Positions 1-64,000 of a stretch of DNA of 64,000 bases are shown here, one piece after another (positions within the stretch are counted from its first letter, which is position 1; every line of letters begins with the position of its first letter). Below the pieces are notes generated by a model. That model ran no database searches and was not told the DNA's origin. It saw nothing but the letters and a program-made list of their open reading frames with translations. Made by a program: the position numbers and the translations under genes. The stretch covers positions 1,165 to 65,164 of the forward strand of contig JBHIET010000005.1 in assembly GCA_046760785.1 (NCBI GenBank), in the 5' to 3' direction. This DNA is from Anaerolineae bacterium (lineage in GTDB: Bacteria > Chloroflexota > Anaerolineae > B4-G1).

Positions 1-1720
1 CGGGAGACCAGTTCAGGCCGATGTCATTGATGCTGGCAGTGAGGCGGCTTGGCGGTTGGTCATCGTCGGGATTGTCCACGAAGATTCCGCAGGCCCCGCT
101 CGTCTCACAACCGGTCCAGGCCAGCAAACCGGTGGGCCCCCACACTGGCCCTTGCCCCGCCGCGTGCACTCTCGGCTCGGCCGAGCCATCTGTCGGCGCG
201 ATGGTTATCTGCCAGGTGCCAGCCACGTCCTGCGCGGCGTAGGCGAAACGGTGCCCATCGGGTGAGAAGGTGGGCCAGCCCAGCCCGGCGCCAGCAGCCA
301 ATTGCTGTGGCGCGGCCTCTCCTGACACTCGCAGCGAGATGCCAGGCGAGAGCAGGTCGCGGTACCCCAGGGCCCCGCTGCCCCACAGCCAGCAGGGCTG
401 ATCGGCCCCACTGGCCATCTGCACCAGGCGTGCGTCGGTGGAGAGGACGTACACGTCGTAGAGGCCGGTCTGCGTATTGTAGGCCGGATAGGCCAGCCGT
501 CCCACGTTGAAACCCGGTGGCAGTTCGGTCAGCGTGATGGTCTGCGTACCTTCTATGGGCGGGATGGGAGTCGGTGTGGCAACCAGGCAGACCTGGGCCG
601 CTTCGGCCCGCTTCTGCTCGACTTCGGGATCGTTCATCAGTTGCAGAGCGAGCGCATATTGCTCTTCGGCCGGGCACATCTCCTCCTGAACATACCAGGC
701 CTCGGCATAGGTTATGTGGGCGCGATAGAGTCGCTGGAAGACGTCCTTGTAATTGGGCGCAATGGCATAGATCTGCTCGAAGCGCTCGATGCAGCGCTCC
801 CAATCCACCCCCCAATAGCCCAACGCAGTCATGTACTGTATAGCCAGGCTGCGCTGAGTCAGCGCTCCCTCGTCCAGTGGGCGCAAGGCCACTGCCTGGT
901 CAAGGTAGAAAATGCCCTCTTCGAAACGGTCCTTTCCCAGCAGCGCCATCCCCGCGTTGTAGAGGCTGGTGAAGAGCATCTCCTCGACCGTCTCTGCCTC
1001 GTAGGCCGGATCCAATGCCCGCAGTTGGGTGAGCACAGCGGCCGCCTCTCTCCACTCCTCGGCCTCGTAGTGGGCTACGGCTTCCTGGTATAGATCGCCC
1101 ACGACGATCTCGTAGGTCTCCGTGGTGGGGGTGGGACGGGCGGCGATGCGTGTCTGTGCTTCGGCAATGCCTTGTTGAGCCAAGGGATGTTCGGGGTTGA
1201 TTCTAAGTACTCGCTCAAACTCAGCGATGGCGAGTTCGTACTCGCCGACCTCAAGGTGCTCCACCCCGGCGTGGTAGCACTCAGTGGCTGCTTCGGCGAT
1301 GCGTTGTTGGGCTAAGGGATGGTCGGGATCGAGTTCGAGTACGTATTCGAGCTCGGCGATGGCGAGTTCGTACTCGCCGGCCTCGAGCCGCTCCAATCCA
1401 GCACGATAGTGCTGCTCAGCCAATTGCTGGCGCTGCTGTTCTCGGTCGCGTTCTCCCTGGTAGAGGCCGCCATAGGCCGCCCCTCCCAGGATTAGCGCTA
1501 GAAGGCAAAAGCAGCCTATCGCCCAGAGAAGAATCCGGCGCAGGCTTTGCCAGCCTGTGAGTGCTTCTGAGTCCGGCGTGGGTGTCGTCGCTACAACAGA
1601 GGCAGCCCGCTTAGATCGCCGCCGGGCGCGCATGGGGCGCGTTTTCTCCACGTCCGTGCCGCATTGTGGGCAGAGAAGCAGATCGTCGGGGACTTCGGCT
1701 TTACACTCGGGACAGCGCAT
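1..1720 (-). CDS. Zn-ribbon / single-TM / TPR-repeat / PD40 (TolB-like) protein; C-terminus lies beyond the window edge
   Basis: ATG at 1718-1720 gives MRCPECKAEVPDDLLLCPQCG. This is followed by the hydrophobic segment ILLWAIGCFCLLALILGG and tandem TPR-like units (GEYELAIAE..L..P.HPLAQQ). Near the edge comes WPTFSPDGHRFAY, a PD40-type motif. The frame stays open to position 2, so the gene is absent from the closed-ORF track. Confidence 0.6.
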   Translation of the reverse strand, partial: MRCPECKAEVPDDLLLCPQCGTDVEKTRPMRARRRSKRAASVVATTPTPDSEALTGWQSLRRILLWAIGCFCLLALILGGAAYGGLYQGERDREQQRQQLAEQHYRAGLERLEAGEYELAIAELEYVLELDPDHPLAQQRIAEAATECYHAGVEHLEVGEYELAIAEFERVLRINPEHPLAQQGIAEAQTRIAARPTPTTETYEIVVGDLYQEAVAHYEAEEWREAAAVLTQLRALDPAYEAETVEEMLFTSLYNAGMALLGKDRFEEGIFYLDQAVALRPLDEGALTQRSLAIQYMTALGYWGVDWERCIERFEQIYAIAPNYKDVFQRLYRAHITYAEAWYVQEEMCPAEEQYALALQLMNDPEVEQKRAEAAQVCLVATPTPIPPIEGTQTITLTELPPGFNVGRLAYPAYNTQTGLYDVYVLSTDARLVQMASGADQPCWLWGSGALGYRDLLSPGISLRVSGEAAPQQLAAGAGLGWPTFSPDGHRFAYAAQDVAGTWQITIAPTDGSAEPRVHAAGQGPVWGPTGLLAWTGCETSGACGIFVDNPDDDQPPSRLTASINDIGLNWSP

Positions 1721-1818
1721 CTAACCTCTCTCTGGCAAGTTGAGCAACGGAGGCGATTATAGCCTCTTTGGCCTTACTTGTCCAGTGAGACGTGGCGCGT
1801 GTTGCCGTGAGGTATAGG

Positions 1819-1847
1819 TTGGCGACGTGCTGCCCATGTGCTATACT
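1819..1847 (+). promoter_or_regulatory. Sigma70-type promoter, TTGGCG-17-TATACT with extended -10 TG
   Basis: -35 at 1819-1824 and -10 at 1842-1847, preceded by the TG of gtgcTATACT. The same atgtgctatact string occurs in the riboswitch promoter at 61610-61626. Confidence 0.45.
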
Positions 1848-1869
1848 GAGCATGCGAGAGGAGGGGGTG

Positions 1870-3381
1870 ATGGAAGAAAACAATCTGCTGATCGTGAGTG
1901 ACTTGCACCTGAGCGAGGGGCTGGACCCGGAGAGTGGTAAACTCTCCCGCCTGGAGGATTTTCTGTTCGACGATGCCTTTGCGCGTTTCTTGCGCTATCA
2001 CGAGGAGATCAAGAATCAACCCCGTTTTGGCGGCCGCCCGTGGATGCTGATCGTCAACGGCGACCTGTTCGACTTTCTGCAGGTGGTCTCAGTGCCGAGG
2101 AAGAGGAAGCTGCTGCAGGCTATCAAGGGGAAAGAGCATCGCAAGGAACTACGCTTCAATGAGCGAGAGTACGGGCTGGGGACGACGGCCGAGGAGTCGG
2201 AGTGGAAACTCAAGCGGATTGCTCGGGGGCACCAGCGTTTCTTCGCTGCGCTCGGTTGGTTCGTAGCGTGTGGCAACCACATCGCTGTGATCAAGGGCAA
2301 CCACGACGTCGAGTTCCATTGGCTCCAGGTACAGGAGCGGTTTGCCACGGAGGTGGAGCGGGCGTACACTCGGGAGCGGCTGAGGCTTGACCATGGCCTG
2401 CCTGTCAAGCCTGGGCAGATCAGGACACGCGTACATTTCTATCCCTGGTTCTACTACAAGCCCGGGTGGGTCTACGTCGAGCATGGCGGGCAATACGAAG
2501 CGGCCAATCATTTCCGCGATTACCTCACCCCGGTGCTCCCCGATGATCCAAAGCATATCGAACTGCCGTTGGGAAGTCTCTTTGTACGCTATCTGTTCAA
2601 CAAAATAGAGGACGTGCATCCCTTCGCCGACAACGTCAAGCCAGCTTCGCGTTACCTGGCATGGGCATTCAGGAAAGAGCCAGTCAGGACAATCGAGGTA
2701 CTTATGACCCGTGGCCTGGTCTTCTTGCGGGCCTTCTGGAACGTATTGCGTAAGACGGCGGCCTTTGTGCGTCGTGGTGCGCGGATAGAGGATCATGCTC
2801 GGTCGCCCGGCCGTGCCATGCTACCACCGGAGGTAGCGAAAAAGATAGACGACCTGGCACAACGGTATGTTGACTCCTCATGGCGGGACGGGGTCGGCTC
2901 AGTGATACGGGGCTTGCTCTCCTTGCTGATTGCCTTGATTATTGCCACCTTCATCGTCCTCGCAGGGCTGACCCTTACTGACGGTCTGAGTTGGATGACG
3001 GCGGTGTACCTGGGAGCGGCGGCGTTGGCTTACTTCCTACGCCGTGGGCTGAAGCGGAGTCTTGACTACCTTTTCGAGAGCAGCTATCTGCTGCGCGTGG
3101 CACGCGACTTGGAGCAAATCCTGAAGCCCACCCACGCAGTTCGCTACGTCGTCCTGGGTCACGATCATAGGGCTGCCCTGGAGCGGCTGGAGCAGGCCTG
3201 GTACGTCAACACCGGAGCCTGGGTGCCGGTGTACGAGAAGGAGGGACCGGTCGAGGGGCGGGAAGAGTTGACCTTCTTCCGCCTGGCCTGGGGGTATGAG
3301 GGCACGCCAGAGTTGCTGCGTTGGGACGACGCGGCGGGTGCGCCGGCTCGGGTGGTATTGTGGCCGGATGCTGGAATCTAG
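1870..3381 (+). CDS. Membrane-associated metallophosphoesterase (calcineurin-like)
   Basis: Motifs LLIVSDLHLSEG, NGDLFDF, KGNHDVEFH, VEHGGQ and LGHDHRA are present, with hydrophobic TM segments near residue 380. The ATG at 1870 follows the RBS gaggaggggg and lies downstream of the predicted TSS. The track ORF begins at 1792. Confidence 0.75.
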   Translation: MEENNLLIVSDLHLSEGLDPESGKLSRLEDFLFDDAFARFLRYHEEIKNQPRFGGRPWMLIVNGDLFDFLQVVSVPRKRKLLQAIKGKEHRKELRFNEREYGLGTTAEESEWKLKRIARGHQRFFAALGWFVACGNHIAVIKGNHDVEFHWLQVQERFATEVERAYTRERLRLDHGLPVKPGQIRTRVHFYPWFYYKPGWVYVEHGGQYEAANHFRDYLTPVLPDDPKHIELPLGSLFVRYLFNKIEDVHPFADNVKPASRYLAWAFRKEPVRTIEVLMTRGLVFLRAFWNVLRKTAAFVRRGARIEDHARSPGRAMLPPEVAKKIDDLAQRYVDSSWRDGVGSVIRGLLSLLIALIIATFIVLAGLTLTDGLSWMTAVYLGAAALAYFLRRGLKRSLDYLFESSYLLRVARDLEQILKPTHAVRYVVLGHDHRAALERLEQAWYVNTGAWVPVYEKEGPVEGREELTFFRLAWGYEGTPELLRWDDAAGAPARVVLWPDAGI

Positions 3382-4449
3382 TTACAAGATGCCCACCTGG
3401 CTGTGATCGCCCAACGTCAGTTTGTACGCTTTTGGCTTGATGGGGGAGCGGGTCAGGGTGACATTCCGGCCAATGACGCTATCCTGGATGCGGGCCGGGA
3501 TGCCGTGGATCAGGCTGTGCTCCAGGACGATGGCCCGCTCAATCTCGCTATCCTCAATCACGACGTCGTGGTAGATTGAGGTGAACGGGCCGATATAGGA
3601 ATTGACAATGCGGGTGCGTTCGCCGATGATGGCTGGGCCGCGGATGACACTGTTGACGATCTCCGCCCCCTGCTGGACGGTGACGCGGCCATCCACCTCC
3701 GAGTCACGGTCCACGTATCCCTCGATCTGCGGCGTCAGTTCCTCCAACACCAGGCCGTTGGCCTCCAGAAGATCCTCTCTCTTGCCCGTGTCAATCCACC
3801 AGCCCCGATGGACGTAGGGGTAGACCCGGTAATCGTGCTCCACCAGCCATTGGATGGCGTCAGTGATCTCCAACTCGCCTCGCCAGGAGGGGGTGATGCT
3901 CTCCACCGCCTCGTGGATGTGGTGGTCGAACATGTAGATGCCGACCAGCGCCAAATCAGAAGCCGGCACCTTCGGCTTCTCGACTAGCCGCACGATACGC
4001 CCAGCCTCGTCCAGTTCAGCCACGCCGTACAGTTCCGGATGCGACACCCGAGTGAGGACAATCTGGCTGTTCCAGTCGCTTTCAGTGAACTGTTCGATCA
4101 GTCCCGAGATGCCTCCCTGGATGACGTTGTCGCCCAGGAACATCACGAAACGTTCGTCGCCCAAAAAGCCCTGGCTTACCTTGACGGCGTGAGCCAACCC
4201 CAGGGGATTTTGCTGGTGGATGTAGGTGATCTCGATACCCCAGCGCCCGCCTCGCCCGACGGCAGTCTTGATGTCTTCGGCAGTGCTCCCGACGACGATG
4301 CCGATATCGCTGATGCCAGCGTCACGGATGGCCTCGATGACGCGGAAGAGGACGGGCTTGTTGGCGACAGGGATGAGTTGCTTGGCGCTGGTATAGGTCA
4401 GGGGGTAGAGACGGGTACCTTTGCCCCCGCTGAGGACCAGTCCTTTCAT
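3382..4449 (-). CDS. Glucose-1-phosphate thymidylyltransferase-like sugar nucleotidyltransferase (long form with C-terminal left-handed beta-helix)
   Basis: N-terminus MKGLVLSGGKGTRLYPLTYTSAKQLIPVANKP. The C-terminal half shows hexapeptide-repeat character. Confidence 0.8.
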   Translation of the reverse strand: MKGLVLSGGKGTRLYPLTYTSAKQLIPVANKPVLFRVIEAIRDAGISDIGIVVGSTAEDIKTAVGRGGRWGIEITYIHQQNPLGLAHAVKVSQGFLGDERFVMFLGDNVIQGGISGLIEQFTESDWNSQIVLTRVSHPELYGVAELDEAGRIVRLVEKPKVPASDLALVGIYMFDHHIHEAVESITPSWRGELEITDAIQWLVEHDYRVYPYVHRGWWIDTGKREDLLEANGLVLEELTPQIEGYVDRDSEVDGRVTVQQGAEIVNSVIRGPAIIGERTRIVNSYIGPFTSIYHDVVIEDSEIERAIVLEHSLIHGIPARIQDSVIGRNVTLTRSPIKPKAYKLTLGDHSQVGIL

Positions 4450-4466
4450 TGCGCTCTCCTTGTGTT

Positions 4467-5126
4467 TCAGTAACCTCCGAGCGTGATGCCGAGTGGGGCG
4501 TCGTTCAACACGGCCCCTACGATACGCACGTGCACTCTCTCCAGCAACTCCTTGGCCCGTTGGGCGTGCTCCCGGCGGGTGCGCCCTGCGCAGACGACCA
4601 ACAGCACGCCGTCCACCTTGGTGCCCAACACGGCAGCGTCGGTCACGGCGACGACGGGCGGGGCGTCGAAGAGGACGACGTCAGCGCGGGCTTTAAGCGC
4701 GACGATGACCTCCTCCATTCTGCGCGAGCCGAGGATATCAGCCGGGTTGGGAGGCAGCGGGCCGCTGGGCACCAGCCGCAGGTTGTCCACGCCGACGTCT
4801 ATCAGCGGCGGATCATCCAGCGCTGCTTCTTCGACGATCATGGTGGTCAGCCCCCGCTCATTGGAGACGCCGAAGACCTCGTGCAGGTCAGGGTGGCGCA
4901 GGTCGGCATCCACCAGGATGGTACGACGTTCTCCTTGTGCCATCGTTACTGCCAGATTGGCGAGAACAGAGGAGTTACCCTCATCGGGCGCAGCCGACGT
5001 GACGATCAGGGTCTCGATGGGTTTGTCGAGTGCGGCGAAGGTCAGATTGGTGCGCAGCGAGCGGTATGCCTCGGCTGCCGGGCTACGTGGATTGGTCAGG
5101 GTGATTAGATCGGGTTGTTCGGCCAT
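4467..5126 (-). CDS. BY-kinase (CpsD/CapB-like) tyrosine kinase domain protein with a degenerate Walker A
   Basis: Walker A' ILVDADLRHP and Walker B VVLFDAPP are present. The Walker A position reads SAAPDEGNSS, with Asn where Lys is expected. The protein ends in ...LGGY. Confidence 0.7.
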   Translation of the reverse strand: MAEQPDLITLTNPRSPAAEAYRSLRTNLTFAALDKPIETLIVTSAAPDEGNSSVLANLAVTMAQGERRTILVDADLRHPDLHEVFGVSNERGLTTMIVEEAALDDPPLIDVGVDNLRLVPSGPLPPNPADILGSRRMEEVIVALKARADVVLFDAPPVVAVTDAAVLGTKVDGVLLVVCAGRTRREHAQRAKELLERVHVRIVGAVLNDAPLGITLGGY

Positions 5127-5148
5127 CAGTTGCCTCTTAGTTGGTTGG

Positions 5149-5802
5149 TTAGTCGGTGGAGGGAATAGCGCCCACCACAGTCAGGTTCAGTTGGCGCTCC
5201 ACGTCTTGAGGGGTGCGAACAATGCCCGCCTCGAGCCATTCCAGGAAGAAGATGACCACGCCAGCGACTACCAGTCCGAAGACGGTGCCGGCGGTCAGGA
5301 CGATCTTCTTGCTTGGTGGCCAGGATTGGACGTAAGTGGGCTCATCCAGCATCTCAGCCTTGACGCGGTCCTCGTTGCGCTGTTCTGCGTTCTCGCTGTT
5401 ACGCCAATTGATGAAAAGATCGGACCAGGTGCGGGCTATATCGTTGGCTACATCCCCATCGTAGTCTTTAACATCAATCTGTATCACAAACCGCGATTCA
5501 TCGGAAGCGACGGTGACGTTGCTCATCAGCTTTTCTGGAGTCACTGGAAGTTCACGGAGCTCGATCACTTGCTCTGCCCAGTCGCGGGTGTACATGCGGG
5601 CCACATAAGAACGCAGCAACCACTTTGCCGATTGGGTGAGGCCCAGGTCGGGCCGAACTTTGACGAGAATCTGAGCGCTGGATTTGTAGACTGGCGTCTG
5701 AAGTTGGCCGAAGGCATAGGCACTGCCGGCAGTAAGCACAATAGCCATAGCGATGATCCACCAGCGCCGACGCAGAATACGGATGTAATCTGTGAATCCC
5801 AT
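5149..5802 (-). CDS. Wzz/CpsC-type polysaccharide chain-length determinant (BY-kinase transmembrane modulator)
   Basis: N-terminus YIRILRRRWWIIAMAIVLTAGSAYAF and a C-terminal TM segment VFGLVVAGVVIFFLEW. It lies directly upstream of the BY-kinase gene. Confidence 0.7.
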   Translation of the reverse strand: MGFTDYIRILRRRWWIIAMAIVLTAGSAYAFGQLQTPVYKSSAQILVKVRPDLGLTQSAKWLLRSYVARMYTRDWAEQVIELRELPVTPEKLMSNVTVASDESRFVIQIDVKDYDGDVANDIARTWSDLFINWRNSENAEQRNEDRVKAEMLDEPTYVQSWPPSKKIVLTAGTVFGLVVAGVVIFFLEWLEAGIVRTPQDVERQLNLTVVGAIPSTD

Positions 5803-6089
5803 TGTTTGGACCTCCTATACGGCGGGGAGCAGGCGATATTGTACCACAACCCGGAGCAATTCACAACGATTCAATGAGAGCAATGGACAATGGGCCGATA
5901 GTTTGTTGCAGGGAGCTTGGCACGCTTGCATAGTGGCGCGGTCGCGCAGGGTTGTGCGCCCGCTTCCAACGCTTGATGAAAGCTCTCTCGGCACCAGCGT
6001 ATCCTGGCGGACAGTCTGATCCACACAGGGCACGTGGTCGGGCGTGCCGTAGTGCATTGTCTCCAGGAAGCGCTGCCGGGCGTCATCAC

Positions 6090-7040
6090 CTATGTCTGCT
6101 CCCGGCTCAGAACCCCCGTCAGGCAGCCCATCCCCCCGGCAGCCTTGATCAGTTCGCCGATCTCCACCTCGATGCACTCGATCCCCGCCGCCTGGTACAC
6201 CGCCCGGGTGCACGGAGACCCAGCTGGCATCAGCACCCGCCGTGGCCCCAGGGTGACGAAGTTGAGCGCCATTCCCTGCCGGGCCTCCTTCTCATCGGGC
6301 AGCCACAGTGTCTCGAACCCCCGCACGTGTAGTAGCTTCACCACTTTGTGAGGCACCCGCCCCGGCCAGGCCACCGCCAGATCGCGGTCGGCGAAGTTCA
6401 CCGTGCCCAGCAGGTGCATCGTCCCGTAGGGCAGGTCTACCCTCACCACCTCCACCCCCATCTCCTCCAACAGGCTTTGCACCTGCGCTGCGCCTTCGTC
6501 GTTGGTGCGCAAGCCGGTGGTAAGCAGCGTTGTCCTCTCATCCACCCACAACGCGTCTGCTCCCTCGAAGGTGCCTGCTCCCCGCACGCTGCGCAGGATG
6601 GGCACGCCCAGGTCGGCCAGCCGCCGGGCGACGTGCACCTCTTCACCAGCACGCACGGTGGACGCAGGCCGGGCCAATATAGCGCCCTCCGGCGTCATGA
6701 AAAACAGGTCACGGAGGAAGACGGTGTTGGGGGGTGGGGTGGTGGCCGGTTCCAGGTAGTGGACGGTGATGCCCGCGCTGCGGTAGGCTTCGGCCAGCGC
6801 GTCGTGCTCTTGCCGCATCCGCTTCGGATCCACAGGGGCCAGCATCTGCACCGCATTGGGATCGGGAACTTCCTTGATCTCGGGGCCGGGTCGGTGTAGC
6901 AGCACCGCCCGCAGGGGCGCCCACTCAGAGGCCATGCCCCAGGGCCCCCAGAGCCGGTGCATCTCCTGGCATGTCGTGTCGGTGCGCGGCGACCAGCCCG
7001 GTCCGCCGTAAGCGGCGGCAATGTCAGATAGATCGCTCAT
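6090..7040 (-). CDS. Amidinotransferase / dimethylarginine dimethylaminohydrolase family protein
   Basis: The C-terminal AAGGMGCLTGVLSR carries the catalytic Cys typical of the guanidino-modifying enzyme superfamily. Length is 316 aa. Confidence 0.65.
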   Translation of the reverse strand: MSDLSDIAAAYGGPGWSPRTDTTCQEMHRLWGPWGMASEWAPLRAVLLHRPGPEIKEVPDPNAVQMLAPVDPKRMRQEHDALAEAYRSAGITVHYLEPATTPPPNTVFLRDLFFMTPEGAILARPASTVRAGEEVHVARRLADLGVPILRSVRGAGTFEGADALWVDERTTLLTTGLRTNDEGAAQVQSLLEEMGVEVVRVDLPYGTMHLLGTVNFADRDLAVAWPGRVPHKVVKLLHVRGFETLWLPDEKEARQGMALNFVTLGPRRVLMPAGSPCTRAVYQAAGIECIEVEIGELIKAAGGMGCLTGVLSREQT

Positions 7041-7062
7041 CAGGTATGCCTCCTTGCGAATT

Positions 7063-7686
7063 TCATTTAGAGAGACCCTGCAGGTGGCAGGTGTCGTTCA
7101 TCAGGACAAGGGTGAAAGTGCCATCGTCCTTCACGTCGAAGACGTTCACCGCGCAGGTGTCCTGCTGCAGTCGCCAGAAATGCGCATTGTCCAACCCCAG
7201 CACGGCGCAGAGCAGCACGCGGTTGACGACGGTGTGGGAGACCAACGCGACGGCCTGTTCCGGGTGGCGGGCGACCACCTCGTCCAGGCCAGCCAGAATC
7301 CGACTGCGCACGATTTCTAGCGTCTCTCCATTCGGGAAGTGCACTGTGTGGGGGGCCTCCAGCCAGGCCCGGTGGAGCGCCGGGTAACGCTGTACCACCT
7401 CGTCGGGTGAGAGCCCCTGCCACTCGCCGAAGTCAATGTCCAGCAGCCCCTCCAGCGGGCGGGCGACCAGCCCCTGGGCGCGGGCGATGGCCTCGGCGGT
7501 CTGCATGGCGCGGCGCAGTCGGCTGGCGTAGACCGCGACTACCGGCCAGCGAACGGCCAGGTAGTGCCCGGTCGCCTCTGCCTGCTTCAACCCGACCTCG
7601 TCCAATTCTACGTCGCTCCGGCCTCGGAAGCGGATCTTCCGGTTCCAGGCCGTCTGGCCATGGCGGACCAATACAATGCGCGTCAT
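7063..7686 (-). CDS. Histidine phosphatase family protein (phosphoglycerate mutase-like)
   Basis: MTRIVLVRHGQTAWN is followed later by ALVSHTVV. The ATG at 7686 overlaps the upstream gene's stop codon (ATGA). Confidence 0.8.
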   Translation of the reverse strand: MTRIVLVRHGQTAWNRKIRFRGRSDVELDEVGLKQAEATGHYLAVRWPVVAVYASRLRRAMQTAEAIARAQGLVARPLEGLLDIDFGEWQGLSPDEVVQRYPALHRAWLEAPHTVHFPNGETLEIVRSRILAGLDEVVARHPEQAVALVSHTVVNRVLLCAVLGLDNAHFWRLQQDTCAVNVFDVKDDGTFTLVLMNDTCHLQGLSK

Positions 7687-8795
7687 GTGCCTCTTCTCCT
7701 CTTTGCGTCTACACGCCACCCGAGATGCTGCCAGGCGGCGAAATGTGCCTGCATGAAAGCGTCGAAATCTCGCACGCCGTGCACTAGGCGCACTGGACCG
7801 TATTGGCTGGGGTCCACTGCCAATCGGCCGGTGCGGAGATCGTCCAGGGTTGAGGTGACGTGCACCTGCTCGGTTTCAAGCAGTTCCGGGTGAGTGAGCG
7901 CCAGGGCGGCGATTGGGTCCCACATCGCAAAGCCTCCATCCCGGAACCAGAGCCGCATCAGCGCGAACCAGAGGCGGGTCTTACGGACGATGAGCTGCGA
8001 GACAGGGTCGTCCATTGCCTGGAGTGCGGCGAACTGCGGGCCACGGAAGATGGCGCTGAGGCTGGCATGCCCGGCGGTGATGGTGAGAGGACAGTCGGCG
8101 TGGACGGCCAGGTAGGCTGCCTCGGGATCGAGTGAGAAGTTGAGTTCCGTCAACCGGTGTCCGTTCCACACCAGCGGTTCGGTCACACCGCCCAGCAGGT
8201 AGAGGTCGCGCAGCTTCTTGAAGAAGTCCGGATCGAGCGCAACGGCGTGTTTAAGGTTGGTCATACTGCCGGTGGCGATGAGCACGATCTCACCGGGCCG
8301 CGTGTTGACGATGTCCTTGAGGTGCCGGGCAGCCCGGTTCGTCTCCGGCTCTTCGTCGGGGCCGGCCGCGCCGGGCAGCGTGGCAACATCGTTGTACCCC
8401 AGGGAGTCCAGCAGGCGGCGTGTGGTGCGGGTGGTCATCTCGACCGGGCCGTTGCAGTAAGTGGTCGTGACGCAGAGCAGATTAACACGGGGCTCGCCCA
8501 GAAGATAAAGCAGCGCCAGCCCATCGTTCACGTCGCGGAGGGGGCAGCCCATCGTCAGGTCACAGTCCAGGATAACGGGGATGCGCTCGGAATAGGGGAC
8601 TTTCCGCAGACGGCCCACCTGCAGGGGCTCAGCACGCCCGACGGCGTAGGCCGCGACCAGGAAGACGATGAGAAGCATGAGTATGGTCGCTGCAAATGTC
8701 GCGATCAGCCAGTATAACACACCCAGCGCTGCGGTCAGGGCGACGCCGACCGCGATGAGTGTGATGGCGATCCAGAACCATGGACTGCGAAGCAA
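7683..8795 (-). CDS. Nucleoside hydrolase (IU-NH family) with N-terminal TM anchor
   Basis: Two N-terminal hydrophobic helices precede ILDCDLTMG...DVNDGLALLYLLG and LIATGSMTNL, which are IU-nucleoside-hydrolase-like blocks. Confidence 0.6.
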   Translation of the reverse strand: MLRSPWFWIAITLIAVGVALTAALGVLYWLIATFAATILMLLIVFLVAAYAVGRAEPLQVGRLRKVPYSERIPVILDCDLTMGCPLRDVNDGLALLYLLGEPRVNLLCVTTTYCNGPVEMTTRTTRRLLDSLGYNDVATLPGAAGPDEEPETNRAARHLKDIVNTRPGEIVLIATGSMTNLKHAVALDPDFFKKLRDLYLLGGVTEPLVWNGHRLTELNFSLDPEAAYLAVHADCPLTITAGHASLSAIFRGPQFAALQAMDDPVSQLIVRKTRLWFALMRLWFRDGGFAMWDPIAALALTHPELLETEQVHVTSTLDDLRTGRLAVDPSQYGPVRLVHGVRDFDAFMQAHFAAWQHLGWRVDAKRRRGT

Positions 8796-8980
8796 CGGTT
8801 CACCCGCTCTATCTCAAACAAGCTATCAACAGGGATCTCGAGGTTGATTGGCGCGCATAACCGTTGGGCCTGTAAGACAAGATGCAATCTTGTCCCACTT
8901 CATCCCAGAGCCTGTGCGCGCTGACCAAAGTTGCAGGGAGAACCCGCGAAGTGCTTGTTTTGCTAACTGTGGTTGTAGGA

Positions 8981-9412
8981 CTACGGGCCCTCTGCCAGGC
9001 GTGACTGGACCGTGATCCCCCCTATGAGCATCTTGTGGATTGGGCAATGCTTGGAGACTGCGAAGAGTCTCTTGCGCTCTTGCGGCGCAAGTCCACCGGT
9101 CAACACAATCTCCTCCGCGATCTCCTCTTTGTATTCCTGGATACCTTCACACTGTACACAGTCGTCGGCAAAGACCCGGTCGTACTGCAGGCGTAGTTCC
9201 ACCTCACGTAGATTCACGCCGTGGTGCTGGGCGTAAGTGTGCAGGACGATGGCGGTGCACGAGCCTAGCCCAGCCAACAACATTCCGTAGGGCGTCAGGT
9301 AGTGGATGTGGTCAACCGGATGGAACTGATGGTCGTCGGGATCGTGGGGGTCCAGCGACAGGATTTCAGTTTCGAACTTGCTGTTCTGACGTACAATGAC
9401 AACCTCTCCCAT
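8981..9412 (-). CDS. OsmC/Ohr family peroxiredoxin-like protein
   Basis: LLAGLGSCTAIVLHTYAQHHGV and the C-terminal CPIHKML are typical of OsmC-like proteins. Confidence 0.7.
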   Translation of the reverse strand: MGEVVIVRQNSKFETEILSLDPHDPDDHQFHPVDHIHYLTPYGMLLAGLGSCTAIVLHTYAQHHGVNLREVELRLQYDRVFADDCVQCEGIQEYKEEIAEEIVLTGGLAPQERKRLFAVSKHCPIHKMLIGGITVQSRLAEGP

Positions 9413-9444
9413 AGTTAGTCCTCGTCCTCACTTTGCCTACTCTA

Positions 9445-9993
9445 TCACCCAGTGAAAAACGGCAATTCCTCGCTATCCCACCAGGTCTGGTTCTGGGCGA
9501 GGTAATCGTGGGTGTTCTGCAGGAGGCGATAGTGCTCCTCTTCCTGACCGACCAAGAACTCGTAGGCCTGGCGGGCATGGATATCGTCCGTCCCTTGCGC
9601 ACCCTGGGCGTAGAGTTCACGGGAGATACGCTCCGTCTCCAGCCCGAACTCCAGCGCGGCGATGTCCCCCTCCAGGGAAATCTCCCTGTCGGGGGTGAAG
9701 ACAGGCATAGGCTCCGGCGGCTCCTCCCCCGGCAGGTCCGGGTTGGTGGGGTCCAAGGGGAAGTCCGCCTGCATCGCCTCTTCGTAGGGAAGCCAGCCTC
9801 GCCCTTCTCCCAATGCCCGGTACTCGGCCAGCAGCAGCCGCAGGTGTTGCTCCTCCTGGGCAGCCAGGTCGAGAAACATCGCCTTGCCGCGCTCGCCGAA
9901 GGCTCGCTCGGCGGCCAGGGTGTAAAAGTTGTAGCCATCCCGCTCCAGGCTCATGCCACGTCGCAAAATGCCTTTTGGTGTGTTCCAGTCCAT
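9445..9993 (-). CDS. Ferritin-like di-iron protein (rubrerythrin family, no rubredoxin domain)
   Basis: There are two E..EE.H motifs (LAAQEEQHLRLL and LVGQEEEHYRLL) in a four-helix-bundle-like layout. Confidence 0.7.
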   Translation of the reverse strand: MDWNTPKGILRRGMSLERDGYNFYTLAAERAFGERGKAMFLDLAAQEEQHLRLLLAEYRALGEGRGWLPYEEAMQADFPLDPTNPDLPGEEPPEPMPVFTPDREISLEGDIAALEFGLETERISRELYAQGAQGTDDIHARQAYEFLVGQEEEHYRLLQNTHDYLAQNQTWWDSEELPFFTG

Positions 9994-10029
9994 TTGTGTC
10001 CTCCTCTAGTCATAGCCACGCCGTTTGTG

Positions 10030-10404
10030 TTATGTCAGCCTATCCTGCGGGCGCTGCCTCTCTGGTGGGCGGCGCTCCGGTATGGATTGAACCTCCCGCT
10101 CACCCCGCAGCACCTCGTCGGAGACGTAGAGCGCGCAGTAGCAGGCCCCCCATTCCTCCAAATCGGGGTCGCGATAGTCGCACGGGCAGATGATGTCTTT
10201 GTCCTGCGCCTTGTCCCCCGAGGCCAGCCGGCACGGGCAGGATTGGTAGCCATATCGCTGCCTGTTGATGAGCAGTCCCTCCACCAACCCTCGGGTGAAT
10301 TCCTCGTCAGGGTTGAGGTTGTAGCCGGTGGACTTGGCCCAACGTTTCAAAGTCTCGTAGAGGGCATCCACCTTCTCCGGCGGGATCGAGATTTCCTCGC
10401 TCAT
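10030..10404 (-). CDS. Ferredoxin:thioredoxin reductase catalytic-subunit-like protein (FTRC/FDR family)
   Basis: [24 protein letters not shown]... contains the motif CPC-x14-CPC-x12-CYC. The ATG at 10404 overlaps the upstream stop codon (ATGA). The track ORF is artificially extended to 10611. Confidence 0.8.
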
Positions 10405-10691
10405 AGCCCCAGTGCCTCCTTCAGCTTCTCCGGATTGTACCCCACCACGCATTGCCTGCCGTCCAGCACGATAGTAGGGAATGAGACAGCCGGGTTCCAA
10501 CGGCGAACCTGTTCCACCGCTTCTTCCCGCTCTTGGCCCTTGAGCAGATCTATGTAGACGAAGTCGAATTCCACACCCTGGTCTTCCAGGAATTGCCGCG
10601 TCCGTTTGCACCAGATGCAGGTAGATAGGCCGTAGAACATGGTGTGGTGTTCACTGCGGGAACCAAGGATATTGCCTCGCGCCTCTGGCAT
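10401..10691 (-). CDS. Glutaredoxin/NrdH-like thioredoxin-fold protein (CIWC active site)
   Basis: [33 protein letters not shown]. An RBS (gaggag) lies 6 nt before the ATG at 10691. Confidence 0.75.
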
Positions 10692-10729
10692 GGACACCTC
10701 CTCGTGAGTATATACAGTTGTGCGGCTCG

Positions 10730-10909
10730 CTACCGCTTCTGCCCAATCTGCGGGTCAATGTTGCCTGGCCCGCCACACTCGGGAGTGTAGCAGGTGGCAT
10801 CCACAAAGTGGCATTTCTCCTTGCAACTGGGGCAGACCTCCGGTGGCTGGGAGGCCTCGAGCGTGTAGCCGCAATTAGAGCACTTCCACCAATTCTTGGT
10901 CTCCTCCAT
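10730..10909 (-). CDS. Rubredoxin-like zinc-ribbon protein (59 aa, absent from the ORF track)
   Basis: Hand translation gives [59 protein letters not shown]. Two CxxC knuckles are present, an RBS (ggagagg) lies 5 nt upstream, and the gene fills an otherwise empty gap in the operon. Confidence 0.7.
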
Positions 10910-10945
10910 CGATCCTCTCCTTTCTGGATTTGTTTGACGAGTCTC

Positions 10946-11203
10946 TTATGGCCCGTAGGTTTCCACCAGATAATCCACGAGAACTGCCTGCTCATCCTCT
11001 TCCAGCTCTGCCCCCCTGCCTACCATCAGGGTGACGATCCGATTCCACTCCTCGCTGGTCCTATGTGCTTGCTTCACCCGGTCCAGGCTATGGCAGACGG
11101 TGCAGCGTTCCTGCAAGAGTTTCTCGCCCTCAGGGTGACCACAGGCCACCAGGAGGCCAGCCATAACAACCGGCAGAATAAGCCACACCCAAGCCCTTTT
11201 CAC
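10946..11203 (-). CDS. Lipoprotein monohaem c-type cytochrome
   Basis: The signal peptide has a lipobox (LLVAC). There is a single CTVCH haem-binding motif, followed by RTSEEWNRIVTLM. Confidence 0.65.
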   Translation of the reverse strand: MKRAWVWLILPVVMAGLLVACGHPEGEKLLQERCTVCHSLDRVKQAHRTSEEWNRIVTLMVGRGAELEEDEQAVLVDYLVETYGP

Positions 11204-11215
11204 CTCTGCACCCCC

Positions 11216-11983
11216 TCAGTAGTCAGTAATCTCTCCCCCTTCAATCTCACGTGCCTCGCCCAGGTCTAGCGGAAAGTCACGGCCGGGCTGGATCGTCCCA
11301 TCAGCCGAGTAGGGGCCCACGGTGGGCCAGTACCCTTTCTTCTGCTCGGTCTCAAACCGCAGACTTGTGATCACCTTGGGGCCCTTGTAGCCGTACTTGG
11401 GCGGCACCACCAACCGCAGCGGTGCGCCGAACTCGTCCAGCAACGGCTCCCCGTCCATCTCGTAGGCAAAAAGGACGCGGGATTGGGAGAGTTCTTCGAT
11501 GGAGAGGGATTCATAGTAACCATCGGCACACTCGAAATAGACCCACGCCGCCTTCGGCAGCGGCCGTACGATCTCGGCCAGCGCGTCGTAGGTGAACCCC
11601 GCCCAGGATGCCCGGGCCGACCAGCACTCCACGCACTTCATCCGCGTATCCTGCTCCACCCTGGGCCAAGCCAACAGGTCGCCCAATGAGAGAGATTGCG
11701 GGGCTTCCACCAGCCCCTCGACGGTCAGCCGCCACTGGTCGTGCTCTATCGGGATGTAGCGCCGGAAGTAGCGGACGTTCCAGTTGGGTTTGATCGCCGG
11801 ACGGTTCTCGTTGGTCAATACTCTCTCCCTGGACTGCGTCGGATGGGGCAGCGTCGGCGTCTCGACAACTTCCAGGCTGGGCGTTGCCCGCTGAGACGGC
11901 TCACAGGCGGCCGCCAATCCTCCCAACGCGGTCAAAGCGGCCACACGGAGGAAGCGCCGGCGCGTCCACTTTCGTTGATTCAT
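11216..11983 (-). CDS. Molybdopterin oxidoreductase of the sulfite oxidase family (YedY/MsrP-like), Tat-exported
   Basis: Twin-arginine signal MNQRKWTRRRFLRVAALTALGGLAAA. MKCVECWSARASWAGF matches the Oxidored_molyb core. The ATG is at 11983. Confidence 0.75.
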   Translation of the reverse strand: MNQRKWTRRRFLRVAALTALGGLAAACEPSQRATPSLEVVETPTLPHPTQSRERVLTNENRPAIKPNWNVRYFRRYIPIEHDQWRLTVEGLVEAPQSLSLGDLLAWPRVEQDTRMKCVECWSARASWAGFTYDALAEIVRPLPKAAWVYFECADGYYESLSIEELSQSRVLFAYEMDGEPLLDEFGAPLRLVVPPKYGYKGPKVITSLRFETEQKKGYWPTVGPYSADGTIQPGRDFPLDLGEAREIEGGEITDY

Positions 11984-12018
11984 TGCCCTGTCTCCGATCC
12001 AAGCGCCAAGGCGGCTAG

Positions 12019-12738
12019 TTAGACTGCTCCGTAGATAGGAATGCGCGCACCGTTGATAGAAGCGGCACCATCGGAGCAGAGGAAATGCATCGTCGCGGCG
12101 ATGTGCTCCGGCTCCACCCACTTGCGCGGGTCGGCCCTGGGCATTGCGTCTCGGTTGGCAGGAGTGTCAATGATGCTGGGCAGGATCACGTTGGCAGTGA
12201 CGCCGGTTCCCTTGACCTCGGCGGCTATAACCTCGGTCAGCGTGATCAGTCCCATCTTGGAGACCGCGTAAGCGGCTTGCTTGGCCCTCGGCGCGACGGC
12301 GGACTTGGAACTGACGTGGACAACACGCCCCCAGCCAGCCTCCAGCATATGGGGCAGCACTGCCCGCGAGAGTAGAAACGCCGAGCGCAGGTTGAGCGCC
12401 AGCATGCGGTTCCACTCCTCGACCGGTGTCTCTCCCACCGGCTTGCCGCCGCTCCACCCGCCGACGGTGTTCAGCAGCACGTCCACCCGGCCAAAGCGCT
12501 CCACGACGGCTTCCACCAGGCTCTCGATACCCTCGGCCTGGGTGACGTCGGCCGCTACGGTGCAGATGCACTCGGCGGGCAAACCGATCACGGCGACAAG
12601 CCGCTCCAGCTTCCGCTCCGACCGTCCGTTGAGCGCCAGTCGGGCCTCCGTCCGGGCGAATTCTCGCGCCACGGCGGATCCCAACGCCCCCGTCGCTCCG
12701 GTGATCAAAACCACCTTATCGTGCAGCACATCAGACAT
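12019..12738 (-). CDS. SDR family oxidoreductase
   Basis: VVLITGATGALGSAVAREF is a TGxxxGxG motif, and YAVSK is the catalytic YxxxK. Confidence 0.8.
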   Translation of the reverse strand: MSDVLHDKVVLITGATGALGSAVAREFARTEARLALNGRSERKLERLVAVIGLPAECICTVAADVTQAEGIESLVEAVVERFGRVDVLLNTVGGWSGGKPVGETPVEEWNRMLALNLRSAFLLSRAVLPHMLEAGWGRVVHVSSKSAVAPRAKQAAYAVSKMGLITLTEVIAAEVKGTGVTANVILPSIIDTPANRDAMPRADPRKWVEPEHIAATMHFLCSDGAASINGARIPIYGAV

Positions 12739-12774
12739 TGGTCTCGCTCCTTCCTCCTTGGCTCCTTTTTGCCA

Positions 12775-13647
12775 CTAGACGAGTTCCGCCCGCAGCGCCT
12801 CTATTTGCTCCGGTCGTAGCTTTCCCAGCGGTTGCTGTACCAGCGGCCCGGCCTCCAGCGGAAGGACCTGCTCCTCGTAGGTCGGGAGCGGCTTGTCCCG
12901 GTAGACGATGCCGATGGGGATGCGCTCTCCCCACTCCTGCGCCCTGACCCAGGCCGTCGTTCGATCCCGAGGGTCGTACCCTTCTTCATCCTCCAGCTTG
13001 TAGACCCGTTCCCTGTAGAAGTCATAAGCGCTGGCCCGGTTAAAGGTGACGCAGGGCTGGAGCACGTCCACCAGGGCGTACCCTGGATGCTGTAACGCCT
13101 CGCCGATGAGCCAGACCAGGTGACGCAACTCGCCCGCATAGCCCCGGGCTACAAAGGTGGCTCCGGCAGCGATGGCTAGTGACAGCGGCTGCACTGGCCT
13201 GTCAATAGCCCCTTCCGGCGAAGTAGGCGTGCGCATGCCTGGCTCGCTGGTGGGGGAGTACTGGCCCTTCGTCAGACCGTAGACCCGGTTGTCCTGTACG
13301 ACGTCCACCAGATCAATGTTGCGCCGAATGGCGTGCAGCCAGTGGCCCAACCCCATGCCATATCCGTCACCGTCGCCGTGGACAGTCATAATCTTGAGGC
13401 TATGGTTGGCCAGCCTGGCCCCGGTGGCCACTGCCAATGCCCGACCGTGAATGGTGTGAAAACCATTGACCTTCATATAGTGTGGTAATTTGCTCCCGCA
13501 GCCGATGCCGGTGAACACAACCACTTCGTGAGGCGCGATGTTCTGCTCAGCCAGGGCCATTTTGATCGCGTTCAAAATGCCATAGTTGCCGCATCCCTTG
13601 CACCAGGTAGGCCGCTTGGGGTTGTCGAAGTCCCTTCTCGTAAGCAT
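12775..13647 (-). CDS. korB: 2-oxoacid:ferredoxin oxidoreductase beta subunit (TPP-binding)
   Basis: WCKGCGNYG, TGIGCGSK and HGDGDGYGMG are TPP/Fe-S motifs of the KorB family. Confidence 0.85.
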   Translation of the reverse strand: MLTRRDFDNPKRPTWCKGCGNYGILNAIKMALAEQNIAPHEVVVFTGIGCGSKLPHYMKVNGFHTIHGRALAVATGARLANHSLKIMTVHGDGDGYGMGLGHWLHAIRRNIDLVDVVQDNRVYGLTKGQYSPTSEPGMRTPTSPEGAIDRPVQPLSLAIAAGATFVARGYAGELRHLVWLIGEALQHPGYALVDVLQPCVTFNRASAYDFYRERVYKLEDEEGYDPRDRTTAWVRAQEWGERIPIGIVYRDKPLPTYEEQVLPLEAGPLVQQPLGKLRPEQIEALRAELV

Positions 13648-13649
13648 CT

Positions 13650-15470
13650 CTACGCCTCCGTTTGAGTTTCGGGTTTCGAGTTAACCTGCAACTCGCAACT
13701 CATGACGTATTCTGGAGTAAAAGCACGGCCATCATACCTGAGGATGATTTCATCCACCGCCCGGCCGGTCTTGGCCCGGATGAGCGTCGCCAGTTGGGCG
13801 GTGGCGTTTCCTTCCACACCGACGAGCCGCCTGGCTGGCTTCAGGGCCGCCGTCACCGCCTCTGTCGGGAAGGGCCACAGGTCCACAAAATGCAGGAGGT
13901 TGGCTCGACCTGTCCTGAGCGAAGTCGAAGGTGCCGCTCGCCCCGCGTTCAGCCGATCCACCGCCTCCCGCAGTGGGCCGTAGGTGGAGCCCCAGCAGAC
14001 GAAAGTGACCTCCACATTATCAGGCCCGTACCGTGTGGGGCCGGACATCTCCCCGACCATGCCGGTCAGCTTGCGCTGCCGTTTCTCCGTCTGGGCCGTG
14101 CGCATCTCCGCTTCTTCGGTGATCGCCCCGCTCTCGTCGTGCTCGTTTCCGGCAGCGACGTAGACCGCATTGGGATGTCCGGGCAGCGCCCGTGGCGAGA
14201 CACCCGAACTTGTCCTGAGCCCTGTCGAAGAGTCTGTGATACGATAGCGCAGGTACTTCCCTTCCAGCGCATCCAACTCCGCTGCGCTCAACAGCGCTCC
14301 CCGGTCAATCTCCACCGCCTCGAAGTCAAAGGCATCGAGTTCCAGCGTGCGCACTGCCACGGCCAGGTAGTGGTCGCTGAGCACCAGGGCCGGCGTCTGG
14401 TACTTTTCTGCCAGGTTGAAGGCGCGCCAGCCGGCCGTGAAGCATTCCTCGTGAGTGCCGGGGGCCAACAGGAAGCGGGGAAACTCTCCCTGCGAAGCGT
14501 GAAGCATAAAGAGCATATCCCCCTGCTCTTGGCGCGTGGGCAAACCGGTAGAAGGCCCCGGTCGTTGGGCATTATAGATGACGACCGGCGTCTCCGTCAT
14601 TCCGGCCAGCCCCAGCGCCTCCACCATCAGTGCAAATCCCCCACCTGAGGTCGGCACCAGCGCCCGCGCTCCCACGTGAGCGGCTCCGATGGCCATGTTA
14701 ATCGCCGCGATCTCGTCCTCGGTATGTTTGGTCACCACGCCATAACGGGCCGCGTGGGCCGCCATCCAGTGCAGCACCGGTGACCCTGGCGTCATCGGGT
14801 AGCCGGCCACGAAGCGACAGCCCCCCGCCAGCGCCCCCAGGGAGAACGCCTGAGTGCCATTGACCACCATCCGGGGTGGCGCGTCTGGTATCATCTTCAG
14901 CTTGAAGGGGAAATCGGCAGCGTACACTCTCCCTTCCCGATAACCGGCCTCTGCGGCTGCCAGGTTGCCGTCCACCATTGTCTGGCCCTTGCGGGCAAAG
15001 TTCTGGCGGATGACGCTCTCCATAGGCTCCAGGGCGAAGCCGGTCATCCCTGCCGCGACGCCCAACGCCACGGTGTTGCGCGCCAACACGGTCCCGGCCT
15101 TCTCTTTGGCGATGTCGCTCAGGGGTATGCCCAGATAGCGAACGGCGTCTCCCGGTGGCTGCTCCGCCGGCACCTGGGTTGAGTCATAGACGATAACTCC
15201 TCCCTTGACAATCTTGTCCCGATGGCGCGGGATCGTCTCTTCGGTCAGCGCCAGCAACAGGTGCACCGGCTCCGTGTGGGAGTAGAGCGGCCGGTCGCTC
15301 ACGCGGATGGAGAAGAAGTTGTGCCCGCCCCGGATACGCGAGTAATAGTCGGGCAGGCCAAAAATGTGCAACCCACCCCGGGCCAGCGCCTTGCAGAACC
15401 CGGCGCCGCTGGACTCCACCCCGTCGCCCGCCGCCCCGCCGATCCTGATGGTCATCTCGTTGGTTGTCAT
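13650..15470 (-). CDS. korA: 2-oxoacid:ferredoxin oxidoreductase alpha subunit (fused gamma-alpha type)
   Basis: N-terminus IRIGGAAGDGVESSG, 606 aa, 2 nt upstream of korB. Confidence 0.85.
   Translation of the reverse strand: MTTNEMTIRIGGAAGDGVESSGAGFCKALARGGLHIFGLPDYYSRIRGGHNFFSIRVSDRPLYSHTEPVHLLLALTEETIPRHRDKIVKGGVIVYDSTQVPAEQPPGDAVRYLGIPLSDIAKEKAGTVLARNTVALGVAAGMTGFALEPMESVIRQNFARKGQTMVDGNLAAAEAGYREGRVYAADFPFKLKMIPDAPPRMVVNGTQAFSLGALAGGCRFVAGYPMTPGSPVLHWMAAHAARYGVVTKHTEDEIAAINMAIGAAHVGARALVPTSGGGFALMVEALGLAGMTETPVVIYNAQRPGPSTGLPTRQEQGDMLFMLHASQGEFPRFLLAPGTHEECFTAGWRAFNLAEKYQTPALVLSDHYLAVAVRTLELDAFDFEAVEIDRGALLSAAELDALEGKYLRYRITDSSTGLRTSSGVSPRALPGHPNAVYVAAGNEHDESGAITEEAEMRTAQTEKRQRKLTGMVGEMSGPTRYGPDNVEVTFVCWGSTYGPLREAVDRLNAGRAAPSTSLRTGRANLLHFVDLWPFPTEAVTAALKPARRLVGVEGNATAQLATLIRAKTGRAVDEIILRYDGRAFTPEYVMSCELQVNSKPETQTEA
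13904..13932. repeat. Short palindromic element (GTCCTGAGC...GTCGAAGG type) in frame inside korA
   Basis: ctcgacctgtcctgagcgaagtcgaaggt encodes ..APSTSLRTGR.. in the korA frame. Confidence 0.6.
14205..14231. repeat. Second copy of the same palindromic element in frame inside korA
   Basis: cgaacttgtcctgagccctgtcgaaga encodes SSTGLRTSS, interrupting the conserved ..TD-GVSPRALPG block. Confidence 0.6.
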
Positions 15471-15482
15471 ACTTCCCTCCGC

Positions 15483-16298
15483 CTAACCTAAGGCCACGTC
15501 CAACGTCATCATCACTGCGAAGCCGACCATCGCCCCTACTGTCGCAATATCCGTGTTCTTCTCCAACTGCGATTCGGGTATCAGCTCTTCGACCACCACA
15601 AATATCATCGCTCCGGCGGCGAACGCCAGCGCGTAAGGGAGGATGGGCCGCATCAGGATGACAGCCGCCGCACCGATCACACCGGCGATGGGTTCAACAA
15701 CCCCGGACAACTGCCCGTACCAAAAGCTTTTGAGCAGGGACGTCCCCTCCCTCCGCAGCGGAACCGAGACGGCAGCCCCTTCAGGAAAGTTCTGGATGCC
15801 GATGCCCAGTGCCAGCGCGATTGCCCCGGTCAGCGTCGCTGCGGGCAAGTGAGCGGCCAGCGCCCCAAAAGCGACCCCCACCGCCAACCCCTCCGGGATG
15901 TTGTGCAACGTGATCGCCAGCACCAGGAGGACACTCCGCTGCCAGCCTGTTTTTATTCCCTCCGCCTCCTCCATCGGGAATCCGGAGTGGAGGTGGGGCA
16001 GAATTTTGTCCACCAGCCAGAGAAACGCCCCTCCCAGCAGGAAACCAGCCGTAGCGGGGATCCAGGAAGGCACGCCCAATCCATCGGCCATCTCTATCGC
16101 CGGTGCCAGGAGCGACCAAAAACTGGCGGCGATCATCACGCCTGCAGCGAACCCCAGCATACCGTCCAGCACTTTTCTGTTGATGTTTTTGAAGAAAAAG
16201 ACTATGCCGGCCCCCAATGCGGTCACGAACCAAGTAAAGCCGGTGGCCGCCAGGGCTTGCCATATTGGGTTCAGACGCTCGAACCATTGTATTGTCAC
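15483..16298 (-). CDS. ZIP family metal cation transporter (ZupT-like)
   Basis: The protein is multi-TM and carries the [10 protein letters not shown] signature. Confidence 0.8.
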
Positions 16299-16535
16299 AA
16301 CTCTGCCCCGCCCTTCATCAATCTGCCCGGCGGTAAACTCGGTCTACCCAGCGCCTTGACCCCCCGCCGCATCGCCGCACCTTTGAACCGGATCGGGAAA
16401 TCAATCATCAATTTGGCGATGTGGCCTTTAACCTGGCCGCCAGTCCGTGGTACAGTTCCTCGGCGGCTTTCTCCGCGCCAATCGCCAGCTCGAAAAGCTC
16501 GGCGACAGTCACACCTCGGGACATATATTTTGCCT

Positions 16536-17486
16536 CTATTGTCTCGGAGGAACGATGGCGTCAATCTGAGCCAGCACGTCCTCATCTAGCTCTACGTCCA
16601 CCGCCTTCAGGTTGCTCTCGACGTGGGCCACCCTGGTTGCGCCGGTGATGACGCTGCTCACACCCGGCTGGCGCAGAATCCAGGCCAGGGCCAGTTGGGT
16701 GCGAGTGATGCCCAGCCCGGCGGCGATGGGCTTGAGACGGCGCACCAGCTCTCGCTTCTCTTCGGTGAACCAGGATTCGCGCAGCCAGTCCTCGCGGGCC
16801 AGGCGGCTGTTCTCCGGCAATCCATCGTCATACTTGCCGGTGAGCAGCCCCGATGCCAACGGACTGAAAGTGGTCAGCCCGATTCCATTTGGTTCGGTCA
16901 CAGGCAGAATCTCTCGTTCCACCCGGTCGCGGTACAGGATGCTGTACTGCGGCTGCTCGACCTGCGGCCAGTAGAGGTTGTACTGCCGCGCCAACCCGAC
17001 TGCCTCCGCAATCTGCGCGCCGCTCCACTCGCTGGTGCCCCAGTAGAGGATTTCACCCTGGTGCACCAGGTCGTCCATCGCCCGTACTACCTCCTCCAAC
17101 CCTGTCTCTGGGTCGTAACGATGGCAGTAGTAGAGATCGAGATAGTCGGTGCCGATGCGCTTGAGCGATTTATGCACCGAATCCATAATGTGCTTACGCG
17201 AAAGCCCCTGGTCGTTGACGTCGTCGCTCATCGGCCAAAAGACCTTGCTGGAGATGACCAGCGTATGACGCGGGAACTCGCGCAGCACTGCCCCCATCAT
17301 CCGTTCCGCCTCCCCGCCAGCGTAGACATCGGCGATATCGAAGAAGTTGACACCATTCTCGTAGGCGGTGACGATGATCTGACGGGCCAGGTCAGCATCT
17401 TTGACGCTATTGCCGAAACTGAGCCATCCTCCCAGGCCCAACACACTGACCTTTAGCCCGGCGTTGCCTAATCTACGGTATTTCAC
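16536..17486 (-). CDS. Aldo/keto reductase (Kv-beta-like)
   Basis: VKYRRLGNAGLKVSVLGLGGW. The GTG at 17486 is preceded by ggaggggg. The track ORF is extended to 17543. Confidence 0.8.
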   Translation of the reverse strand: MKYRRLGNAGLKVSVLGLGGWLSFGNSVKDADLARQIIVTAYENGVNFFDIADVYAGGEAERMMGAVLREFPRHTLVISSKVFWPMSDDVNDQGLSRKHIMDSVHKSLKRIGTDYLDLYYCHRYDPETGLEEVVRAMDDLVHQGEILYWGTSEWSGAQIAEAVGLARQYNLYWPQVEQPQYSILYRDRVEREILPVTEPNGIGLTTFSPLASGLLTGKYDDGLPENSRLAREDWLRESWFTEEKRELVRRLKPIAAGLGITRTQLALAWILRQPGVSSVITGATRVAHVESNLKAVDVELDEDVLAQIDAIVPPRQ

Positions 17487-17597
17487 AATTGCCCCCCTCC
17501 GTGTCAGATATCTATCCCCCACACAGTGCGTCACAGGATCCAACCAGGAAACTCAACGCCGCCACGCCCACACTCAGGGCTATGCAGATCAGGCCCC

Positions 17598-17879
17598 CTA
17601 CACAGCGCCGTCTTGTTCCAGCACCCCAACCACAGAAAATCCTTCCAGCACATCTGCGCCGTGGGGGGCTTGATCCAGACTGGCGGTCAAATCCACTCCA
17701 GCTATGTGCAAAACCTGATGCCGACCATTCTGCCACAAGAAGCTGTGAGATACGTCATATACCCTGCCCTTATAGGCTATGAAGGCAGATGCCCCGTCCT
17801 TACCATTGCATTGAGCAAGTTCCTTTATTGTAAACCTTCGCATCTCCAAAACCCCGCCGATGCCCTGTATTGGAGGCAT
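17598..17879 (-). CDS. Cytochrome b5-like haem/steroid-binding domain protein
   Basis: FTIKELAQCNGKDGASAFIAYKGRVYDVSHSFLWQNGRHQ..HIAGVDLT. An alternative start lies at 17843. Confidence 0.65.
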   Translation of the reverse strand: MPPIQGIGGVLEMRRFTIKELAQCNGKDGASAFIAYKGRVYDVSHSFLWQNGRHQVLHIAGVDLTASLDQAPHGADVLEGFSVVGVLEQDGAV

Positions 17880-17924
17880 CGGGGAGGCCCTGGACGCAGA
17901 GCCTCCCCTTTGCCGAATCCGATC

Positions 17925-18476
17925 CTACTCCAGGAACTTGCGAACAAAGGGAGAAGTCTCCCCTCGACGCAGGAAGTGACCAGAGGGACCCTCACCCAAG
18001 AACTCGGAGAACCACGATTCGTGCTCCACCTCTTCATTGAGGATCGCCAGAGACAAATCATAGGTCCGATGATCCTTGCCGGCGGTCATGTTGCAGATCT
18101 GGGTGTATCCACGCACGGCGCACCGTTCGGCCTCCACCAACACCGTCAGCATCGCCTCAATGTCAGTGGGGTCCTCGGGGAGACCAGCCGGCGGGCAGGC
18201 CGACACGTCATGGAACTCCTTCATGTCGTCTGGAAGTTTGCCCCCTAGTTCGTAGATGCGAGGGACCAGGGCTTCAAAGTGATTGCGATCCTCAATGCGG
18301 GCTGTCTCAGCGATCTCTTTGATGCCCTCCCCCTTCAGTCCGATCAGGTTCACCCTTAGAATTGTGTAATAGTAATAAGTGGTGAGCTCGGCGGCTGCAT
18401 TCTTAACCAATAGTTCCAACAACTGGTCAACGTCCACTCCCGCCCTTTCTACCACTTCTCGTGCTACTTTAGCCAT
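17925..18476 (-). CDS. DPS-like (DPSL / 'thioferritin') ferritin-superfamily protein, paralogue 1
   Basis: There is a ferritin-like di-iron helix pattern (IEDRNHFEAL, NEEVEHESW) and the conserved Cys pair (SACPP...AERCAV). Confidence 0.7.
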   Translation of the reverse strand: MAKVAREVVERAGVDVDQLLELLVKNAAAELTTYYYYTILRVNLIGLKGEGIKEIAETARIEDRNHFEALVPRIYELGGKLPDDMKEFHDVSACPPAGLPEDPTDIEAMLTVLVEAERCAVRGYTQICNMTAGKDHRTYDLSLAILNEEVEHESWFSEFLGEGPSGHFLRRGETSPFVRKFLE

Positions 18477-18507
18477 TATCCTTTTTCCTTTCTTGCTCGT
18501 CGTAAAA

Positions 18508-18900
18508 TCAACCTACGCTAATCTCCCTGCTGCTTTCCCATAGCCCATGGATGTTGCAATAGGCCAGGGCGTGCAGCGTGCCAGATTTGTTGAGCTTCAA
18601 CGATGTGGCTACTGCGTGATGCGTGTAAGCCGGGCCCTGGTTCGGCCCTGCGGCCGATTCACCGTGGGCATTGAACTCGAAGTGGCCCACGTCGTAGGTG
18701 AACTTGTCACCCTCCGGGTGGAAGTAGAGGGAGATCCAGCGGATGTGGTGTTCGGTGGTGTTGGGGTGAGCGATCTCCTTCCCCAAGCCGACCTTCACCT
18801 CAAATACCTCGCCCGCCTTCACCCGGTCCGGACACTCGATGACCGGCACGTGCTTCTCTTTCTTCCAATCCGCCTCTTGAATTCTGCCTCCAAGTTTCAT
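18508..18900 (-). CDS. sor: Superoxide reductase (1Fe-SOR, neelaredoxin type)
   Basis: EKHVPVIE, HPNTTEHHI and YCNIHGLWE are the SOR ligand motifs. The ATG overlaps the upstream stop codon (ATGA). Confidence 0.85.
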   Translation of the reverse strand: MKLGGRIQEADWKKEKHVPVIECPDRVKAGEVFEVKVGLGKEIAHPNTTEHHIRWISLYFHPEGDKFTYDVGHFEFNAHGESAAGPNQGPAYTHHAVATSLKLNKSGTLHALAYCNIHGLWESSREISVG

Positions 18901-19400
18901 GGTTGTCCCCTTTCCTTCATCAACTGAATGTCCTCAACAATAGCCTGCAGGTCCTCCTCGTGTTCGATCTCGTCTGCGAGGATCGAGAGGACGAGCTCAT
19001 ACGTCACCGGGTCAGTATCTTTGGTGGAGTCCACCAACTTCTGGTAGACCTCGATGGCGCATTGCTCGCCCTTGATGTTCTGTTCCAACAACACCTCCAC
19101 GTAAGGGTCTTCAGGAGGTTCGTACCCGCAGTTGGTCATCTTGTACCAGTCTTCGGGTGCGAGGAGCGGCGTACCGCCAAGCTGGATGAGCCTGTTCGAG
19201 AGCAACTCCGCGTGTCCCAGCTCTTCAGTGGCATGCTGCAAGAGCTCGGCAGCAACGGTCCCCCTCATAGGCCCCTTGGCCACCTTGGCGCCTACCCAGT
19301 ACTGGTAGTACGCCAGCCATTCGTCCGCGAGAGCCTTGTTGAGTATTTCGACGAGTTTGTCCACATCCATACCTACGATCGCTCTTCCTTTCGTACCCAT
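18897..19400 (-). CDS. DPS-like (DPSL) ferritin-superfamily protein, paralogue 2
   Basis: LNKALADEWLAYYQYW, ATEELGHAELL and ADEIEHEEDL, with the Cys pair (TNCGY...GEQCAI). Confidence 0.7.
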   Translation of the reverse strand: MGTKGRAIVGMDVDKLVEILNKALADEWLAYYQYWVGAKVAKGPMRGTVAAELLQHATEELGHAELLSNRLIQLGGTPLLAPEDWYKMTNCGYEPPEDPYVEVLLEQNIKGEQCAIEVYQKLVDSTKDTDPVTYELVLSILADEIEHEEDLQAIVEDIQLMKERGQP

Positions 19401-19438
19401 TTTGATTTGCCCTCCTTATACTGATTGTTGGATTTGTT

Positions 19439-19957
19439 TCACTTCAGCGCCGCGATGATCGTCCGGCAGAAAGCGGGCAGGTCGCTCGGCACACGCGAGG
19501 TGATCAGATTGCCATCCTGCACCACTTCTTCGTCAACGTAGGTAGCACCAGCGTTGCTCACGTCATCCCTGATCGCTGGGACGCAGGTGGCCCGCTTGCC
19601 TTTCATGACGCCCGCCGAGACCGCCACCCACGCGGCATGACAGATGGTCGCCACAATACCGCCACGCTCGAACACGCCCCTCACCAGGTCGAGCATCGCT
19701 TGGTGGCGGCGCATCCGATCGGGTGCGTAGCCACCTGGCACGATGACCGCGTCGAAGTCATCCGCCGAGACTGCATCGGCAGCGACGTCCACTTCCACCG
19801 GATAGCCGTGTTTGCTGTGGTACTCCTTCACGCCCGGCATTCCGACGACGCTCACTTCGGCGCCGGCCTCCCGCATGCGCAGCAGTGGGTACCACAGCTC
19901 CAACTCCTGATACATATCCTCGGCCAGAATAGCGATACGTTTCCCTTTCAACTCCAT
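19439..19957 (-). CDS. DJ-1/PfpI family protein
   Basis: The nucleophile elbow ATICHAAW is present together with VIVPGGYAP. Confidence 0.8.
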   Translation of the reverse strand: MELKGKRIAILAEDMYQELELWYPLLRMREAGAEVSVVGMPGVKEYHSKHGYPVEVDVAADAVSADDFDAVIVPGGYAPDRMRRHQAMLDLVRGVFERGGIVATICHAAWVAVSAGVMKGKRATCVPAIRDDVSNAGATYVDEEVVQDGNLITSRVPSDLPAFCRTIIAALK

Positions 19958-20008
19958 ACCAGCCTCCTTTCTGTTTCTTGCTTCCTGCTTCTTGCCTCCC
20001 GCCTCTTT

Positions 20009-20539
20009 TCACGTCACCCGGCGAAACTTCTCCCGCCCGGCGCTGCAAATCGGGCATTGGTCGGGTGGTTCGCCTTCCACCGTCCACCCGCACACCTCGC
20101 AGATATAGACGTCGCCTACCTCCACGTCTTGGCCCGCGAGCACGGATTGCCGAGCCGCCTCATACATACCCGTGTGGACCTTCTCCGCCTCCAGCGCCCA
20201 GGTGTTGGAACGAATGGCCGCCTTCTCCTCCTGCAATTCGGCCACCGCCAGGAAAGCGGGATACATCTCCTCGACCTCGTAGGTCTCGCCGCCGATGGCG
20301 ACCTCCAGGTTTGGTGCTGTCTTGCCCAGATTCCCCAACGCCTTGAAGTGGTTGGTGGCGTGCACCTGTTCGGCGTAGGCGATGGCCCGGAAGAGCCGCG
20401 CTACGTTGGGGAACCCCTCCTGCTCTGCCTTATCGGCGAAGATCAGATAGCGCATGTGCGCCTGGCTTTCGCCCGCGAAAGCCGCTTCCAGATTGGATTG
20501 GGTCATCTTATGCATTTGGTGTATCTCCTCCTTCATCAT
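20009..20539 (-). CDS. rbr: Rubrerythrin
   Basis: N-terminal di-iron domain (AFAGESQAHMRYL) and a C-terminal rubredoxin-like CEVCG...CPIC. Confidence 0.85.
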   Translation of the reverse strand: MMKEEIHQMHKMTQSNLEAAFAGESQAHMRYLIFADKAEQEGFPNVARLFRAIAYAEQVHATNHFKALGNLGKTAPNLEVAIGGETYEVEEMYPAFLAVAELQEEKAAIRSNTWALEAEKVHTGMYEAARQSVLAGQDVEVGDVYICEVCGWTVEGEPPDQCPICSAGREKFRRVT

Positions 20540-20573
20540 GGTTTTGGGTTCAGCCTATTTCGGGCTTGACGTT

Positions 20574-21818
20574 TCACGCTTCGCGTAACAATGCTTCCAG
20601 GTCAAAGTCATCATCCATTAGCCGAGCGGCATGAACCGAGACGCCCACGCCCCGCTCGATCAATAGGGTGACAGGGCGCACCCGCTCTCTGTCGTTGAGC
20701 AGGATCGCGCCCACGATGCGTCCCTCGTGCAGCACGAACTTGCGGTAGTGTCCGGTTGCCAGGTCCACGTGCCGTAACGATGTGTAGCTGTCCTCCTCTG
20801 TCAGGCATTCCCCCAGCGAGGTTAACTCCGCCCCGGCGACTTTGAGCGTGGTGGCGGGGAGCGTGCCGGTGTAAGTGGCACTGCCGGGCGCGACCATGTT
20901 CGCCGCGGCGACCGTAGCCTGCTCGATGGCGGGCGGGATGATCCCATAGACCCGCCCTTCGAATTCGGCGGCGTCACCCGCGGCGAAGACGTCCTCCGCG
21001 CTCGTCTGCAACTGGTCATCAACGACGATGCCACGGTTCACTTCGAGCCCCGCTGTCTGGGCCAGTTCGACTTCACTGCGGATGCCGGTTGAGAAAAGTA
21101 CCAGCTCTCCGGCCACCACGCGCCCATCCCTTCGACTATGCTCAGGGCGAGCCTTAAGCCGGATGGCCTCAGCACGCCCGTTGCCCAGGATGGCCTCCGT
21201 CGCTGCGCTGGTGATGATTTGCAACCCTTGCGCCTCCAGCAGCGATTGCAGAACCTCAGCACCTTCGGCGTCCATCTGGCGCGGCAACAGGTGGGGGGCG
21301 AACTCGACCACGGTCACGTCCAGACCGGCGGCATGGAGCGCCCGCGCCGTCTCCAGCCCCAACAGCCCCCCGCCGATGACCACCGCCGTAGAGACCTCCT
21401 GAGCGTGCTGTTTGATCGCCAGAGCATCATCCAGGGTACGCAACGAAAAAACGCCCTCCTTGTCCGCTCCCTCGCAAGGGGGCACAAAAGGGCGTGCGCC
21501 TGTGGCGAGCAGAAGGCAGTCGTATTCCACCTGGGAGCCGTCGGCCAAGGCGAGGCGGTGGGCTGTGGGATCGAGCGAGATGGCCCGGACGCCCAGGTGC
21601 AGGTGGATGCCACGCTCAGCATACCAGGCTGGCGGTCGAAAGTAGAGCGCGTCTTGTTCGATCTGGCCAGCGATGAACTCCCACAGGAGGGGGCGGCGGT
21701 AGTAGGGATAAGGCTCGACGCCGAAGACGTGCACCTCGGCGCTCGGGTCGGCCCGGACGATTGCTTGAGCTGCTGTCACACCAGCGACGCCGCTGCCCAC
21801 GATAACGTGTCGCCTCAT
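20574..21818 (-). CDS. FAD/NAD(P)H-dependent oxidoreductase (NADH:rubredoxin oxidoreductase-like)
   Basis: Dinucleotide folds VIVGSGVAGVTAA and VVIGGGLLGLETA. Genomic context with rubredoxin and the flavodiiron protein supports the call. Confidence 0.75.
   Translation of the reverse strand: MRRHVIVGSGVAGVTAAQAIVRADPSAEVHVFGVEPYPYYRRPLLWEFIAGQIEQDALYFRPPAWYAERGIHLHLGVRAISLDPTAHRLALADGSQVEYDCLLLATGARPFVPPCEGADKEGVFSLRTLDDALAIKQHAQEVSTAVVIGGGLLGLETARALHAAGLDVTVVEFAPHLLPRQMDAEGAEVLQSLLEAQGLQIITSAATEAILGNGRAEAIRLKARPEHSRRDGRVVAGELVLFSTGIRSEVELAQTAGLEVNRGIVVDDQLQTSAEDVFAAGDAAEFEGRVYGIIPPAIEQATVAAANMVAPGSATYTGTLPATTLKVAGAELTSLGECLTEEDSYTSLRHVDLATGHYRKFVLHEGRIVGAILLNDRERVRPVTLLIERGVGVSVHAARLMDDDFDLEALLREA
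21129..21147. repeat. Palindromic element copy in frame inside the NROR-like gene
   Basis: ccttcgactatgctcaggg (reverse orientation) encodes ..ARPEHSRRD... Confidence 0.5.
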
Positions 21819-21844
21819 TGGTTACCTTTCGCCACTACGCCTTC

Positions 21845-23032
21845 TCAGCGCTGCAAGTTCAGCGCGTTGTGTTTCTCCGCGATGGTAGCCGCCAGTTTAT
21901 CCAGGGCCGCGAAATCCTCGCCCCTGGGGTGGCCCTTGACGACGACCGGATCCAGTATCTCCACCTTCAGGTTGGGAATTAACCCTGCCAGTTGCTTTAT
22001 CATCTTGCCGCCCCAACCGTATGAGCCGATGATCGAGACGAACCTCACCTTGGGCTGCAAGGCATTAGCCAGGTAGGCCGCGTAGATGACGTTCGGATGT
22101 GCACCAGTCAGGACAGTGGGCGATCCGATCACGATGGTGGCAGCATCCACCAGCGCCATGGCCAGTTCCCCGATATCGGTGACGGCCAGGTTGAACTGTT
22201 GCACAATCACCCCTTTTTCGATCAGGGCATCCACCAGGTGGTTTACCATCACGCGGGTGGTGCCGTGCATCGAGATGTAGGGGAGGACGACGACGTTCTT
22301 CGGGTCGCCAAGAACCCAATCGCGATACGCCTCCAGGATGAACTCGGGGCGGTCGTACATCGGGCCGTGGCTGGGGGCGATGAGGGAGACGTTGTACCGC
22401 TGCACTTTCTCCAGGTTCTTCTCGATGATCTTGCGGAACGGCATCATGATTTCCGCATAGTACCGCTTGGCCGCCTCATAAACCTGCCCTTCATCGGTGA
22501 CGTACAGGTCGGCGGTGGCCAGGTGTGAGCCGAAGAAATCGCAAGGGAAGATGATCTTGTCCTCCCGCAGATAGGTCAGCATCGTCTCGGGCCAGTGAAC
22601 CCACGGCGCGTGGATGAACTCGAGAGTTCTGTCACCTAATGGTAGCGTTGCGCCATCGTCCACTGTGAGAAAGCGGCCTTCCGGTGCCAGCAGCAAGTCT
22701 ACAAGCATCCCTTTACATTTGGGCGTGGAGACGACCTGCGCCTTGGGGTATCGCTCCAGAATCTGTGGAAGCGTGCCCGAATGGTCCTGCTCGGCGTGAT
22801 TGGCGATGACATAATCAATATGCTCAGGGCTCAGTTGATCCAGACGACCGAGCAAGACGTGTGACATAGTGGGGTCAACAGTGTCTATCAGCGCCGTTTT
22901 CTCGCTTCCCTGGATCAAGTAAGCGTTATAACTGGTGCCATCGGGGAGCGGGATGAGATCGTCAAACAGCCGGCGATCCCAGTCAACGGCTCCCACCCAG
23001 TAGATACCATCCTTTATCTTTCTTGGTTGCAT
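21845..23032 (-). CDS. fprA: Flavodiiron protein (FprA-type O2/NO reductase)
   Basis: MQPRKIKDGIYWVGAVDWDRRLFD, the di-iron motif HAEQDHSG, and a C-terminal flavodoxin domain. The track ORF extension to 23242 is an artefact that overlaps rubredoxin. Confidence 0.85.
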   Translation of the reverse strand: MQPRKIKDGIYWVGAVDWDRRLFDDLIPLPDGTSYNAYLIQGSEKTALIDTVDPTMSHVLLGRLDQLSPEHIDYVIANHAEQDHSGTLPQILERYPKAQVVSTPKCKGMLVDLLLAPEGRFLTVDDGATLPLGDRTLEFIHAPWVHWPETMLTYLREDKIIFPCDFFGSHLATADLYVTDEGQVYEAAKRYYAEIMMPFRKIIEKNLEKVQRYNVSLIAPSHGPMYDRPEFILEAYRDWVLGDPKNVVVLPYISMHGTTRVMVNHLVDALIEKGVIVQQFNLAVTDIGELAMALVDAATIVIGSPTVLTGAHPNVIYAAYLANALQPKVRFVSIIGSYGWGGKMIKQLAGLIPNLKVEILDPVVVKGHPRGEDFAALDKLAATIAEKHNALNLQR

Positions 23033-23036
23033 CACT

Positions 23037-23198
23037 TCACTCCACTTTCTCGAACATGTCTTTGCCCGCGCCGCAATCGGGACACACCCAATCGTCGGGC
23101 AGCGCCTCGAAGGGCGTGCCGGGCTCGACCCCGTTATCGGGGTCGCCCACCTCCGGGTCGTAGACGTAGCCACACACCATACATTCCCACTTGTCCAT
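23037..23198 (-). CDS. rub: Rubredoxin (53 aa, absent from the ORF track)
   Basis: Hand translation gives [53 protein letters not shown]. This is a canonical CxxCG...CPxCG rubredoxin. An RBS (aggaggg) lies upstream. Confidence 0.9.
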
Positions 23199-23331
23199 AG
23201 CAGTTCCCTCCTGTTTATATATTGTGAAGCCTCCGGTCGCACCAGCCTGAAGAGCTGATGCTGGATGGCTTTCCGACGATTCTATGATCTCCGGCGCCGC
23301 CTGTTCGCGGCGGCACGGGTTGGGCCTAGCT

Positions 23332-23766
23332 TCAGCCCTCCTGGGGAGCGCAGGCGGGACAGTAGCCGCGAAAAACCACGCTGCAATCCACCACTTGAAA
23401 CCCGTGCGCGTGCTCGGGCGAGAGTGTCAGTGCCTCGTGATCACAGAGCACATCCTCCACACACCCGCACCTCAGGCAGACCAGGTGAGCGTGGTCCGTC
23501 GTGTTAACGTCGTAGCGTCGCTCCCCCAGCCCCAGGTCCAGTTCCAACAGCACACCCATCTCAACCAGCTCGTGCAGCGTGTTGTAGACCGTGGCGTGCG
23601 ACATGTCGAGCATCGAGCCTTGCACGCGCGTGAAAATCTGCTCGGCGGTGAGGTGAGTGCCCTCATCCTCCAGCAAAACCTGGATGATGGCCCGCCTCTG
23701 GGGCGTTACCCGGCGGCCTCGCTCTTTCAGTTGTGCGCAGAGGTGGTCTACGGTAGACATAGTCAC
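23332..23766 (-). CDS. Fur family transcriptional regulator (PerR-like by context)
   Basis: [28 protein letters not shown] and a C-terminal CPAC. Confidence 0.8.
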
Positions 23767-23779
23767 ACTTACGGCGAAA

Positions 23780-24298
23780 TCACTCCTGTGCTTCCTGACC
23801 CGCCTGGGGGGCTGGCCGCCTACCCAACTCTCTATCCAACATCAGAAGGGCCTGGCGATTGTCCCCCAACATCCTCAATGTCTCTACAATCTGGCTTGCG
23901 TTGTCCTCCTCCTCGACCTGCTCCGTCACGAACCACTGCAAAAATATCTGGCTGGCGTAATCTTTCTCCTGAACTGCAAGCGCGTAGAGGTCGTCAATCA
24001 TCGCCGTCACCTTTTGCTCATGTTCGAGCGTCTTTTCGAAAACGTCGAGAGGCGACTGGAACTCGGCAGGCGGCTGATCAACGGCCTGGAGAACCACGCG
24101 ACCACCTCGGTTGTGGATGAACCCGTAGAACCTCATCGCGTGCCCCAACTCCTCCTGAGCCTGCATGCGCATCCAACGTGCGAAGCCCGCGAAGTTGATG
24201 GATTCACAATAGGCCGACATCGAAAGATAGAGGTAAGCGGAATACAGCTCATTCTTGATCTGTTCGTTCATTGCGTCTTGGATTATCTGGTTCAACAT
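23780..24298 (-). CDS. Ferritin (non-haem, Ftn type)
   Basis: MLNQIIQDAMNEQIKNELYSAYLYLSMSAY...QEELGHAMRF. An RBS (aaggagg) lies 8 nt before the ATG at 24298. Confidence 0.85.
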   Translation of the reverse strand: MLNQIIQDAMNEQIKNELYSAYLYLSMSAYCESINFAGFARWMRMQAQEELGHAMRFYGFIHNRGGRVVLQAVDQPPAEFQSPLDVFEKTLEHEQKVTAMIDDLYALAVQEKDYASQIFLQWFVTEQVEEEDNASQIVETLRMLGDNRQALLMLDRELGRRPAPQAGQEAQE

Positions 24299-24340
24299 TA
24301 TCAATTCCTCCTTCAAGACTTATTTATAGCGTCTCCTAAT

Positions 24341-24355
24341 TTATAACCATTATAA
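24341..24355. promoter_or_regulatory. PerR/Fur-type 7-1-7 inverted repeat TTATAAC-C-ATTATAA
   Basis: 14 of 15 positions match the TTATAATnATTATAA box as I remember it. It overlaps the -10 of the ferritin promoter. Confidence 0.55.
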
Positions 24356-24376
24356 CATACTTGTGCTCATTGTCAA
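24349..24376 (-). promoter_or_regulatory. Sigma70 promoter for ferritin: TTGACA-16-TATAAT with extended -10 TG
   Basis: The minus strand reads tatTTGACAatgagcacaagtatgtTATAATgg. Confidence 0.6.
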
Positions 24377-24401
24377 ATACTTGGCATTCTGTTCTGCCAC
24401 C

Positions 24402-24443
24402 AGCATAGCAGAAAGTGGGTCGTCTGTCTACGACAAAAGTCAC
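24402..24443 (-). promoter_or_regulatory. Conserved ~42-bp promoter-like module, copy A (TAGACA-17-TATGCT)
   Basis: The minus strand gtgacttttgtcgtagacagacgacccactttctgctatgct is about 85% identical to 25773-25814. Confidence 0.45.
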
Positions 24444-24494
24444 ATCGTGTTGGCTGTACCTTGGCCTGCAGTTGCTCACAGCCAGAGGTGCACC

Positions 24495-24522
24495 TTGACA
24501 CCACCGCGCTTTCGACTACAAT
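24495..24522 (+). promoter_or_regulatory. Sigma70 promoter TTGACA-16-TACAAT for the Crp/Fnr gene (transcript predicted to be leaderless)
   Basis: The -10 ends 9 nt before the ATG at 24532, and no RBS lies between them. Confidence 0.5.
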
Positions 24523-24531
24523 GGCGCTGTC

Positions 24532-25197
24532 ATGGAAACCACTGTCCAGGCCCTGCACCGCGTCTCCCTCTTCGCCGGCCTCTCCGACGACGCGCTGACC
24601 CGCGTCGCCGGTGCGGCCATGCGCCGCACCTATGCTCCGGGCCAGATGGTCATCTTCGAGGGCGACCCCTGTCAGGCGGCTTACTTCATCGCTGAGGGGC
24701 AGGTGCGTGTCTATCGCCTCTCCCCTGCTGGCCGCGAGCAGGTACTGGTGCGGCTGGGGCCGGGCCAGACTTTCAACACGGTGCCCCCCTTTCAACCCCA
24801 CGGCGTCAATCACGCCACCGTCGGGGCCCTCACTGAGGTCACCCTTTACGCCATCGCCAGCGACGACTTCCGCCGCCTGGTGGGCGAGTGTGCCGAGCTG
24901 GCGCTGGCCATTCTGCAGGACTTCGCCGCCCGGCTCGACCATCTGACCAACCTGGTGGAGGACCTTTCACTGCGCACGGTGCGAGGGCGGCTGGCCCATT
25001 TTTTGCTGGAGTACGCCGATGCGGATACGGTGACCCGGCGCTGGACGCAGGAGGAGATCGCCGCCCACCTGGGAACGGTGCGGGACATGGTGGGGCGCAC
25101 GCTGCGGGCCTTCACCGACGCGGGGCTGGTGCGGGTGGAGCGGCAGCGCATCGTGTTGCTCGACCGGGAGGGGCTGGAGGCCGAGGCGCAGTGCTGA
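24532..25197 (+). CDS. Crp/Fnr family transcriptional regulator
   Basis: A cNMP-binding-like N-terminal domain and a C-terminal HTH (EEIAAHLGTVRDMVGRTLRAF). Confidence 0.8.
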   Translation: METTVQALHRVSLFAGLSDDALTRVAGAAMRRTYAPGQMVIFEGDPCQAAYFIAEGQVRVYRLSPAGREQVLVRLGPGQTFNTVPPFQPHGVNHATVGALTEVTLYAIASDDFRRLVGECAELALAILQDFAARLDHLTNLVEDLSLRTVRGRLAHFLLEYADADTVTRRWTQEEIAAHLGTVRDMVGRTLRAFTDAGLVRVERQRIVLLDREGLEAEAQC

Positions 25198-25219
25198 GAA
25201 GCGTTGTTGAGGATGGGCC

Positions 25220-25249
25220 TGGACATACCGCCGGCTCTTGTGGTATAAA
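25220..25249 (+). promoter_or_regulatory. Candidate promoter TGGACA-18-TATAAA with extended -10 TG
   Basis: cTGGACAtaccgccggctcttgTGgTATAAAt lies upstream of the ferredoxin gene. Confidence 0.35.
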
Positions 25250-25345
25250 TAGATTCGCCCGGCACACATTCGCGGTGGAGGACATCAGCCCGGAGAACAT
25301 CCAGGCGCGTGTCCAACGACATAATCTCAGAGGAGGCAAAACAAA

Positions 25346-25567
25346 ATGAAGGTGAATATTGATCACGAGGAATGCATCGCCTGCGGCGCGTGCTACGCTG
25401 ACTGCCCGGACTTCTTCGAGGAGGACGACGAGGGAATGAGCCAGGTGCCGGAGGCGTACAGGGTAGACGGCAACCCTGTCGTGGGCGAAGTACCCGAGGA
25501 TCAGGAGGACTGCGTGCGCGAGGCGGCCGAGAACTGCCCCGTGGAGTGTATCCACGTCGAGGAGTAG
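25346..25567 (+). CDS. Small [4Fe-4S]/[3Fe-4S] ferredoxin
   Basis: CIACGACYADCP ... CPVECIHVEE, with an RBS (gaggagg). Confidence 0.8.
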   Translation: MKVNIDHEECIACGACYADCPDFFEEDDEGMSQVPEAYRVDGNPVVGEVPEDQEDCVREAAENCPVECIHVEE

Positions 25568-25642
25568 CCTCTGCCAACTAAGCCTGTTTTTCGCACCCCT
25601 GGAAATCGTAACAGTGATTGTACAGATCATAGCCAAATCGCA

Positions 25643-25724
25643 TCCTGAGTAGGCCGAAGGCCGTATCGAAGGGGCGATTTAGCGGCCCGTCGCCCTTCGA
25701 TACGCCGCTTCGCGGCACTCAGGA
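25643..25724. repeat. Intergenic composite palindromic repeat (two inverted TCCTGAG...TCGAAGG units)
   Basis: tcctgagtaggccgaaggccgtatcgaagg ... ccttcgatacgccgcttcgcggcactcagga. It is flanked by an imperfect 19-nt inverted repeat (25578-25596 / 25753-25771, 15 of 19 positions). Confidence 0.55.
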
Positions 25725-25772
25725 CGACTGGCCTGATTTAGCTGCTAGCGGAGTGCGAAATCTAGGCTAAGT

Positions 25773-25814
25773 GCGACTTTTGTCGTAGACAGGTGACCGC
25801 CTTTCTGCTACACT
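25773..25814 (+). promoter_or_regulatory. Conserved ~42-bp promoter-like module, copy B (TAGACA-17-TACACT)
   Basis: gcgacttttgtcgtagacaggtgaccgcctttctgctacact lies immediately upstream of the second ferredoxin gene. Confidence 0.45.
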
Positions 25815-25838
25815 GTGGTGGAAAGGCGGTCACTTTAT

Positions 25839-26051
25839 ATGGAAGAGTGGGCGTTACCAGAGATCAACCTGGAGATATGTGACCGATGCGGCACCTGCGT
25901 CGAGCAGTGCCCCACGGACACGGTGGAGATGGGGCCGGAGGGGCCGTTCATCGCCCGTCCGTCCGATTGTACCTACTGCGCCACGTGTGACGCAATCTGT
26001 CCCCAGGGCGCGATCACGTGCAGCTATGAGATTGTCTGGGGAGAAAACTGA
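25839..26051 (+). CDS. 2x[4Fe-4S] ferredoxin
   Basis: CDRCGTCVEQCP and CTYCATCDAICP motifs. Confidence 0.8.
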   Translation: MEEWALPEINLEICDRCGTCVEQCPTDTVEMGPEGPFIARPSDCTYCATCDAICPQGAITCSYEIVWGEN

Positions 26052-26066
26052 AAAGGAGCAGAGCAA

Positions 26067-26309
26067 ATGAACGCGGAGCAGAACAGTTTGAGGATGAAAG
26101 TGGAGAACGCCTTACTGACTATCAGGCCGCGCCTTCAGGCAGACGGTGGGGACGTGGAATTGGTAGACGTGAACGACGAAGGAGCCGTCTCGGTGCAACT
26201 CACTGGCACTTGCAGAGGTTGCCCTATGTCTACGATGACGTTAAGGATGGGCATAGAACGCATACTGAGGGAGCAGATTCCCGAAGTCAGGAGTGTGGAA
26301 GCTGTATAG
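26067..26309 (+). CDS. NifU C-terminal-domain-like Fe-S scaffold protein
   Basis: IRPRLQADGGDVELVDV...GTCRGCPMSTMTL. Confidence 0.75.
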   Translation: MNAEQNSLRMKVENALLTIRPRLQADGGDVELVDVNDEGAVSVQLTGTCRGCPMSTMTLRMGIERILREQIPEVRSVEAV

Positions 26310-27492
26310 GGAACGCAAAGAGGCCCTCAAACACGTGCTGCTCCAGTTGCACGCCGGCAAGAGCGTCGAGGAAGTCAAGGACGAGTTCGCCGCGCTGTTG
26401 CAAGACGTGGGAGCGACGGACATCGCCACGATTGAACAAGAGCTGGTCGAAGAGGGCATGCCGGCCGAGGAAATCAAGCACCTGTGCGACGTCCACGTGG
26501 TGGTCTTTCGCGAATCGTTAGAGGCCCAGGAGAAGCCGGACACCGTCCCCGGACACCCGGTCTATACATTTTTGGCCGAAAACGGGGCCGCCGGACGTGT
26601 GCTAGACAGGCTCGAAGAAGCGATTGGCGCGTCCCAATGGGAACAGGCCCGCGAGCAGTTGCGAGAACTGCGCAAGTACGAGATCCACTATGTGCGCAAA
26701 GAGAACATCCTCTTCCCCTTCCTGGAAAAGCACGGCTTCACCGGCCCTTCATCAGTGATGTGGGCCATCCACGACGACATACGCGCTGGGTGGAAGAAGC
26801 TGGACGAGCTGCTGGCCGGCGCTCCCGACAAAGAGAGCATCGCCGAGGTCTTCGAACCGCTGGCGACCGCCATCCGCGAAATGTTCTACAAAGAGGAAAA
26901 CATCCTCTACCCCACCGCCCTGGAGAAGTTGAGCGGCGCGGAATGGTACCAAATCCGCCAGCAAAGCCCCCAAACCGGCTACTGCTACGTCCAGCCGGGC
27001 GATCAGTGGCCGCCCAAGGAAACCGCTCTGGAATCCGCATTGGCGCTGACCGGGGCTGCGGCCGAGGAGTCCCCGATTGTATCGGCGGGCCTGCTCCACC
27101 TGGATACCGGCACACTCACCCCGCAAGAGGTCAACCGCCTGCTGACCCACCTGCCGGTTGACGTCACCTACGTGGACGCGGATGACACCGTGCGCTACTT
27201 TTCCCAGGGCCAGGAGCGGATATTCCCGCGCTCACCGGCCATCATCGGGCGCAAGGTGCAAAAGTGCCACCCGCCAGCCAGCCTCGACCGGGTACAACGC
27301 ATCCTAGACGACTTTCGCGCCAGGAAGCGCGACGAGGCCGAGTTCTGGATTCAGATGCAGGGGAAGTTCATCTATATCCGTTACTTCGCCGTGCGGGACG
27401 AGCAGGGAGAGTACCAGGGCACGCTGGAGGTAACCCAGGACATCACCTGCGTCCGTGCGTTGGAAGGCGAGCGGCGGTTGCTGAGCGAGTGA
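26293..27492 (+). CDS. DUF438 / hemerythrin-like / PAS domain protein
   Basis: The N-terminal DUF438-like block is LLQLHAGKSVEEVKDEFAALL..IEQELVEEGMPAEEIKHLCDVH. A central HHE-type region and a C-terminal PAS-like region follow. The start (GTG at 26293) is uncertain. Confidence 0.6.
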   Translation: MWKLYRERKEALKHVLLQLHAGKSVEEVKDEFAALLQDVGATDIATIEQELVEEGMPAEEIKHLCDVHVVVFRESLEAQEKPDTVPGHPVYTFLAENGAAGRVLDRLEEAIGASQWEQAREQLRELRKYEIHYVRKENILFPFLEKHGFTGPSSVMWAIHDDIRAGWKKLDELLAGAPDKESIAEVFEPLATAIREMFYKEENILYPTALEKLSGAEWYQIRQQSPQTGYCYVQPGDQWPPKETALESALALTGAAAEESPIVSAGLLHLDTGTLTPQEVNRLLTHLPVDVTYVDADDTVRYFSQGQERIFPRSPAIIGRKVQKCHPPASLDRVQRILDDFRARKRDEAEFWIQMQGKFIYIRYFAVRDEQGEYQGTLEVTQDITCVRALEGERRLLSE

Positions 27493-27513
27493 GCGAGTAG
27501 ATGGAGGAAGAAG

Positions 27514-28275
27514 ATGCGTATCCTGGCTATCATCACCGGTGAGTACGGGCAACGGCACGTGAACAACATCCGCGCCCACGGGCCGGACCACTGGCAGATC
27601 GAGGTTTGGAAAGCCCCTTCGGTCTACCCGCTGGTCATTGACTACCCGGAGGACTACTTGCCCGACGACCTTCCTCCGGCTGACCTGGTGCTGGCCTTCG
27701 GCGAGCACAAAGGGGTGGCGGAGTTGATCCCGGAGGTCGTCAAGATGACAGGGGCGCGGGCCGTCATTGCCCCGGTGGACCGGGAGGGGTGGCTGCCCCG
27801 GGGTCTGGCGCGGCAACTGCGGGGCTGGCTTTCGGAGATGGGGGTGGCCTGCGTCACCCCCAAGCCGCTCTGCTCTCTCACCGAGACCCACTACAACGTC
27901 CGCCGCCACCGAATTGAATACGACGACCCGCTCATTGCCAAATTCGCCCGTCACTTCGGCCGGCCCGAGTTCCGCATCACCGTGGACCCCGAGACGCGGA
28001 CCATCACCGAGGTGGAGGTGTTGCGGGATGCCTTCTGCGGCTCCGCCCGCTTCGTGGCTCAGGGGTTGGTGGGAGTTTCTGCCGATGAGGCGGAGCAGAA
28101 AGCGGGAATGCTCCATCATCACTACCCCTGCCTGGCGGGGATGGGCAAGGACCCTGACTTCAACGACACGATTATGCACGTCTCAGGGAACTTCCTCAAG
28201 GAGCGAGTGGGGGAGCAGGTGCAGCCCTACAAGGAAGTGGTCTACATCGTTCCCGGTCAGCGGAGCGAGGATTAA
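27514..28275 (+). CDS. DUF166 (COG1810) family protein
   Basis: MRILAIITGEYGQRHVNNIR... recalled as DUF166-like. Function is unknown. Confidence 0.5.
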   Translation: MRILAIITGEYGQRHVNNIRAHGPDHWQIEVWKAPSVYPLVIDYPEDYLPDDLPPADLVLAFGEHKGVAELIPEVVKMTGARAVIAPVDREGWLPRGLARQLRGWLSEMGVACVTPKPLCSLTETHYNVRRHRIEYDDPLIAKFARHFGRPEFRITVDPETRTITEVEVLRDAFCGSARFVAQGLVGVSADEAEQKAGMLHHHYPCLAGMGKDPDFNDTIMHVSGNFLKERVGEQVQPYKEVVYIVPGQRSED

Positions 28276-28421
28276 ACGCTCAATCTGAGAGATGACAAAC
28301 ATCACACACTAGATAGCGCCTTCCTCACTGGCGCAAATCACAAATCTGTGGCAAAATAATACTTGGAGCCGACCGGCTCCTGATTTCACGTATCTGACTC
28401 GGATTGCGAAGGAGAGATGCT

Positions 28422-28994
28422 ATGGCAGAATTGACCGAGATCCGGTGGCACGGTCGAGGAGGGCAAGGCGTGGTCACGGCCGGCAAGCTGCTGGCAGAGA
28501 CAGCGATGGGCAGCGGCCAGTATTTCCAGGCCTTTCCCGATTACGGGCCGGAGCGGATGGGCGCGCCGATCCGCGCTTACACCCGCCTTAGCTCTGAACC
28601 CATCACCATCCACTCCCAGATCGAGGAACCCAACGTGGTGCTGGTGCTCGACCCCACACTGCTGGGGACGGTGCCGGTGACGGAGGGGCTTGAGGAGGAC
28701 GGCACGTTGCTGGTCAACACCTCGATGAGCCCGGCCGAGGTGCGCCAGATCACTGGCTTTCAGACCGGCAAGGTCTTCACCGTGGATGCCAGCCACATCG
28801 CCATCGAGGAGATGGGGCGGGGAATCACCAACACCCCTATGCTGGGAGCGTTCGCCCGCGCGACGGGCCTTTTCGACATAAAGGACCTGGCCGAGCAGTT
28901 ACGCGCCTGGTTCGGCAAGAAAATATCGGCGGAGGCCATCGAGGCCAACGTCCGGGCAATGCGCCGCGCGGCCGAAGAAGTTCAACAAGGCTAG
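28422..28994 (+). CDS. porG: Pyruvate/2-oxoacid:ferredoxin oxidoreductase gamma subunit
   Basis: MAELTEIRWHGRGGQGVVTAGKLLAE, with an RBS (gaaggagag). Confidence 0.85.
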   Translation: MAELTEIRWHGRGGQGVVTAGKLLAETAMGSGQYFQAFPDYGPERMGAPIRAYTRLSSEPITIHSQIEEPNVVLVLDPTLLGTVPVTEGLEEDGTLLVNTSMSPAEVRQITGFQTGKVFTVDASHIAIEEMGRGITNTPMLGAFARATGLFDIKDLAEQLRAWFGKKISAEAIEANVRAMRRAAEEVQQG

Positions 28995-29004
28995 GAGAGA
29001 GGCA

Positions 29005-29349
29005 ATGGAACAGAAAGGATGGCGAGATATTCCCATTGGCGGGATGATTCTGGAAGCGGGGAACGCGGTGGAGTACCTCACCGGCGGCTGGCGGGCCTTC
29101 CGGCCGGTGCGCGGGGAGGCTGAATGCATCCATTGTATGCAATGCTGGCTCTTCTGCCCCGACTCCAGCATCCTGGTGGACTCCGGGAAAATGATCGGCT
29201 TTGACCTGGAGCACTGCAAGGGCTGCGGCATCTGCGCGTCGGTCTGCCCCGTCAACGCGAAAGTGATCAGGAAGGCCGGGGAGGAACTGGCGCGGGATGA
29301 CTCCCGCCTGTGTATCCGCATAGTCGAAGAAGGAGAGTTCCAGGAGTGA
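29005..29349 (+). CDS. porD: Pyruvate:ferredoxin oxidoreductase delta subunit (2x[4Fe-4S])
   Basis: CIHCMQCWLFCPD and CKGCGICASVCP. Confidence 0.85.
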   Translation: MEQKGWRDIPIGGMILEAGNAVEYLTGGWRAFRPVRGEAECIHCMQCWLFCPDSSILVDSGKMIGFDLEHCKGCGICASVCPVNAKVIRKAGEELARDDSRLCIRIVEEGEFQE

Positions 29350-29353
29350 GACG

Positions 29354-30541
29354 ATGAGCGAATTTGAAGCATTGGCTGGAAACGAGGCCGTCGCCACGGC
29401 GATGCGCCAGATCAACCCCGACGTGGTAGCTGCTTACCCCATCACGCCACAGACCTCCACCGTGCAGACCTTTTCCAACTACGTCGCCGACGGGTTGGTG
29501 GACACCGAGTTCGTGACGGTGGAGAGCGAGCACAGCGCGATGAGCGCTTGCGTCGGCGCGTCGGCGGCCGGGGCAAGGGTGATGACGGCGACCTCGGCCA
29601 ACGGGTTGGCGCTGATGTGGGAAATCGTCTACATCGCGGCCTCCAACCGCTGCCCCATCGTGATGAGCCTGGTCAACCGGGCGCTTTCGGCCCCCATCAA
29701 CATCCACTGCGACCACTCCGATGTGATGGGTATGCGGGATAGCGGCTGGCTCATCCTGTTTTCTGAAAACGGCCAGGAGGCTTATGACAATCTCATCCAG
29801 GCCGTCCGCATCGCCGAGCACCCCGACGTGCTGCTGCCCGTTGCGGTCTGCCAGGATGGTTTCATCACCAGCCACGGGATGGAGCGGGTGGAGATTTACG
29901 ACGACGGTGAGGTGAAAGATTTCGTCGGTGAGTACCACCACCAGTGGTCGTTACTGGACCTGGAGAATCCCAAGACCTACGGCCCGCTTGATTTCTATGA
30001 CTACTACTATGAGCACAAGCGGCAGCAGGTGGAGGCGATGAGGAACGCCCAGCAGGTCATCCTGCAAGTGGCGGAAGAGTTCAACCGCAAGTTCAACCGC
30101 AACTATGGCCTGTTCGAGCCTTACCGGCTAGAGGACGCAGAAGTGGCGGTGGTTGTCGCCAACTCTACCGCCGGAACGGCCAAGGTGGTGGTGGACAAGC
30201 TGCGGGACGAGGGCCTGAAGGTGGGTCTGCTAAAACCTCGCGTCTTTCGTCCCTTCCCGGCGCAGGAACTGGCGGAGGCGCTGAGCCACCTCAAGGCGGT
30301 GGCCGTGATGGATCGCTCCATCTCCTTCGGCGCGATGGACAACACCGGTTCGCTGTTCCTGGAACTGGCGGCCGGGCTGGCGCTCCACGGCGTGCAGGTG
30401 CCGGTAGCCGACTACGTCTTCGGCCTGGGTGGGCGGGACATCCTGCCTGGCGAGATCGAGCGGGTCTACCGTGATGCGCTCAAGGTAGCCGAGACGGGGC
30501 AGGTGGAAAAGATGGTAACCTATTTGAGTGTGCGGGAGTAG
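29354..30541 (+). CDS. porA: Pyruvate:ferredoxin oxidoreductase alpha subunit
   Basis: GNEAVATAMRQINPDVVAAYPITPQT. Confidence 0.85.
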   Translation: MSEFEALAGNEAVATAMRQINPDVVAAYPITPQTSTVQTFSNYVADGLVDTEFVTVESEHSAMSACVGASAAGARVMTATSANGLALMWEIVYIAASNRCPIVMSLVNRALSAPINIHCDHSDVMGMRDSGWLILFSENGQEAYDNLIQAVRIAEHPDVLLPVAVCQDGFITSHGMERVEIYDDGEVKDFVGEYHHQWSLLDLENPKTYGPLDFYDYYYEHKRQQVEAMRNAQQVILQVAEEFNRKFNRNYGLFEPYRLEDAEVAVVVANSTAGTAKVVVDKLRDEGLKVGLLKPRVFRPFPAQELAEALSHLKAVAVMDRSISFGAMDNTGSLFLELAAGLALHGVQVPVADYVFGLGGRDILPGEIERVYRDALKVAETGQVEKMVTYLSVRE

Positions 30542-30542
30542 G

Positions 30543-31484
30543 ATGATGGCGACAAAATTGACACCCAAAGAATTGGCAAAGAAAAAAGATCGCCTGGCAC
30601 CAGGCCATCGGCTGTGCGCGGGCTGCGGCGCTTCGATTATCGTGCGGCAGATGCTGGCGGCGATTGACGATCCGGTGGTCATCGCCAACGCCACGGGCTG
30701 TCTGGAGGTGGCGACGACCATCTACCCCTACACCGCCTGGCGCGTGCCCTGGATCCACAACGCTTTCGAGAACGCGGCCTCCACCGCCAGCGGCATCGAG
30801 GCGGCGTATCGCTCCCTGGTGCGGCAAGGGAAGATCCCCGACCAGAACGTCAGGTTCATCGCCTTCGGTGGCGACGGCGGCACCTACGATATCGGCATCC
30901 AGGCGCTCTCGGGCATGGCGGAGCGGGGCCACCACGTGCTCTACGTCTGCTACGACAACGGGGCTTACATGAACACCGGCATCCAGCGCTCCAGCGCCAC
31001 CCCCTTCGGCGCGCATACCACCACTTCGCCCGCCGGCAAGGTCATCCCCGGCAAGACCCAGTTCCGCAAAGACCTGACCGCCATCATGGCCGCTCATAAC
31101 ATCCCCTACGTGGCCCAGGCCGCGCCGAGTCATTGGCGTGACCTGATGCAGAAAACGCGCAAGGGTGTGGCCGCCGAGGGGCCGGCCTTTATTAACGTGC
31201 TCTCCTCCTGCAACCGGGGCTGGCGGCACGGGACGAACGAGACCATCGAGATCACCCAGTTGGCGGTGGACACCTGCTACTGGCCGCTGTATGAGGTAGA
31301 GGACGGCGAGTGGCGGCTGACCTACAAGCCGAAGGAGAAGCTGCCGGTCATCCGCTGGTTGGAGCGGCAGGGGCGTTTCCGCCACCTGTTCCGGCCGGAG
31401 AACCGCCATCTGATTGACAGGATGCAAGCGGAGGTGGATCGTCGCTGGGAGCGGCTGTTACACCTGTGCGGGGAGGAAAGCTAA
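30543..31484 (+). CDS. porB: Pyruvate:ferredoxin oxidoreductase beta subunit (TPP-binding)
   Basis: GHRLCAGCGA and FGGDGGTYDIG. Confidence 0.85.
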   Translation: MMATKLTPKELAKKKDRLAPGHRLCAGCGASIIVRQMLAAIDDPVVIANATGCLEVATTIYPYTAWRVPWIHNAFENAASTASGIEAAYRSLVRQGKIPDQNVRFIAFGGDGGTYDIGIQALSGMAERGHHVLYVCYDNGAYMNTGIQRSSATPFGAHTTTSPAGKVIPGKTQFRKDLTAIMAAHNIPYVAQAAPSHWRDLMQKTRKGVAAEGPAFINVLSSCNRGWRHGTNETIEITQLAVDTCYWPLYEVEDGEWRLTYKPKEKLPVIRWLERQGRFRHLFRPENRHLIDRMQAEVDRRWERLLHLCGEES

Positions 31485-31530
31485 CCGAAGAGCGTCAATA
31501 GGTGGCTCTCACGGAAAAAGTAGGAATGAG

Positions 31531-31560
31531 CGCCCTGTGATCCGTATGGGTCACAGGGCG
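31531..31560. terminator. Hairpin between convergent porB and the anti-sigma gene
   Basis: cgccctgtgatcc-gtat-gggtcacagggcg forms a 13-bp stem with one mismatch. There is no clear U-tract. Confidence 0.4.
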
Positions 31561-31633
31561 GTTCGCTACCGTGATCTTAGTAACGCCTCTACCGGCATAG
31601 CGGTGTCCAGGGTGTCCTCACCGGTTCTGGATG

Positions 31634-32842
31634 CTACGGTTTGCTTGGCTTATCTGGTTTCTCTGGGTGCTCCGGATGCTCGGGATGTTCCGGGTGCTCT
31701 GGATGTTCCGGCGTCCTGGTTTGGCCAGGTGGCTGCGGTGTCTTGGTTCGACCAGGCGGCTCTGGCGTCTTGGTCAGGCCCGGTGGTTGTGGCGTCCTGG
31801 TTTGGCCGGGTGGTTGTGGCGTCCTGGTCCGGCCGGGCGGCTCTGGCACACTGGTAGTGGGAGTCGCGGTCGGCGTTGAGGTAGGAACAGCCGTGTTCGC
31901 CGTAGTTGGAGTGGTGAGGGCGGGGCGGCCAGGGAGAGGGGGGTGCTCGGGCTGGACTGTGGTTTCTTGTCCGGCCAGCAGTGCAACGGTGGTCTCCTGA
32001 GCCATCACGTTGACCACTCCCTCGACCACCACCACGCGGGTGGTGCCATCAGTTTTCACGGTCAGGGCAAATTCCGTTCCGCGCACCGCCATGACCGCCG
32101 TGGGGGTCTCGATCTCGAAGCGAGAGGCCTGATCAGGCAGAGGCCGCACGCGGCTATAAGTCTGGCCCGACGTTTGACGGAGGAGGATGACCTTGCCGCT
32201 GCCATCCCGCGGGCAACTCATCTGGATGACGGCGACCTCCGTCTCGGCCTCCAGATCGGTTGTGCTTCCATCGAAGAAGATCAGCGTGGCGGTGGAAAGC
32301 TGACTGGTGCGGACTCTGTCTCCTGCGTCTACCCGCTCGCCAGCCGACGTCGGCTGCCAGGCGTCGCTGCCGGCGGGCAGGACTTCTACGACACCCTTCA
32401 CCTGGCCCAGGGTAGCTGCTTGGGTGACGGTCGGCCTGAGCCAGGACGCGAGAAACACACTGGCGAGGGCGAGCAGGACGAGTGCCGTCGCGGCCGCCAG
32501 GGCCAGTTGGAAGGCAGGCACGCGCCTCCGCGCAGAGGGTCTCTCTTCCCTGGCGAACAGAGCAGCGACCCACTCTCCATAGCGGCGAAGCGGGCTGGGA
32601 GACACCGCCCGTTGGCGTTTTTTCTGGGTCAGCGTCTCCAGCATCCTCTGTTTCCCGGCGGCGAAGGCGGCAGGGCTGGAAGCTGGCAAGGGCACGTGAG
32701 ATACTTTGAGGGCGGTCTCCAGGAGGGGGCGCAGATCGCCAGCGTACTCCGGGTAGCGGGCCAGGCAGTCCTCCAGAGTGGCCTGATGTGCCCCCAGGAG
32801 AGCCAGGCTTTCATCTAAGGTCTCACGCAGATTCTGCTTCAT
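31634..32842 (-). CDS. Anti-sigma factor-like membrane protein with FecR domain and Pro-rich repeat tail
   Basis: N-terminus MKQNLRETLDESL...CLARYPEY, one TM segment (AAATALVLLALASVFLA), a FecR-like beta region, and a C-terminal (PPGxTxTPx)x5 plus (EHP)x5. Confidence 0.65.
   Translation of the reverse strand: MKQNLRETLDESLALLGAHQATLEDCLARYPEYAGDLRPLLETALKVSHVPLPASSPAAFAAGKQRMLETLTQKKRQRAVSPSPLRRYGEWVAALFAREERPSARRRVPAFQLALAAATALVLLALASVFLASWLRPTVTQAATLGQVKGVVEVLPAGSDAWQPTSAGERVDAGDRVRTSQLSTATLIFFDGSTTDLEAETEVAVIQMSCPRDGSGKVILLRQTSGQTYSRVRPLPDQASRFEIETPTAVMAVRGTEFALTVKTDGTTRVVVVEGVVNVMAQETTVALLAGQETTVQPEHPPLPGRPALTTPTTANTAVPTSTPTATPTTSVPEPPGRTRTPQPPGQTRTPQPPGLTKTPEPPGRTKTPQPPGQTRTPEHPEHPEHPEHPEHPEKPDKPSKP
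31637..31850. repeat. Coding tandem repeats (27-nt x5 and 9-nt x5)
   Basis: They encode PPGRTRTPQ PPGQTRTPQ PPGLTKTPE PPGRTKTPQ PPGQTRTPE followed by HPEHPEHPEHPEHPEKPDKPSKP. Confidence 0.8.
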
Positions 32843-32882
32843 CCGCCATCTCAGGAAGTTTTCAGGGTGTGAGGATGGGAAC

Positions 32883-33107
32883 CTACGCCCTATGCCACTC
32901 ATATAGTAGCGATGTCACCTGCTGGTAGAGGCCCCAGTCGCCCAGCCAGGTTGTCACCTCATCTGGCGTTGGCGGCTGTCCATCCCATGCCCAGCCTGTG
33001 GCCTGGTTAGCCACCAGGTTCAGGAACCGGCTCCGCCAGGGCTCCTCCAGGGAGAACAGTGTGTCGGTAAGTGATTTTGCTCTCTCTGTCACGAAGATGT
33101 GAGACAT
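32883..33107 (-). CDS. Hypothetical 74-aa protein between the sigma and anti-sigma genes
   Basis: The ORF has a plausible RBS (aaggggg, 9 nt spacing) and an operon position. I recognise no family. Confidence 0.4.
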   Translation of the reverse strand: MSHIFVTERAKSLTDTLFSLEEPWRSRFLNLVANQATGWAWDGQPPTPDEVTTWLGDWGLYQQVTSLLYEWHRA

Positions 33108-33202
33108 TTCGCCATACCCCCTTCATTCTGATGTTCTCACCCTGTATAACGAAGAAGGGAGTGCTTAGATACGGTTATAGCACCGTACAATCGGATGGCT
33201 CG

Positions 33203-33730
33203 TCAGCTCCCATTTTGCTCCAGGACGCGCCGCAGCGCAGCCAGGGCCCGGTGTTGCAGCGACTTGACCGCACCCACGGACTTGCCCAACGTTTGGGCCA
33301 CCATCTCGTTATCCAGCCCCTCGACGAACTTCAGGAGGATGACCTGGCGCTGATCCTCGGTGAGACGGGCGACGGCAGCGGCCAGCCTGTGCTCGACGGC
33401 CTCTTCCAGGGCGTCTGTGCTGGCCACCAACCGTTCGTCCAGGGGGAGTGGCAGGGACCGTCCTGCGCGTCGGCGATAGTCCGTGACCAGGTTGCGGGCG
33501 ATGGTGTACAGCCAGGCCAATAGCGGCCGGCCTCGGTAGGTGAAGCGGTCAATTTTCTCCACCAGGCGCGCGAAGACCTCGCTGGTCAGATCCTCGGCTG
33601 TGGCGGCGTCGTCCACCTGGTAGAAAATATAGCGATAGATGGCTGGCTGATGCCGGTCGTAGATCTCCGCGAAGGCGGTTGGATCTCCCTTCTTCGCTCG
33701 CTGAATCAGCCTGGCTTCGTCCTCAGACAC
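33203..33730 (-). CDS. ECF-type RNA polymerase sigma-70 family factor
   Basis: VSEDEARLIQRAKKGDPTAFAEIYDRHQPAIYRYI (region 2) and LGKSVGAVKSLQHRAL (region 4). A GTG start at 33730 is favoured by the promoter position; an alternative lies at 33754. Confidence 0.75.
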   Translation of the reverse strand: MSEDEARLIQRAKKGDPTAFAEIYDRHQPAIYRYIFYQVDDAATAEDLTSEVFARLVEKIDRFTYRGRPLLAWLYTIARNLVTDYRRRAGRSLPLPLDERLVASTDALEEAVEHRLAAAVARLTEDQRQVILLKFVEGLDNEMVAQTLGKSVGAVKSLQHRALAALRRVLEQNGS

Positions 33731-33767
33731 TGGCCTCGTCCTCGCTGCATCCACTGCGCACGTGGGT

Positions 33768-33796
33768 ACTATAACACAGTTGGTGAGGAGAGACAA
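33768..33796 (-). promoter_or_regulatory. Candidate promoter TTGTCT-17-TATAGT with extended -10 TG
   Basis: The minus strand reads TTGTCTctcctcaccaactgtgtTATAGT. Confidence 0.35.
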
Positions 33797-34125
33797 AGGC
33801 TGGCTGTTGCCATCGTGCAGCTCAGCGGTATATAATAGGCCTTTACAAAGTTGGACAGTAATAGTACACTTCTCTCTTGACAAGTACCTTGAGGCGCGAA
33901 GCCGCCAACTCAGGCCGTTGATGGTGGGCGGCTATGAAAGCGACGATCAGCGCGGCGATGTAGACCCGGAACACGACGAGAGCTCATCATATCGCGCCCC
34001 TGACGGATGAAGAACGAGCCTGCCCTGGAGGAAGTCTGGAGGGCGGCGAGCACCGATGTGCCGCAACTTATCGCGCTCCCGGGCCGTTGGCTCCACAGGA
34101 GACTTGATCAGACAGGAGGAGACAC

Positions 34126-35301
34126 GTGACATCACCTGGAGTGACCCCAGATTGCTGCCCTCAGTGCGGCGCGTCCCTGCCGCCAGGAGACAGCGAGCGG
34201 ATAACCTGCGCCTACTGTGGTTCTTCTCTGATTCGCCAGCGGGCCTCCGGTGCAGGACCCGCCGGGGCATGGGGAGTGCGTCTTAGGAGCATCTCTTGCG
34301 CTGACCAGCAGGGCATTGGCGTTGAGGCTTTTCGCATGCTCGTCCCGGCCGATTGGGAGTTCGAGGGGGGCGTCCAATGGTTGATGAACAACCCAGGGAT
34401 GCCTGCCGTCATCGCCTTTCGGGCGTATAACCCTCAGGGAGAGGAAGCTTTCGAAGCCTTTCCCAATATCCCTTTTTACTGGACCAACAACCCGATGGTC
34501 AGGGCGATGTTCCCGGTGGGAAGCCTGTACTACGGGAACGAGGTCAGGCCGCCGGCCCCTGTGCCCCAGGTATTGCAGGAAATCGTCATCCCCCGCTACC
34601 GGGGCCAGGTGCCTGGCTTGCAGCTCATTCAGCAAGAGCATCTGCCCGACCTGGCGCGGGAGTTACGGGCCAGCAGCCCTGCTGCTCCCACCGGCATCAC
34701 CAGCGCGGACGGTGCGCGGGTCCGCATCCGCTACCGACACGGTGACCAGGACGTCGAGGAGGACGTCTTCGGCGTCGTCGAGGTCAGCCAGGTGGCCACG
34801 CCAGTGCTGATGGGCGCGATGGAAAACGTTTTCTGGATGGCGGATTACCTCTTCTCATTCCGGGCGCTGGCAGGCCAGCTCGATGGCCTTTCCGATATGT
34901 TCATGGCCATTGTCCGTTCCTTCCGGCTGAACCCACAATGGTACGGGCGCTACGTGCAGGTTAGCCAGTATATGATCCAGAACCAGATCCAGCAGATTCG
35001 CCACATCGGACAGATTAGCCAGATCGTCAGCCAGACCAGTGACCAGATCAGCGACATGATCATGGACTCGTACCACCAGCGGCAGCAGACGCTCGATCGG
35101 CTCTCCGACCAGTTCAGCCAGACGATCCGTGGCGTGGATGAGTACTACGACTCCTTTGAGGAGCATGGCGTCGAATTGCCAGGGGGGTACGATTATGCCT
35201 GGTCCAATGGCCTGGGTGAGTACATCCTGACCGACGACCCGAGCTTCGATCCCAACGTGGGCTCGAATCTGAACTGGGAGACGATGAAGCGGCGGCAGTG
35301 A
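34126..35301 (+). CDS. Zinc-ribbon domain protein of unknown function with Gln-rich C-terminal helix region
   Basis: CPQCGASLPPGDSERITCAYCGSS, with an RBS (aggagg) before the GTG. The rest is unrecognised. Confidence 0.55.
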   Translation: MTSPGVTPDCCPQCGASLPPGDSERITCAYCGSSLIRQRASGAGPAGAWGVRLRSISCADQQGIGVEAFRMLVPADWEFEGGVQWLMNNPGMPAVIAFRAYNPQGEEAFEAFPNIPFYWTNNPMVRAMFPVGSLYYGNEVRPPAPVPQVLQEIVIPRYRGQVPGLQLIQQEHLPDLARELRASSPAAPTGITSADGARVRIRYRHGDQDVEEDVFGVVEVSQVATPVLMGAMENVFWMADYLFSFRALAGQLDGLSDMFMAIVRSFRLNPQWYGRYVQVSQYMIQNQIQQIRHIGQISQIVSQTSDQISDMIMDSYHQRQQTLDRLSDQFSQTIRGVDEYYDSFEEHGVELPGGYDYAWSNGLGEYILTDDPSFDPNVGSNLNWETMKRRQ

Positions 35302-35435
35302 GCGTTTGGCTACCCTTGTGAAGGTTGCGAATAGCACCAGCAATGGGGGCAATTCCTGACGGGCAGAGGCGCTTCCGGCTTGAAATCTGCAGCCCAACTT
35401 TCGCAAGGGTTGCCTGCGCCTGAAAGGAGGCCACG

Positions 35436-35957
35436 ATGCACAGCGACAACTGGATGGATGAGACAATCCCCAGCCGACACGTCAAGCCGGGTGCGGTAAT
35501 CCCTGCCGGCGTCTGGGTGCTGGGGGGCGTCGTGGTGCTGCTGGCGTTGGTGGTATGTGGGCTGTGGGTGCTCTATCTGCTGCGTGGGCAGGTGGCCACC
35601 GGCGGCCCCACTCCCACGCCTATCATCTGGACGCCTACATCGGTGCCCACGCCCGCTGCCAGCTCAACCCCTCCGCCCACCGAGACGGCCGGGCCGACCC
35701 CGACCATCTCGCCCGACATTGCCATCGGGCGCTACGTGCGGGTGGCGGGCACCGGCGGATATGGCCTCAGCCTGCGCTCTGGACCTGGCGAGAACTACAC
35801 CCGTATGGACGTCGCGCTCGAAGGGGAAGTTTTCATCGCCGTGGACGGGCCGACGGCGTCCGGTGGCTTCGAGTGGTGGAAGATCCGCGACCTGGAGAAC
35901 GAGGAACGGGAGTGGTGGGCGGTGGGGAACTTTCTGGAGCCGGTGGAGCATCCGTAG
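35436..35957 (+). CDS. Membrane-anchored SH3b domain protein
   Basis: A TM segment (VWVLGGVVVLLALVVCGLWVLYLL), a Pro/Thr linker and an SH3_3-like block (GRYVRVAGTGGYGLSLRSGPG...WWKI). Confidence 0.6.
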   Translation: MHSDNWMDETIPSRHVKPGAVIPAGVWVLGGVVVLLALVVCGLWVLYLLRGQVATGGPTPTPIIWTPTSVPTPAASSTPPPTETAGPTPTISPDIAIGRYVRVAGTGGYGLSLRSGPGENYTRMDVALEGEVFIAVDGPTASGGFEWWKIRDLENEEREWWAVGNFLEPVEHP

Positions 35958-36042
35958 CGTGGGCTCCGGGTTTCACTTTTCGAGTTGGAGGTCCGACGTT
36001 CGGATCGGAATGGACCTCGAGCATTGGCCATCGGCAGATTAG

Positions 36043-38176
<2,134 letters not shown>

Positions 38177-38238
38177 TGGCGTTCCTGAAACGCAAAGTGT
38201 GTTGTGATCCATAAAACCTTCCAGGAGGAATAGCTATT

Positions 38239-39429
38239 ATGAATTCGATCCGAAGACGTATTGAGGAGATGAACCGGCGGGTGACCGAAGCACAGCAGGC
38301 GGGGTTGTACTTCTACCTGCAGCCACTGGAGGAACTGGACGGGGCCTGGGTCACGACAAACGGGCGGCGCATGTTGAACTTCGCTTCCTACAGCTACCTG
38401 GGCCTGCTGGGGCATCCGAAGATCGAGACAGCAGCCCAGGAGGCACTGGCCCGCTACGGGACGGGCACTCACGGCGTCCGTGTCCTGGCCGGCACGCTGC
38501 CACTGCACAACGAACTGGAGCAGACCGTCGCCCGCTTCAAGAAGGCTGAGGCGGCCATCGTTTACTCCAGCGGCTACGTCACCAACCTGGCGACGGTGGC
38601 CGCGCTCGTGGGCCGCAACGACGTCGTCATCTGCGACAAGTTCAACCACGCTAGCATCGTGGATGGCTGCCTGCTCAGCCAGGCCAAGTTTTTACGCTTC
38701 CGTCACAACGACATGGCTAGCCTGGAGCGGCGGCTGCAGCAGATTGAGCCTGACGCCGGTCGGCTGGTCGTTGTGGACGCCGTCTTCAGTATGGACGGCG
38801 ACATCATCAACTTGCCGGAGGTAAGCCGGCTGTGTCGTGAGTACGATGCGCTGCTGATGGTGGACGAGGCCCACAGCGTGGGCGTGCTGGGCGAGACAGG
38901 CCACGGCATCGAGGAACACTTCGGACTCGAAGGCGCCATGGACTTGTACATGGGCACGCTCTCCAAGCCTATCCCCAGTGTCGGAGGGTACGTGGCGGGA
39001 AGTCAAGGGTTGATCACCTATCTCAAGCATGTGGCGCGGGCGTTCGTCTTCTCGGCCTCGCTGCCCCCGGCTCAGACGGCCGCCGCCAAAGCATCGTTCG
39101 AGGTAATCGAGGAGGAACCGTGGCGCGTGAAGAGGCTCCAGCGCAACGTCAAACAGTTCCTGGGCGGCCTCAGGGCGCGGGGCTTCAACACGCTCAACAG
39201 CGAGACTCCCATCGTGCCCATCATCTGCGGCGAGGACGAGCGGGCGTTTCAGATGACGAAGGTGTGTCAGGAGGAGGGCATCTTCGTGCTGCCGGTGATC
39301 TCTCCTGCTGTGCCGGTCGGGCTGGCGCGGCTGCGGGCCAACGTGACGGCGGCTCACTCGGAGGAGGACATCGCCCACGCCCTGGACGTCTTCGAGCGGG
39401 CAGGCAAGACAGTGGGTGTTCTTGAGTGA
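38239..39429 (+). CDS. Alpha-oxoamine synthase family PLP enzyme (Kbl/BioF/SPT-like)
   Basis: NFASYSYLGL, DEAHSVGVLG and the PLP lysine in GTLSKPIPSVGGY. Confidence 0.8.
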   Translation: MNSIRRRIEEMNRRVTEAQQAGLYFYLQPLEELDGAWVTTNGRRMLNFASYSYLGLLGHPKIETAAQEALARYGTGTHGVRVLAGTLPLHNELEQTVARFKKAEAAIVYSSGYVTNLATVAALVGRNDVVICDKFNHASIVDGCLLSQAKFLRFRHNDMASLERRLQQIEPDAGRLVVVDAVFSMDGDIINLPEVSRLCREYDALLMVDEAHSVGVLGETGHGIEEHFGLEGAMDLYMGTLSKPIPSVGGYVAGSQGLITYLKHVARAFVFSASLPPAQTAAAKASFEVIEEEPWRVKRLQRNVKQFLGGLRARGFNTLNSETPIVPIICGEDERAFQMTKVCQEEGIFVLPVISPAVPVGLARLRANVTAAHSEEDIAHALDVFERAGKTVGVLE

Positions 39430-39549
39430 ACAAGAAACCCAGTTTCTGAATCGTGGCATGAGTGGGACTGTTGTGCTCAAGCGCGACCGCGTCAAACCGG
39501 TACTACAGCGTCACCCCTTGGTCTTCTCCGGGGCAATGGGGGGCTGGCA

Positions 39550-40533
39550 ATGTTGACTGGCCTGCTGGCCTACTTTCCCTTTCTGACAATCGCGTTGGTT
39601 GCGCAGTGGAGCGACCGGTATCGCGCGGTGCGCTGGGTAACCTACGGGCTCCTTCTTCTGTTCGACGCATCAGCGGCGCTGGGAGGGCTGCTGGCGCTGC
39701 TGCTCGGTTGGAACCGGGGGATACAGCGCATGCTCTCGTCGCAGTACCCCGGTGTGGCGTCGCTGCGCTGGGATGTTTTCGGACTCGTTGTGATTGGGAC
39801 AACACTCCTGGCCCCTGTATTCCTGCTGCCGTATGTGCGGCGTGGCCTGGCTCATCTCATTCCTGTTGACCCCGAATCGGGTGTGCATGCCACGGCGTTG
39901 GCGCTGGCCGTCCTGGCGGCGGGGCTCAACCTCTCGCAGGTAGCGCTGATTGGCGGCCTGAGTGTGCTGGCCGCGAGTGCCGCCCAGGTTGCTTTTCTTG
40001 ACCTGCTGGCCTCGAATCTGCCGATTGGACTATTCGCCCTTGTCGGCGTGGGGTTCCTCGTCCGGCGCACGGCACGTGAGACGTGGGAGCGGTTAGGGTT
40101 AGAGCGCGTCACCTGGCGACGGACCGGCCTGACGATAGGCCTGGCAGTGGTCATCCTGGTGTTCTACTACGGGGTTGACCGGGTCTGGCGCCTGCTGGCT
40201 CCTGAGAGTTACGAGATGATGGAGGCGTTGGGCGAGGTGCTGTATGGTGGGGTCATGGTCACCTGGCAGGCCATCGCGGTCAGCCTGGTTGCCGGCGTGA
40301 CGGAGGAGCTCTTCTTCCGGGGGGCATTACAGCCGCGCTTTGGTCTGTTATTGACGGCGATCCTTTTCACCGGCGTGCACGTGCAGTACGGCCTCACGCC
40401 AGCGACGCTGGAGGTCTTTGGCGGGGCACTGGCGCTGGGCTGGCTGCGCCAGCGGACGAACACGAGCGCCTGCATGCTTTTGCACGTGCTATACGACGTC
40501 GCTGGGCTGCTCGTTTTCCCGCTGCTACCCTGA
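39550..40533 (+). CDS. CPBP family intramembrane glutamic endopeptidase
   Basis: Multi-TM, with EELFFRG, FTGVHVQY and HVLYD motifs. Confidence 0.75.
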   Translation: MLTGLLAYFPFLTIALVAQWSDRYRAVRWVTYGLLLLFDASAALGGLLALLLGWNRGIQRMLSSQYPGVASLRWDVFGLVVIGTTLLAPVFLLPYVRRGLAHLIPVDPESGVHATALALAVLAAGLNLSQVALIGGLSVLAASAAQVAFLDLLASNLPIGLFALVGVGFLVRRTARETWERLGLERVTWRRTGLTIGLAVVILVFYYGVDRVWRLLAPESYEMMEALGEVLYGGVMVTWQAIAVSLVAGVTEELFFRGALQPRFGLLLTAILFTGVHVQYGLTPATLEVFGGALALGWLRQRTNTSACMLLHVLYDVAGLLVFPLLP

Positions 40534-40539
40534 GAGGGC

Positions 40540-40567
40540 TTGCATTTGCGCCACCTGCGAGTATAAT
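40540..40567 (+). promoter_or_regulatory. Sigma70 promoter TTGCAT-16-TATAAT upstream of secA
   Basis: cTTGCATttgcgccacctgcgagTATAATtg. Confidence 0.5.
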
Positions 40568-40602
40568 TGATGCTTGATTCTACATAGGGGTTGAATGGGT
40601 TG

Positions 40603-43600
40603 ATGTTGCGGGGACTGTTCACGAAAGTCATCAGTGACTCTGATCAGCGTGAGGTTGCTCGGCTGCAGAAAGTGGTCGAGCGTATCAACGCGCTCGAGCC
40701 GGAGTTCGAGGCGCTGAGCGACGTCCAGTTGCGGGCCAGGACCGATGAGTTCCGCCGGCGCCTGGCAGACGGCGAGACGCTGGGCGATATTCTGGTCGAG
40801 GCCTTCGCGGCTGTGCGCGAGGCGGCCAAACGCACCATCGGCATGCGTCACTACGACGTGCAACTGATCGGCGGCATCGTCCTCCACCAGGCAAAGATCA
40901 CTGAGATGAAGACCGGCGAGGGGAAGACACTCGTCGCCACACTGCCGCTCTACCTTAACGCGCTGGAGGGGAAAGGCGCTCATTTGGTCACGCCCAACGA
41001 TTATCTCTCCAAAGTAGGCGTGCAGTGGATGGGGCCGATCTATCACGCGCTCGGCCTGTCGGTGGGAGTGATTCAGTCGGCGGCTGCCGATCCCGACCGG
41101 GGCTCCTTCCTCTTCGACCCGGACTACCCTTCGGCTGATGATCGCTTTCTGAACCTACGCCCTGTCTCTCGGCGCGAGGCCTACCTGGCTGACATCACCT
41201 ACGGCACTAACAACGAGTTCGGGTTCGACTACCTGCGCGACAACATGGCGCGCGATCTGTCGGAGTGCGTGCAGCGGGAGCTTCACTATGCCATCATTGA
41301 CGAGGTGGACAATATCCTGATTGACGAGGCGCGCACGCCGCTCATCATCTCCGGCCCGGCCGAGGAGTCCTCGGAACTTTACCGCCGCTTTGCTGACATT
41401 GTGCGTCGGTTGCGGCCCAGCAGCCCTGGAAGTGTCGAACGAGAGGCGCCGGATGGCGATTATGTTGTGGAGGAAAGGACGCAGATCGTCACGCTGACGG
41501 AGCAGGGGGTCGAGCGTGTCGAGCAGATGTTACCGGAGATCGAGGCGGAGGAGAGTATCTACGACCCCAAGCACGCCCACATGCTGCCCTACCTCGACAA
41601 CGCGCTGCGGGCCTACGTCACCTACAAGCGGGACAAGGACTACATCGTCAAAGATGGCGAGGTAATCATTGTTGACGACTTCACTGGCCGGCTGATGTAC
41701 GGGCGGCGCTTCTCCGAGGGTCTGCACCAGGCCATAGAGGCCAAGGAAGGGGTGCAGGTGCGGCGAGAGAGCCTGACCTATGCCACCATCACCTTCCAGA
41801 ACTACTTCCGCATGTACGAGAAACTGGCCGGGATGACCGGCACGGCCAAGACGGAGGAAGAGGAGTTCCAGAGGATCTACAACCTGGACGTGGTGGTGCT
41901 TCCCACCAACGTCGAATATCGCGCCACCTATGGCGACCTGGTCACCTGCGAGCGGCGGGCGGATGAGATCGAGGAGGTCACCTTTGCCGGGGTGCTGGAC
42001 GGACGCACGAGTGTCTTCGGCGAACTCGGTCAAGCCGTGGTGGTGACCACTTATGAATCCCCCGATAGGAATGGACGGCGCTACTTCAAGCGGCTCGACC
42101 TTACGGATGTGATCTATGCAACTGAGCAGGGCAAGTTCCGGGCTGTGGTAGACGAAATCAAGACGCTGCGCGAGGCTGGCCGTCCGGTGCTGGTGGGCAC
42201 TATCGCGATCGAGACTTCGGAGCGGCTTTCAAAAATGCTCAAGCGGCGTGGCGTCCCCCACCAGGTACTCAACGCCAAGCATCACGAGAAGGAAGCGGTG
42301 ATCATTGCGCAGGCGGGACGCTCGGGCGCGGTGACAATCGCTACCAATATGGCCGGTCGAGGCGTGGACATCAAACTGGGCGGCGACCCGGAGGGGGTGG
42401 CCCGCGAGCGGCTGCGCAAGGAGGGCTTCGACCTGACCGAGATTCGCCAGGCACACTGGAACCATGCACTGGAGTTGCTGCGCCAGGGTCGAGACGTGGC
42501 GGAGGTTTACCCTGATCCATGGGCGCAGGTGCTGGCCAAGGCGGTGGCAGACTGCACGGCCGACCACGAGCGTGTGGTGGCTATGGGCGGCTTGCACATC
42601 CTGGGCACCGAGCGGCACGAGGCGCGCCGTATTGACAATCAGTTGCGGGGTCGGGCGGGCCGCCAGGGTGACCCTGGTTCCTCTCGGTTCTACATCTCGC
42701 TCGAGGACGAGTTGATGCGCCGCTTCGGTGGCGAGCGGGTGCAGGGTTTGATGAGCCGGTTTGGCGTGGAAGAGGACATGCCTATCCAGCACACCTGGCT
42801 CGACAAGTCCATTGAGTCGGCGCAGATGCGGGTGGAAGGGTACAATTTCGACATCCGCAAACACGTGCTGGAGTACGACGATGTGGTCAACAAGCAGCGC
42901 GAGGTAATCTATGCCCAGCGGCGGCAGGTGCTCAGCGCGTCCAACCTGCGCGACCAGGTGCTGCGCATGGTGCAGGATGAAGTTAGCCGTGTGGTGACCG
43001 TTCACACGCCCGGCCACGACCCGGATGACTGGGACCTGCGTGGGCTTTACAGCGAGTTGCGTACCTTCTTCCCACTGCCTTCTACTTTCAACTATCGCAG
43101 GTGGAGGGAACTCTCGCCCGACGAGATTGGTGCGCAGCTATCTGAGATGGCCGAACGTGCATACGACGAGGTCAACCGTATCATCGGACACGAGGTCTAC
43201 CGGCAGGCGGCACGGGAGGACGTGACGCTGGAGGCGCTGGAACAGAGTGCCAATCCGGCACAGCGGTTGGTCTATCAGCGGGTGGTTGAGCGGCTGGGAG
43301 GGGGGTCGAACGAGGATTGGACCACTCAACCCCTGCGTCGGCTTGCGGACGAGATGAAAGCGCAGGTTGAAGAGGCATTTGTGGACGCCTATCGCCTCTT
43401 CCGTGACCGGCAGTTGATGCTGCAGGCGGTGGATGGTCTGTGGGTGCGGCACCTGACGGACCTGTCGGCTCTGCGCGAGGGTATTGGGTTGCGGGCCTAC
43501 GGTCAAGAAAACCCGCTTGTGGCTTACCGCAAGGAAGCGCACGAGATGTACGAAGCATTGTTGGCCCGCATTCAGCAGACAGTGGCACGATCTGTCTATC

Positions 43601-43869
43601 TGGTGCCGCAGACTCTGATCATTCAACCCAATAGGAGGAATCGCCGGCAGTTGCAAGCGATGCGCCCCCGTGTGCCAAGGGAGCGGCGGCTGGCACAGCC
43701 GGTTCGGGCTACATCCGAGGAGCGATCATTGGGACGTAACGATCCGTGCTGGTGCGGCAGCGGCAAGAAGTACAAGCACTGCCACATGCGGCAGGATATA
43801 GAGGCACAACGAGGCCCGATCGCCGCCACCCGGCCGCCTCAAGTGCCTGGGCGGAAGCGGCGGCGCTAG
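40603..43869 (+). CDS. secA: Preprotein translocase ATPase SecA (long form with insertions)
   Basis: MKTGEGKTLVATLP, DEVDNILIDEARTPLIISG, TNMAGRGVDIKLGG and the C-terminal Zn finger CWCGSGKKYKHCH. Confidence 0.95.
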   Translation: MLRGLFTKVISDSDQREVARLQKVVERINALEPEFEALSDVQLRARTDEFRRRLADGETLGDILVEAFAAVREAAKRTIGMRHYDVQLIGGIVLHQAKITEMKTGEGKTLVATLPLYLNALEGKGAHLVTPNDYLSKVGVQWMGPIYHALGLSVGVIQSAAADPDRGSFLFDPDYPSADDRFLNLRPVSRREAYLADITYGTNNEFGFDYLRDNMARDLSECVQRELHYAIIDEVDNILIDEARTPLIISGPAEESSELYRRFADIVRRLRPSSPGSVEREAPDGDYVVEERTQIVTLTEQGVERVEQMLPEIEAEESIYDPKHAHMLPYLDNALRAYVTYKRDKDYIVKDGEVIIVDDFTGRLMYGRRFSEGLHQAIEAKEGVQVRRESLTYATITFQNYFRMYEKLAGMTGTAKTEEEEFQRIYNLDVVVLPTNVEYRATYGDLVTCERRADEIEEVTFAGVLDGRTSVFGELGQAVVVTTYESPDRNGRRYFKRLDLTDVIYATEQGKFRAVVDEIKTLREAGRPVLVGTIAIETSERLSKMLKRRGVPHQVLNAKHHEKEAVIIAQAGRSGAVTIATNMAGRGVDIKLGGDPEGVARERLRKEGFDLTEIRQAHWNHALELLRQGRDVAEVYPDPWAQVLAKAVADCTADHERVVAMGGLHILGTERHEARRIDNQLRGRAGRQGDPGSSRFYISLEDELMRRFGGERVQGLMSRFGVEEDMPIQHTWLDKSIESAQMRVEGYNFDIRKHVLEYDDVVNKQREVIYAQRRQVLSASNLRDQVLRMVQDEVSRVVTVHTPGHDPDDWDLRGLYSELRTFFPLPSTFNYRRWRELSPDEIGAQLSEMAERAYDEVNRIIGHEVYRQAAREDVTLEALEQSANPAQRLVYQRVVERLGGGSNEDWTTQPLRRLADEMKAQVEEAFVDAYRLFRDRQLMLQAVDGLWVRHLTDLSALREGIGLRAYGQENPLVAYRKEAHEMYEALLARIQQTVARSVYLVPQTLIIQPNRRNRRQLQAMRPRVPRERRLAQPVRATSEERSLGRNDPCWCGSGKKYKHCHMRQDIEAQRGPIAATRPPQVPGRKRRR

Positions 43870-43892
43870 TTAGTAGGTGTAGGAGGATGCGC

Positions 43893-44264
43893 ATGGACGA
43901 ACTTGACCTGACAGGTCGCCTTATGGCAGATATGGACCCTCAATTGCTTGATTTCCTGCAGACGAAAGTCAACTCCTTCGTCAAGTGGGACCTGGTCCGC
44001 TTCTTCCACGACAATCCCCACACTACGGACACAGCCGACAATATCGCCCGTTACGCTGGCCGCACTGTCGAGGCCATCAGCGCCGAACTGGCCGAACTGG
44101 CGCGGGATGGGGTGCTGGAGGAAAATCAACTGGGCGATATGACCGTCTACTCGTTGGCCCCAGACCGCCAGATTCGGGAGCTGCTGGAACAATTCGTGAG
44201 GGCCTCTGATGACCGGCAGTTTCGGGTCAAAGTGATCTACCACATCATCCGGGGGACACGGTGA
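43893..44264 (+). CDS. Small winged-helix-like protein of unknown function (first gene of the KaiC-like module)
   Basis: MDELDLTGRLMADMDPQLLDFLQ...IARYAGRTVEAISAELAELARDGVLEE, with an RBS (aggagg) 6 nt upstream. The track ORF start at 43746 overlaps secA and is rejected. Confidence 0.55.
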   Translation: MDELDLTGRLMADMDPQLLDFLQTKVNSFVKWDLVRFFHDNPHTTDTADNIARYAGRTVEAISAELAELARDGVLEENQLGDMTVYSLAPDRQIRELLEQFVRASDDRQFRVKVIYHIIRGTR

Positions 44265-44364
44265 TGGTTAGGGGTGCGATGGTGAGGGCGTGGTGCGTCG
44301 CGTCGCATGCTCTTACTTTCCGCTTCTCCATGCTCACCGGGGCAAGAGTATGAGGAGGGAAGCG

Positions 44365-45126
44365 ATGGAACGGGTGAAAGCGGGCGTTCCAGGTCTGGAT
44401 GAGATGCTCTGGGGTGGCTTCTTGCCTCAAACGGCCAATCTGGTCGAGGGTGCGCCGGGCACGGGCAAGACGACTTTGGGGATGCAGTTCATTTACCACG
44501 GCATTGTGGCCTGCGGGGAGCCTGGTCTGATACTGACCTTTGAGCAGTTCCCACAGCAGTATTATAGTGATGCAGCCAGTTTCGGATGGGACTTCCGCCA
44601 GATGGAGCGGGAGGGGAAACTGCGTGTGATGATGACCAGCCCAGAGGTCAGCAAGGTTGACCTGCAACAGGTCGGCGGGCGGATCGAGAGGTTGGTACAG
44701 GAGATAGGTGCCAAGCGGATACTGATAGATAGCCTCTCGCATTTTGAGCGTCTCAGCGAGGATTCCGCGCGTCTGCGGTCTATCGCCTATGGATTCATCA
44801 ACGCGCTGAAACGCGAAGGCCTGACGGCCGTGTTGACGCGAGAGAGCGGGGCACTGCTGGGGGAGGCAGAAGGAACTGACGATGCTTTTGCTTTTCTTGT
44901 TGACTCCTACATTCTCCTCCGGTACGTCGAGATCGAGAGCGCTGTCCGCAAGGCCATCCTGGTTCTCAAGATGCGGGGCAGCAATCACGACAAAGGCATC
45001 CGTCAGTTTGAGATTACTCCCCGTGGCATTGAAGTCCGGGCGCCGTTCGAGGGACGAGAGGGGATTATGAGCGGCAGCCCCCGGCGGATGGCTGATTCGT
45101 TCGTGCAGGCCTTTGTGAGGCGTTAG
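44365..45126 (+). CDS. Single-domain KaiC/RecA-superfamily ATPase
   Basis: MERVKAGVPGLDEMLWGGF, Walker A GAPGTGKTT, Walker B RILIDSLS and LVLKMRGSNHDKGIRQFEI. Confidence 0.8.
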   Translation: MERVKAGVPGLDEMLWGGFLPQTANLVEGAPGTGKTTLGMQFIYHGIVACGEPGLILTFEQFPQQYYSDAASFGWDFRQMEREGKLRVMMTSPEVSKVDLQQVGGRIERLVQEIGAKRILIDSLSHFERLSEDSARLRSIAYGFINALKREGLTAVLTRESGALLGEAEGTDDAFAFLVDSYILLRYVEIESAVRKAILVLKMRGSNHDKGIRQFEITPRGIEVRAPFEGREGIMSGSPRRMADSFVQAFVRR

Positions 45127-45142
45127 TTGGAGGTTGGTCGCC

Positions 45143-45433
45143 ATGGAGGTGGTCAAATACGCATTGGCCATATACTCGTGGGCTGTCATTGGGATGTTGC
45201 TGGTTTTCCTGTGGCGTATCGCCTATTTCTATGAGAAGACTTCGGGCCAGCGCGTGCCTCATTATTTAGTCATCTTCCCGTCATTGTTGCTGGCGGCCGG
45301 TGTGGCCTGGTACCTCGTTTATAGCGTAGAGTTTACCGGGCAGCCGGTCGGCGATCTGCTGCTGTTTGCGGGCGGTATCCTGCTCTTAGCGTTTGGCGGC
45401 CGTTTACAGGAGTTGATGACTGGAGAGCGATGA
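45143..45433 (+). CDS. Small membrane protein (3 predicted TM)
   Basis: Hydrophobic segments are present, an RBS (ttggagg) lies upstream, and the stop overlaps the next start (ATGA). Confidence 0.5.
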   Translation: MEVVKYALAIYSWAVIGMLLVFLWRIAYFYEKTSGQRVPHYLVIFPSLLLAAGVAWYLVYSVEFTGQPVGDLLLFAGGILLLAFGGRLQELMTGER

Positions 45434-45771
45434 TGATTGTCATCACGACACCTCTGGGGCCTGTGGGTTTGCTGGTGATTGCTTACCTGAGTCTTCTGTT
45501 TGCCAATTTCAGCCGGCGATTAAGCGCAGTGACGAAGATGGCGGACTATTATCGCTGGTTTCAGGTGGCCAGTCTCTTGATTGCCCTGGCGGCGATGAGC
45601 CAGATCGTGCGGGGCACCGTGGCACTTGCGCCCGAGCTCGCATCGCCAGTCTTGCTAGAGCCCTGGTTTGCTCTGGTGAGTTTCCATATCCCTCTGGCTA
45701 TAGGGGTGACCGCTGACTTGTGGCTCGTGTTGTACTACTGGAGATGGATATTGAAGGAAAGGGTCGAGTGA
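45430..45771 (+). CDS. Small membrane protein (3-4 predicted TM)
   Basis: Hydrophobic segments are present and the gene is translationally coupled to the previous ORF. Confidence 0.5.
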   Translation: MMIVITTPLGPVGLLVIAYLSLLFANFSRRLSAVTKMADYYRWFQVASLLIALAAMSQIVRGTVALAPELASPVLLEPWFALVSFHIPLAIGVTADLWLVLYYWRWILKERVE

Positions 45772-45814
45772 AAATCGAATTGTCCTCAGAGTAGAACACC
45801 ACGGGCGATATGTG

Positions 45815-46876
45815 ATGCAAGACAAGAGGGAGCGATCGAGGGCCATAGCCAGCCTGCGTGCTCAACTACATGCTCTACCAAAAGTGGACCTACACCGTCA
45901 TTTGGAGGGCTCTCTGCGACTCCAGACCCTGGCTGAGATCGCCCAGGAGCATGGGATTGACCTGCCCAGTTACGACATCGAGTCTCTGCGGCCCTTCGTG
46001 ACAGTGACAGACGAGAAACCGGATTTCCATCGCTTTCTTCAGAAGTTTACGTTCCTGCGGCGTTTCTATACCACCCAGGCAGCGATAGAGCGAGTGGCGT
46101 ATGAGGCGGTGGCCGATGCAGCGGCCGACAACATCAGGTACTTGGAGTTGCGCTTCAATCCGGTGGCCCAGGCCCGGGCACAAGGATTTTCGCTCGACGA
46201 GGTGACGACCTGGGTGTGCGGTGCTGTCGCCAGAGCTCAGCGTGATTACGGGGTGCGCACCAATCTGATCCTGCAGATCGGTCGGGATGAGGACATGAAA
46301 ACGGCGTCCCAGATCGTTGAGGTTGCATTGGCTCACCAGGGCAATGGCGTCGTTGGTCTGGATTTAGCCGGCGATGAAGTGAAGTATCCAGCCCGTCGCT
46401 TTGCTGAGGTTTTCCGGTGGGCGCGGCAGGAGGGGTTGTGGGCGACGGTGCACGCTGGGGAGGCTGGAGAGGCCGAGAATGTTCGCGAAGCAATCGAACT
46501 GCTGGGAGCAGGGCGCATCGGGCATGGGGTACGCGCGATCGAGAGTTCGGCGATTGTGCAATTGCTCCGCGAGCGTGAGGTGACGTTGGAGGTCTGTCCG
46601 ACCAGCAACTTACAGACTGCCGTTGTACGCCATTTGGCCCTCCACCCGCTGCCCGATTTGCTGGCTCTCGGTCTGCGTGTGACAATCAACACCGACGATC
46701 CCAGTGTCAGCGATACGACGCTTACCGACGAGTACGTGGTCGTTATGCTGGCAATGGGAGTGACACTAGAGCAGATCAAACGCACGCTCGTGATGGCTGC
46801 CGAGGGTTCCTTCCAGCCACTGGAGGAGCGGAAGCGGCTAGCGGAGTGGTTCCGCAAGGAGCTGGAGTTGGATTAG
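45815..46876 (+). CDS. add: Adenosine deaminase
   Basis: LPKVDLHRHLEGSLR, VHAGE and TINTDDP. Confidence 0.9.
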   Translation: MQDKRERSRAIASLRAQLHALPKVDLHRHLEGSLRLQTLAEIAQEHGIDLPSYDIESLRPFVTVTDEKPDFHRFLQKFTFLRRFYTTQAAIERVAYEAVADAAADNIRYLELRFNPVAQARAQGFSLDEVTTWVCGAVARAQRDYGVRTNLILQIGRDEDMKTASQIVEVALAHQGNGVVGLDLAGDEVKYPARRFAEVFRWARQEGLWATVHAGEAGEAENVREAIELLGAGRIGHGVRAIESSAIVQLLREREVTLEVCPTSNLQTAVVRHLALHPLPDLLALGLRVTINTDDPSVSDTTLTDEYVVVMLAMGVTLEQIKRTLVMAAEGSFQPLEERKRLAEWFRKELELD

Positions 46877-46880
46877 AGTA

Positions 46881-48593
46881 GTGACGGAACTCATTCGTGA
46901 CCGGGTCGCAGCATTAATTGTCGCGGGACTGCGGGCTGCACAGGAGGAGGGTGCGTTACCCTACTTCGAGGTGTCGGACATTGTAGTGGAGCACCCACGT
47001 CAGTCCGAGCACGGTGACTATGCTTCGCCTATCTGCCTGCAACTGGCGCGGGACTTCGCTGAGCTCAGTCGAGGCGAGGCGCGTATGCCGCCCCGTGAGA
47101 TTGCCGCACGGGTGGTCGAGCACCTTCCACCAGCCCCGTTTGTGGGCCAGGTCGAAGTGGCGGGACCTGGATATATCAACGTCACACTGGATGCCTCCTG
47201 GCTAGCTGCCCAGGTTGAGGCCATCCTGGGTGCTGGGGAGACCTTCGGCAACTTGGAGATCGGTCGCGGGCAGAAGGTTCAGGTTGAGTTTGTGAGCGCC
47301 AATCCCACCGGCCCCACTCACATCGGCGGTGTCCGCAACGCGGTCATTGGCGATACCTTGGCCAATGTGCTGGCGGCAGCGGGCTTCGAAGTCGAGCGAG
47401 AGTACTACGTCAACGACGCTGGTTCCCAGGTGCGCACGTTTGGGGAGAGCATCTACGCCCGCTATGCCCAGGCCCTGGGCCAGGACGAGCCGTTCCCGGA
47501 GAACGGTTACCATGGCCACTACGTCGTGGAGATAGGGCAGCAAATGGCCCGGCGATATGGCGATCGGTATCTCAACATGCCTCGCCGGGAGGCCGTGTGC
47601 GTGCTGGGGGATGAGGGTATAGCACGCGTCGTCAGTGAGGCGCAGCGGGACCTGGCGGCCCTGGGGGTAGAGTTCGACATTTGGTTCCACGAGAAGAGCC
47701 TGTACGAAAGCGGGCTGTTCGACCGTGTCCTTCAGATGCTCCAGGACAAAGGCTACATTACGGAGCGCGATGATGCGGTCTGGTTTACCTCCCCCGACCT
47801 GGATGCGGACGCGGTCATCATCCGCTCCCCCCAGGTCATACCGGAACCGGATGAGCGGCCTACCTATTTCGCTTCTGACATCGCTTACGTGTGGAACAAA
47901 CTGGTCAAACGCGGCTTCGACCGGGCGATCTACGTCTGGGGGGCCGACCACCACGGGGATGTGCCTCGAGTGAAGGCAGCGGCGTCGGCGTTGGGGCTTG
48001 ACCCCGAGCGGGTGGTGATCATCCTCTATCAGATGGTCAATCTCAAGCGAGGTAGCGAGGACGTGCGCATGTCGAAGCGTGCGGGAGAATTCATCACCTT
48101 GCGCGAATTGCTCGACGAGGTTGGCCCGGACCCGATTCGCTTCATGCTCCTCACGTGCACTGTGGATGCGACGATAGACTTTGATCTGGATCTGGCGGTT
48201 GAGCAATCGGAAAAGAACCCGGTATACTACGTTCAATACGCGCACGCCCGTATCGCCAGCATGCTGCGCTACGCCGTTGACCTGGGGTGGGATTTGGAGG
48301 CTCCGGGCGACGTTTCGCTGCTGACCCACGAGAGCGAGCTGGCGCTGATCCGCAAGATGCTGGAGTTGCCGGAGGTCATCGCACTGGCGGCGACGCAGTT
48401 GGCCCCGCACCACCTCACTCTCTACGCCAAGGACCTGGCTGCCGTTTTCCACGCTTTCTACCGGGACTGTCGCGTCGTCGTGCCGGAGGAGCCAGAGCAA
48501 ACCCGGGCACGGCTGATGCTGACGCGGGCGGCCCGACTGGCACTGGCGCGGGCGCTGGGATTGCTAGGGGTGAACGCACCGGAGCGGATGTGA
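46881..48593 (+). CDS. argS: Arginine--tRNA ligase
   Basis: HIGG motif ([12 protein letters not shown]), MSKR motif, 570 aa, GTG start. Confidence 0.9.
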
Positions 48594-48639
48594 ACCGGAT
48601 GCTGGTTGTCGGATGCTCTCGCAGGAGGTGGCGCGGCCG

Positions 48640-49515
48640 ATGGGATTGAAGCCTGATCATTGGATTCGCAGAATGGCGCTGGAGCAACGGATGATTGAGC
48701 CGTTCGTGGATGGGCAGGTACGCGACGGCGTCATATCTTACGGGCTTTCGTCTTATGGCTACGACATCCGCGTGGCCGACGAGTTCAAGATTTTTCAACC
48801 GGAGATCACGGCGGCCAAGCTCTCCGACGTGCAGTGCGCCTACGTCGCAGGGATGCTGGATGCACAGGGGCAGATTGGCTATGCTACCTCGGAGCCGCAG
48901 GGACGGCCAGGTCTGGCACTCGTCATCGCCAGCGACGACCGCCAGATGTTGGAGGGACTGCAGGCGATACTGGGCACAGGAGCGCTGCGGGAGTCGCATA
49001 ATGGGTGTAGCGGGTTGATCGTGAGCAAAGCGGCTGATGTGCAGTACATCCTCTCACAAGTGTGGCCGTACCTGACACACCGCCGTGACGTGGCTTCCCG
49101 CGCATTGGCCGAGTTGAAGTCAAGTAAGTCCATCGTCGTGGACCCTAAAGATTTTGACGCCGCTTCCTTCGTTGACTTCAAGGGAGAGGTGTGCATTATC
49201 CCGCCCAACTCGTTTGCGCTGAGCCGCACAGTAGAGTACTTCCGCATTCCGCGCAGTGTGTTAACAGTTTGCCTGGGCAAAAGTTCATACGCTCGTTGCG
49301 GCATCATCGTCAACGTGACGCCCTTCGAGCCGTCTTGGGAAGGGTACGTGACCCTTGAAATCAGCAACACCACCCCACTGCCAGCCAAGATTTATGCCAA
49401 TGAGGGTATCGCCCAAGTTCTCTTCTTCGAGGCAGACGAGGAGTGCGAGGTCTCCTACGCCGATAAGAAAGGTAAGTACCAAGGCCAGCAATCCATTGTT
49501 CTGCCCCGGCTGTGA
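48640..49515 (+). CDS. dcd: dCTP deaminase carrying an in-frame ~105-aa insertion
   Basis: [37 protein letters not shown] // [58 protein letters not shown]. An RBS (aggagg) precedes the ATG at 48640. Confidence 0.9.
48808..49125 (+). mobile_element. LAGLIDADG homing-endonuclease-like domain inserted in frame in dcd (no intein blocks)
   Basis: [15 protein letters not shown]...[27 protein letters not shown]...[32 protein letters not shown] parallels the I-CreI fold order. Confidence 0.6.
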
Positions 49516-49517
49516 CG

Positions 49518-49546
49518 TTGACGAGCCAGAGAATCCCGATTATAAT
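49518..49546 (+). promoter_or_regulatory. Sigma70 promoter TTGACG-17-TATAAT for tRNA-Val
   Basis: The -10 ends 8 nt before the mature tRNA 5' end. Confidence 0.55.
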
Positions 49547-49554
49547 TGGCCTAT

Positions 49555-49628
49555 GGGCGGTTAGCTCAGTTGGTCAGAGCGCCTCCCTTACAAGGAGGAG
49601 GTCACAGGTTCGAGTCCCGTACCGCCCA
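49555..49628 (+). tRNA. tRNA-Val (anticodon TAC)
   Basis: Acceptor stem GGGCGGT/ACCGCCC, D-arm tagctcagttggtcagagc, anticodon stem-loop cctcc-cttacaa-ggagg, and T-arm caggttcgagtcccg. CCA is not encoded. Confidence 0.9.
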
Positions 49629-49634
49629 TTGCAG

Positions 49635-49663
49635 GTGCCGGGTGCTTCTGAAGCACCCGGCAC
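49635..49663 (+). terminator. Perfect 13-bp hairpin downstream of tRNA-Val
   Basis: gtgccgggtgctt-ctg-aagcacccggcac, followed only by tt. Confidence 0.5.
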
Positions 49664-49786
49664 TTGGACGAAGTTCGGGCGCTAGCCCTATGCACTCAGG
49701 GATTCACGGCTCCAGCCAGTGCTGGGCCGGCGCCTACGCCTGATGCCGTCCGAGCGCGTTGAATCATTCACGTTTGGTTAGCCTGG

Positions 49787-49815
49787 TTTGCCCTGGCGAA
49801 GCTCGTGGGTATAAT
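49787..49815 (+). promoter_or_regulatory. Candidate promoter TTTGCC-17-TATAAT for the MNT/HEPN pair
   Basis: -35 at 49787-49792 and -10 at 49810-49815. Confidence 0.4.
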
Positions 49816-49890
49816 ATGTGTTAAGAGGGCGGCAGCGGGGGGCTGCGATCTCCTTTGAGCAGAGTCTGGGTCGTCAACTTGGGAGAGATC

Positions 49891-50247
49891 ATGATAGATG
49901 TTCGTGGGTTGTTGGCAGAGAGGGCGGAGCATCGTGCCCTGCTGACGGAGGAGGCGGAGCGCATCGCGATCCAGTTGCGGGAACTGGGAGCACGTAAGGT
50001 TGTTCTCTTCGGCTCCGCCGCCCGCGGAGAGGCCAACGTCCACAGCGACCTGGACTTCGTCGTTGTGATGCCGGGCGAGCAAGGCTTTGCTTACTGGTCT
50101 CGCCGGTTGTACGGCGAAATTGATCGGCGGGTGGCAGTGGATTTCCTGCCTTACAACGAGCGGGAGTTTGCCGAGGCTCAGCGTCACAGCCGCCTGGTCC
50201 GCCACGCCCTGCGCACGGGGAAGGTTCTCTATGAGAAACCCAGTTGA
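49891..50247 (+). CDS. Nucleotidyltransferase (MNT) domain protein, antitoxin-like
   Basis: VVLFGSAARGEANVHSDLDFVVVM. Confidence 0.75.
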   Translation: MIDVRGLLAERAEHRALLTEEAERIAIQLRELGARKVVLFGSAARGEANVHSDLDFVVVMPGEQGFAYWSRRLYGEIDRRVAVDFLPYNEREFAEAQRHSRLVRHALRTGKVLYEKPS

Positions 50248-50584
50248 TGAAGCGCACCGCTGGCTGATCCATGCTCAGGACGAATATCAAGATGCTGAAG
50301 ACCTGAGAGAGCGCGGTCGTTTCTACCTGGCTCTCTTTCACTTTCAACAGGCGGCCGAGAAGGCATTGAAAGCCTTTCTTTACGCCCATACCGACGACCG
50401 CCGCGTCTTTTTCACCCATTCCGTTCTAGAGTTGGTTCAGGCTGCCGCTGCTCTTGACTCCACCTTGGCTGATCTGGGGAAGGCTAGTCGCCTGGATCAG
50501 TACTATATCCTTACCCGCTACCCAAACGGTCTCCCAGGGGGAGTGCCGTCCCGTTTCTATACCGATCCTGAGGAGGCTGCCTAG
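50231..50584 (+). CDS. HEPN domain protein, toxin-like
   Basis: MRNPVDEAHRWLIHAQDEY...AAEKALKAFL...RVFFTHS (Rx4H). It overlaps the MNT gene by 17 nt. Confidence 0.75.
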   Translation: MRNPVDEAHRWLIHAQDEYQDAEDLRERGRFYLALFHFQQAAEKALKAFLYAHTDDRRVFFTHSVLELVQAAAALDSTLADLGKASRLDQYYILTRYPNGLPGGVPSRFYTDPEEAA

Positions 50585-50679
50585 GCATCGGGCCTGGCCC
50601 GTCAGGTCATCCAGGTCGTGGCTCGGCGGCTAGGTGAGCAAGGATAATCGTCATATCCACGAATAAGGAGGTAGCAGCG

Positions 50680-51069
50680 ATGAGACTGGATCCTGAAGCA
50701 CGTTATGCCGAGACCCACGAATGGGCCCGCCGAGACGGGGACGAGGTCATCTGTGGCATCACCGATCATGCCCAGGAATCCCTCTCCGATGTGGTGTACG
50801 TGGAACTGCCGGAGGTGGGGGATGCCTTTGAGCAAGGAGAGACCTTCGGCGTCGTCGAGTCGGTGAAGGCCGCCTCTGATCTCTATATGCCGATGGGTGG
50901 GGAGATCACCGCCGTCAACGAGGTCTTGGAGGATACGCCAGAATTGGTCAACCAGGACCCCTACGGCGAGGGCTGGATGATTCACTTCGCCCCATCCGAT
51001 CCCTCTGAGTTTGATGACCTGATGGACGGCGATGCCTACGAGGCGTTCGTCGCAGAGGAAGAAGGGTAA
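50680..51069 (+). CDS. gcvH: Glycine cleavage system H protein
   Basis: The lipoyl-lysine motif VESVKAASD is present, and the protein is 129 aa. Confidence 0.9.
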   Translation: MRLDPEARYAETHEWARRDGDEVICGITDHAQESLSDVVYVELPEVGDAFEQGETFGVVESVKAASDLYMPMGGEITAVNEVLEDTPELVNQDPYGEGWMIHFAPSDPSEFDDLMDGDAYEAFVAEEEG

Positions 51070-51150
51070 TTCGTGGAACGTGAGACGGTAAAACGTGGGA
51101 CTGCTCTGTCACGTTTCACGCATCACGCTTCACATCTCAGGAGGTGATCT

Positions 51151-52485
51151 ATGCCCTATATCCCTCACAAAGATGCTGACCGGAAAGCGATGCTCGCTGC
51201 TATCGGCGTACGGTCCATCGAGGAATTGTTCGAGGACGTGCCACAGCAGGCCCGCTTCCCGGAACTAGATCTGCCGTCCGCCCTCTCGGAAATGGAGGCC
51301 CGCTGGGAACTGGAGATGCTGGCCGAGGCCAACCTCACCACCGCCGACGGGCCCTGCTTCCTGGGGGCCGGGGCCTATCGTCACTTTGTCCCCGCTGTGG
51401 TGGACGCTTTCCTGCGCCGGGGGGAGTTCTACACCGCCTACACCCCCTATCAGCCGGAGATCAGCCAGGGCACGCTGCAGGCCATCTTCGAGTACCAGAC
51501 GATGATCTGCAGCCTCACTGGCATGGAGGTTTCCAACGCCTCTCACTACGATGGCGCTACTGCTACCGCTGAGGCGGTCATCACTGCCATCAACGTCCAC
51601 CGCCTGAAGCGGCACAAGGTGATCGTCTCCCCTTGGGTCCACCCTGAGTACCGGGCCGTGGTGCGCACCTACACCCAGGGAATGGGGTTGACGGTGGTGG
51701 AGAACAGCGGACCAGCAGGATTAGCAGATTTTCTTGATGGCGACACAGCCTGCGTCATTGTCCAGTATCCCGACTTTCTGGGCCGCATCGAGGATTTGAG
51801 CGACCTGGTTGAGGCGGCGCACGCGGTCGGCGCGCTCGTGGTCGTCGTGGCCGACCCCATTGCCCTGGGGCTGCTGAAGCCCCCCGGCGAGTTCGGGGCG
51901 GACATCGTGGTGGGGGAGGGGCAGGGGATGGGCGCCGGACTCAACTTCGGTGGGCCATACCTGGGCTTCTTCGCCACCCGGATGAAGTACGTGCGCAAGA
52001 TGGCCGGCCGGCTGGTGGGCCAGACGGTGGACACCGAGGGAAACAGGGGTTTCGTTCTCACCCTCTCCACCCGCGAGCAGCACATTCGCCGGGAGCGGGC
52101 CAGCTCCAATATCTGCACCAACCAGGGGCTGGTGGCGCTGGCGGCGGCGATCTACATGGCCGCCCTGGGTCGCTGTGGGATGCGTCGGGTGGCGGAGTTG
52201 TGTTACCACAAAGCTCACTACGCGCAAGAGCGGATTACGGAAATCAACGGATTCTCTGCGCTTGACGACAAGCCGTTCTTCAAGGAGTTCGCTGTGCGCT
52301 GTCCACGCCCCGTGGCTGAGATCAACGACTATCTGCTGGACGAGTGGGGCATCATCGGCGGCTACGATTTAGGGAGAGACTATCCCCATCTGAAGGATCA
52401 CGTGCTCCTGTGCGTGACGGAGATGAATCCGCGGGAGGAGATTGACGCGCTGGTTGAGGCGCTGGGGAAGGCGCCTTCAGGCTGA
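51151..52485 (+). CDS. gcvPA: Glycine dehydrogenase (decarboxylating) subunit 1
   Basis: MPYIPHKDADRKAMLAAIGV...YTPYQPEISQGTLQAIFEYQT. Confidence 0.9.
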   Translation: MPYIPHKDADRKAMLAAIGVRSIEELFEDVPQQARFPELDLPSALSEMEARWELEMLAEANLTTADGPCFLGAGAYRHFVPAVVDAFLRRGEFYTAYTPYQPEISQGTLQAIFEYQTMICSLTGMEVSNASHYDGATATAEAVITAINVHRLKRHKVIVSPWVHPEYRAVVRTYTQGMGLTVVENSGPAGLADFLDGDTACVIVQYPDFLGRIEDLSDLVEAAHAVGALVVVVADPIALGLLKPPGEFGADIVVGEGQGMGAGLNFGGPYLGFFATRMKYVRKMAGRLVGQTVDTEGNRGFVLTLSTREQHIRRERASSNICTNQGLVALAAAIYMAALGRCGMRRVAELCYHKAHYAQERITEINGFSALDDKPFFKEFAVRCPRPVAEINDYLLDEWGIIGGYDLGRDYPHLKDHVLLCVTEMNPREEIDALVEALGKAPSG

Positions 52486-52593
52486 ACAAGGAGGTGATGT
52501 TGCCGGGGAAGATGATACGCAGTCACAAGGAGAGGGAGGAGCCGGGCAAGCAGCCGTCAGTGTGCCAAGAATCAAAGAAACAGGAGGATATGC

Positions 52594-53884
52594 AATGTAC
52601 AAGAGAGAGTATGTAACCAGTAAATGCGTGTTGGCTCTTGCCCTGGCCGCACTGGCACTGGTTGGGGCCCTGGTGCTGATAGCGGCGATGAGAGGAACGC
52701 AGTCTATGGCCTACGCGGAACCACTGCGTACCGTCTCCGACGCGCCGGTTATGAGTATCCCACAGTGTATATCTCCCACGGGGGTGAGTATCGCCTCTGA
52801 TAGTCCTGTTCCTTGTGGAGTGCCGATGCACTTCACTGCCACCGTCACTCCCTCCAACGTGACCTCGCCCACCTACGCCTGGGACTTTGGCGGGGCGGGG
52901 AGCGGCAGTGGGACGGACACCGCCACTCCGATCTACATCTACGCGGCACAGGGCAACTACACTGTCGCCGTCACCGTCACCGGCGACTGTGGCGACCCCG
53001 TGGCCGCCACCCTTCCTGTCACTGTTGAGAAGGCGTACGTCTATCTTCCCTTGGCGGCTCGGAACTATGGCCCCGGGCGCTACGCTGTAGTTGTCGGCAT
53101 AGCCGATTATCCCGGCTCAGCCAACGACCTGAACTACACAGACGATGACGCCGAGGACTTTCGCCAGATGCTCCTGGATCGAGGCGACTTTACGGCGGAC
53201 AACATCAACTTGCTACTGGATAGCCAGGCCACTGAGTCCAATATTTACAATGCCATTACTGATTGGTTGGATGCCCGCGAAGATGCTAACGACTTGGTCA
53301 TATTCTTCTTCAGCGGCCACGGGGGGCAAATGCTGGACTATGGCGGGGACGAGAGCGATGGCTATGACGAGTACCTCTTCCCCTACGGTTACAGCGCCAC
53401 TATTACAGATGACGAATTGGATATATGGCTGGACACGCTGGAGTCAGACCAGGTAGTCGTGCTGGTGGATGCCTGCTACAGCGGGGGGCTCATCGGTGCA
53501 ACGCCGTTAGAGGCATCGTTGGAGGGCGCTCGCTGCAAATGCCTGCCACCGCTGGGTGGTGTGGGGGGTAGCGTGATGGTGGGAGATGGCTTTGCCAAAG
53601 ATGTAAACCAGAGCGGGCGCTTGGTGCTAACCGCCAGCCAGGAGGATCAAGTGAGCTGGGAGTTCGGCACCCCCATCGAGCACGGTGCTTTCGCTTACTA
53701 TCTGCTGGAGGCGTTGGCAGCAGCCTCTGCCGACAACAACAGCAACAGTTGGATCTCTGGCGAGGAGGCCTATGACCACCTGGACGGGCGCGTGGACTCC
53801 CTGGTATTCAGTGTGGTCGGACAGCACCAGAACCCACAAGAGAGCGATGGCATTGACGGAGAGGTGGATTTGACGCGACCGTAA
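52594..53884 (+). CDS. Membrane-anchored PKD domain / peptidase C14 (caspase-like) protein
   Basis: N-terminal TM segment, a PKD-like block (FTATVTPSNVTSPTYAWDFGG...GNYTVAVTVTG), and the caspase His/Cys dyad motifs FFFSGHGG and LVDACYSGG. An RBS (aggagg) lies 7 nt upstream. Confidence 0.75.
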
Positions 53885-53954
53885 GTTTCGATAGACGGCG
53901 CAGTGCCCGCGAGTGGAATGTGTTGTCGCTGGAATTCAAACTGGAGGAACAACC

Positions 53955-55442
53955 GTGACAGAGCCTATCATCTATGAAATCTCCCGTCCCGGCCGCTGCG
54001 CCGCCGCGCTGCCGGACCCGGACGTGCCGCCTGCCGACCTGCCCGAGGGGTTGGTGCGGGACGATCTTCCCCTGCCAGAGATGAGCGAGCCAGACCTGGT
54101 GCGCCACTACACCCACCTTTCTCAAATGAACTACGGGGTGGACACCGGCTTCTACCCGCTCGGCTCCTGCACGATGAAGTACAACCCCAAGATCAACGAG
54201 GAGACGGCCCGCCTGCCGGGCTTTGCCCACCTCCACCCATACCAGGACGAGGAGACGGTCCAGGGGGCGCTCTTTCTGATGTATCAACTGCAGGAGTTCC
54301 TCAAGGAGATCGGTGGGTTCGCGGCGGTCAGTTTGCAGCCGGCGGCAGGCGCCCACGGGGAGTTGACCGGCGTGTTGATCATGCGGGCCTACCATCTGGA
54401 CCGGGGGGACGAGCAGCGAGACGTGATCCTGGTCCCGGATTCGGCCCACGGCACCAACCCGGCGAGCACGACGATGAGCGGCCTGCACGTGGTGGAGGTC
54501 CCCTCCGACGCACGGGGTAACGTAGACCTGACGGTGCTGAAGAAAGCCTGTGAGGAACACGGCGATCGCCTGGCTGGCATGATGCTGACCAATCCCAATA
54601 CCTTGGGGCTGTTTGACGAGCACATCGAGAAAATCGTCGAGTTAGTGCATGGCTGCGGCGGACTTCTCTTCGGCGATGGCGCGAATATGAACGCGCTGTT
54701 GGGCACATGCCGGCCAGGCGATCTGGGCTTCGACGTGATGATGTTCAACCTGCACAAGACCTTCAGCACGCCCCATGGCGGCGGCGGGCCAGGCGGAGGA
54801 GCAGTGGCTGTGGCGGAGCACCTGGTTGATTTCCTGCCCAATCCCATCGTGGCCGTGGACCCTGAGCGGTGTCCTGAGCTTGTCGAAGGACAGTCGGACG
54901 GCGAGGTGGCGTTCTACACGTTCGTGGATCCGCCCAAGTCCATCGGTCGGGTGAAGGCCTTCTACGGTCACTTCGGTGTGATGGTGCGGGCTTACACCTA
55001 CATCCGAATGCTGGGGCCGGATGGCCTGCGCAGGGTGGCGGAGTACGCGGTGCTCAACGCCAATTACCTGATGAGCCGGATCAGGGATGCCTATAAGGTT
55101 CCCTACGACCGCACCTGCATGCACGAGTTCGTCTGCGAAGGTCGCTTCCCTGATGCCCCCCACGTGCACGCGCTGGACATCTCCAAGCGGCTGATGGACT
55201 ACGGATTCCACCCGCCCACCAACTACTTCCCTCTCATCGTCCACGAGGCGCTGATGATCGAGCCGACGGAGACCGAGAGCCTTGAGACGCTGGATGCGTT
55301 CATCGCGGCCCTGTTGCGCATCGCCGAGGAGGCCCGCACGGATTCCGACCAGCTTCACAAAGCGCCCCACACCGCTCCTATGCACCGACTGGACGAAGTG
55401 CGGGCGGCCAAGCAGTTGATCCTGCGCTGGAAGCCGAAGTAG
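53955..55442 (+). CDS. gcvPB: Glycine dehydrogenase (decarboxylating) subunit 2
   Basis: [14 protein letters not shown], the PLP lysine in [16 protein letters not shown], and a GTG start after ggagg. Confidence 0.9.
54861..54891. repeat. Palindromic element copy in frame inside gcvPB
   Basis: cctgagcggtgtcctgagcttgtcgaaggac encodes ..[11 protein letters not shown]... Confidence 0.55.
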
Positions 55443-55530
55443 TGTCGTAGGTGCGACGCACTTCGGAAGTACGTTGCGCCTGAGTGTCTATGAATGACAG
55501 AACTTACGCAGTCTCAGGGCCAAAACGCCG

Positions 55531-55633
55531 CTTGAGTAGGCCGCAGGCCGTATCGAAAGCAAGTTTTGGCAGCGTCAGTGCAGTTCTTGGTCTCGATACG
55601 CTTCGCTACTCGACCTGAAGGGCCTACTCGACC
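55531..55633. repeat. Intergenic composite palindromic repeat related to 25643-25724
   Basis: cttgagtaggccgcaggccgtatcgaaag ... ctcgatacgcttcgctactcga ... gggcctactcgacc. Confidence 0.5.
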
Positions 55634-55656
55634 GGCGAACTACGTAACTACTGCGA

Positions 55657-56109
55657 ATGAAGATCTACTTCGCTGGCTCTATCCGTGGGGGGCGTGACGA
55701 CGCGGCGTTATACCGTCGCATCATCGCGTTGCTGGCGGAATACGGGGATGTACTCACCGAGCACGTCGGTGACGCGGGGCTGACCCGCGCCGGTGAGGAT
55801 GGGCCTTCTGATCGAGCTATCTACGAGCGGGACATGGCGTGGCTGGCGGAAGCCGATGCCGTAGTCGCTGAAGTCACCGTCCCCAGCCACGGCGTGGGGT
55901 ATGAGATCGTCCGGGCCGAACTGCTGGGCAAGCCGGTGCTGTGCCTCCACCGCCGGTCTGCGGGGCGACGGCTTTCGGCTATGCTGGCCGGCAACCCCGC
56001 GCTGCGGTGTGAGACTTACGACAGCGTGGAGGAACTCAGGCCCATCCTAGAGCAGTTCCTTCTGAACGATACTGCCGTGGCGGTAGATAATCCCAACGAC
56101 CACCCGTAA
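55657..56109 (+). CDS. Nucleoside 2-deoxyribosyltransferase-like / DNPH1 (Rcl) family protein
   Basis: MKIYFAGSIRGGRDD...AEVTVPSHGVGYEI. Confidence 0.7.
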   Translation: MKIYFAGSIRGGRDDAALYRRIIALLAEYGDVLTEHVGDAGLTRAGEDGPSDRAIYERDMAWLAEADAVVAEVTVPSHGVGYEIVRAELLGKPVLCLHRRSAGRRLSAMLAGNPALRCETYDSVEELRPILEQFLLNDTAVAVDNPNDHP

Positions 56110-56151
56110 TCTACCCCCTCACCTGTGTGCGCCATGCATATCACTGCGCAT

Positions 56152-56180
56152 TTGACACGGTGCGTCTCTCATCCTATAAT
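56152..56180 (+). promoter_or_regulatory. Perfect consensus sigma70 promoter TTGACA-17-TATAAT
   Basis: tTTGACAcggtgcgtctctcatccTATAATgg lies upstream of the DUF433 gene. Confidence 0.6.
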
Positions 56181-56219
56181 GGTCCCTACAAGACCTGAGA
56201 GATATGCTGGAGGTATTCG

Positions 56220-56654
56220 ATGGCTATGCCCGTCGTGACCCTGACTGTATCGCAGCGGACGTATGAGTTGCTGGCACAGCGTGCCCGTGCAGCGCAGCGT
56301 GAGCCGGACGAGTTGGCCGACGAGTTACTCCGTGCCCACGTGCAACTCACCGACCACCCTTACGTCGTGCGGCGTGACGGATTCCGGGGCGAGCGTCCCA
56401 TCCTGCGTGGCAGCAATATCCCCGTCTGGATTATTGCCGCTATGTGGAAAGCCGGGGATAGTTTGGAAGAGATAGGGCAGGCCTATCCACATCTCGAACC
56501 GGCGGCCATCTTCGATGCCTTAAGCTATTACCTCGATCATCAACAAGAGATCGAAGCAGAGATCGCGGAGAACCGCATTGAGCGCGTGCTCACTGATACA
56601 GGGGCGATGATGGACGAACACGGTGTGATTCGTTTCCCCGAGTCCTATGCCTGA
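56220..56654 (+). CDS. DUF433 domain protein (antitoxin-like)
   Basis: RPILRGSNIPVWIIAAMWKAGDSLEEIGQAYPHLEPAAIFDALSYY. Confidence 0.7.
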   Translation: MAMPVVTLTVSQRTYELLAQRARAAQREPDELADELLRAHVQLTDHPYVVRRDGFRGERPILRGSNIPVWIIAAMWKAGDSLEEIGQAYPHLEPAAIFDALSYYLDHQQEIEAEIAENRIERVLTDTGAMMDEHGVIRFPESYA

Positions 56655-57021
56655 AAACGAGTCCCTGTTCGCCTCCCTCTACACCGACGACGTAACCGAT
56701 CGGTTGGCGATCCTGGTGCGACAGCGAGGCTTCAACGCCCTCAGTGCGCGTGAGGCCGGCCTGATTGAGCAGGCCGAAGAGACACATCTAATCTACGCAG
56801 CCACACACGGCATGGTCTTGCTCACCTTCAATCAGCGTGACTACGTGTTGATGGCACAACGGTGGGCCGCTGAGGGCCGGAGGCACGCCGGTATCCTACT
56901 TTCTGATCAGTTCACCCGACGCCAACTGGGCGAACTACTGCGCCGTGTGTTGAAGTTCCTCAACACGGTTCCGGCCGAAGAGATGATCAACGTCGTTCGC
57001 TACCTGTCCGAGTTCAGATGA
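56647..57021 (+). CDS. DUF5615 (PIN-like) protein, toxin-like
   Basis: It overlaps the DUF433 gene by 8 nt, and its size and acidic N-terminal motif (LYTDDVTD) fit DUF5615 as I remember it. Confidence 0.55.
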   Translation: MPENESLFASLYTDDVTDRLAILVRQRGFNALSAREAGLIEQAEETHLIYAATHGMVLLTFNQRDYVLMAQRWAAEGRRHAGILLSDQFTRRQLGELLRRVLKFLNTVPAEEMINVVRYLSEFR

Positions 57022-57140
57022 ACAGGCTGGTAGCGGAGGCAGACGTCAGGCCACGTGTCCCATAAAAGCAAAAACCCGGTACCTACTACGTGCCGGGCAT
57101 TTCATCCCAACGAAGTGAAGGGGATAACCGGCGTTACCCT

Positions 57141-57734
57141 TTAGCCCACCAGCTTCGTCCCGCACCGGCTACAGAAGCGGGCACCCTTGGGCAGGACAAA
57201 CCCACACTTGGGGCAGGCCACCGGCTGCACCTCTGCCAGGCTCCCACCACAGGCTGAGCACGTCCCTGCTCCGACAGGGTTGCCCACTCCGCAGTACGGA
57301 CAGGTCACCACCAGTTGCTTCTCGGCCAGCCCCAGCTTCGCGCCCACGCTATCCACGTAGTGTTCGACGGTGTCCCACACCTGGTCGGGCAGCGTCAGTT
57401 TCCCTACGTCGCGGGCGATGTCGTCAATGCGCCCCAGGAGCGAGAGCGGATTGATCAGCGCTCCCAGCCCAGTGAGGGCCAGGCTGGCTGCTGCGTCCAG
57501 CCATTGCTGCTGCCCCAGCGTCACACGCACCCCCTCCTCGACCGGGGCGATACCGACGCTGAGCGCCGAGCGGGCCGCGCCCCAGCCCCACTCGCGGGCG
57601 GCGATCTGCACCATCACGTGTCCCCCTTCTCCCCTCACTATCTGTGCCTTCATGTCGCCGTGGTTGAAGCGCACCATCAGTGCGTCGGCCAGACCCTCCG
57701 GGTCAATGTCTCCTCGGTACGTCCGCTGTTCCAT
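57141..57734 (-). CDS. Double zinc-ribbon protein of unknown function
   Basis: The C-terminus reads CPYCG..CSACG..CPKCG..CSRCG. The N-terminal ~140 aa are unrecognised. Confidence 0.55.
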   Translation of the reverse strand: MEQRTYRGDIDPEGLADALMVRFNHGDMKAQIVRGEGGHVMVQIAAREWGWGAARSALSVGIAPVEEGVRVTLGQQQWLDAAASLALTGLGALINPLSLLGRIDDIARDVGKLTLPDQVWDTVEHYVDSVGAKLGLAEKQLVVTCPYCGVGNPVGAGTCSACGGSLAEVQPVACPKCGFVLPKGARFCSRCGTKLVG

Positions 57735-57737
57735 CTC

Positions 57738-59708
57738 TCACTCCTTCTCTGCAAGTTCGATCAGCCCCAGCCGCTCCACGAAGCGGAAGTACTCAACCAG
57801 CAGCGACGTGACCTCCAGCCCGGTCTCCAGCGCGATCAACTGGCCGATCTCCGCCACTGTACGCTGGCCGTCGGCCCAGTACTGGCCCAGCGCCGGCACC
57901 GTCCGCGATGCCTGCTCCCCGATTCGCTGGCTGAGCTCCCACCACTCGTCCCGCCCGGCCTCGTCCAGGCGACTCACGTGAGCTCCAACTTGCAATGGAC
58001 CGCGGAATAGACGGCGCGGGATCAGTCGCGTGGCTTCTTCATCACACTCCTTCACATCATCCGGCCCCTGAGGCAGCAGGTCGGCGGCGTGGGCAAACTC
58101 GGCCTGAACAAAGGCTCCGTCGTTGGCCTGCCAGCCGCTCACATCTATCGAGGCCAGCCGCGTCAGGCTTGCCATTGCTTCGTGATGTCGGCCCGCCTGG
58201 TACTCGATCCGGCGGCGCAGAGTCTCTCGGCCTGGTCCGTTCTCCTCCCCAGCGTTGGTCACTGTCTCCTGTACCGTCCCAATGACTTGCTGTCGGAAGC
58301 GGGCCGACATCTCCGAGGCCAGCCAGCGGGCCTCACTCTCCCCGGCCTGGGCCAGCCAATAAGTGTAGGCAGCCGCCAGGATGGAGACCTTACCCAGCAT
58401 CGCCGGATCCACCTTGTCGAGCGTGTCGGCCGTCGTGTGATAGAACTTGTCCGGCCACTGGATGATCATCGGCATCGGTACGCCCACGCTGGGGTCGGAG
58501 AAGATGTAATGGTCGGAGCCGCCGCTGAAAGGGGTGATGGCGTGGCGGAAGAGCGGATAGTCGCCCAGTTTGGTGTGCGTCTTGACCTCGGGGAAGAGTC
58601 TCTCGCGCAGGTGTATCAGCAAGTCGGGGGCGAAGCTGGGGAGCGCGTCGGGCGGGCGCTCCAACAGGAAGGAGCTGCCGCATTGTACCTGATCCTGGCC
58701 CACCATGTCCAGGTTAAGCCCGGCGACCATACGAGGAATGTGCTCTTCGTTGGCCGTCAGAAAGGCGTAGGTGCCGGTTATCTCAGGCACCCACAGGAAG
58801 CGCAGCGTGCGGCGAGGTCGGTCCAGTTTGCCAGCAGCGATGAGGCTTTGCAGTGCCCGTGCCACCTCCAGCACTGCCGCTACCCCTGACCCGTTGTCGT
58901 TGCACGAGGGCCGCGGGTGGCATAGGTGGCTCACCAGCACGACCTCCTCGTCACTCTCGCCGGGGATGGTCCCGCTGACCACTTCGAGCGCGCCATCGTA
59001 GAGGTGAGCATCTACACGGGCTCGCACGCGCACTGGCCCCGCATCATCCTCCTGCCGCTTGCGGATCAGTCGGCGCAGCCGCTCTCCCTCCCTCGGGCTC
59101 AGTGCGAAGCCGAAGCACTTGAGTTCCTCGTTGTACCACCAGAAGGAGGTGTACTGGGTGGCATCGGGGAGTGCCCAGGCCGGGCGCACTGGCTCGCCCT
59201 CTGCCATGCCATCGAATATGATGCCGACTGCACCGCGCCGCAGCACCGCCAGATCGTGCACACGGCCCACATTGCCCCGCGCCAGCACGATCTTGCCTGC
59301 CACGTCCAGCCCCTCATACTCTTCTGGCCTCTCCCCCTTCTTGACCGCGACCACCTCCGCCTCGCCGTCGAAGGCCACGCTGCGCTGAATGAGCGAGATC
59401 GGCACCTCGCGGTAGTCGGCCAGCTTGTGCACCTGATCCTCAGGCTCGATCAGGTGCAGCGTACCGGAGCGGGCCTCCCACTCCTGGAAGCTGCGCGAGC
59501 CCCAGAAGGCCGTTTCGGTATTTGCCGGATAGGTCAGTATTTCGGCCTGCATGCCCGCCTCGACCAGCCGCTCGTACACGTACTCGGCCGCCCGGCGGAA
59601 GCCTGGGCTGGCCTGAATGCGATGGTAGCGGCTGATGTCGGCGACGGCCTGGTAAGCCGCTTTGCCGGAACACTCCTCTTGCAACGTACGCCACAATGAT
59701 TTGAACAT
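57738..59708 (-). CDS. M28-family aminopeptidase-like protein (DUF4910-like)
   Basis: MFKSLWRTLQEE..., the metal-binding-like block CNDNGSGVAAVLEVARAL, and 656 aa. The track ORF extension to 59981 overlaps the upstream gene. Confidence 0.65.
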   Translation of the reverse strand: MFKSLWRTLQEECSGKAAYQAVADISRYHRIQASPGFRRAAEYVYERLVEAGMQAEILTYPANTETAFWGSRSFQEWEARSGTLHLIEPEDQVHKLADYREVPISLIQRSVAFDGEAEVVAVKKGERPEEYEGLDVAGKIVLARGNVGRVHDLAVLRRGAVGIIFDGMAEGEPVRPAWALPDATQYTSFWWYNEELKCFGFALSPREGERLRRLIRKRQEDDAGPVRVRARVDAHLYDGALEVVSGTIPGESDEEVVLVSHLCHPRPSCNDNGSGVAAVLEVARALQSLIAAGKLDRPRRTLRFLWVPEITGTYAFLTANEEHIPRMVAGLNLDMVGQDQVQCGSSFLLERPPDALPSFAPDLLIHLRERLFPEVKTHTKLGDYPLFRHAITPFSGGSDHYIFSDPSVGVPMPMIIQWPDKFYHTTADTLDKVDPAMLGKVSILAAAYTYWLAQAGESEARWLASEMSARFRQQVIGTVQETVTNAGEENGPGRETLRRRIEYQAGRHHEAMASLTRLASIDVSGWQANDGAFVQAEFAHAADLLPQGPDDVKECDEEATRLIPRRLFRGPLQVGAHVSRLDEAGRDEWWELSQRIGEQASRTVPALGQYWADGQRTVAEIGQLIALETGLEVTSLLVEYFRFVERLGLIELAEKE

Positions 59709-59731
59709 GTATCCCCCTTCGCTATCAGGTG

Positions 59732-60979
59732 CTAACGCCCCAGCGCCTTCTTCAGCGCCAATCCCAGCCGACGAATGCCTTCGACGATGAGGTCTGGGGG
59801 GCTGTAGGAGAAATTGAGCCGCATGGCATTGTGCCCCCCGTCCCGGTTGGGGTAGAAGTTGACGCCAGGCACGTAAGCGACCTTCTTTGCTACTGCCTCC
59901 TTGAATAATTCTGTCGTGTCTATAGATTCCGGCACTCGGGCCCAGAGGAACAAACCTCCCTGGGGATGGGTCCAACTGCAACCTTCGGGCCAGAGCTCGG
60001 CCAGCGCGTCGAGCATCGTATCCCGTCGCTCTTTGTAGACCTGGCGCAGCCGCCTGACGTGCGGCTTGAGCAGTCCTCGCTGGCAGATGTCGTTTGCGAT
60101 GTACTGAACAAAGGTACCCGTGTGCAGGTCGCAGCCCTGCTTGGCCAGCACGAAGCGCTGTATCAGCGCCTCCGAACAGACGATCCAGCCCAACCGCAGC
60201 CCCGGCGTCAGGGTCTTGGAGAAAGTGCTCAGGTAGATAGTGCGCTCGGGGATCAGGGTAATGATTGGAAGAATGTCCTCGCCCTCGTACCGTAACTGGC
60301 CATAAGGGTCGTCTTCGATGACGGGAAGGTCGAGTTTCTTGGCTATCTCAGCCAATCGCTGGCGTCGCTCCAACGGCAGGGTCGTGCCAGCGGGGTTGTG
60401 AAAGTTGGGGAGGACGTAGATGAACTTTGGTGGCCTTCCAGAATCAGCCAGGACTTGCTCATAAGCTTGCTCGATCTCGTCTACCACCATGCCATCGTCG
60501 TCGAGGTTCACTGTGTGATAGCGGGCGCTATACGCGTTCCACGCCTGGATCGCCCCCAGGTAGGTGGGCCTGCTGGTGAGTACATAGTCGCCATGGTCTA
60601 TGAAAAGCCTGCCGATCAGGTCCAGGGCTTGCTGGGAGCCGTTGGTCAACAGAAGGTTTTCTGGCTCCGCCGGGACCCCATACTTGTGCATCGCAGTGGC
60701 CAGGTATTCCTTGAGCGGCCCATATCCCTCGGTGGCACTGTATTGGAGCGCCTTAGCGCCGTCATCGCGGATGATGTAACGGCAGGCTTCCTCGATCTCG
60801 CGCAGAGGGAAGAATTCCGGGGCTGGCAGACCGCCCGCGAAGGAGATGATGTCCGGCTGTTGGGTCAGCTTGAGCAATTCGCGGATGGCCGAGCTCTTCA
60901 CCCCTTCCGTGCGTGGGGCCAAGTGTGGGGTCCAATCCAACTGCGGTATGTCCCGGTTCAGATCGAGATTCGGTTCCAT
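59732..60979 (-). CDS. Class I/II PLP-dependent aminotransferase (2-aminoadipate/aromatic type)
   Basis: NPAGTTL and the PLP lysine in STFSKTLTPGLRLGW. Confidence 0.8.
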   Translation of the reverse strand: MEPNLDLNRDIPQLDWTPHLAPRTEGVKSSAIRELLKLTQQPDIISFAGGLPAPEFFPLREIEEACRYIIRDDGAKALQYSATEGYGPLKEYLATAMHKYGVPAEPENLLLTNGSQQALDLIGRLFIDHGDYVLTSRPTYLGAIQAWNAYSARYHTVNLDDDGMVVDEIEQAYEQVLADSGRPPKFIYVLPNFHNPAGTTLPLERRQRLAEIAKKLDLPVIEDDPYGQLRYEGEDILPIITLIPERTIYLSTFSKTLTPGLRLGWIVCSEALIQRFVLAKQGCDLHTGTFVQYIANDICQRGLLKPHVRRLRQVYKERRDTMLDALAELWPEGCSWTHPQGGLFLWARVPESIDTTELFKEAVAKKVAYVPGVNFYPNRDGGHNAMRLNFSYSPPDLIVEGIRRLGLALKKALGR

Positions 60980-60989
60980 AGTTTACCTC

Positions 60990-61349
60990 CTAGAGTGGAA
61001 TTTGTGGCTGGGCGAGGCCCTGTGATTTCCTCGACCTTTTCAAAAATACAGCCCGGCCATGTAGTAGTTCACAGGCGGCCTGAGCGAAGCCGAAAGTTAA
61101 CAACGCCTGGCCAAGCCGCAGTTTCTCTACGTGGGCCAGCACAACAGCGTCGGGTTCGTCCACCGACCCGTTGCCGATGGACGGGGTGAAGGAGACGCGG
61201 GGAGCGTGGGTGTGCTTGGCCAGCAAATAGCCCGCCGTAATCAACGGTGTGGCGATTCCTTGCGCGAGAACGTCGCCATCGGCCACCTGGCGGGCGATAC
61301 AAACGGACATTAGTTCGTCAACGGTGTAATGAGTTGCTATGCGGGCCAT
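60990..61349 (-). pseudogene. Truncated CoA-transferase subunit B-like gene fragment
   Basis: YTVDELMSVCIARQVADGDVLAQGIATPLITAGYLLAKHTHAPRV matches the N-terminus of the family, but the ORF ends after about 120 aa where about 250 aa are expected. No subunit A gene lies nearby. Confidence 0.35.
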
Positions 61350-61597
61350 GTGCTGTCCCAAGCTTTGTGGCCCTATAATTGTAGCATCAGAAGGGTAGGA
61401 GGTCAAATGGAGGGCGGGAGAGCGTCACACATTGGGGACAAGATGTTCTGATTTTGTCGAGTAGCTAACCTTAAAATCCTCGAATAGCGTTGACCTCTTT
61501 GCCAACTGGGTATAAGACGCACGACTCTCCTACGCCAAAACGCGCTCGCATTGCCTCACGAATAAATGTACGATTTTTAGTGAGGCAGTTCGCCGAT

Positions 61598-61626
61598 TTG
61601 ACAGCCTGTCCTCAATGTGCTATACT
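61598..61626 (+). promoter_or_regulatory. Sigma70 promoter TTGACA-17-TATACT with extended -10 TG, driving the riboswitch
   Basis: tTTGACAgcctgtcctcaatgtgcTATACTc. Confidence 0.6.
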
Positions 61627-61632
61627 CTGGCC

Positions 61633-61930
61633 ATAATCGCATATTGCTACGGCAGAGGTGCCCCAAAGCCCGGACGTGAGGGGCACAAAGGGGGAAGCCG
61701 GTCGAAGTCCGGCGCTGTCCCGCAACTGTAGGTTAGTCAGATAGTCAGGTGGTCAATTAGCCGAGTGATGCGGCTACAGGACTATCAGACCACGAGACTA
61801 TAAGATTAATAAGCCAGGGTACCCACCTCTGTCGGCGTACACAACAACCTTCGCGGAAAGGGGGTGGCGCATGAAGGGTACTCAAGCACAAATGGCCCTT
61901 CCCCAACCAACGTGAGGGGAAGGGCTTTTC
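61633..61930 (+). promoter_or_regulatory. Cobalamin (AdoCbl) riboswitch with terminator expression platform
   Basis: P1 pairs ggcagaggtg with cacctctgtc. The core reads gggaagccggtcgaagtccggcgctgtcccgcaactgta, the B12-box-like segment reads aagccagggtaccc, and a terminator (gcccttcccc-N11-ggggaagggc-tttt) lies at 61895-61930. Confidence 0.85.
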
Positions 61931-61986
61931 ACTTCCAATCAATCAACTAACCAACTAAATAACTGCCAACACGAAAGGAAAATCAA

Positions 61987-62922
61987 ATGACTAACTATCG
62001 AGTTTTGCTCGCAAGCCTTTTGCTCGTTTCGACGACCGGGTTGGCAGCCTGCGGCGGGGCCAGCCCGATACAGACGGCGACATCCGAGCCGCCGGCCGCG
62101 ACACTGACCGACGACATCGGCAACGTGATTGAGATCACAGGACCGGTGGAGCGCATCGTCTCCCTGGCTCCCTCCAACACCGAGATCGCCTTCGCGTTGG
62201 GCCTGGGCGACCGGGTGGTGGGCGTCACTGACTTCTGCGACTATCCACCGGAGGCACTGGAGATCAAGAAAATCGGCGGCGTGGAGCCGAACCTGGAGCA
62301 GATCGTAGCCCTGGACCCGGACCTGGTGCTGGCCATTGGCGGCGAGCCCGTCCCGCCTATCATCGGCCAACTGCAAGAATTGGGGCTGACGGTGCTGGTG
62401 CTCGAGCCCGACGATCTGGACGCGCTGTACCACGATATCGAACTGGCAGGACAAGCGGCTGGCGCGCAGCGAGAGGCCGCAGAGTTGATCGCCGAGATGC
62501 AGGAGCGTGTCGCGGCTGTCACAGCCCTCACTGCCGACGTAACCGAGCGCCCGCTGGTGTTCTACGAACTGGACGCCAGTGATCCCACCAAGCCCTGGAC
62601 CGCCGGTTCCGGCTCCTGGCACGACGAGTTCATCCAGATGGCGGGCGGCACCAACCTGGCCGGCACCCAGGAGAGCGCCTGGGTGCAGCTTAACGCCGAG
62701 GAGATCGTGGCGCAGGACCCCGAGGTCATCATCCTGGGCGATGCCGCCTTTGGGACAACCCCCGAATCGGTGGCACAGCGTCCTGGCTGGGATGTCATCT
62801 CAGCGGTGCAGAACGGGCGAGTGTATCCCATAGATGATAACCTCATCAGCCGCCCCGGCCCACGCGTGGTGGAAGGCATCGAGGAGCTGGCCCGGCTAAT
62901 CCACCCCGAACTGTTTGAATAA
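61987..62922 (+). CDS. ABC transporter periplasmic binding lipoprotein (BtuF/FhuD class, cobalamin by context)
   Basis: Lipobox LAACGG, IVSLAPSNTEI, and PDLVLA. Confidence 0.8.
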   Translation: MTNYRVLLASLLLVSTTGLAACGGASPIQTATSEPPAATLTDDIGNVIEITGPVERIVSLAPSNTEIAFALGLGDRVVGVTDFCDYPPEALEIKKIGGVEPNLEQIVALDPDLVLAIGGEPVPPIIGQLQELGLTVLVLEPDDLDALYHDIELAGQAAGAQREAAELIAEMQERVAAVTALTADVTERPLVFYELDASDPTKPWTAGSGSWHDEFIQMAGGTNLAGTQESAWVQLNAEEIVAQDPEVIILGDAAFGTTPESVAQRPGWDVISAVQNGRVYPIDDNLISRPGPRVVEGIEELARLIHPELFE

Positions 62923-62949
62923 GTCTGAGCACTAAGGACAGGCAGGCCA

Positions 62950-64000
62950 ATGAAGACGCTTCGTCACCGCTGGAGCAGGCTTAGTACCATCGTCCTCCTT
63001 GCTGTGGGATTGATCCTGACCGTGGTGGTGGCCGCTTCACTGGGCACGGTTCCGGTGGGCTTCGGCCAGGTGACCCGCATGGTGTTGGCACAACTGCCGG
63101 GGGGCTTCCTCAGGGTCGCCCCCACCTGGACGGAGCAGATGGAGGCCATCATCCTCCGCATACGCCTGCCCCGGGTGGTCACCGCGATGGTGGTGGGCTA
63201 TGGGCTGGCGATGGCGGGGACTGTCTTCCAGGGGTTACTGCGTAACCCAATGGCTGACCCCTACATCATCGGCACCTCTGGCGGGGCGGGGCTGGGGGCG
63301 ACACTGGCGCTGCTGTTGCCGGTCCAGGTGGTGTGGTTCGGCTTCACGCTGGTGCCGCTGGCCGCCTTCGTCGGTTCGCTGGCGGCTGTACTTATGGTCT
63401 ATGCCATCGCGCGCGTAGGGCCGCGCACCCCTATCACTACCCTGCTGCTGGCCGGCTTCGCCCTCAGCTCGCTGATGGCTGCCGCGATGTCCTTCCTGAT
63501 GCTGCTCAGCGGGGAAACGATGCAGCGGGTCGTGCTGTGGACGATGGGCGGGGTCTCGGCCAGCGGCTGGAGACAACTGCAGGTCGTGATCCCGCTCATC
63601 CTCCTGGGCAGCCTGGCGGCGTACCTGCTGGCCGACGACCTCAACGCCTTTCTGCTGGGCGAGGACCAGGCCGCCCACCTCGGGGTGAACGTGGAACGGC
63701 GCAAGTTGGCGCTGCTGATGATCGGCTCACTGCTCACCGGGGCGGCGGTCTCCGTCAGCGGGTTGGTGGGTTTCGTCGGCCTGGTTGTGCCCCACGTGGC
63801 CCGCCTGATCTTCGGGCCCGACCACCATTTGCTGCTTCCCACGGCGGGCCTGCTGGGGAGCGTTTTCCTGGTGATGGCCGACCTGGCGGCGCGGCTGGTG
63901 TTGGCCCCGGCTGAGGTACCAGTAGGCATCGTCACGGCGGTGATTGGTGCGCCGTTCTTTATCTATCTCCTGCGACGAAGCAAACGGGCGTATGACTTTT
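62950..64000 (+). CDS. FecCD-family ABC permease (BtuC-like); 3' end at or just beyond the window edge
   Basis: Hand translation gives MKTLRHRWSRLSTIVLLAVG...RLPRVVTAMVVGYGLAMAGTVFQGLLRNPMADPYIIGTSGGAGLG...VGIVTAVIGAPFFIYLLRR. The frame is open to the window end, so the gene is not in the closed-ORF track. Confidence 0.8.
   Translation, partial: MKTLRHRWSRLSTIVLLAVGLILTVVVAASLGTVPVGFGQVTRMVLAQLPGGFLRVAPTWTEQMEAIILRIRLPRVVTAMVVGYGLAMAGTVFQGLLRNPMADPYIIGTSGGAGLGATLALLLPVQVVWFGFTLVPLAAFVGSLAAVLMVYAIARVGPRTPITTLLLAGFALSSLMAAAMSFLMLLSGETMQRVVLWTMGGVSASGWRQLQVVIPLILLGSLAAYLLADDLNAFLLGEDQAAHLGVNVERRKLALLMIGSLLTGAAVSVSGLVGFVGLVVPHVARLIFGPDHHLLLPTAGLLGSVFLVMADLAARLVLAPAEVPVGIVTAVIGAPFFIYLLRRSKRAYDF

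Follow-up and report, generated by a model that had tools for sequence, protein, structure and literature searches.

REP families are usually species- or genus-specific, and no target duplication is expected of IS200/IS605-type chemistry. In heterocyst-forming cyanobacteria, Elhai and colleagues reportedly described eight families of small dispersed repeats (SDRs) in 2008, 21-27 nt long and with nesting. Cyanobacterial SDRs are described as measuring about 20-27 nt, occurring both dispersed and in tandem, suspected to be mobile and having no known enzyme (PMC2884548). GTAG REPs are known in Chloroflexi (PMC3733652), and insertion of REPs into or next to other palindromes, with occasional copies in genes, has been documented (PMC3733652; PMC3116915). 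Rickettsia palindromic elements (RPEs) are 100-150 bp long and include an insert in PheT that is missing from other alpha-proteobacteria (PMC1779305); they occur only in Rickettsiales and terminate in CGTC (PMC3733652).

The window analysed here is a 64-kb stretch of Chloroflexota DNA, in which a korA-like gene carries two short repeated segments. Judging from sequence comparison, these segments are very probably two separate insertions, each of a single copy of a dispersed repeat of 24 nt. Both added exactly 24 nt, are sporadic among close relatives and caused no target duplication, and the repeat family recurs in the window and across phyla (Table 1).

Table 1. Repeat copies in the 64-kb window, with their host genes and the neighbour of korA
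Feature	Position	Strand	Sequence	Size, reading or basis
korB-like beta subunit, directly downstream of korA	12775-13647	minus		Pfam match; no repeat copy
korA-like ORF, host of two repeat copies	13650-15470	minus		606 aa; ORF and translation
Site A insert	13908-13931	plus	ACCT-GTCCTGAGC-GAA-GTCGAAGG	Exact consensus match and codon alignment; minus-strand reading PSTSLRTG, KorA aa 514-521
Site B insert	14208-14231	plus	ACTT-GTCCTGAGC-CCT-GTCGAAGA	Consensus match and codon alignment; minus-strand reading SSTGLRTS, KorA aa 414-421
Pyridine-nucleotide-disulphide oxidoreductase ORF, host of third coding copy	20574-21818	minus		
Third coding copy	21129-21152	minus	GCTC-GCCCTGAGC-ATA-GTCGAAGG	Read as ARPEHSRR
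Intergenic inverted doublet, long variant (repeat family D8), first arm	25644-25672	plus	CCTGAGTAGGCCGAAGGCCGTATCGAAGG	
Intergenic inverted doublet, long variant (repeat family D8), second arm	25694-25723	minus	CCTGAGTGCCGCGAAGCGGCGTATCGAAGG	
gcvPB, host of fourth coding copy	53913-55442	plus		
Fourth coding copy	54870-54893	plus	TGTCCTGAGCTTGTCGAAGGACAG	24-nt insert read as CPELVEGQ
Second intergenic doublet, first arm	55531-55559	plus	CTTGAGTAGGCCGCAGGCCGTATCGAAAG	
Second intergenic doublet, second arm	55592-55613	minus	CTCGATACGCTTCGCTACTCGA	Diverged

The korA gene and its two inserts

The predicted korA product is the alpha subunit of a 2-oxoacid:ferredoxin oxidoreductase with the gamma domain fused. 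Precomputed Pfam matches for an identical protein place POR gamma-type, POR_N and PFOR_II domains (PF01558, PF01855 and PF17147) in KorA, which aligns with the solved OFOR alpha subunits 6N2N_A (E = 1.8e-83, residues 4-590) and 5B48_A (E = 1.3e-78). The adjacent korB-like ORF has the domains of a TPP-binding beta subunit (TPP_enzyme_C, 7.5e-25; PFO_beta_C, 2e-23). Homologues of KorA are named '2-oxoglutarate ferredoxin oxidoreductase subunit alpha' or '2-oxoacid:acceptor oxidoreductase' in source databases, as annotation only; the name korA implies 2-oxoglutarate specificity, which for the protein studied here is likewise the annotation of its homologues only. The gene has also been termed that of an essential metabolic enzyme.

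A sequence-only reading of this DNA had reported two copies of a palindromic repeat of 27-30 nt within korA. Both are present: GTCCTGAGC-N3-GTCGAAG occurs twice in the gene, against a chance expectation of 0.08 per 64-kb window, and the translation spans the copies in the stretches ...NAGRAAPSTSLRTGRANLL... and ...RITDSSTGLRTSSGVSPRALPGH... The proposed length did not hold, as codon alignment with orthologues of about 85% identity gives an insert of exactly 24 nt (8 codons) at both sites, here called A and B. Both copies are single units that share one orientation, lie 300 nt from each other and are on the strand opposite to korA. At site A, the window gene is 24 nt longer than six empty orthologues (L001, L003, L004, L007, L009 and L025) in the codon alignment. 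The empty form of site B, ATC ACS GAC/TCG GGN GTC, occurs in more than 25 orthologous loci, and the window and L003 carry exactly 24 nt extra at the point marked by the slash. The insert-spanning peptides of KorA are AAPSTSLRTGR at site A and DSSTGLRTSSGVSPR at site B.

Both inserts are absent from all three solved homologues compared (6N2N_A, 5B48_A and 5B46_A); 6N2N_A lacks about 9 aa at site A, and all three lack 8 aa at site B. As the earlier reading had noted, the site B copy splits a normally contiguous block of KorA, with T-D/E on one side of the insert and S-G-V/I-S-P-R on the other. AlphaFold modelling places site A in the loop that joins helix 497-509 to strand 523-528, where residues 513-518 have a pLDDT below 50. 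The model is poor (mean pLDDT 57.7, with residues 199-452 below 50), hence the suggestion that the inserts sit in surface loops is supported for site A only, site B being without a usable model.

Comparison of filled and empty korA sites at the DNA level revealed no consistent target-site duplication, exactly 24 nt having been added. In L006, five of six bases resemble one another because of the element's own AGGC end, and at other sites one to three of six do. The flanks of the four coding sites in the window (ctcg/tgcc, ccga/gtct, taag/gatg and gcgg/tcgg) share no common target motif. Some native insertion sites resemble the element, an observation that we record as a lead only.

Filling of the two sites among KorA relatives

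We compared KorA with 119 other close homologues of 74-86% identity, 120 sequences with the query. Site B is filled in 10 of the 119, making 11 carriers with the query, and these occupy at least six separate places in a neighbour-joining tree of the homologues; the closest relatives, such as P0003 and L001 (86% identity), are empty. Site A holds an insert in 25 of the 120 sequences and is empty in 95. The inserts found there come from several unrelated short-repeat families, in both orientations, and some are compound. The 24-nt unit itself is present at site A in both orientations and several frames, giving PSTSLRTG, PFDAAHD and LALSKVEG, and it adjoins unrelated repeat families. Some homologues have site B filled and site A empty and others the reverse, and the sequence comparison supports the view that the two sites were filled in independent events. 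Recurrently filled loops of KorA lie near aa 101-109, 414 and 509-522. With gaps against the solved homologues and most of the 119 close homologues empty, the segments are lineage-specific insertions, as had been proposed.

Site B, and perhaps site A, could instead record one ancient insertion followed by vertical descent and precise losses, or exchange by recombination among related korA genes, in which case the element would no longer be mobile and both korA copies would be old residents. Such a history would suit the identical boundaries, orientation and frame of the site B insert in all 11 carriers, and the inserts of the window and L003 agree at 22 of 24 positions against a gene-wide DNA identity of 0.83, which is compatible with common descent. 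A sliding identity comparison of these two korA genes gave no local peak near site B, so recombination is neither favoured nor disfavoured; filling at the same position in scattered lineages could equally stem from an old single insertion with many precise losses, or from recombination. However, the carriers are scattered among empty close relatives, which would call for many exact 24-nt deletions, and filled and empty korA sites have no flanking direct repeats able to promote so precise a loss. Site A, with its different families, orientations and compound inserts, clearly records many independent events, which shows that insertion is ongoing in this lineage. We consider an ancient, immobile origin of the korA copies unlikely.

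The repeat unit in the window and in other phyla

Beyond korA, two further short units lie in genes of the window. The native sequence of the oxidoreductase is IRLK/DGRVV, with an 8-aa insert at the slash in the query and 4 of 119 close homologues. That of gcvPB is VDPER/SDDE, interrupted in the query and 1 of 119 close homologues, and the insert falls within a larger gapped stretch of about 14 columns against 1WYT_B. All four short units of the window are inside coding sequences and the long variants are intergenic, and only the long variants show the inverted-doublet (REPIN) organisation. In the doublet at 25644-25723, the arms end as the short unit does and contain an inner GAA-loop hairpin whose stem covaries between the copies; their DNA folds at -8.1 and -12.9 kcal/mol (z = -1.7 and -2.6). 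The second doublet sits just past the gcvPB stop codon. It has a compensatory change of the outer stem from CCT/AGG to CTT/AAG and a DNA fold of -9.4 kcal/mol (z = -1.85), and its diverged arm was recognised by eye only. A further compensatory change among the long variants converts GGCC/GGCC to GCCGC/GCGGC.

Altogether, 4 short and 4 long copies are found in 64 kb, where 0-0.3 would be expected. With up to two mismatches, GTCCTGAGCNNNGTCGAAG matches 3 times against 0.08 expected, and none of 100 shuffles reaches 3; with up to three, the 23-nt consensus CCTGTCCTGAGCNNNGTCGAAGG also matches 3 times against 0.00 expected for the window. The pattern C[CT]TGAG-N(0-40)-TCGAA[GA]G has 7 matches against 0.31 expected and a maximum of 2 in 200 shuffles. 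The 9-mer GTCCTGAGC alone is not over-represented, with 23 matches against 24 expected at one mismatch, and its match at 50273 is probably due to chance. The earlier statement that the core turns up again in further genes and between genes of the window is thus borne out, and beyond chance; outside the window, too, the family is present, with conserved flanks. A Pfam scan of 18 ORFs of the window found no transposase and no RAYT.

A genome scan yielded 129 copies from at least 120 species-representative genomes of many bacterial phyla, one Nostocales genome (L141) among the carriers. GCCT stands upstream in 46 of the 129 copies, and the loop is GAA in 38 and G-N-A in 59; L076 has a tandem array with a 24-nt period, and L100 has nested copies. 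Housekeeping genes carrying copies in other phyla include those for LepA, GlyS, a GspE-like ATPase and ThiC, and 26% of the copies in other phyla lie in ORFs of at least 300 codons, compared with 62% of random positions. Some of these pan-bacterial matches, for example one to flagellin in L075, are probably chance, because 17 fixed bases are expected about 70 times in 596 Gb, both strands counted. The unit is a real dispersed family, its flanks and loop being non-random across genomes. BLAST of annotated plasmids matched only 9 records, with no useful context. A literature search for the DNA strings and derived peptides returned nothing relevant, and a broader concept search returned general reviews and a REP survey only; neither the text nor the supplements of the latter (PMC3733652) contain the unit strings.

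The consensus of the short unit is GCCT-GTCCTGAGC-GAA-GTCGAAGG, with a variable loop (NNN). That the inserts contain no stop codon in the frame used is true but weak evidence, because stop codons close just one of the six reading frames and a length of 24 nt, divisible by 3, leaves the host frame intact. The unit is at best weakly palindromic, with pairing of just 3-5 terminal bases, and its predicted nearest-neighbour DNA fold of -0.3 kcal/mol does not beat that of shuffled sequence. GTAG, CTAC, CGTC and GACG are all missing from the unit GCCTGTCCTGAGCGAAGTCGAAGG and from its complement; GTAG does occur inside two long variants (GAGTAGGCC), and the diverged copy at 55592-55613 has it on the complementary strand. 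At its centre, AGC-GAA-G(T)C, the short unit carries a C-GNA-G triloop, as in the DNA mini-hairpin d(GCGNAGC), which is unusually stable and found at single-strand initiation sites (PMC13037366). The unit shares with this mini-hairpin the G-N-A loop closed by C-G, and a T-less variant, GAGCGAAGCGA, contains GCGAAGC exactly. Unlike the mini-hairpin, the common form of the unit breaks the second G-C pair with an additional T, korA site B has CCT as its loop and so loses the triloop feature, and the 24-mer is without stability in standard folding. Hammerhead, K-turn and sarcin-ricin readings of the loop misfit the sequence.

The covariation might suggest that the unit serves first of all as a structured RNA, for example a hairpin for regulation or processing, and that copies in genes influence the stability, pausing or cleavage of the mRNA instead of being carried along neutrally. 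The loop GAGC-NNN-G(T)CGA is constant across phyla while the stems covary (35 paired, against 12.2 ± 3.1 in shuffles), the long variants have the compensatory changes described above, and one of them lies just 3' of the gcvPB stop, like many REPs (PMC3733652). Against this, Rfam at the gathering threshold found only a tRNA and a cobalamin riboswitch in the whole window, and when the intergenic doublet was scanned permissively, nothing but microRNA-type matches at chance level came up, so that no RNA family in Rfam fits. The coding copies occur in both orientations relative to transcription, and korA mRNA carries the complement, in which the G.A pairs become U.C mismatches. A G-N-A triloop closed by C-G is a signature of DNA stability rather than RNA, and the predicted fold of the short unit, calculated with DNA parameters only, is weak. 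A primarily RNA role is, in our judgement, improbable.

It is very improbable that the korA segments are lineage-specific functional loops under protein selection, with a DNA similarity that is only secondary, through internal duplication or convergence. The two copies do share a frame and give similar peptides, and the site B peptide is fairly well conserved among its carriers, but the same DNA unit gives unrelated peptides in other genes and other frames, its copies in many phyla are chiefly outside long ORFs, neither segment is present in most close KorA orthologues, and either site can be filled without the other. The translated sequences support a DNA element rather than a protein module, because PSTSLRTG, ARPEHSRR and CPELVEGQ are unrelated and each is a sporadic 8-codon insert. 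Chance similarity or an assembly artefact is hardly credible: although 17 fixed bases would yield the roughly 70 chance matches estimated above, the window counts are far above shuffles, the flanks and loop in the genome scan are non-random, and the same inserts are present in independent assemblies from JGI, ENA and NCBI.

Proposed origin and comparison with known repeat systems

If the korA segments are separate insertions of the 24-nt unit, each would add eight residues (PSTxLRTG/S) without breaking the gene, since the unit's length equals 8 codons and five of its six frames are open. Copies would persist only where the protein tolerates them, in variable loops, which would explain why the same few KorA loops are refilled in related lineages. 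We infer that the inserts are translated and that the hot spots arise from selection rather than targeting. The element may spread as a hairpin of single-stranded DNA on which an enzyme of the host or of a mobile element acts in trans; a REP-associated or IS200-like HUH tyrosine transposase is a tentative first guess for this enzyme. Two observations stand against this explanation: standard nearest-neighbour folding predicts no stable hairpin for the short unit, and a RAYT model, with REP families normally confined to one lineage, sits oddly with a 24-mer that is almost the same in different phyla.

There is also a bolder reading, which we find possible but rather doubtful. The unit, GCCT-GTCCTGAGC-GNA-GTCGAAGG, would be among the smallest mobile DNA elements, present across most bacterial phyla, with a hyper-stable DNA mini-hairpin as its core. 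It would leave its target sites unduplicated and often land in look-alike native sequence or in another hairpin's loop, would routinely remodel surface loops of housekeeping enzymes in 8-residue steps, and would be mobilised by a conserved enzyme or replication-linked process rather than by a lineage-specific RAYT.

On the main explanation, central-metabolism enzymes of uncultured Chloroflexota are being remodelled by a tiny repeat in eight-residue steps, and differences in length and loops among closely related 'conserved' enzymes have a cause that lies outside their function. The peptides PSTSLRTG, PELVEG and RPEHSRR in predicted proteins can serve as a flag for repeat DNA, and the refilled KorA loops as a natural map of insertion-tolerant positions. 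The spread of sequences too small to encode anything, and without the usual transposon ends, becomes testable, because filled and empty sites are precisely defined for the unit, which seems to be one and the same in many phyla.

The sequence-only reading had proposed a REP/MITE-like element that colonises coding sequence in frame; the REP-like and in-frame parts of this stand and the MITE part does not. Like MITEs, the unit is a short, non-autonomous dispersed element able to land in genes, but MITEs measure roughly 50-500 bp, and we rejected a MITE identity for a unit of only 24 nt with no terminal inverted repeats and no target-site duplication. Like REPs and REPINs, the family consists of short dispersed repeats that may form hairpins, with inverted doublets at 25644-25723 and 55531-55613, and insertion without target duplication resembles IS200/IS605-type chemistry. 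Unlike REPs, the short unit lacks a terminal GTAG or CGTC tag, its stem is only 3-5 bp, it is nearly identical across phyla, and all four short copies of the window are inside genes, whereas REPs are mainly extragenic.

Like RPEs, the unit is dispersed between and inside genes, in frame, lineage-specific against orthologues and tolerated in housekeeping enzymes. The in-frame inserts in conserved genes, two in korA and one each in gcvPB and the oxidoreductase ORF, make the unit resemble RPEs in behaviour without making it one of them: it is 24 nt long, outside the RPE size range and family, lacks the CGTC tag, is found across phyla and has a Chloroflexota host. SDRs are described within cyanobacteria, whereas the unit occurs in Chloroflexota and many other phyla. 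In size and arrangement, however, the unit matches the description of SDRs, being 24 nt long, dispersed, in tandem in L076 and nested in L100.

Two 24-nt inserts in korA

The sequence-only reading had quoted two repeat copies within korA, and both lie where it placed them. A protein identical to the window KorA has Pfam domains PF01558, PF01855 and PF17147 recorded, and residues 4–590 match the Magnetococcus KorA 6N2N_A (E = 1.8e-83). With their flanks, the copies translate in the korA frame as AAPSTSLRTGR and DSSTGLRTSSG. Across the window, GTCCTGAGCNNNGTCGAAG with up to 2 mismatches has 3 matches against 0.08 expected, the 23-nt consensus with up to 3 mismatches has 3 against 0.00, and a loose end-to-end pattern has 7 against 0.31; the korA repeat is beyond chance. 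By itself, the 9-mer GTCCTGAGC is not over-represented in the window, and a lone occurrence at 50273, within the HEPN-domain ORF region, is probably fortuitous.

Aligned with three solved homologues, both segments fall in gaps, which span 8 residues for the second copy and about 9 for the first. The best 120 database homologues are Anaerolineae/Chloroflexota proteins of 74–86% identity and 573–626 residues (mode about 579), with extra length confined to a few sharply bounded places. We built a codon alignment from the DNA of 67 related korA loci. Empty site B reads ATC ACS GAC/TCG GGN GTC (slash, insertion point) in all aligned loci except the window and one other, L003, where (T/C)CTTCGACAGGGCTCAGGACAAG(T/C), exactly 24 nt, is added. 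Empty site A reads AAC GCR GAR CRR RCN GGY/CGG GCC; the window has CCTTCGACTTCGCTCAGGACAGGT inserted, and L006 and L064 hold variants of those 24 nt. The alignment and the gaps against solved homologues bear out the proposal of in-frame insertions absent from most orthologues, and the alignment shortens the proposed unit from 27–30 to 24 nt. No consistent target-site duplication was found at the filled and empty korA sites compared; a candidate in L006 (GCAGGC...ACAGGC) was rejected because the element itself ends in a conserved AGGC. If the 24-nt register set by pan-bacterial conservation is that of the true unit, three of the four coding inserts (sites A and B and the oxidoreductase insert) begin exactly at a codon boundary, which may be an artefact, as protein-guided gap placement favours such a result.

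Features of the window
Feature	Position	Strand	Details
korA-like ORF	13650–15470	minus	606 aa, 2-oxoacid:ferredoxin oxidoreductase alpha subunit
TPP-binding beta subunit gene	12775–13647		directly downstream of korA
Site A unit	13908–13931		KorA aa 514–521, PSTSLRTG
Site B unit	14208–14231		KorA aa 414–421, SSTGLRTS
Oxidoreductase (pyridine-nucleotide-disulphide)	20574–21818	minus	
Oxidoreductase insert	21129–21152		ARPEHSRR; native IRLK/DGRVV
gcvPB	53913–55442		
gcvPB insert	54870–54893		CPELVEGQ; native VDPER/SDDE
Long variant	25644–25672	plus	intergenic
Long variant	25694–25723	minus	intergenic
Long variant	55531–55559	plus	intergenic
Long variant	55592–55613	minus	intergenic, diverged, identified by eye
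gcvPA	51151–52485		
PKD/caspase ORF	52442–53884	plus	PKD domains, Peptidase_C14
44-nt inverted repeat	24401–24444, 25772–25815		84% complementary
Crp/Fnr-type regulator gene	24532–25197		
Tandem repeat	31705–31847		27-nt period, at least 5 units, 73–84% identity
Direct repeat	1157–1409		two copies of 121 nt, 132 nt apart start to start, 77% identity
tRNA gene	49555–49628		71.9 bits
HEPN-domain ORF	50087–50584		
Cobalamin riboswitch	61639–61844		70.2 bits; GTGGTGGGCG-type sequence after it at ~62215

Sporadic filling of loops in korA and other genes

Site B holds the insert in 10 of the 119 other homologues, and in one further protein, P0119, the site is taken by a different insert, of 17 aa. 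On a neighbour-joining tree the carriers turn up in six or more separate places, and the window protein's closest relatives are empty. Either repeated gain at the same position or a single gain with many later, exact losses may account for this pattern. The window and L003 inserts are identical at 22 of 24 positions, against a gene-wide identity of 0.83, and comparison of these two loci gave no local identity peak at site B that would signal recombination. Site A is filled in 25 of the 120, with strikingly different material: the 24-nt unit in korA-antisense orientation (PSTSLRTG type), in another frame (PFDAAHD; PFDGAHGK in L002) or in the opposite orientation (LALSKVEG, HAPSGVEG), longer compound forms (GPSTLRQSSGQASLRTG), and members of unrelated short-repeat families (RPPSVPPTRGGEE, DYNGQGEFNGREG, LGLGRRPSPNS, GQGGLNGQ), several types being combined in homologues. 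A third loop, at about residues 101–109, behaves likewise. Either of sites A and B can be occupied independently of the other; the two window copies are therefore separate events, not an internal duplication.

Among these 120 proteins, sharply bounded hypervariable loops lie at query residues ~101–109, ~380, ~402, 414 and 508–522. Their fillers differ by relative, and the unrelated families seen at site A are joined by tandem RTGGFNG, DWGLGTGDWG and NQRISESANRRIA. Some homologues in the oxidoreductase and GcvPB families also have further loops filled by other short-repeat families (PPMGGTEGG tandems, TLRPGSGQ, RVDGHP, RKRSEE).

As had been proposed, the core recurs in other genes (gcvPB and the oxidoreductase) and in intergenic DNA (four long copies). 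CPELVEGQ occurs in the window GcvPB and 1 of 119 close homologues, ARPEHSRR in the window oxidoreductase and 4 of 119. Each of the four short window copies adds eight codons to a coding sequence. Between them they take up two orientations and three reading frames, and their peptides are unrelated, so that a protein-level module is ruled out. Translated directly, the consensus is open in five of six frames, only GC CTG TCC TGA being closed, so that with a length of 24 nt its in-frame survival needs no special explanation. The earlier remark that no stop occurs in the frame used therefore carries little weight, open frames being usual for the unit. What has entered genes, repeatedly and in both orientations, is a discrete DNA sequence of 24 nt; its insertion points are precise and show no target duplication.

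The long copies share the ends CCTGAG...TCGAAGG with the short unit, enclose a small GAA- or GCA-loop hairpin and form two inverted doublets. Differences between copies are compensatory in the inner stem as well as the outer, and as DNA the copies fold at −8 to −13 kcal/mol (z = −1.7 to −2.6). A whole-window Rfam scan and a permissive scan of an intergenic doublet returned no family that matches them.

Native DNA beside some inserts resembles the element (window 54858–54869 and 14232–14242; L003 10521–10549). The gcvPB DPER codons are GAC CCT GAG CGG, TCGGACGG follows the insert, and empty korA site B reads CCCGA/GTCGG on the element strand. From these few sites, insertion could prefer look-alike or hairpin-loop targets, as with nested copies in other phyla. 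Elsewhere in the window, the PKD/caspase ORF sits between gcvPA and gcvPB and overlaps the gcvPA end by about 40 nt; it is unusual for the two glycine-cleavage P-protein genes to be interrupted in this way. The 44-nt inverted repeat encloses the Crp/Fnr-type regulator gene and the intergenic doublet at 25644–25723, and may be a pair of binding regions for a regulator or else the two termini of a small mobile unit. The 27-nt tandem repeat probably lies in a coding region and encodes a repeat of 9 residues.

The unit across bacterial phyla

Searching for GTCCTGAGCNNNGTCGAAGG, with each species represented by one genome, gave at least 120 loci in Proteobacteria, Acidobacteriota, Bacteroidota, Verrucomicrobiota, Nitrospirota, Planctomycetota, Cyanobacteria, Patescibacteria, Chloroflexota and others, cultured isolates included. 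We estimate that sequence of this extent would give about 70 matches by chance, yet the matches are plainly related. Among the 129 copies listed, 46 have GCCT as the four upstream bases, 38 have a GAA N3 loop and 59 a G-N-A one, and the next downstream base is G or A in 96%. At least one match, in the flagellin of L075, seems fortuitous. Conservation spans 24 nt, in a register identical to that of the korA inserts. L076 holds a tandem array of 24-nt period, L100 a copy nested within the loop of another, and copies also lie inside opposite-orientation copies. Across all the sequence analysed, around a constant loop, GAGC-NNN-G(T)CGA, complementary stems of differing sequence (such as GTGCT/AGCAC, ATGTC/GACAT and ATTCT/AGAAT) number 35, against 12.2 ± 3.1 in shuffled pairings. 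The repeat family to which the unit belongs is widespread, and its members combine a constant centre with covarying stems.

Most listed copies are intergenic, since 26% fall within ORFs of at least 300 codons against 62% of random positions. Clear in-gene copies occur in LepA, GlyS, a GspE-type ATPase and ThiC of phyla other than Chloroflexota. Compound or nested copies lie within the GspE-type ATPase of a Nitrospirae MAG, between its cysteine motifs (L070, ~3700–3800), and inside LepA (L160, ~4620) and glycyl-tRNA synthetase beta (L151, ~600), with peptides such as CPFDSAQDRPERSRRSE, ALRLSSGQAS and LSTLRQGSGQAS. The element is rare in sequenced plasmids (9 records). In non-subscription literature, neither the DNA strings nor the derived peptides turned up in any paper, and the main REP survey, supplements included, does not have them either (PMC3733652).

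Proposed mechanism and relation to known repeats

The inserts are probably translated, as the ORFs are intact and conserved residues on either side are in register. Recurrence at a few loops would mark positions where the protein tolerates eight extra residues. In the AlphaFold model, site A is predicted to lie in a loop between a confident helix (497–509) and strand (523–528), at a local dip in confidence, which agrees, for this site, with the surface-loop location that had been put forward for testing; the model is poor at residues 199–452, the stretch containing site B.

The element may act as a DNA hairpin. Its centre has a C-GNA-G triloop, the loop of an exceptionally stable DNA mini-hairpin said to escape standard thermodynamic models (PMC13037366). 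Such a loop would account for the lack of any signal from the short unit in nearest-neighbour folding. The unit is palindromic, as had been claimed, only weakly. The exact GCGAAGC heptamer is confined to the T-less variant.

Mobilisation in trans by an enzyme handling single-stranded hairpins is a tentative and rather doubtful suggestion. REP-associated and IS200-like HUH transposases offer a precedent and leave no duplication. REPs are known to insert within small palindromes and occasionally within genes (PMC3116915, PMC3733652). We rate the idea low because the GTAG/CGTC tag is missing from the short unit, none of the 18 window ORFs scanned against Pfam is a transposase, and RAYT-linked families are not usually so nearly identical across phyla. 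On a more novel and less probable reading, the unit would be a pan-bacterial mini-hairpin element with a mobilising activity other than a lineage-specific RAYT.

The proposed REP-like element colonising coding sequence in frame is supported once length, palindromy and the usual openness of its frames are corrected and the MITE comparison is dropped: the unit has no terminal inverted repeats or duplication and is too short. It fits the definition of classical REPs only in part. Rickettsia palindromic elements behave alike, being in-frame, lineage-specific and found in housekeeping genes (PMC1779305), but differ in size and sequence, so that the unit is no member. Dispersed repeats of very small size that enter genes in frame are already known as a kind, and we count this unit among them; its closest match in size and organisation, as far as their description goes, is the cyanobacterial small dispersed repeats, of ~20–27 nt, tandem and dispersed, and suspected to be mobile (PMC2884548).

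Follow-up and report, generated by a model that had tools for sequence, protein, structure and literature searches.

For Clostridium acetobutylicum, experiments have defined a PerR regulon that comprises rbr3A-rbr3B, dfx, rd, nror and fprA1/2 (PMC5050335). In Clostridioides difficile, a PerR site is found at the promoter of the rbr-perR-sor-CD0828 operon (PMC11980386), in which perR is embedded behind the first structural gene, as it is in the locus described here. Additionally, perR-rbr-roo operons in Geobacter and perR-rbr-rdl operons in Desulfovibrio vulgaris were predicted by comparative genomics (Rodionov et al. 2004, PMC545781). Autoregulated operons combining PerR with rubrerythrin, superoxide reductase (SOR) and flavodiiron protein (FDP) are thus known from Clostridia and predicted in Deltaproteobacteria, so that the present locus follows a known design and is conceptually nothing new. 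With the C. difficile and C. acetobutylicum systems, it shares rubrerythrin, SOR, rubredoxin, NADH:rubredoxin oxidoreductase (NROR) and flavodiiron proteins (PMC11980386, PMC5050335). Our literature search found no account of PerR regulation in Anaerolineales or Anaerolineae.

The locus was analysed within a stretch of 64,000 nt, hereafter the window, from an uncultured anaerobic Chloroflexota bacterium with 61% G+C. It was found in DNA runs of hydrothermal-vent metagenomes only, and the nearest relatives of the window are Anaerolineales/Chloroflexota MAGs. The original prediction described a string of oxygen-defence genes (17598-24342) that lie on a single strand with short gaps. Pfam and NCBIfam matches confirmed this gene list, and no gap exceeds 133 nt. 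From first to last, the genes are:

23780 to 24298, minus strand: non-haem ferritin, the first gene of the string (PF00210, 2e-46; NCBIfam non-haem ferritin)
23332 to 23766, minus strand: PerR-type Fur-family regulator, the second gene (PF01475)
23037 to 23198, minus strand: rubredoxin, rd (PF00301, 9e-26)
21845 to 23032, minus strand: FDP (ODP and metallo-beta-lactamase Pfam domains; full-length flavorubredoxin-type NCBIfam match)
20574 to 21818, minus strand: NROR-like flavoprotein (Pyr_redox_2 and Rubredoxin_C)
20009 to 20539, minus strand: rubrerythrin (PF02915 and PF21349)
19439 to 19957, minus strand: DJ-1/PfpI family protein (PF01965, 1e-51)
18897 to 19400, minus strand: DPS-like ferritin-fold protein 1, DPSL1 (PF00210; weak archaeal DPS NCBIfam match)
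18508 to 18900, minus strand: 1Fe SOR of the neelaredoxin type (PF01880 and TIGR00332), with a 4-nt overlap with DPSL1
17925 to 18476, minus strand: DPS-like protein 2, DPSL2, of the archaeal DPS type (NF009990, 328 bits, above the cut-off)
17598 to 17879, minus strand: cytochrome b5-like protein, the last gene claimed (PF00173)

From ferritin to cytochrome b5, the gaps measure 13-19, 133, 4, 26, 34, 51, 38, -4, 31 and 45-81 nt. The Fur-family membership claimed for the second gene held (PF01475), whereas the claimed spacing of 13 nt downstream of ferritin probably does not: alignment of the orthologues points to ATG 23760 (MSTVDH...) rather than GTG 23766 as the perR start, which lies 19 nt after ferritin. 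The cytochrome b5-like protein probably starts at ATG 17843 (MRRFTIKEL...), with the relatives aligning from residue 10. In addition, an aldo/keto reductase gene follows about 114 nt past cytochrome b5 on the same strand, and fold analysis revealed no terminator-like fold between these two genes.

At the head of the string, a consensus promoter scan identified P1 on the minus strand as a 12/12 sigma-70-type promoter with an extended -10 and a 16-nt spacer, in full agreement with the TTGACA-16-TATAAT promoter and extended -10 TG that had been predicted about 50 nt before the ferritin start. A near-consensus 7-1-7 PerR box had also been proposed to overlap the -10, and such a box is indeed present, with all but one specified position matching. 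The elements of this region are as follows:

24371 to 24376, minus strand: P1 -35 hexamer, TTGACA; CTTGACA is kept in 11/11 distinct relatives (mean pairwise identity 0.87)
24349 to 24357, minus strand: P1 extended -10, TGtTATAAT, with the TG at 24357-24356 and TATAAT at 24354-24349; TATG-TTATAAT is kept in the relatives
24341 to 24355, no strand assigned: PerR box 1, a 7-1-7 inverted repeat with one mismatch to TTATAATNATTATAA, unique in the window
24342, minus strand: predicted P1 transcription start, an A located 7 nt after the -10, placed by promoter geometry only
24299 to 24341, minus strand: 5' untranslated leader of ferritin with the Shine-Dalgarno sequence GAAGGAGG, as read from the sequence
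24324 to 24338, minus strand: conserved leader element or weak second 7-1-7, TAGGAGA-C-GCTATAA; the clade consensus is TAAGAAA-N-RTTATAA, then ATAAG

Box 1 reads TTATAACCATTATAA on the plus strand and TTATAATGGTTATAA (TTATAAT-G-GTTATAA) on the gene strand, and it contains 13 of the 14 specified bases of the Bacillus PerR box TTATAATNATTATAA, T2 and A14 included. It was the sole site with at most three mismatches to TTATAATNATTATAA in the 64-kb window, where 0.12 would be expected, and none of 100 shuffles contained any match with at most one mismatch. Promoters scoring 12/12 occurred twice in the window and never in block shuffles, and seven sites scored at least 11/12 against 0.12 expected; because both classes exceed the shuffles, the host, with its 61% G+C, uses near-consensus sigma-70 promoters. 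Relative to the predicted start, box 1 extends from about -13 to +2, so that, for the perR-containing string, both the -10 and the predicted +1 fall within it.

The ferritin ATG at 24298 is located 50 nt past the P1 -10 and is preceded by GAAGGAGG. No stable fold was found in the ferritin leader by fold analysis, and an Rfam scan of 17400-24600 returned no match. All relatives share the leader element at 24324-24338, 17 nt downstream of box 1; its right half is well conserved, and its left half is conserved yet not palindromic. Possible roles of this element are those of an additional, weak PerR site, a half-site repeat or a feature acting at the RNA level.

The 142-aa regulator encoded by the second gene matched PF01475 at 1.4e-26 over residues 16-131, in line with a Fur-family fold. 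Its best PDB match was B. subtilis PerR (2FE3), with which Fur (9IRE) tied at about 9e-21. The equivalog models gave scores below their cut-offs for both NF052545 PerR (98 bits vs 180) and Fur Bacillus (96.8 vs 220); these models are clade-specific, so the failed cut-offs limit only a claim of orthology to those proteins. As HMM scores thus fail to distinguish PerR from Fur, the PerR class was assigned on diagnostic residues. All five regulatory ligands of PerR listed in PMC11724291 and PMC10294975 (H37, D85, H91, H93 and D104 in B. subtilis PerR numbering; H38, D86, H92, H94 and D105 in the window protein) are present in the window protein and in 12 relatives. The Cys4 structural zinc site (C96, C99, C136 and C139) is likewise found in all of these proteins. 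Moreover, Asn61 occurs in the window protein and in 12/12 relatives, whereas Fur 9IRE has Arg61, and position 104 is Asp in the window protein and its relatives, whereas it is Glu in Fur 9IRE. The recognition-helix residue Asn61 (Arg in Fur) reportedly directs the protein to the PerR box in preference to the Fur box, and Asp or Glu at position 104 is said to set peroxide sensitivity, with Asp in PerR and Glu in Fur.

Relatives of the locus were found by protein-guided scans of genome and metagenome contigs, plus one pattern match (L243). The footprint set comprised 11 distinct orthologous heads from Anaerolineales-type Chloroflexota, whose PerR proteins are 65-79% identical to the window protein, 79% being the best match among the scanned contigs. 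The same layout was shared by all 11 heads: CTTGACA, a variable spacer, TATG-TTATAAT, G and RTTATAA. Mean pairwise identity across these 11 promoters was 0.87 for the -35, 0.87 for TATG, 0.95 for half-site 1 and 0.72 for half-site 2, and it dropped to 0.36 in the spacer and 0.29 in the upstream DNA; these two low values indicate that the sequences have diverged to near-random where they are unconstrained. Half-site 2 is retained between the -10 and +1, a stretch in which promoters need no specific sequence. The boxes of the relatives are 0-4 positions off the PerR consensus, and a perfect consensus box, TTATAATGATTATAA (14/14 specified bases), is carried by L088 and L243. This footprint of 11 relatives, together with the PerR-diagnostic residues, backs the original prediction of a PerR-type operator on a consensus promoter that heads the string of its own regulator.

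Irrespective of whether the gene string opens with ferritin or with perR, the cassette always lies at its head. Ferritin opens the string in the window, L002/L086, L084, L087, L090 and L243, and perR does so in L001, L003, L085, L088 and L089. Specifically, the order is ferritin-perR in the window, L087, L090 and L243, ferritin-DPSL2-cytochrome b5-perR in L002 and L086, and ferritin-cytochrome b5-perR in L084.

Some relatives also differ in their downstream genes. The perR-rd junction of L003 (6430-7545) is rearranged and contains, in order, a small Rieske-like ORF (CPH...CPCH), an extra rubredoxin, a small ORF, a duplicated perR 3' fragment and a second rubredoxin. In Saccharolobus, PerR is known to target a Rieske NirD-like gene (PMC11724291). 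The NROR homologue of L001 (8412-8893), like those of L081 and L082, can be aligned over residues 1-60 and 297-397 only, which points to the loss of an internal segment or to a frameshift in the gene of this lineage.

Among more distant homologue loci, mostly from Clostridia, 57 of 75 had a PerR-type box at most 150 nt upstream, defined as TTATAATNATTATAA or TTAGAATNATTCTAA with at most two mismatches and with the distance counted from the alignment start. In the clostridial homologue loci, TTAGAATNATTCTAA boxes are located just upstream of perR. The box density upstream of the distant homologues was 6.2 per kb vs 0.033 per kb elsewhere, an enrichment of about 190-fold. Other palindromes or a classic Fur box were seen in the more distant homologues L004, L005, L006 and L092, which are uninformative for the clade; a perfect palindrome, CAATTGCGAACGATTCGCAATTG, lies at about 300-345 in L092 and a classic Fur box, GATAATGAGAATCATTATC, at about 100-125 in L006, each just upstream of a distant Fur-family homologue.

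Matches to the exact motif TGTTATAATGNTTATAA were also collected from genome contigs, and those listed came mostly from low-G+C genomes without a link to oxygen defence. Oxygen-defence genes were found nearby in just 2 of 120 sampled loci among the matches listed, and one of these two was the new relative L243. Low-G+C genomes thus often carry TGTTATAATGNTTATAA in unrelated settings, so that a match by itself lacks specificity, and the case for a PerR operator rests on context and conservation.

Box 1 might alternatively be bound by an iron-sensing Fur paralogue encoded elsewhere, in which case the string would respond to iron and not to peroxide. The position of ferritin as the first gene would suit such a regulator, only two symmetric positions distinguish PerR boxes from Fur boxes, and the PerR and Fur HMM scores are nearly equal. 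At these positions, however, the boxes have T2 in 11/11 and A14 in 9/11 cases, and T2/A14 is reportedly the PerR-type pattern, with G/C being typical of Fur boxes. The co-encoded regulator also has Asn61 and Asp104 and not Arg and Glu, and the box accompanies perR even where the ferritin gene is missing (L001, L003, L088 and L089). Control by a Fur paralogue is very unlikely in our view.

A further alternative, which we consider extremely improbable, is that no operator exists and that the palindrome merely reflects a strong promoter whose TATAAT -10 precedes A+T-rich sequence that melts readily around the start. Half-site 1 coincides with the -10, the leader is A+T-rich throughout (0.67-0.87), and the exact motif is widespread in the unrelated settings mentioned above, all of which would fit such an origin. 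However, half-site 2 keeps the specific sequence RTTATAA, beyond mere A+T richness, in 11 diverged promoters. The second 12/12 promoter of the window, TTGACA-17-TATAAT at 56152-56180 on the plus strand, served as a negative control; it is followed by GGTCCCT, with no A+T-rich or PerR-like second half-site. Moreover, a PerR-type regulator accompanies the box in all cases, and boxes of this type are enriched just upstream of the homologues to the extent given above.

P1, a strong sigma-70-type promoter, very probably contains the site to which the PerR encoded in its own string binds. Conservation of the promoter and the box, together with the PerR residues, gives good support for inferring an autoregulated PerR-repressed promoter, and we consider it likely that P1 is such a promoter, released by peroxide through its PerR operator and heading the oxygen-defence string. 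PerR binding, the peroxide response, the start site near 24342 and the transcript length are what we infer from the sequence. A metal-loaded PerR dimer (Fe2+ or Mn2+) would probably occupy box 1 (-13 to +2) and exclude RNA polymerase. H2O2 or O2-derived peroxide would oxidise the iron-liganding His38 and His92 (H37 and H91 in B. subtilis PerR), upon which PerR would leave the DNA and ferritin, perR, rubredoxin, FDP, NROR, rubrerythrin, PfpI, DPSL1, SOR, DPSL2 and cytochrome b5 would be transcribed. As perR is part of the unit, fresh PerR would then reinstate repression, a case of negative autoregulation.

The original prediction also stated that the string contains no convincing internal promoter or terminator. 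No sigma-70-like promoter scoring at least 9/12 was found on the gene strand in 17598-24340, and no canonical terminators were found inside the string. The statement thus stands for canonical signals, but it needs to be qualified for two strong hairpins without U-tracts. The structured regions are:

23199 to 23331, minus strand: structured perR-rd gap with hairpins at 23314-23295 and 23260-23240 and no U-tract (-53 kcal/mol, z = -2.87)
17881 to 17908, minus strand: 12-bp G+C hairpin after DPSL2, GGGGAGGCTCTG/CAGGGCCTCCCC, with no U-tract (z = -3.1)

The perR-rd gap (133 nt) is the largest in the string and folds far better than shuffles, with the stems GCCGCCG...CGGCGGC and CATCAGC...GCTGGTG. 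We also considered whether the gap hairpins were copies of a dispersed repeat; this was rejected, as no other copy exists in the window.

It is possible, though rather doubtful, that transcription of the string is segmented, with P1 mainly serving ferritin and perR and with the hairpins after perR and DPSL2 terminating transcription, attenuating it or marking processing sites. The genes rd-fdp-nror-rbr-...-sor and cytochrome b5 would then differ in expression level or depend on weak promoters of their own. The strong folding of both regions would agree with this, and an unrelated, different perfect 15-bp hairpin occurs at the same post-perR position in L002, L003 and L086. Additionally, a full promoter module lies between perR and rd in the L001 lineage, and a GGGGCWTCATAWTAT element is conserved before the rd ribosome-binding site in most relatives. 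Against segmentation, all of the hairpins lack a U-tract, the perR-rd gap has no promoter-like site of at least 9/12, and the gap, which measures 42 nt upward in the relatives, is only 42 nt long in L083 and L084 and has no hairpin there. Likewise, the 3' end of perR, rd and the 5' end of NROR lie together on one contig of a relative (about 84% identical) from a marine-sediment metatranscriptome; this contig could originate from contaminating DNA, and it is weak support for co-transcription in that relative.

The RNA runs searched for the locus contained fragments that were 80-90% alike, from other organisms only, with 5-6% of words shared. One RNA-run contig includes the -35 region and is indistinguishable from DNA carry-over. 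Because the hairpins are strong in the window and varied or missing in the relatives, attenuation or processing is possible. A single 6.7-kb transcript from P1, covering 17598-24342, is plausible but unproven.

In addition to P1, the string head carries a second conserved promoter module, P2. This module, the neighbouring regulator gene and further modules of the same type are:

24395 to 24444, minus strand: P2 module, with the palindrome TGTGAC-TTTT-GTCGTA centred at -41.5 and TAGACA-17-TGcTATGCT, conserved in relatives
24532 to 25197, plus strand: divergent CRP/FNR-family regulator (cNMP_binding and HTH_Crp_2), syntenic in relatives
25768 to 25815, plus strand: further P2-type module of the window
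L001 6454 to 6510 and L002 4077 to 4140: P2-type modules of relatives
L084 1805 (minus strand) and 2645 (plus strand), L088 3044 (minus strand) and L089 2910 (minus strand): P2-type modules of relatives

The predicted start of P2 is at 24395, 53 nt upstream of that of P1, and the P2 geometry is that of a class II CRP/FNR-dependent promoter. The module consensus is RTGYGAYTTTTRTCGYAGACAG...CTTTCTGCTAYRCTG, with the palindrome TGYGAC-N4-GTCGYA at -41.5 of TAGACA-17-TGcTAYRCT. P2-type modules are located upstream of P1 in the window, L002, L084 and L086, between perR and rd in L001, L081 and L082, and ahead of the ferredoxin gene that neighbours the CRP/FNR gene in the window (25783), L084, L088 and L089. 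Together, they form a candidate regulon of the divergent CRP/FNR-family regulator, the putative binder of the P2 palindrome. The FNR-type N-terminal Cys cluster is absent from this regulator.

The string head might even be a portable two-input control cassette composed of P2 and the PerR-held P1, a speculative proposal that we regard as unlikely. In such a cassette, the divergent CRP/FNR-family regulator would probably drive P2, which would fire into the PerR-occupied P1 operator and the conserved second site at +4 to +18. Because P2 is upstream of P1, its transcripts would have to cross the PerR operator, and PerR would serve as a roadblock in addition to occluding the promoter. Expression would then need a redox or gas signal plus oxidised PerR. 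The P2 module would have moved within the clade among the positions before P1, between perR and rd, and before the ferredoxin gene.

Compared with B. subtilis PerR, the locus has the same 7-1-7 operator, regulatory ligands, Cys4 site and Asn61 (PMC545781, PMC11724291, PMC10294975). As in B. subtilis, the operator lies over the promoter, and the regulator would repress its own gene. However, the window regulator is only a distant homologue (phmmer E = 9e-21), and its host is an anaerobic Chloroflexota bacterium with 61% G+C. The predicted targets differ as well: rubrerythrin, SOR, FDP, rubredoxin/NROR and DPSL are of the anaerobe type, whereas B. subtilis PerR controls catalase, AhpCF, MrgA and haem genes. 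Moreover, the B. subtilis PerR regulon is dispersed, whereas all predicted targets here lie in one string.

The clostridial systems belong to another phylum, and their box is of the TTAGAAT type, whereas that of the present locus is of the Bacillus TTATAAT type. With 11 genes, the string is also far longer than theirs, adding ferritin, two DPS-like proteins, PfpI and cytochrome b5, and it has the extra upstream promoter module of the CRP/FNR type. The operons of Geobacter and Desulfovibrio are likewise predicted to have a palindromic PerR operator over the -10 of an autoregulated operon with perR, rubrerythrin and FDP. Their operators have diverged from the Bacillus consensus, whereas the Bacillus-type operator described here is nearly perfect, and unlike in those operons, perR is not always the first gene. 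The pair of a Bacillus-type PerR and its PerR box is thereby extended, nearly unchanged, to the anaerobic Anaerolineales, which are abundant in sediments and vents. Comprising an operator of 15 bp, one defined repressor and 11 target genes in a compact set, the locus offers a testable handle on the switching of oxygen defence in strict anaerobes.

Follow-up and report, generated by a model that had tools for sequence, protein, structure and literature searches.

An in-frame LAGLIDADG domain, with neither intein nor intron, inside the dCTP deaminase of a clade of Anaerolineae

To our knowledge, homing endonuclease genes residing in protein-coding genes are thought to survive only within a self-splicing intron or intein. 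The dCTP deaminase gene (dcd) of an Anaerolineae bacterium, located in the window analyzed here (a stretch of 64,000 nucleotides from contig JBHIET010000005.1), raises the question of whether such a gene can also persist within a housekeeping enzyme without any splicing element. An initial annotation had described a dcd ORF of 291 residues starting at MGLKPDHW and carrying a LAGLIDADG-like domain in frame. This ORF was retrieved with all the peptide strings that had been quoted, for a net insertion of 107 residues. Counted from its first in-frame ATG (48613), the ORF spans 48613..49515 on the + strand and encodes 300 residues, i.e., nine additional ones; the MGLKPDHW start at 48640 is conserved in relatives and leads to the 291-residue protein, which is organized as follows.

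48640..49515, + strand: complete dcd ORF with insert, 291 residues plus stop (TIGR02274, 152 bits)
48640..48795, + strand: N-terminal dCTP deaminase host segment, residues 1-52, with ...ADEFKIF as its last strand (alignment with 4dhk residues 3-56)
48796..49137, + strand: inserted segment Q53-V166, 114 residues (junction residues QPE..., LAGLIDADG domain, ...KSIV), delimited by comparison with canonical alleles
49138..49512, + strand: C-terminal dCTP deaminase host segment, residues 167-291 (VDPKDFD...LPRL), dN/dS 0.06

The host enzyme belongs to the dCTP deaminases (TIGR02274 / PF22769). Pfam DCD and TIGR02274 each match the ORF as two stretches flanking the insert, and the TIGR02274 score of 152 bits is above the curated cut-off (92.8). 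Once the insert is removed, the ORF aligns end to end with 4dhk, its closest solved homologue (residues 1-182 versus 3-190, E=5.5e-94). In insert-bearing alleles, the host part exhibits a dN/dS of 0.05-0.06 (0.05 for the N-terminal and 0.06 for the C-terminal segment), which supports that the interrupted dcd is functional. The AlphaFold full-length model reached a pLDDT of only 30-50 for the host part, probably because the alignment was shallow, all its sequences being at least 76% identical. Insert-bearing dcd genes lie in a conserved neighborhood, add-argS-dcd-murF/alr.

The deposited annotation of the present genome reports only a 189-residue product (P0003) which starts within the insert. 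Similarly, NCBI annotations of these genomes systematically shorten dcd to a product of 176-189 residues starting within the insert. Since the source genomes are all metagenome-assembled, an assembly or annotation artefact might be suspected. This explanation, which retains practically no likelihood, is refuted, since independent assemblies yield the same uninterrupted ORF of 289-291 residues at 35 loci and 94 protein clusters contain it as well; in addition, the internal Met used in the deposited annotation is not conserved among loci. A split of dcd in relatives was also considered, a search for homologues of the insert alone having returned just fragments and shortened calls; it was rejected on the basis of the DNA itself and of the many full-length 291-residue proteins retrieved. 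A search with the 55-residue N-terminal piece retrieved short proteins only, the examples on long contigs being ordinary frameshifted dcd genes with a canonical junction.

Alignment of orthologues, suggested at the outset, set the borders of the insert at Q53-V166 and revealed that canonical alleles devoid of insert exist (P0184, P0213, P0239 and phage Y5 served for the comparison). The segment initially delineated, 48808-49125 (T57-S162), lies within these borders. At the canonical site, whose context is FKIF-TNVxSA(I/V)-VDPK, the seven-residue loop TNVxSA(I/V) is replaced by the insert, within which two features can be distinguished.

48826..49122, + strand: folded LAGLIDADG core, residues 63-161 (AlphaFold pLDDT 80-95; Foldseek)
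48844..48870, + strand: LAGLIDADG motif VAGMLDAQG, residues 69-77 (alignments; motif variants in 94 sequences)

In the AlphaFold model, the core shows the alpha-beta-beta-alpha-beta-beta-alpha-alpha topology of the LAGLIDADG superfamily (helix 63-76, strands 77-82 and 91-98, helix 101-111, strands 115-118 and 124-128, helices 131-144 and 149-161). Foldseek searches with the model of the insert returned I-CreI, I-CvuI and I-MsoI as their best 45 matches (probability 1.0, E about 1e-7). These three homodimeric single-motif LAGLIDADG homing endonucleases are products of group I introns that interrupt chloroplast genes for 23S rRNA. The insert shares their fold, topology and motif helix, and its N-terminus aligns with that of I-MsoI, but it is neither intron-encoded nor free-standing and spans only residues 5-110, approximately, of I-CreI, without the C-terminal helices. 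While single-sequence searches with Pfam LAGLIDADG_1/_3 remained sub-threshold (13 bits versus 22.5-23.1, E about 0.1-0.2), phmmer matched the insert to I-CvuI across its full length (E=4.7e-4), and a profile built from seven sequences retrieved I-CvuI (E=3.6e-7) and I-CreI (about 1e-4) from the PDB. The insert profile retrieves 667 proteins from a representative library, the best of which exceed the Pfam thresholds, and the nearest non-dcd relatives of the insert are genuine Pfam LAGLIDADG_1/_3 proteins, some of them only about 117 residues long. The Asp at position 6 of the motif is near-invariant in 94 insert sequences (three exceptions), and the AYVAG stretch of the LAGLIDADG helix is invariant in the clade, as are the small helix-packing residues. 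Collectively, profile and structure comparisons agree and confirm the I-CreI-type single-motif LAGLIDADG domain that had been recognized by eye. The insert is also far beyond what chance would produce, as it is intact, in frame and at the same site in 35/35 loci examined.

Regarding splicing, the Pfam families Hint, Intein_splicing and Hint_2 gave no match to the insert at E<=10, Hint/intein families gave none at E<=1 among the 107 members and an NCBIfam scan found no intein family. No conserved terminal His-Asn is found over 32 aligned loci, the insert ending in K-x-K-S. In addition, the LAGLIDADG fold of about 100 residues uses up the whole 107-residue insert and leaves no space for the roughly 130 residues that a splicing domain takes. 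As the initial annotation had stated, the insert is thus no intein; nor is it a group I intron ORF, the frame being continuous in all loci and a Rfam E-value scan of 48300-49900 having retrieved tRNA-Val only and no intron RNA. A hidden out-of-frame ORF, as in ShiLan, was considered and rejected, no alternative frame being open across all loci. The pS value, about 0.63, is uniform over insert and host, and there is therefore no extra constraint at the nucleotide level. Judging from these sequence features, the insert likely stays in the mature protein without protein-level splicing. Unrecognized splicing, whether through a minimal intein of a new type, through a protease or at the RNA level, would lead to a normal-sized mature Dcd. 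It would fit with a host enzyme which is clearly functional despite a 107-residue insertion and with the Ser located directly after a natural deletion breakpoint, and, as work on ShiLan illustrates, insertions of this kind can defy easy classification (PMC11855218). Nevertheless, the absence of intein and intron signatures, the lack of room and the lack of excess synonymous conservation make this explanation very improbable; moreover, the breakpoints of the scars described below vary among lineages and therefore reflect DNA deletions and not a fixed splice.

The insert was gained once, in an ancestor of a large Anaerolineae clade, and was then vertically inherited. It has been found in 29 GTDB species genomes and 94 protein clusters (drawn from NCBI, JGI, ENA and Logan), all from Anaerolineae, and occupies one site in 94 of the 107 top-hit proteins aligned. 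Throughout this deep clade, insert-bearing Dcd proteins are 289-293 residues long, and 94 of 101 clade alleles compared have kept the domain full-length. The possibility, raised initially, that long dcd variants with an unrelated insert are the norm here stands for its first part only: long variants are the norm, but what they carry is the LAGLIDADG domain. GC3 is 0.78 for the insert and 0.76 for the host (r=0.68); insert and host distances correlate, and in no pair is the insert closer than the host. On an ArgS tree, insert-bearing genomes form a clade, with a canonical-site genome as outgroup and ArgS identity going down to 54-58%. Two genomes, L007 and L010, were basal on this tree, which suggested a horizontal transfer of dcd together with its insert. 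This was rejected on the basis of the neighboring adenosine deaminase gene, whose identity of about 75% matches that seen in other close relatives, and their ArgS is considered as the xenologue. No signal of mobility was detected within the clade.

Whether the domain is still a nuclease can be addressed from its catalytic and DNA-binding positions. In the window protein, the residue equivalent to the catalytic Asp20 of I-CreI is Gln76 (codon 48865-48867), and the acidic metal ligand is absent, in line with the LDAQG reading initially reported. Across the clade, position 8 of the motif is Q/R/K/H/L/M/S in most copies. In addition, Q47 and R51 of I-CreI are replaced in the window protein by Ser and Gln, respectively, at positions which are both variable in the clade. 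The beta hairpins, i.e., the former DNA contacts, exhibit a dN/dS of 0.41-0.46 and alignment columns with 7-10 or more residue types, and the beta1-beta2 hairpin, acidic or neutral where that of I-CreI is basic, has a net charge of -0.9 versus +5. No conserved basic DNA-recognition beta-sheet is thus found. These data support that the nuclease is dead, as had been anticipated, and suggest that DNA binding has been lost. A single sub-clade (L024-L027, L030 and L031) runs counter to a dead nuclease, with Glu at the catalytic position; L028, from the same sub-clade, has Lys.

The insert is nonetheless under purifying selection, with a dN/dS of 0.19 overall and 0.11 in helices (alpha1; alpha3-alpha4), compared with 0.05 for the host. 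This speaks against neutral decay, one of the two fates (domesticated or decaying) initially envisioned. Conserved parts include the hydrophobic core and the LAGLIDADG helix as well as the two linkers, the latter being near-invariant even at positions expected to be exposed, while the sheet face is variable. Selection likely acts on foldability and not on a new function. The domain itself is dispensable: it has been lost by in-frame deletion on at least six independent occasions, in one case as a within-species polymorphism. Seven scar alleles with differing breakpoints are scattered through insert-bearing lineages, and one scar genome, L041, is nested within the clade on the ArgS tree. L035, which is 98.1% identical to the conspecific L036, differs from it by a cleanly deleted stretch, which corresponds in the window to the following segment.

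48814..49128, + strand: equivalent of the L035/L036 deletion, residues 59-163, 315 nt (strain comparison)

The insert-minus alleles of the clade are scars with destroyed sites and not canonical empty sites.

A distant copy sheds light on the origin of the insert. P0345, known from one short metagenomic contig, has a host dcd only 57% identical to that of the window, while the latter is 89% identical to insert-free dcd genes. Its insert occupies the site known from the clade, shares the QP.../...SIV junction residues, is 30% identical (E=3e-18) and has an intact LIDGEG motif, a Lys at the position of I-CreI K98 and a basic hairpin. Such a related insert with an intact motif, at the same site of a dcd which is only 57% identical, implies past homing, from which we infer that the insert originated by homing. 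An IMG/VR scan with P0345 found nothing, and no cultured phage dcd covers the insert. The Thermus phage phiLo gave a match which seemed to reach into the insert but was rejected, its dcd having no LAGLIDADG insertion. For the canonical dcd target DNA (…TTCAAGATHTTCACCAAYGT…), the pseudo-palindrome test was weak, with at most 14/22 self-complementary positions.

The initial annotation gave organellar rps3 genes as the sole intein-less precedent. This has to be amended, since actinobacteriophage DNA methylases (Taj_79 group) also possess a lone in-frame LAGLIDADG domain without intein or intron (PMC9957025, PMC11855218) and are the closest precedent. As in dcd, the domain is in frame, neither intein nor intron is found, the insertion is predicted to fold as a separate domain and its divergence follows that of the host gene, consistent with vertical descent. 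However, the Taj_79 group consists of nine sequences of a phage accessory gene from one phage cluster, in which the typical motif is kept, whereas the dcd insert resides in a bacterial chromosomal housekeeping enzyme from 29 or more species and has lost the catalytic residue; the present data further document selection, recurrent deletion and another host lineage. Two related methylase-embedded copies, P0299 and P0363, are also among the sequence matches. Fungal mitochondrial rps3-LAGLIDADG fusions (PDB 3qqy, 4yhx) are likewise in frame and without intein, but they are organellar, two-domain (I-OnuI-like), located at the C-terminal part of rps3 and in many cases still active nucleases, and gave weaker sequence matches. 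In the dCTP deaminase of cyanophage vB_AphaS-CL131, a true intein of 351 residues (HintN + HNH_3) is inserted after residue 132 and self-excises (PMC6293099). This element shares the host enzyme family with the present insert, which is located after residue 52 and has no Hint domain; together, they make dcd a recurrent target of homing elements. ShiLan likewise involves an insertion translated in frame in the absence of any intron or intein, but its endonuclease is in another frame and its in-frame peptide is an unstructured loop, whereas in dcd the endonuclease domain itself is in frame. Degenerate, catalytically dead LAGLIDADG domains retained by their host are also known in WhiA (DUF199), a bacterial transcription factor. 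WhiA is free-standing and two-domain, with an added HTH and a conserved DNA-binding role, in contrast to the dcd insert, which is embedded and whose DNA-binding face is not conserved.

The explanation that we consider probable is a direct in-frame insertion of a LAGLIDADG gene, which became fixed, died as a nuclease and has been vertically inherited, kept folded and occasionally deleted. A single-motif I-CreI-type gene encoding about 105-110 residues would have inserted once into the codons of a surface loop of dCTP deaminase, in the ancestor of the clade. As it brought neither intron nor intein, its domain would be translated within Dcd and stay in the mature enzyme. The nuclease would then have died during vertical inheritance, its catalytic acidic residue being lost, its DNA-contact sheet becoming hypervariable and its basic charge disappearing. 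Being inside an essential and strongly constrained enzyme, the domain would be kept folded and compatible by selection, and would be lost only by rare in-frame deletions within the linkers, as has happened repeatedly. Some features are less expected from a passenger: the dN/dS of the helices is low for a functionless element, exposed linker positions are almost invariant and full length has been kept over a deep clade although clean deletions are viable. These features would also fit a positively selected role. Domestication, in which the dead nuclease now serves Dcd or the cell, is possible but unlikely. The domain might promote oligomerization, with the LAGLIDADG helix dimerizing and thereby connecting Dcd trimers as hexamers or in bigger complexes; it might be an appendage with a regulatory or allosteric role; or it might tether nucleic acids non-specifically. 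The purifying selection, the invariant AYVAG helix with its packing residues, the linkers and the retention in most alleles of a clade in which ArgS identity drops to about 55% are consistent with this hypothesis. However, the domain has been cleanly lost at least six times, including within one species; its beta sheet, which is its sole large exposed surface, shows the lowest conservation and is no longer basic; and the add-argS-dcd-murF/alr neighborhood exhibits no partner or regulated context. Moreover, a conserved core and helices combined with a variable sheet are what fold maintenance predicts.

A related scenario, to which we assign a low probability, somewhat below that of domestication, places the insert in a mini-LAGLIDADG family which lacks splicing elements and uses host oligomerization for domain pairing. 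P0345 would be a live member, and the Anaerolineae copy would have been co-opted for the quaternary structure or regulation of Dcd. Members of such a family would spread by inserting in frame into a surface loop that tolerates them in an oligomeric enzyme (FKIF|TNVxSA|VDPK in the case of dCTP deaminase) and would be produced as part of the host protein; co-option would act through the strongly conserved LAGLIDADG helix and linkers. Less likely still, and improbable in our opinion, is a homing endonuclease which would remain active in some lineages, such as the "LDAEG" sub-clade, dimerizing between Dcd subunits and cutting empty alleles. Many LAGLIDADG enzymes, including I-OnuI, I-DmoI and I-AniI, are catalytically competent with Glu at position 8 of the motif. 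The Glu sub-clade is compatible with such activity, as are the LIDGEG motif, the Lys at the K98 position and the basic hairpin of P0345, and insert-plus and insert-minus alleles coexist in one species. Yet, in the Glu sub-clade, the DNA-facing hairpin residues differ in every species pair although the dcd target is highly conserved, L028 has Lys, and parsimony makes Glu a single-nucleotide reversal from Gln. In addition, no insert is more similar than its host gene and the insert-minus alleles of the clade have destroyed sites.

Unspliced in-frame insertion has so far been documented in organellar rps3 and, recently, in one group of phage methylases. At the dcd locus, this strategy is found in free-living bacteria, with a chromosomal gene for a housekeeping enzyme as host. 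Only rarely does a selfish gene endure in this manner within an essential enzyme. Dozens of insert-bearing species, canonical empty sites, at least six scars, a within-species polymorphism and a distant copy with an intact motif constitute a rich comparative material, which makes the late stages of the homing cycle testable, i.e., fixation, inactivation, retention by structural selection and imprecise loss. On the practical side, NCBI gene calls at these dcd loci are systematically too short. Finally, this locus provides a natural case of a domain of about 100 residues tolerated in a dUTPase-fold trimer, which is useful to domain-insertion engineering.

The dCTP deaminase gene (dcd) of the window encodes a product whose host part, Dcd proper, is interrupted by an additional LAGLIDADG-like segment, hereafter the insert. 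The features concerned are the following.

46881-48593, argS, ending 47 nt upstream of dcd
48613-49515, plus strand, ORF counted from the first possible ATG
48640, plus strand, dcd start ATG (MGLKPDHW...), conserved in relatives; 291-aa product
48796-49137, plus strand, insert Q53-V166, 114 residues in place of a 7-residue loop
49554-49629, tRNA-Val(TAC), after dcd
49855-50247, plus strand, nucleotidyltransferase ORF (NTP_transf_2, E=7e-10)
50087-50584, plus strand, HEPN-domain protein ORF (E=8e-19)

The product is matched in two stretches about 105 residues apart, both by Pfam DCD (PF22769) and by TIGR02274, an NCBIfam equivalog (152 bits against a cut-off of 92.8); once the middle is taken out, the alignment with 4dhk, a dCTP deaminase of known structure, runs over the entire length (E=5.5e-94). 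The initial annotation had located the extra segment at 48808-49125 (T57-S162); these coordinates and every peptide quoted with them are correct on the window ORF. Alignment with orthologs sets the 114 residues against 7, insert-free relatives and phage dcd genes having the canonical loop at this point (FKIF-TNVxSA(I/V)-VDPK).

As a single sequence, the insert is sub-threshold in Pfam (LAGLIDADG_3, E=0.13; LAGLIDADG_1, E=0.18). Against PDB sequences, phmmer aligned nearly the whole insert with I-CvuI (E=4.7e-4, 11-105 versus 11-112), and a profile built from seven orthologous inserts retrieved single-chain I-MsoI at 1.4e-8, I-CvuI at 3.6e-7 and numerous I-CreI entries at about 1e-4. In an AlphaFold2 model of Dcd built on a 107-sequence alignment, residues 61-160 adopt a helix-strand-strand-helix-strand-strand-helix-helix topology at pLDDT 80-95, a fold whose first 45 Foldseek matches in the PDB comprise only I-CreI, I-CvuI and I-MsoI structures (E about 1e-7 at probability 1.0, with a TM of about 0.6 when the longer targets are used for normalisation). 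The insert is thus an I-CreI-type LAGLIDADG domain, as had been proposed, equivalent to I-CreI residues about 5-110 and lacking the C-terminal helices of that enzyme. Among 1.84 billion representatives searched with the insert profile (E<=1e-3), 667 proteins were matched, the best outside dcd being free-standing one- or two-domain proteins above the Pfam LAGLIDADG_1/_3 thresholds and with canonical D/E motifs. Two of these free-standing relatives (P0264 and P0269) have only ~117 aa, so that the insert matches a complete mini-LAGLIDADG protein in size.

The earlier exclusion of an intein and of an intron was borne out. Hint and intein-splicing families gave no match to the insert, either in Pfam at E<=10 or in NCBIfam, and none to any of 107 clade members at E<=1. 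A conserved His-Asn is absent from the insert junctions, the C-terminal end of the insert being K-x-K-S, and the LAGLIDADG fold fills residues 63-161 of Q53-V166, leaving no space for a splicing domain. A permissive Rfam scan found no intron family. Insert and host do not differ in synonymous divergence (pS about 0.63 throughout), and hence the nucleotides are constrained by the protein code alone. Unlike the ShiLan element (PMC11855218), which is read through in frame while its endonuclease is encoded in another frame, the dcd insert has no alternative frame open across loci. Since the internal Met taken as start by NCBI annotations is not conserved among loci, a two-polypeptide arrangement appears unlikely.

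Public annotations of this gene are systematically truncated (window 48946-49515; loci L001-L005). The protein deposited for this genome (P0003, "MAG: dCTP deaminase [Anaerolineae bacterium]") has 189 aa and starts at the internal Met of ...DRQMLEGLQ, and at least seven other MAGs have 176-189-aa calls from differing internal Met residues. Such calls leave 360-440 nt after argS without a gene call; the full 291-aa ORF is intact in every genome concerned.

When one genome per GTDB species was scanned, 29 species proved to have the insert; every one of these genomes is a MAG, with the label Anaerolineae, Anaerolineales, Thermoflexia or Chloroflexota. With five loci from protein look-ups and the window, this makes 35 loci. 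In each, the ORF is intact, has 289-291 aa (apart from one truncated by a contig end) and carries the insert at one and the same position; insert-bearing proteins of 289-293 aa also account for 94 of the 120 best protein-database matches to the spliced enzyme. GC3 is 0.776 in the insert and 0.765 in the host and covaries across genomes (r=0.68), and amino-acid distances of the two parts correlate (r about 0.6), the insert evolving about 3.3 times faster and no sequence pair being closer in insert than in host. Two old insert subtypes, LDAQG and AIDxLG, broadly follow host lineage, and a third, more diverged copy (P0256, locus L037) has identical junctions. In the ArgS tree, the genomes that have the insert make up a single clade, within which identity falls as low as 54-58%; its outgroup is a canonical-site genome (L040, 44% ArgS identity). 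Collectively, these data lead us to conclude that the insert was gained once, anciently, and descended vertically thereafter.

Two loci, L007 and L010, looked incongruent (ArgS about 57%, insert 80-82%), a reading that was rejected: their adenosine deaminase and dcd are no further from those of the window (about 75% and about 90% identity) than in other near relatives, and ArgS is taken to be the xenologue. Their argS (1073-2737 in L007) was probably replaced in place, with synteny preserved. In L037, about 55 nt of the LAGLIDADG helix region are directly duplicated at about 1640-1800 (…GCGGCTACrTCGCCGGGCTGATTGACGGGCAAGGCTATGTCGGCAT… is present twice), and dcd contains at least two frameshifts, reflecting either an assembly error or a copy becoming a pseudogene. 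Directly downstream of tRNA-Val in the window, the nucleotidyltransferase and HEPN ORFs, which overlap by about 160 nt as listed from first possible starts (the real overlap may be smaller), are arranged like a putative MNT-HEPN type toxin-antitoxin pair; syntenic relatives have murF/alr at this position instead.

Selection was estimated by the Nei-Gojobori method on 32 distinct loci.

dN/dS along the interrupted dcd gene
Host segments: 0.05-0.06
Whole insert: 0.19
Helix alpha1 plus N-linker: 0.11
Hairpin beta1-beta2: 0.45
Helix alpha2: 0.30
Hairpin beta3-beta4: 0.41
Helices alpha3-alpha4 plus C-linker: 0.11

These ratios, which near-saturated synonymous sites make if anything too high, indicate that the interrupted gene encodes a functional enzyme and that the insert is translated and constrained and hence no neutrally decaying remnant. 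Strand residues that point inwards (IGY, LxL, LxV) are conserved, and each outward position, once DNA-facing, shows 7-10 or more residue types. At position 8 of the motif, where I-CreI has its metal ligand Asp20, the window encodes Gln and the clade varies among Q, R, K, H, L, M and S; the counterparts of I-CreI Gln47 and Arg51 (Ser and Gln in the window by alignment) are likewise variable. Net charge averages -0.9 in the beta1-beta2 hairpin (range -3 to +2), compared with +5 in I-CreI. The loss of nuclease function suggested by the initial annotation agrees with these substitutions, from which we regard the domain as catalytically dead. Glu occurs at position 8 in one nested sub-clade (L024-L027, L030, L031), whose hairpins are unlike in every species pair and whose member L028 has Lys; the simplest reading would be a single-nucleotide Gln-to-Glu reversal at an unconstrained site.

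Among the closest host relatives, short dcd alleles (184-189 aa, one of 205 aa) are of two kinds. Six have the canonical TNV loop and group apart from the insert clade, while seven retain insert remnants (scars), with a different breakpoint in each.

Scar alleles (slash, breakpoint)
P0142: QPEVTAAKL/VDPK
P0144: KPEITAS/SKSIVVDPK
P0156: FQ/LKSSRSIVVDPK
P0171 and P0181: QPEVTAS/IVVDPK
P0242: QPD/KSIVVNPK
P0249: RPEVTA/KSIVVDPK
P0229: partial deletion, 23 residues kept

Scars are dispersed among insert-bearing lineages in the host tree; L041, the locus of P0242, shows the same add-argS-dcd-murF/alr gene order, and its ArgS branches from within the clade of the insert-bearing genomes. Loci L035 (P0171) and L036 (P0207), 98.1% identical over 1.2 kb, are distinguished by a single clean deletion of 315 nt without microhomology, which covers residues 59-163 (48814-49128 in window coordinates). 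Presence of the insert is thus polymorphic within a species. The insert is therefore dispensable, at least in some backgrounds, and its loss is imprecise, viable deletions lying in linkers. What had been described as "domesticated or decaying" is better termed constrained but dispensable, neutral decay being contradicted by the dN/dS of 0.19 and dispensability supported by the repeated losses. In P0229 (205 aa), the first 23 insert residues are followed by an unrelated ESRSGES and by SVVDPK; this intermediate allele has lost the folded core but still has the N-linker and half the LAGLIDADG helix.

A related element was found in a distant host. P0345, a 318-aa dCTP deaminase on Logan contig L042, shares only 57% host-part identity with that of the window, versus 89% for insert-free Anaerolineae dcds. 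Its insert passes the Pfam threshold (LAGLIDADG_3, 24.4 bits), is 30% identical to that of the window over the full length (E=3e-18), and has the same site and junction residues (EFKVF-QPN... and ...RAS-IVVDP). Its LIDGEG motif is intact, its hairpin is basic, and the counterpart of I-CreI Lys98 is Lys here too. Its nearest insert-free relative, phage Y5 dcd, has a canonical TNIHSAV loop. One site occupied in two distant hosts, with many empty-site lineages between, is the signature of a site-specific homing element; past homing is thus suggested from one short contig, and the QP.../...SIV residues common to both inserts appear to be flanks that were either carried by the element or co-converted. 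On L042 (398-2181), P0345 lies amid small same-strand ORFs (78, 92 and 84 aa) without Pfam family, surroundings that suggest a phage or other mobile context; IMG/VR and cultured phage genomes gave no match.

We propose that dcd was invaded, in frame, by the gene of a mini-LAGLIDADG homing endonuclease whose target was the codons of the loop. The insertion would have been tolerated since strand ...EFKIF leads into a surface loop and the domain is an independently folding unit. After fixation in an Anaerolineae ancestor, no empty targets would have remained, and catalysis and DNA binding would have been lost. Selection would now act only on folding and compatibility with an essential enzyme, until a rare linker-to-linker deletion finally removes the insert. 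This scenario as a whole is the most likely one, if far from certain. The main alternative, rather doubtful, is that the domain has been truly domesticated and, for example, joins Dcd trimers as a dimerisation module. In its favour are the very low dN/dS measured for the LAGLIDADG helix and the linkers and the fact that full length has been kept for so long; against it stand repeated clean losses and an unconstrained surface. That nuclease activity persists in some lineages, such as those with Glu at position 8, seems improbable, and cryptic splicing of a segment devoid of Hint matches more improbable still.

dcd is a known target of homing elements, a self-excising Hint+HNH intein occupying another site of cyanophage dcd (PMC6293099). 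In the literature searched, LAGLIDADG and dCTP deaminase are nowhere mentioned together. Nearest among described cases are nine actinophage DNA methylases with a lone LAGLIDADG domain that has descended vertically and for which no intein or intron could be identified (PMC9957025; PMC11855218). This case corrects the initial view of rps3 as the only precedent; the other is that of the fungal mitochondrial rps3-LAGLIDADG fusions, whose PDB chains are among the weak matches of the insert searches. Related domains also lie between the segments of an N6_N4 DNA methylase (P0299, 637 aa, at 130-222), after residue 127 of a Dam methylase (P0363, 349 aa) and in, or fused to, an archaeal-Holliday-resolvase-like endonuclease (P0360, 323 aa). 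On the short, AT-rich, phage-like contig L038, the free-standing P0269 (118 aa, canonical IMDGEG; 96-452) overlaps by 4 nt the next ORF (449-730), whose DPPW motif suggests a putative MT-A70-like family, another endonuclease-methylase association. Lone LAGLIDADG domains in DNA methylases may thus be commoner than the single published phage case. The dcd insert belongs to a kind already known, though hardly documented; we can find no earlier example in a chromosomal housekeeping gene of a bacterium, and its evolutionary series is unusually complete.
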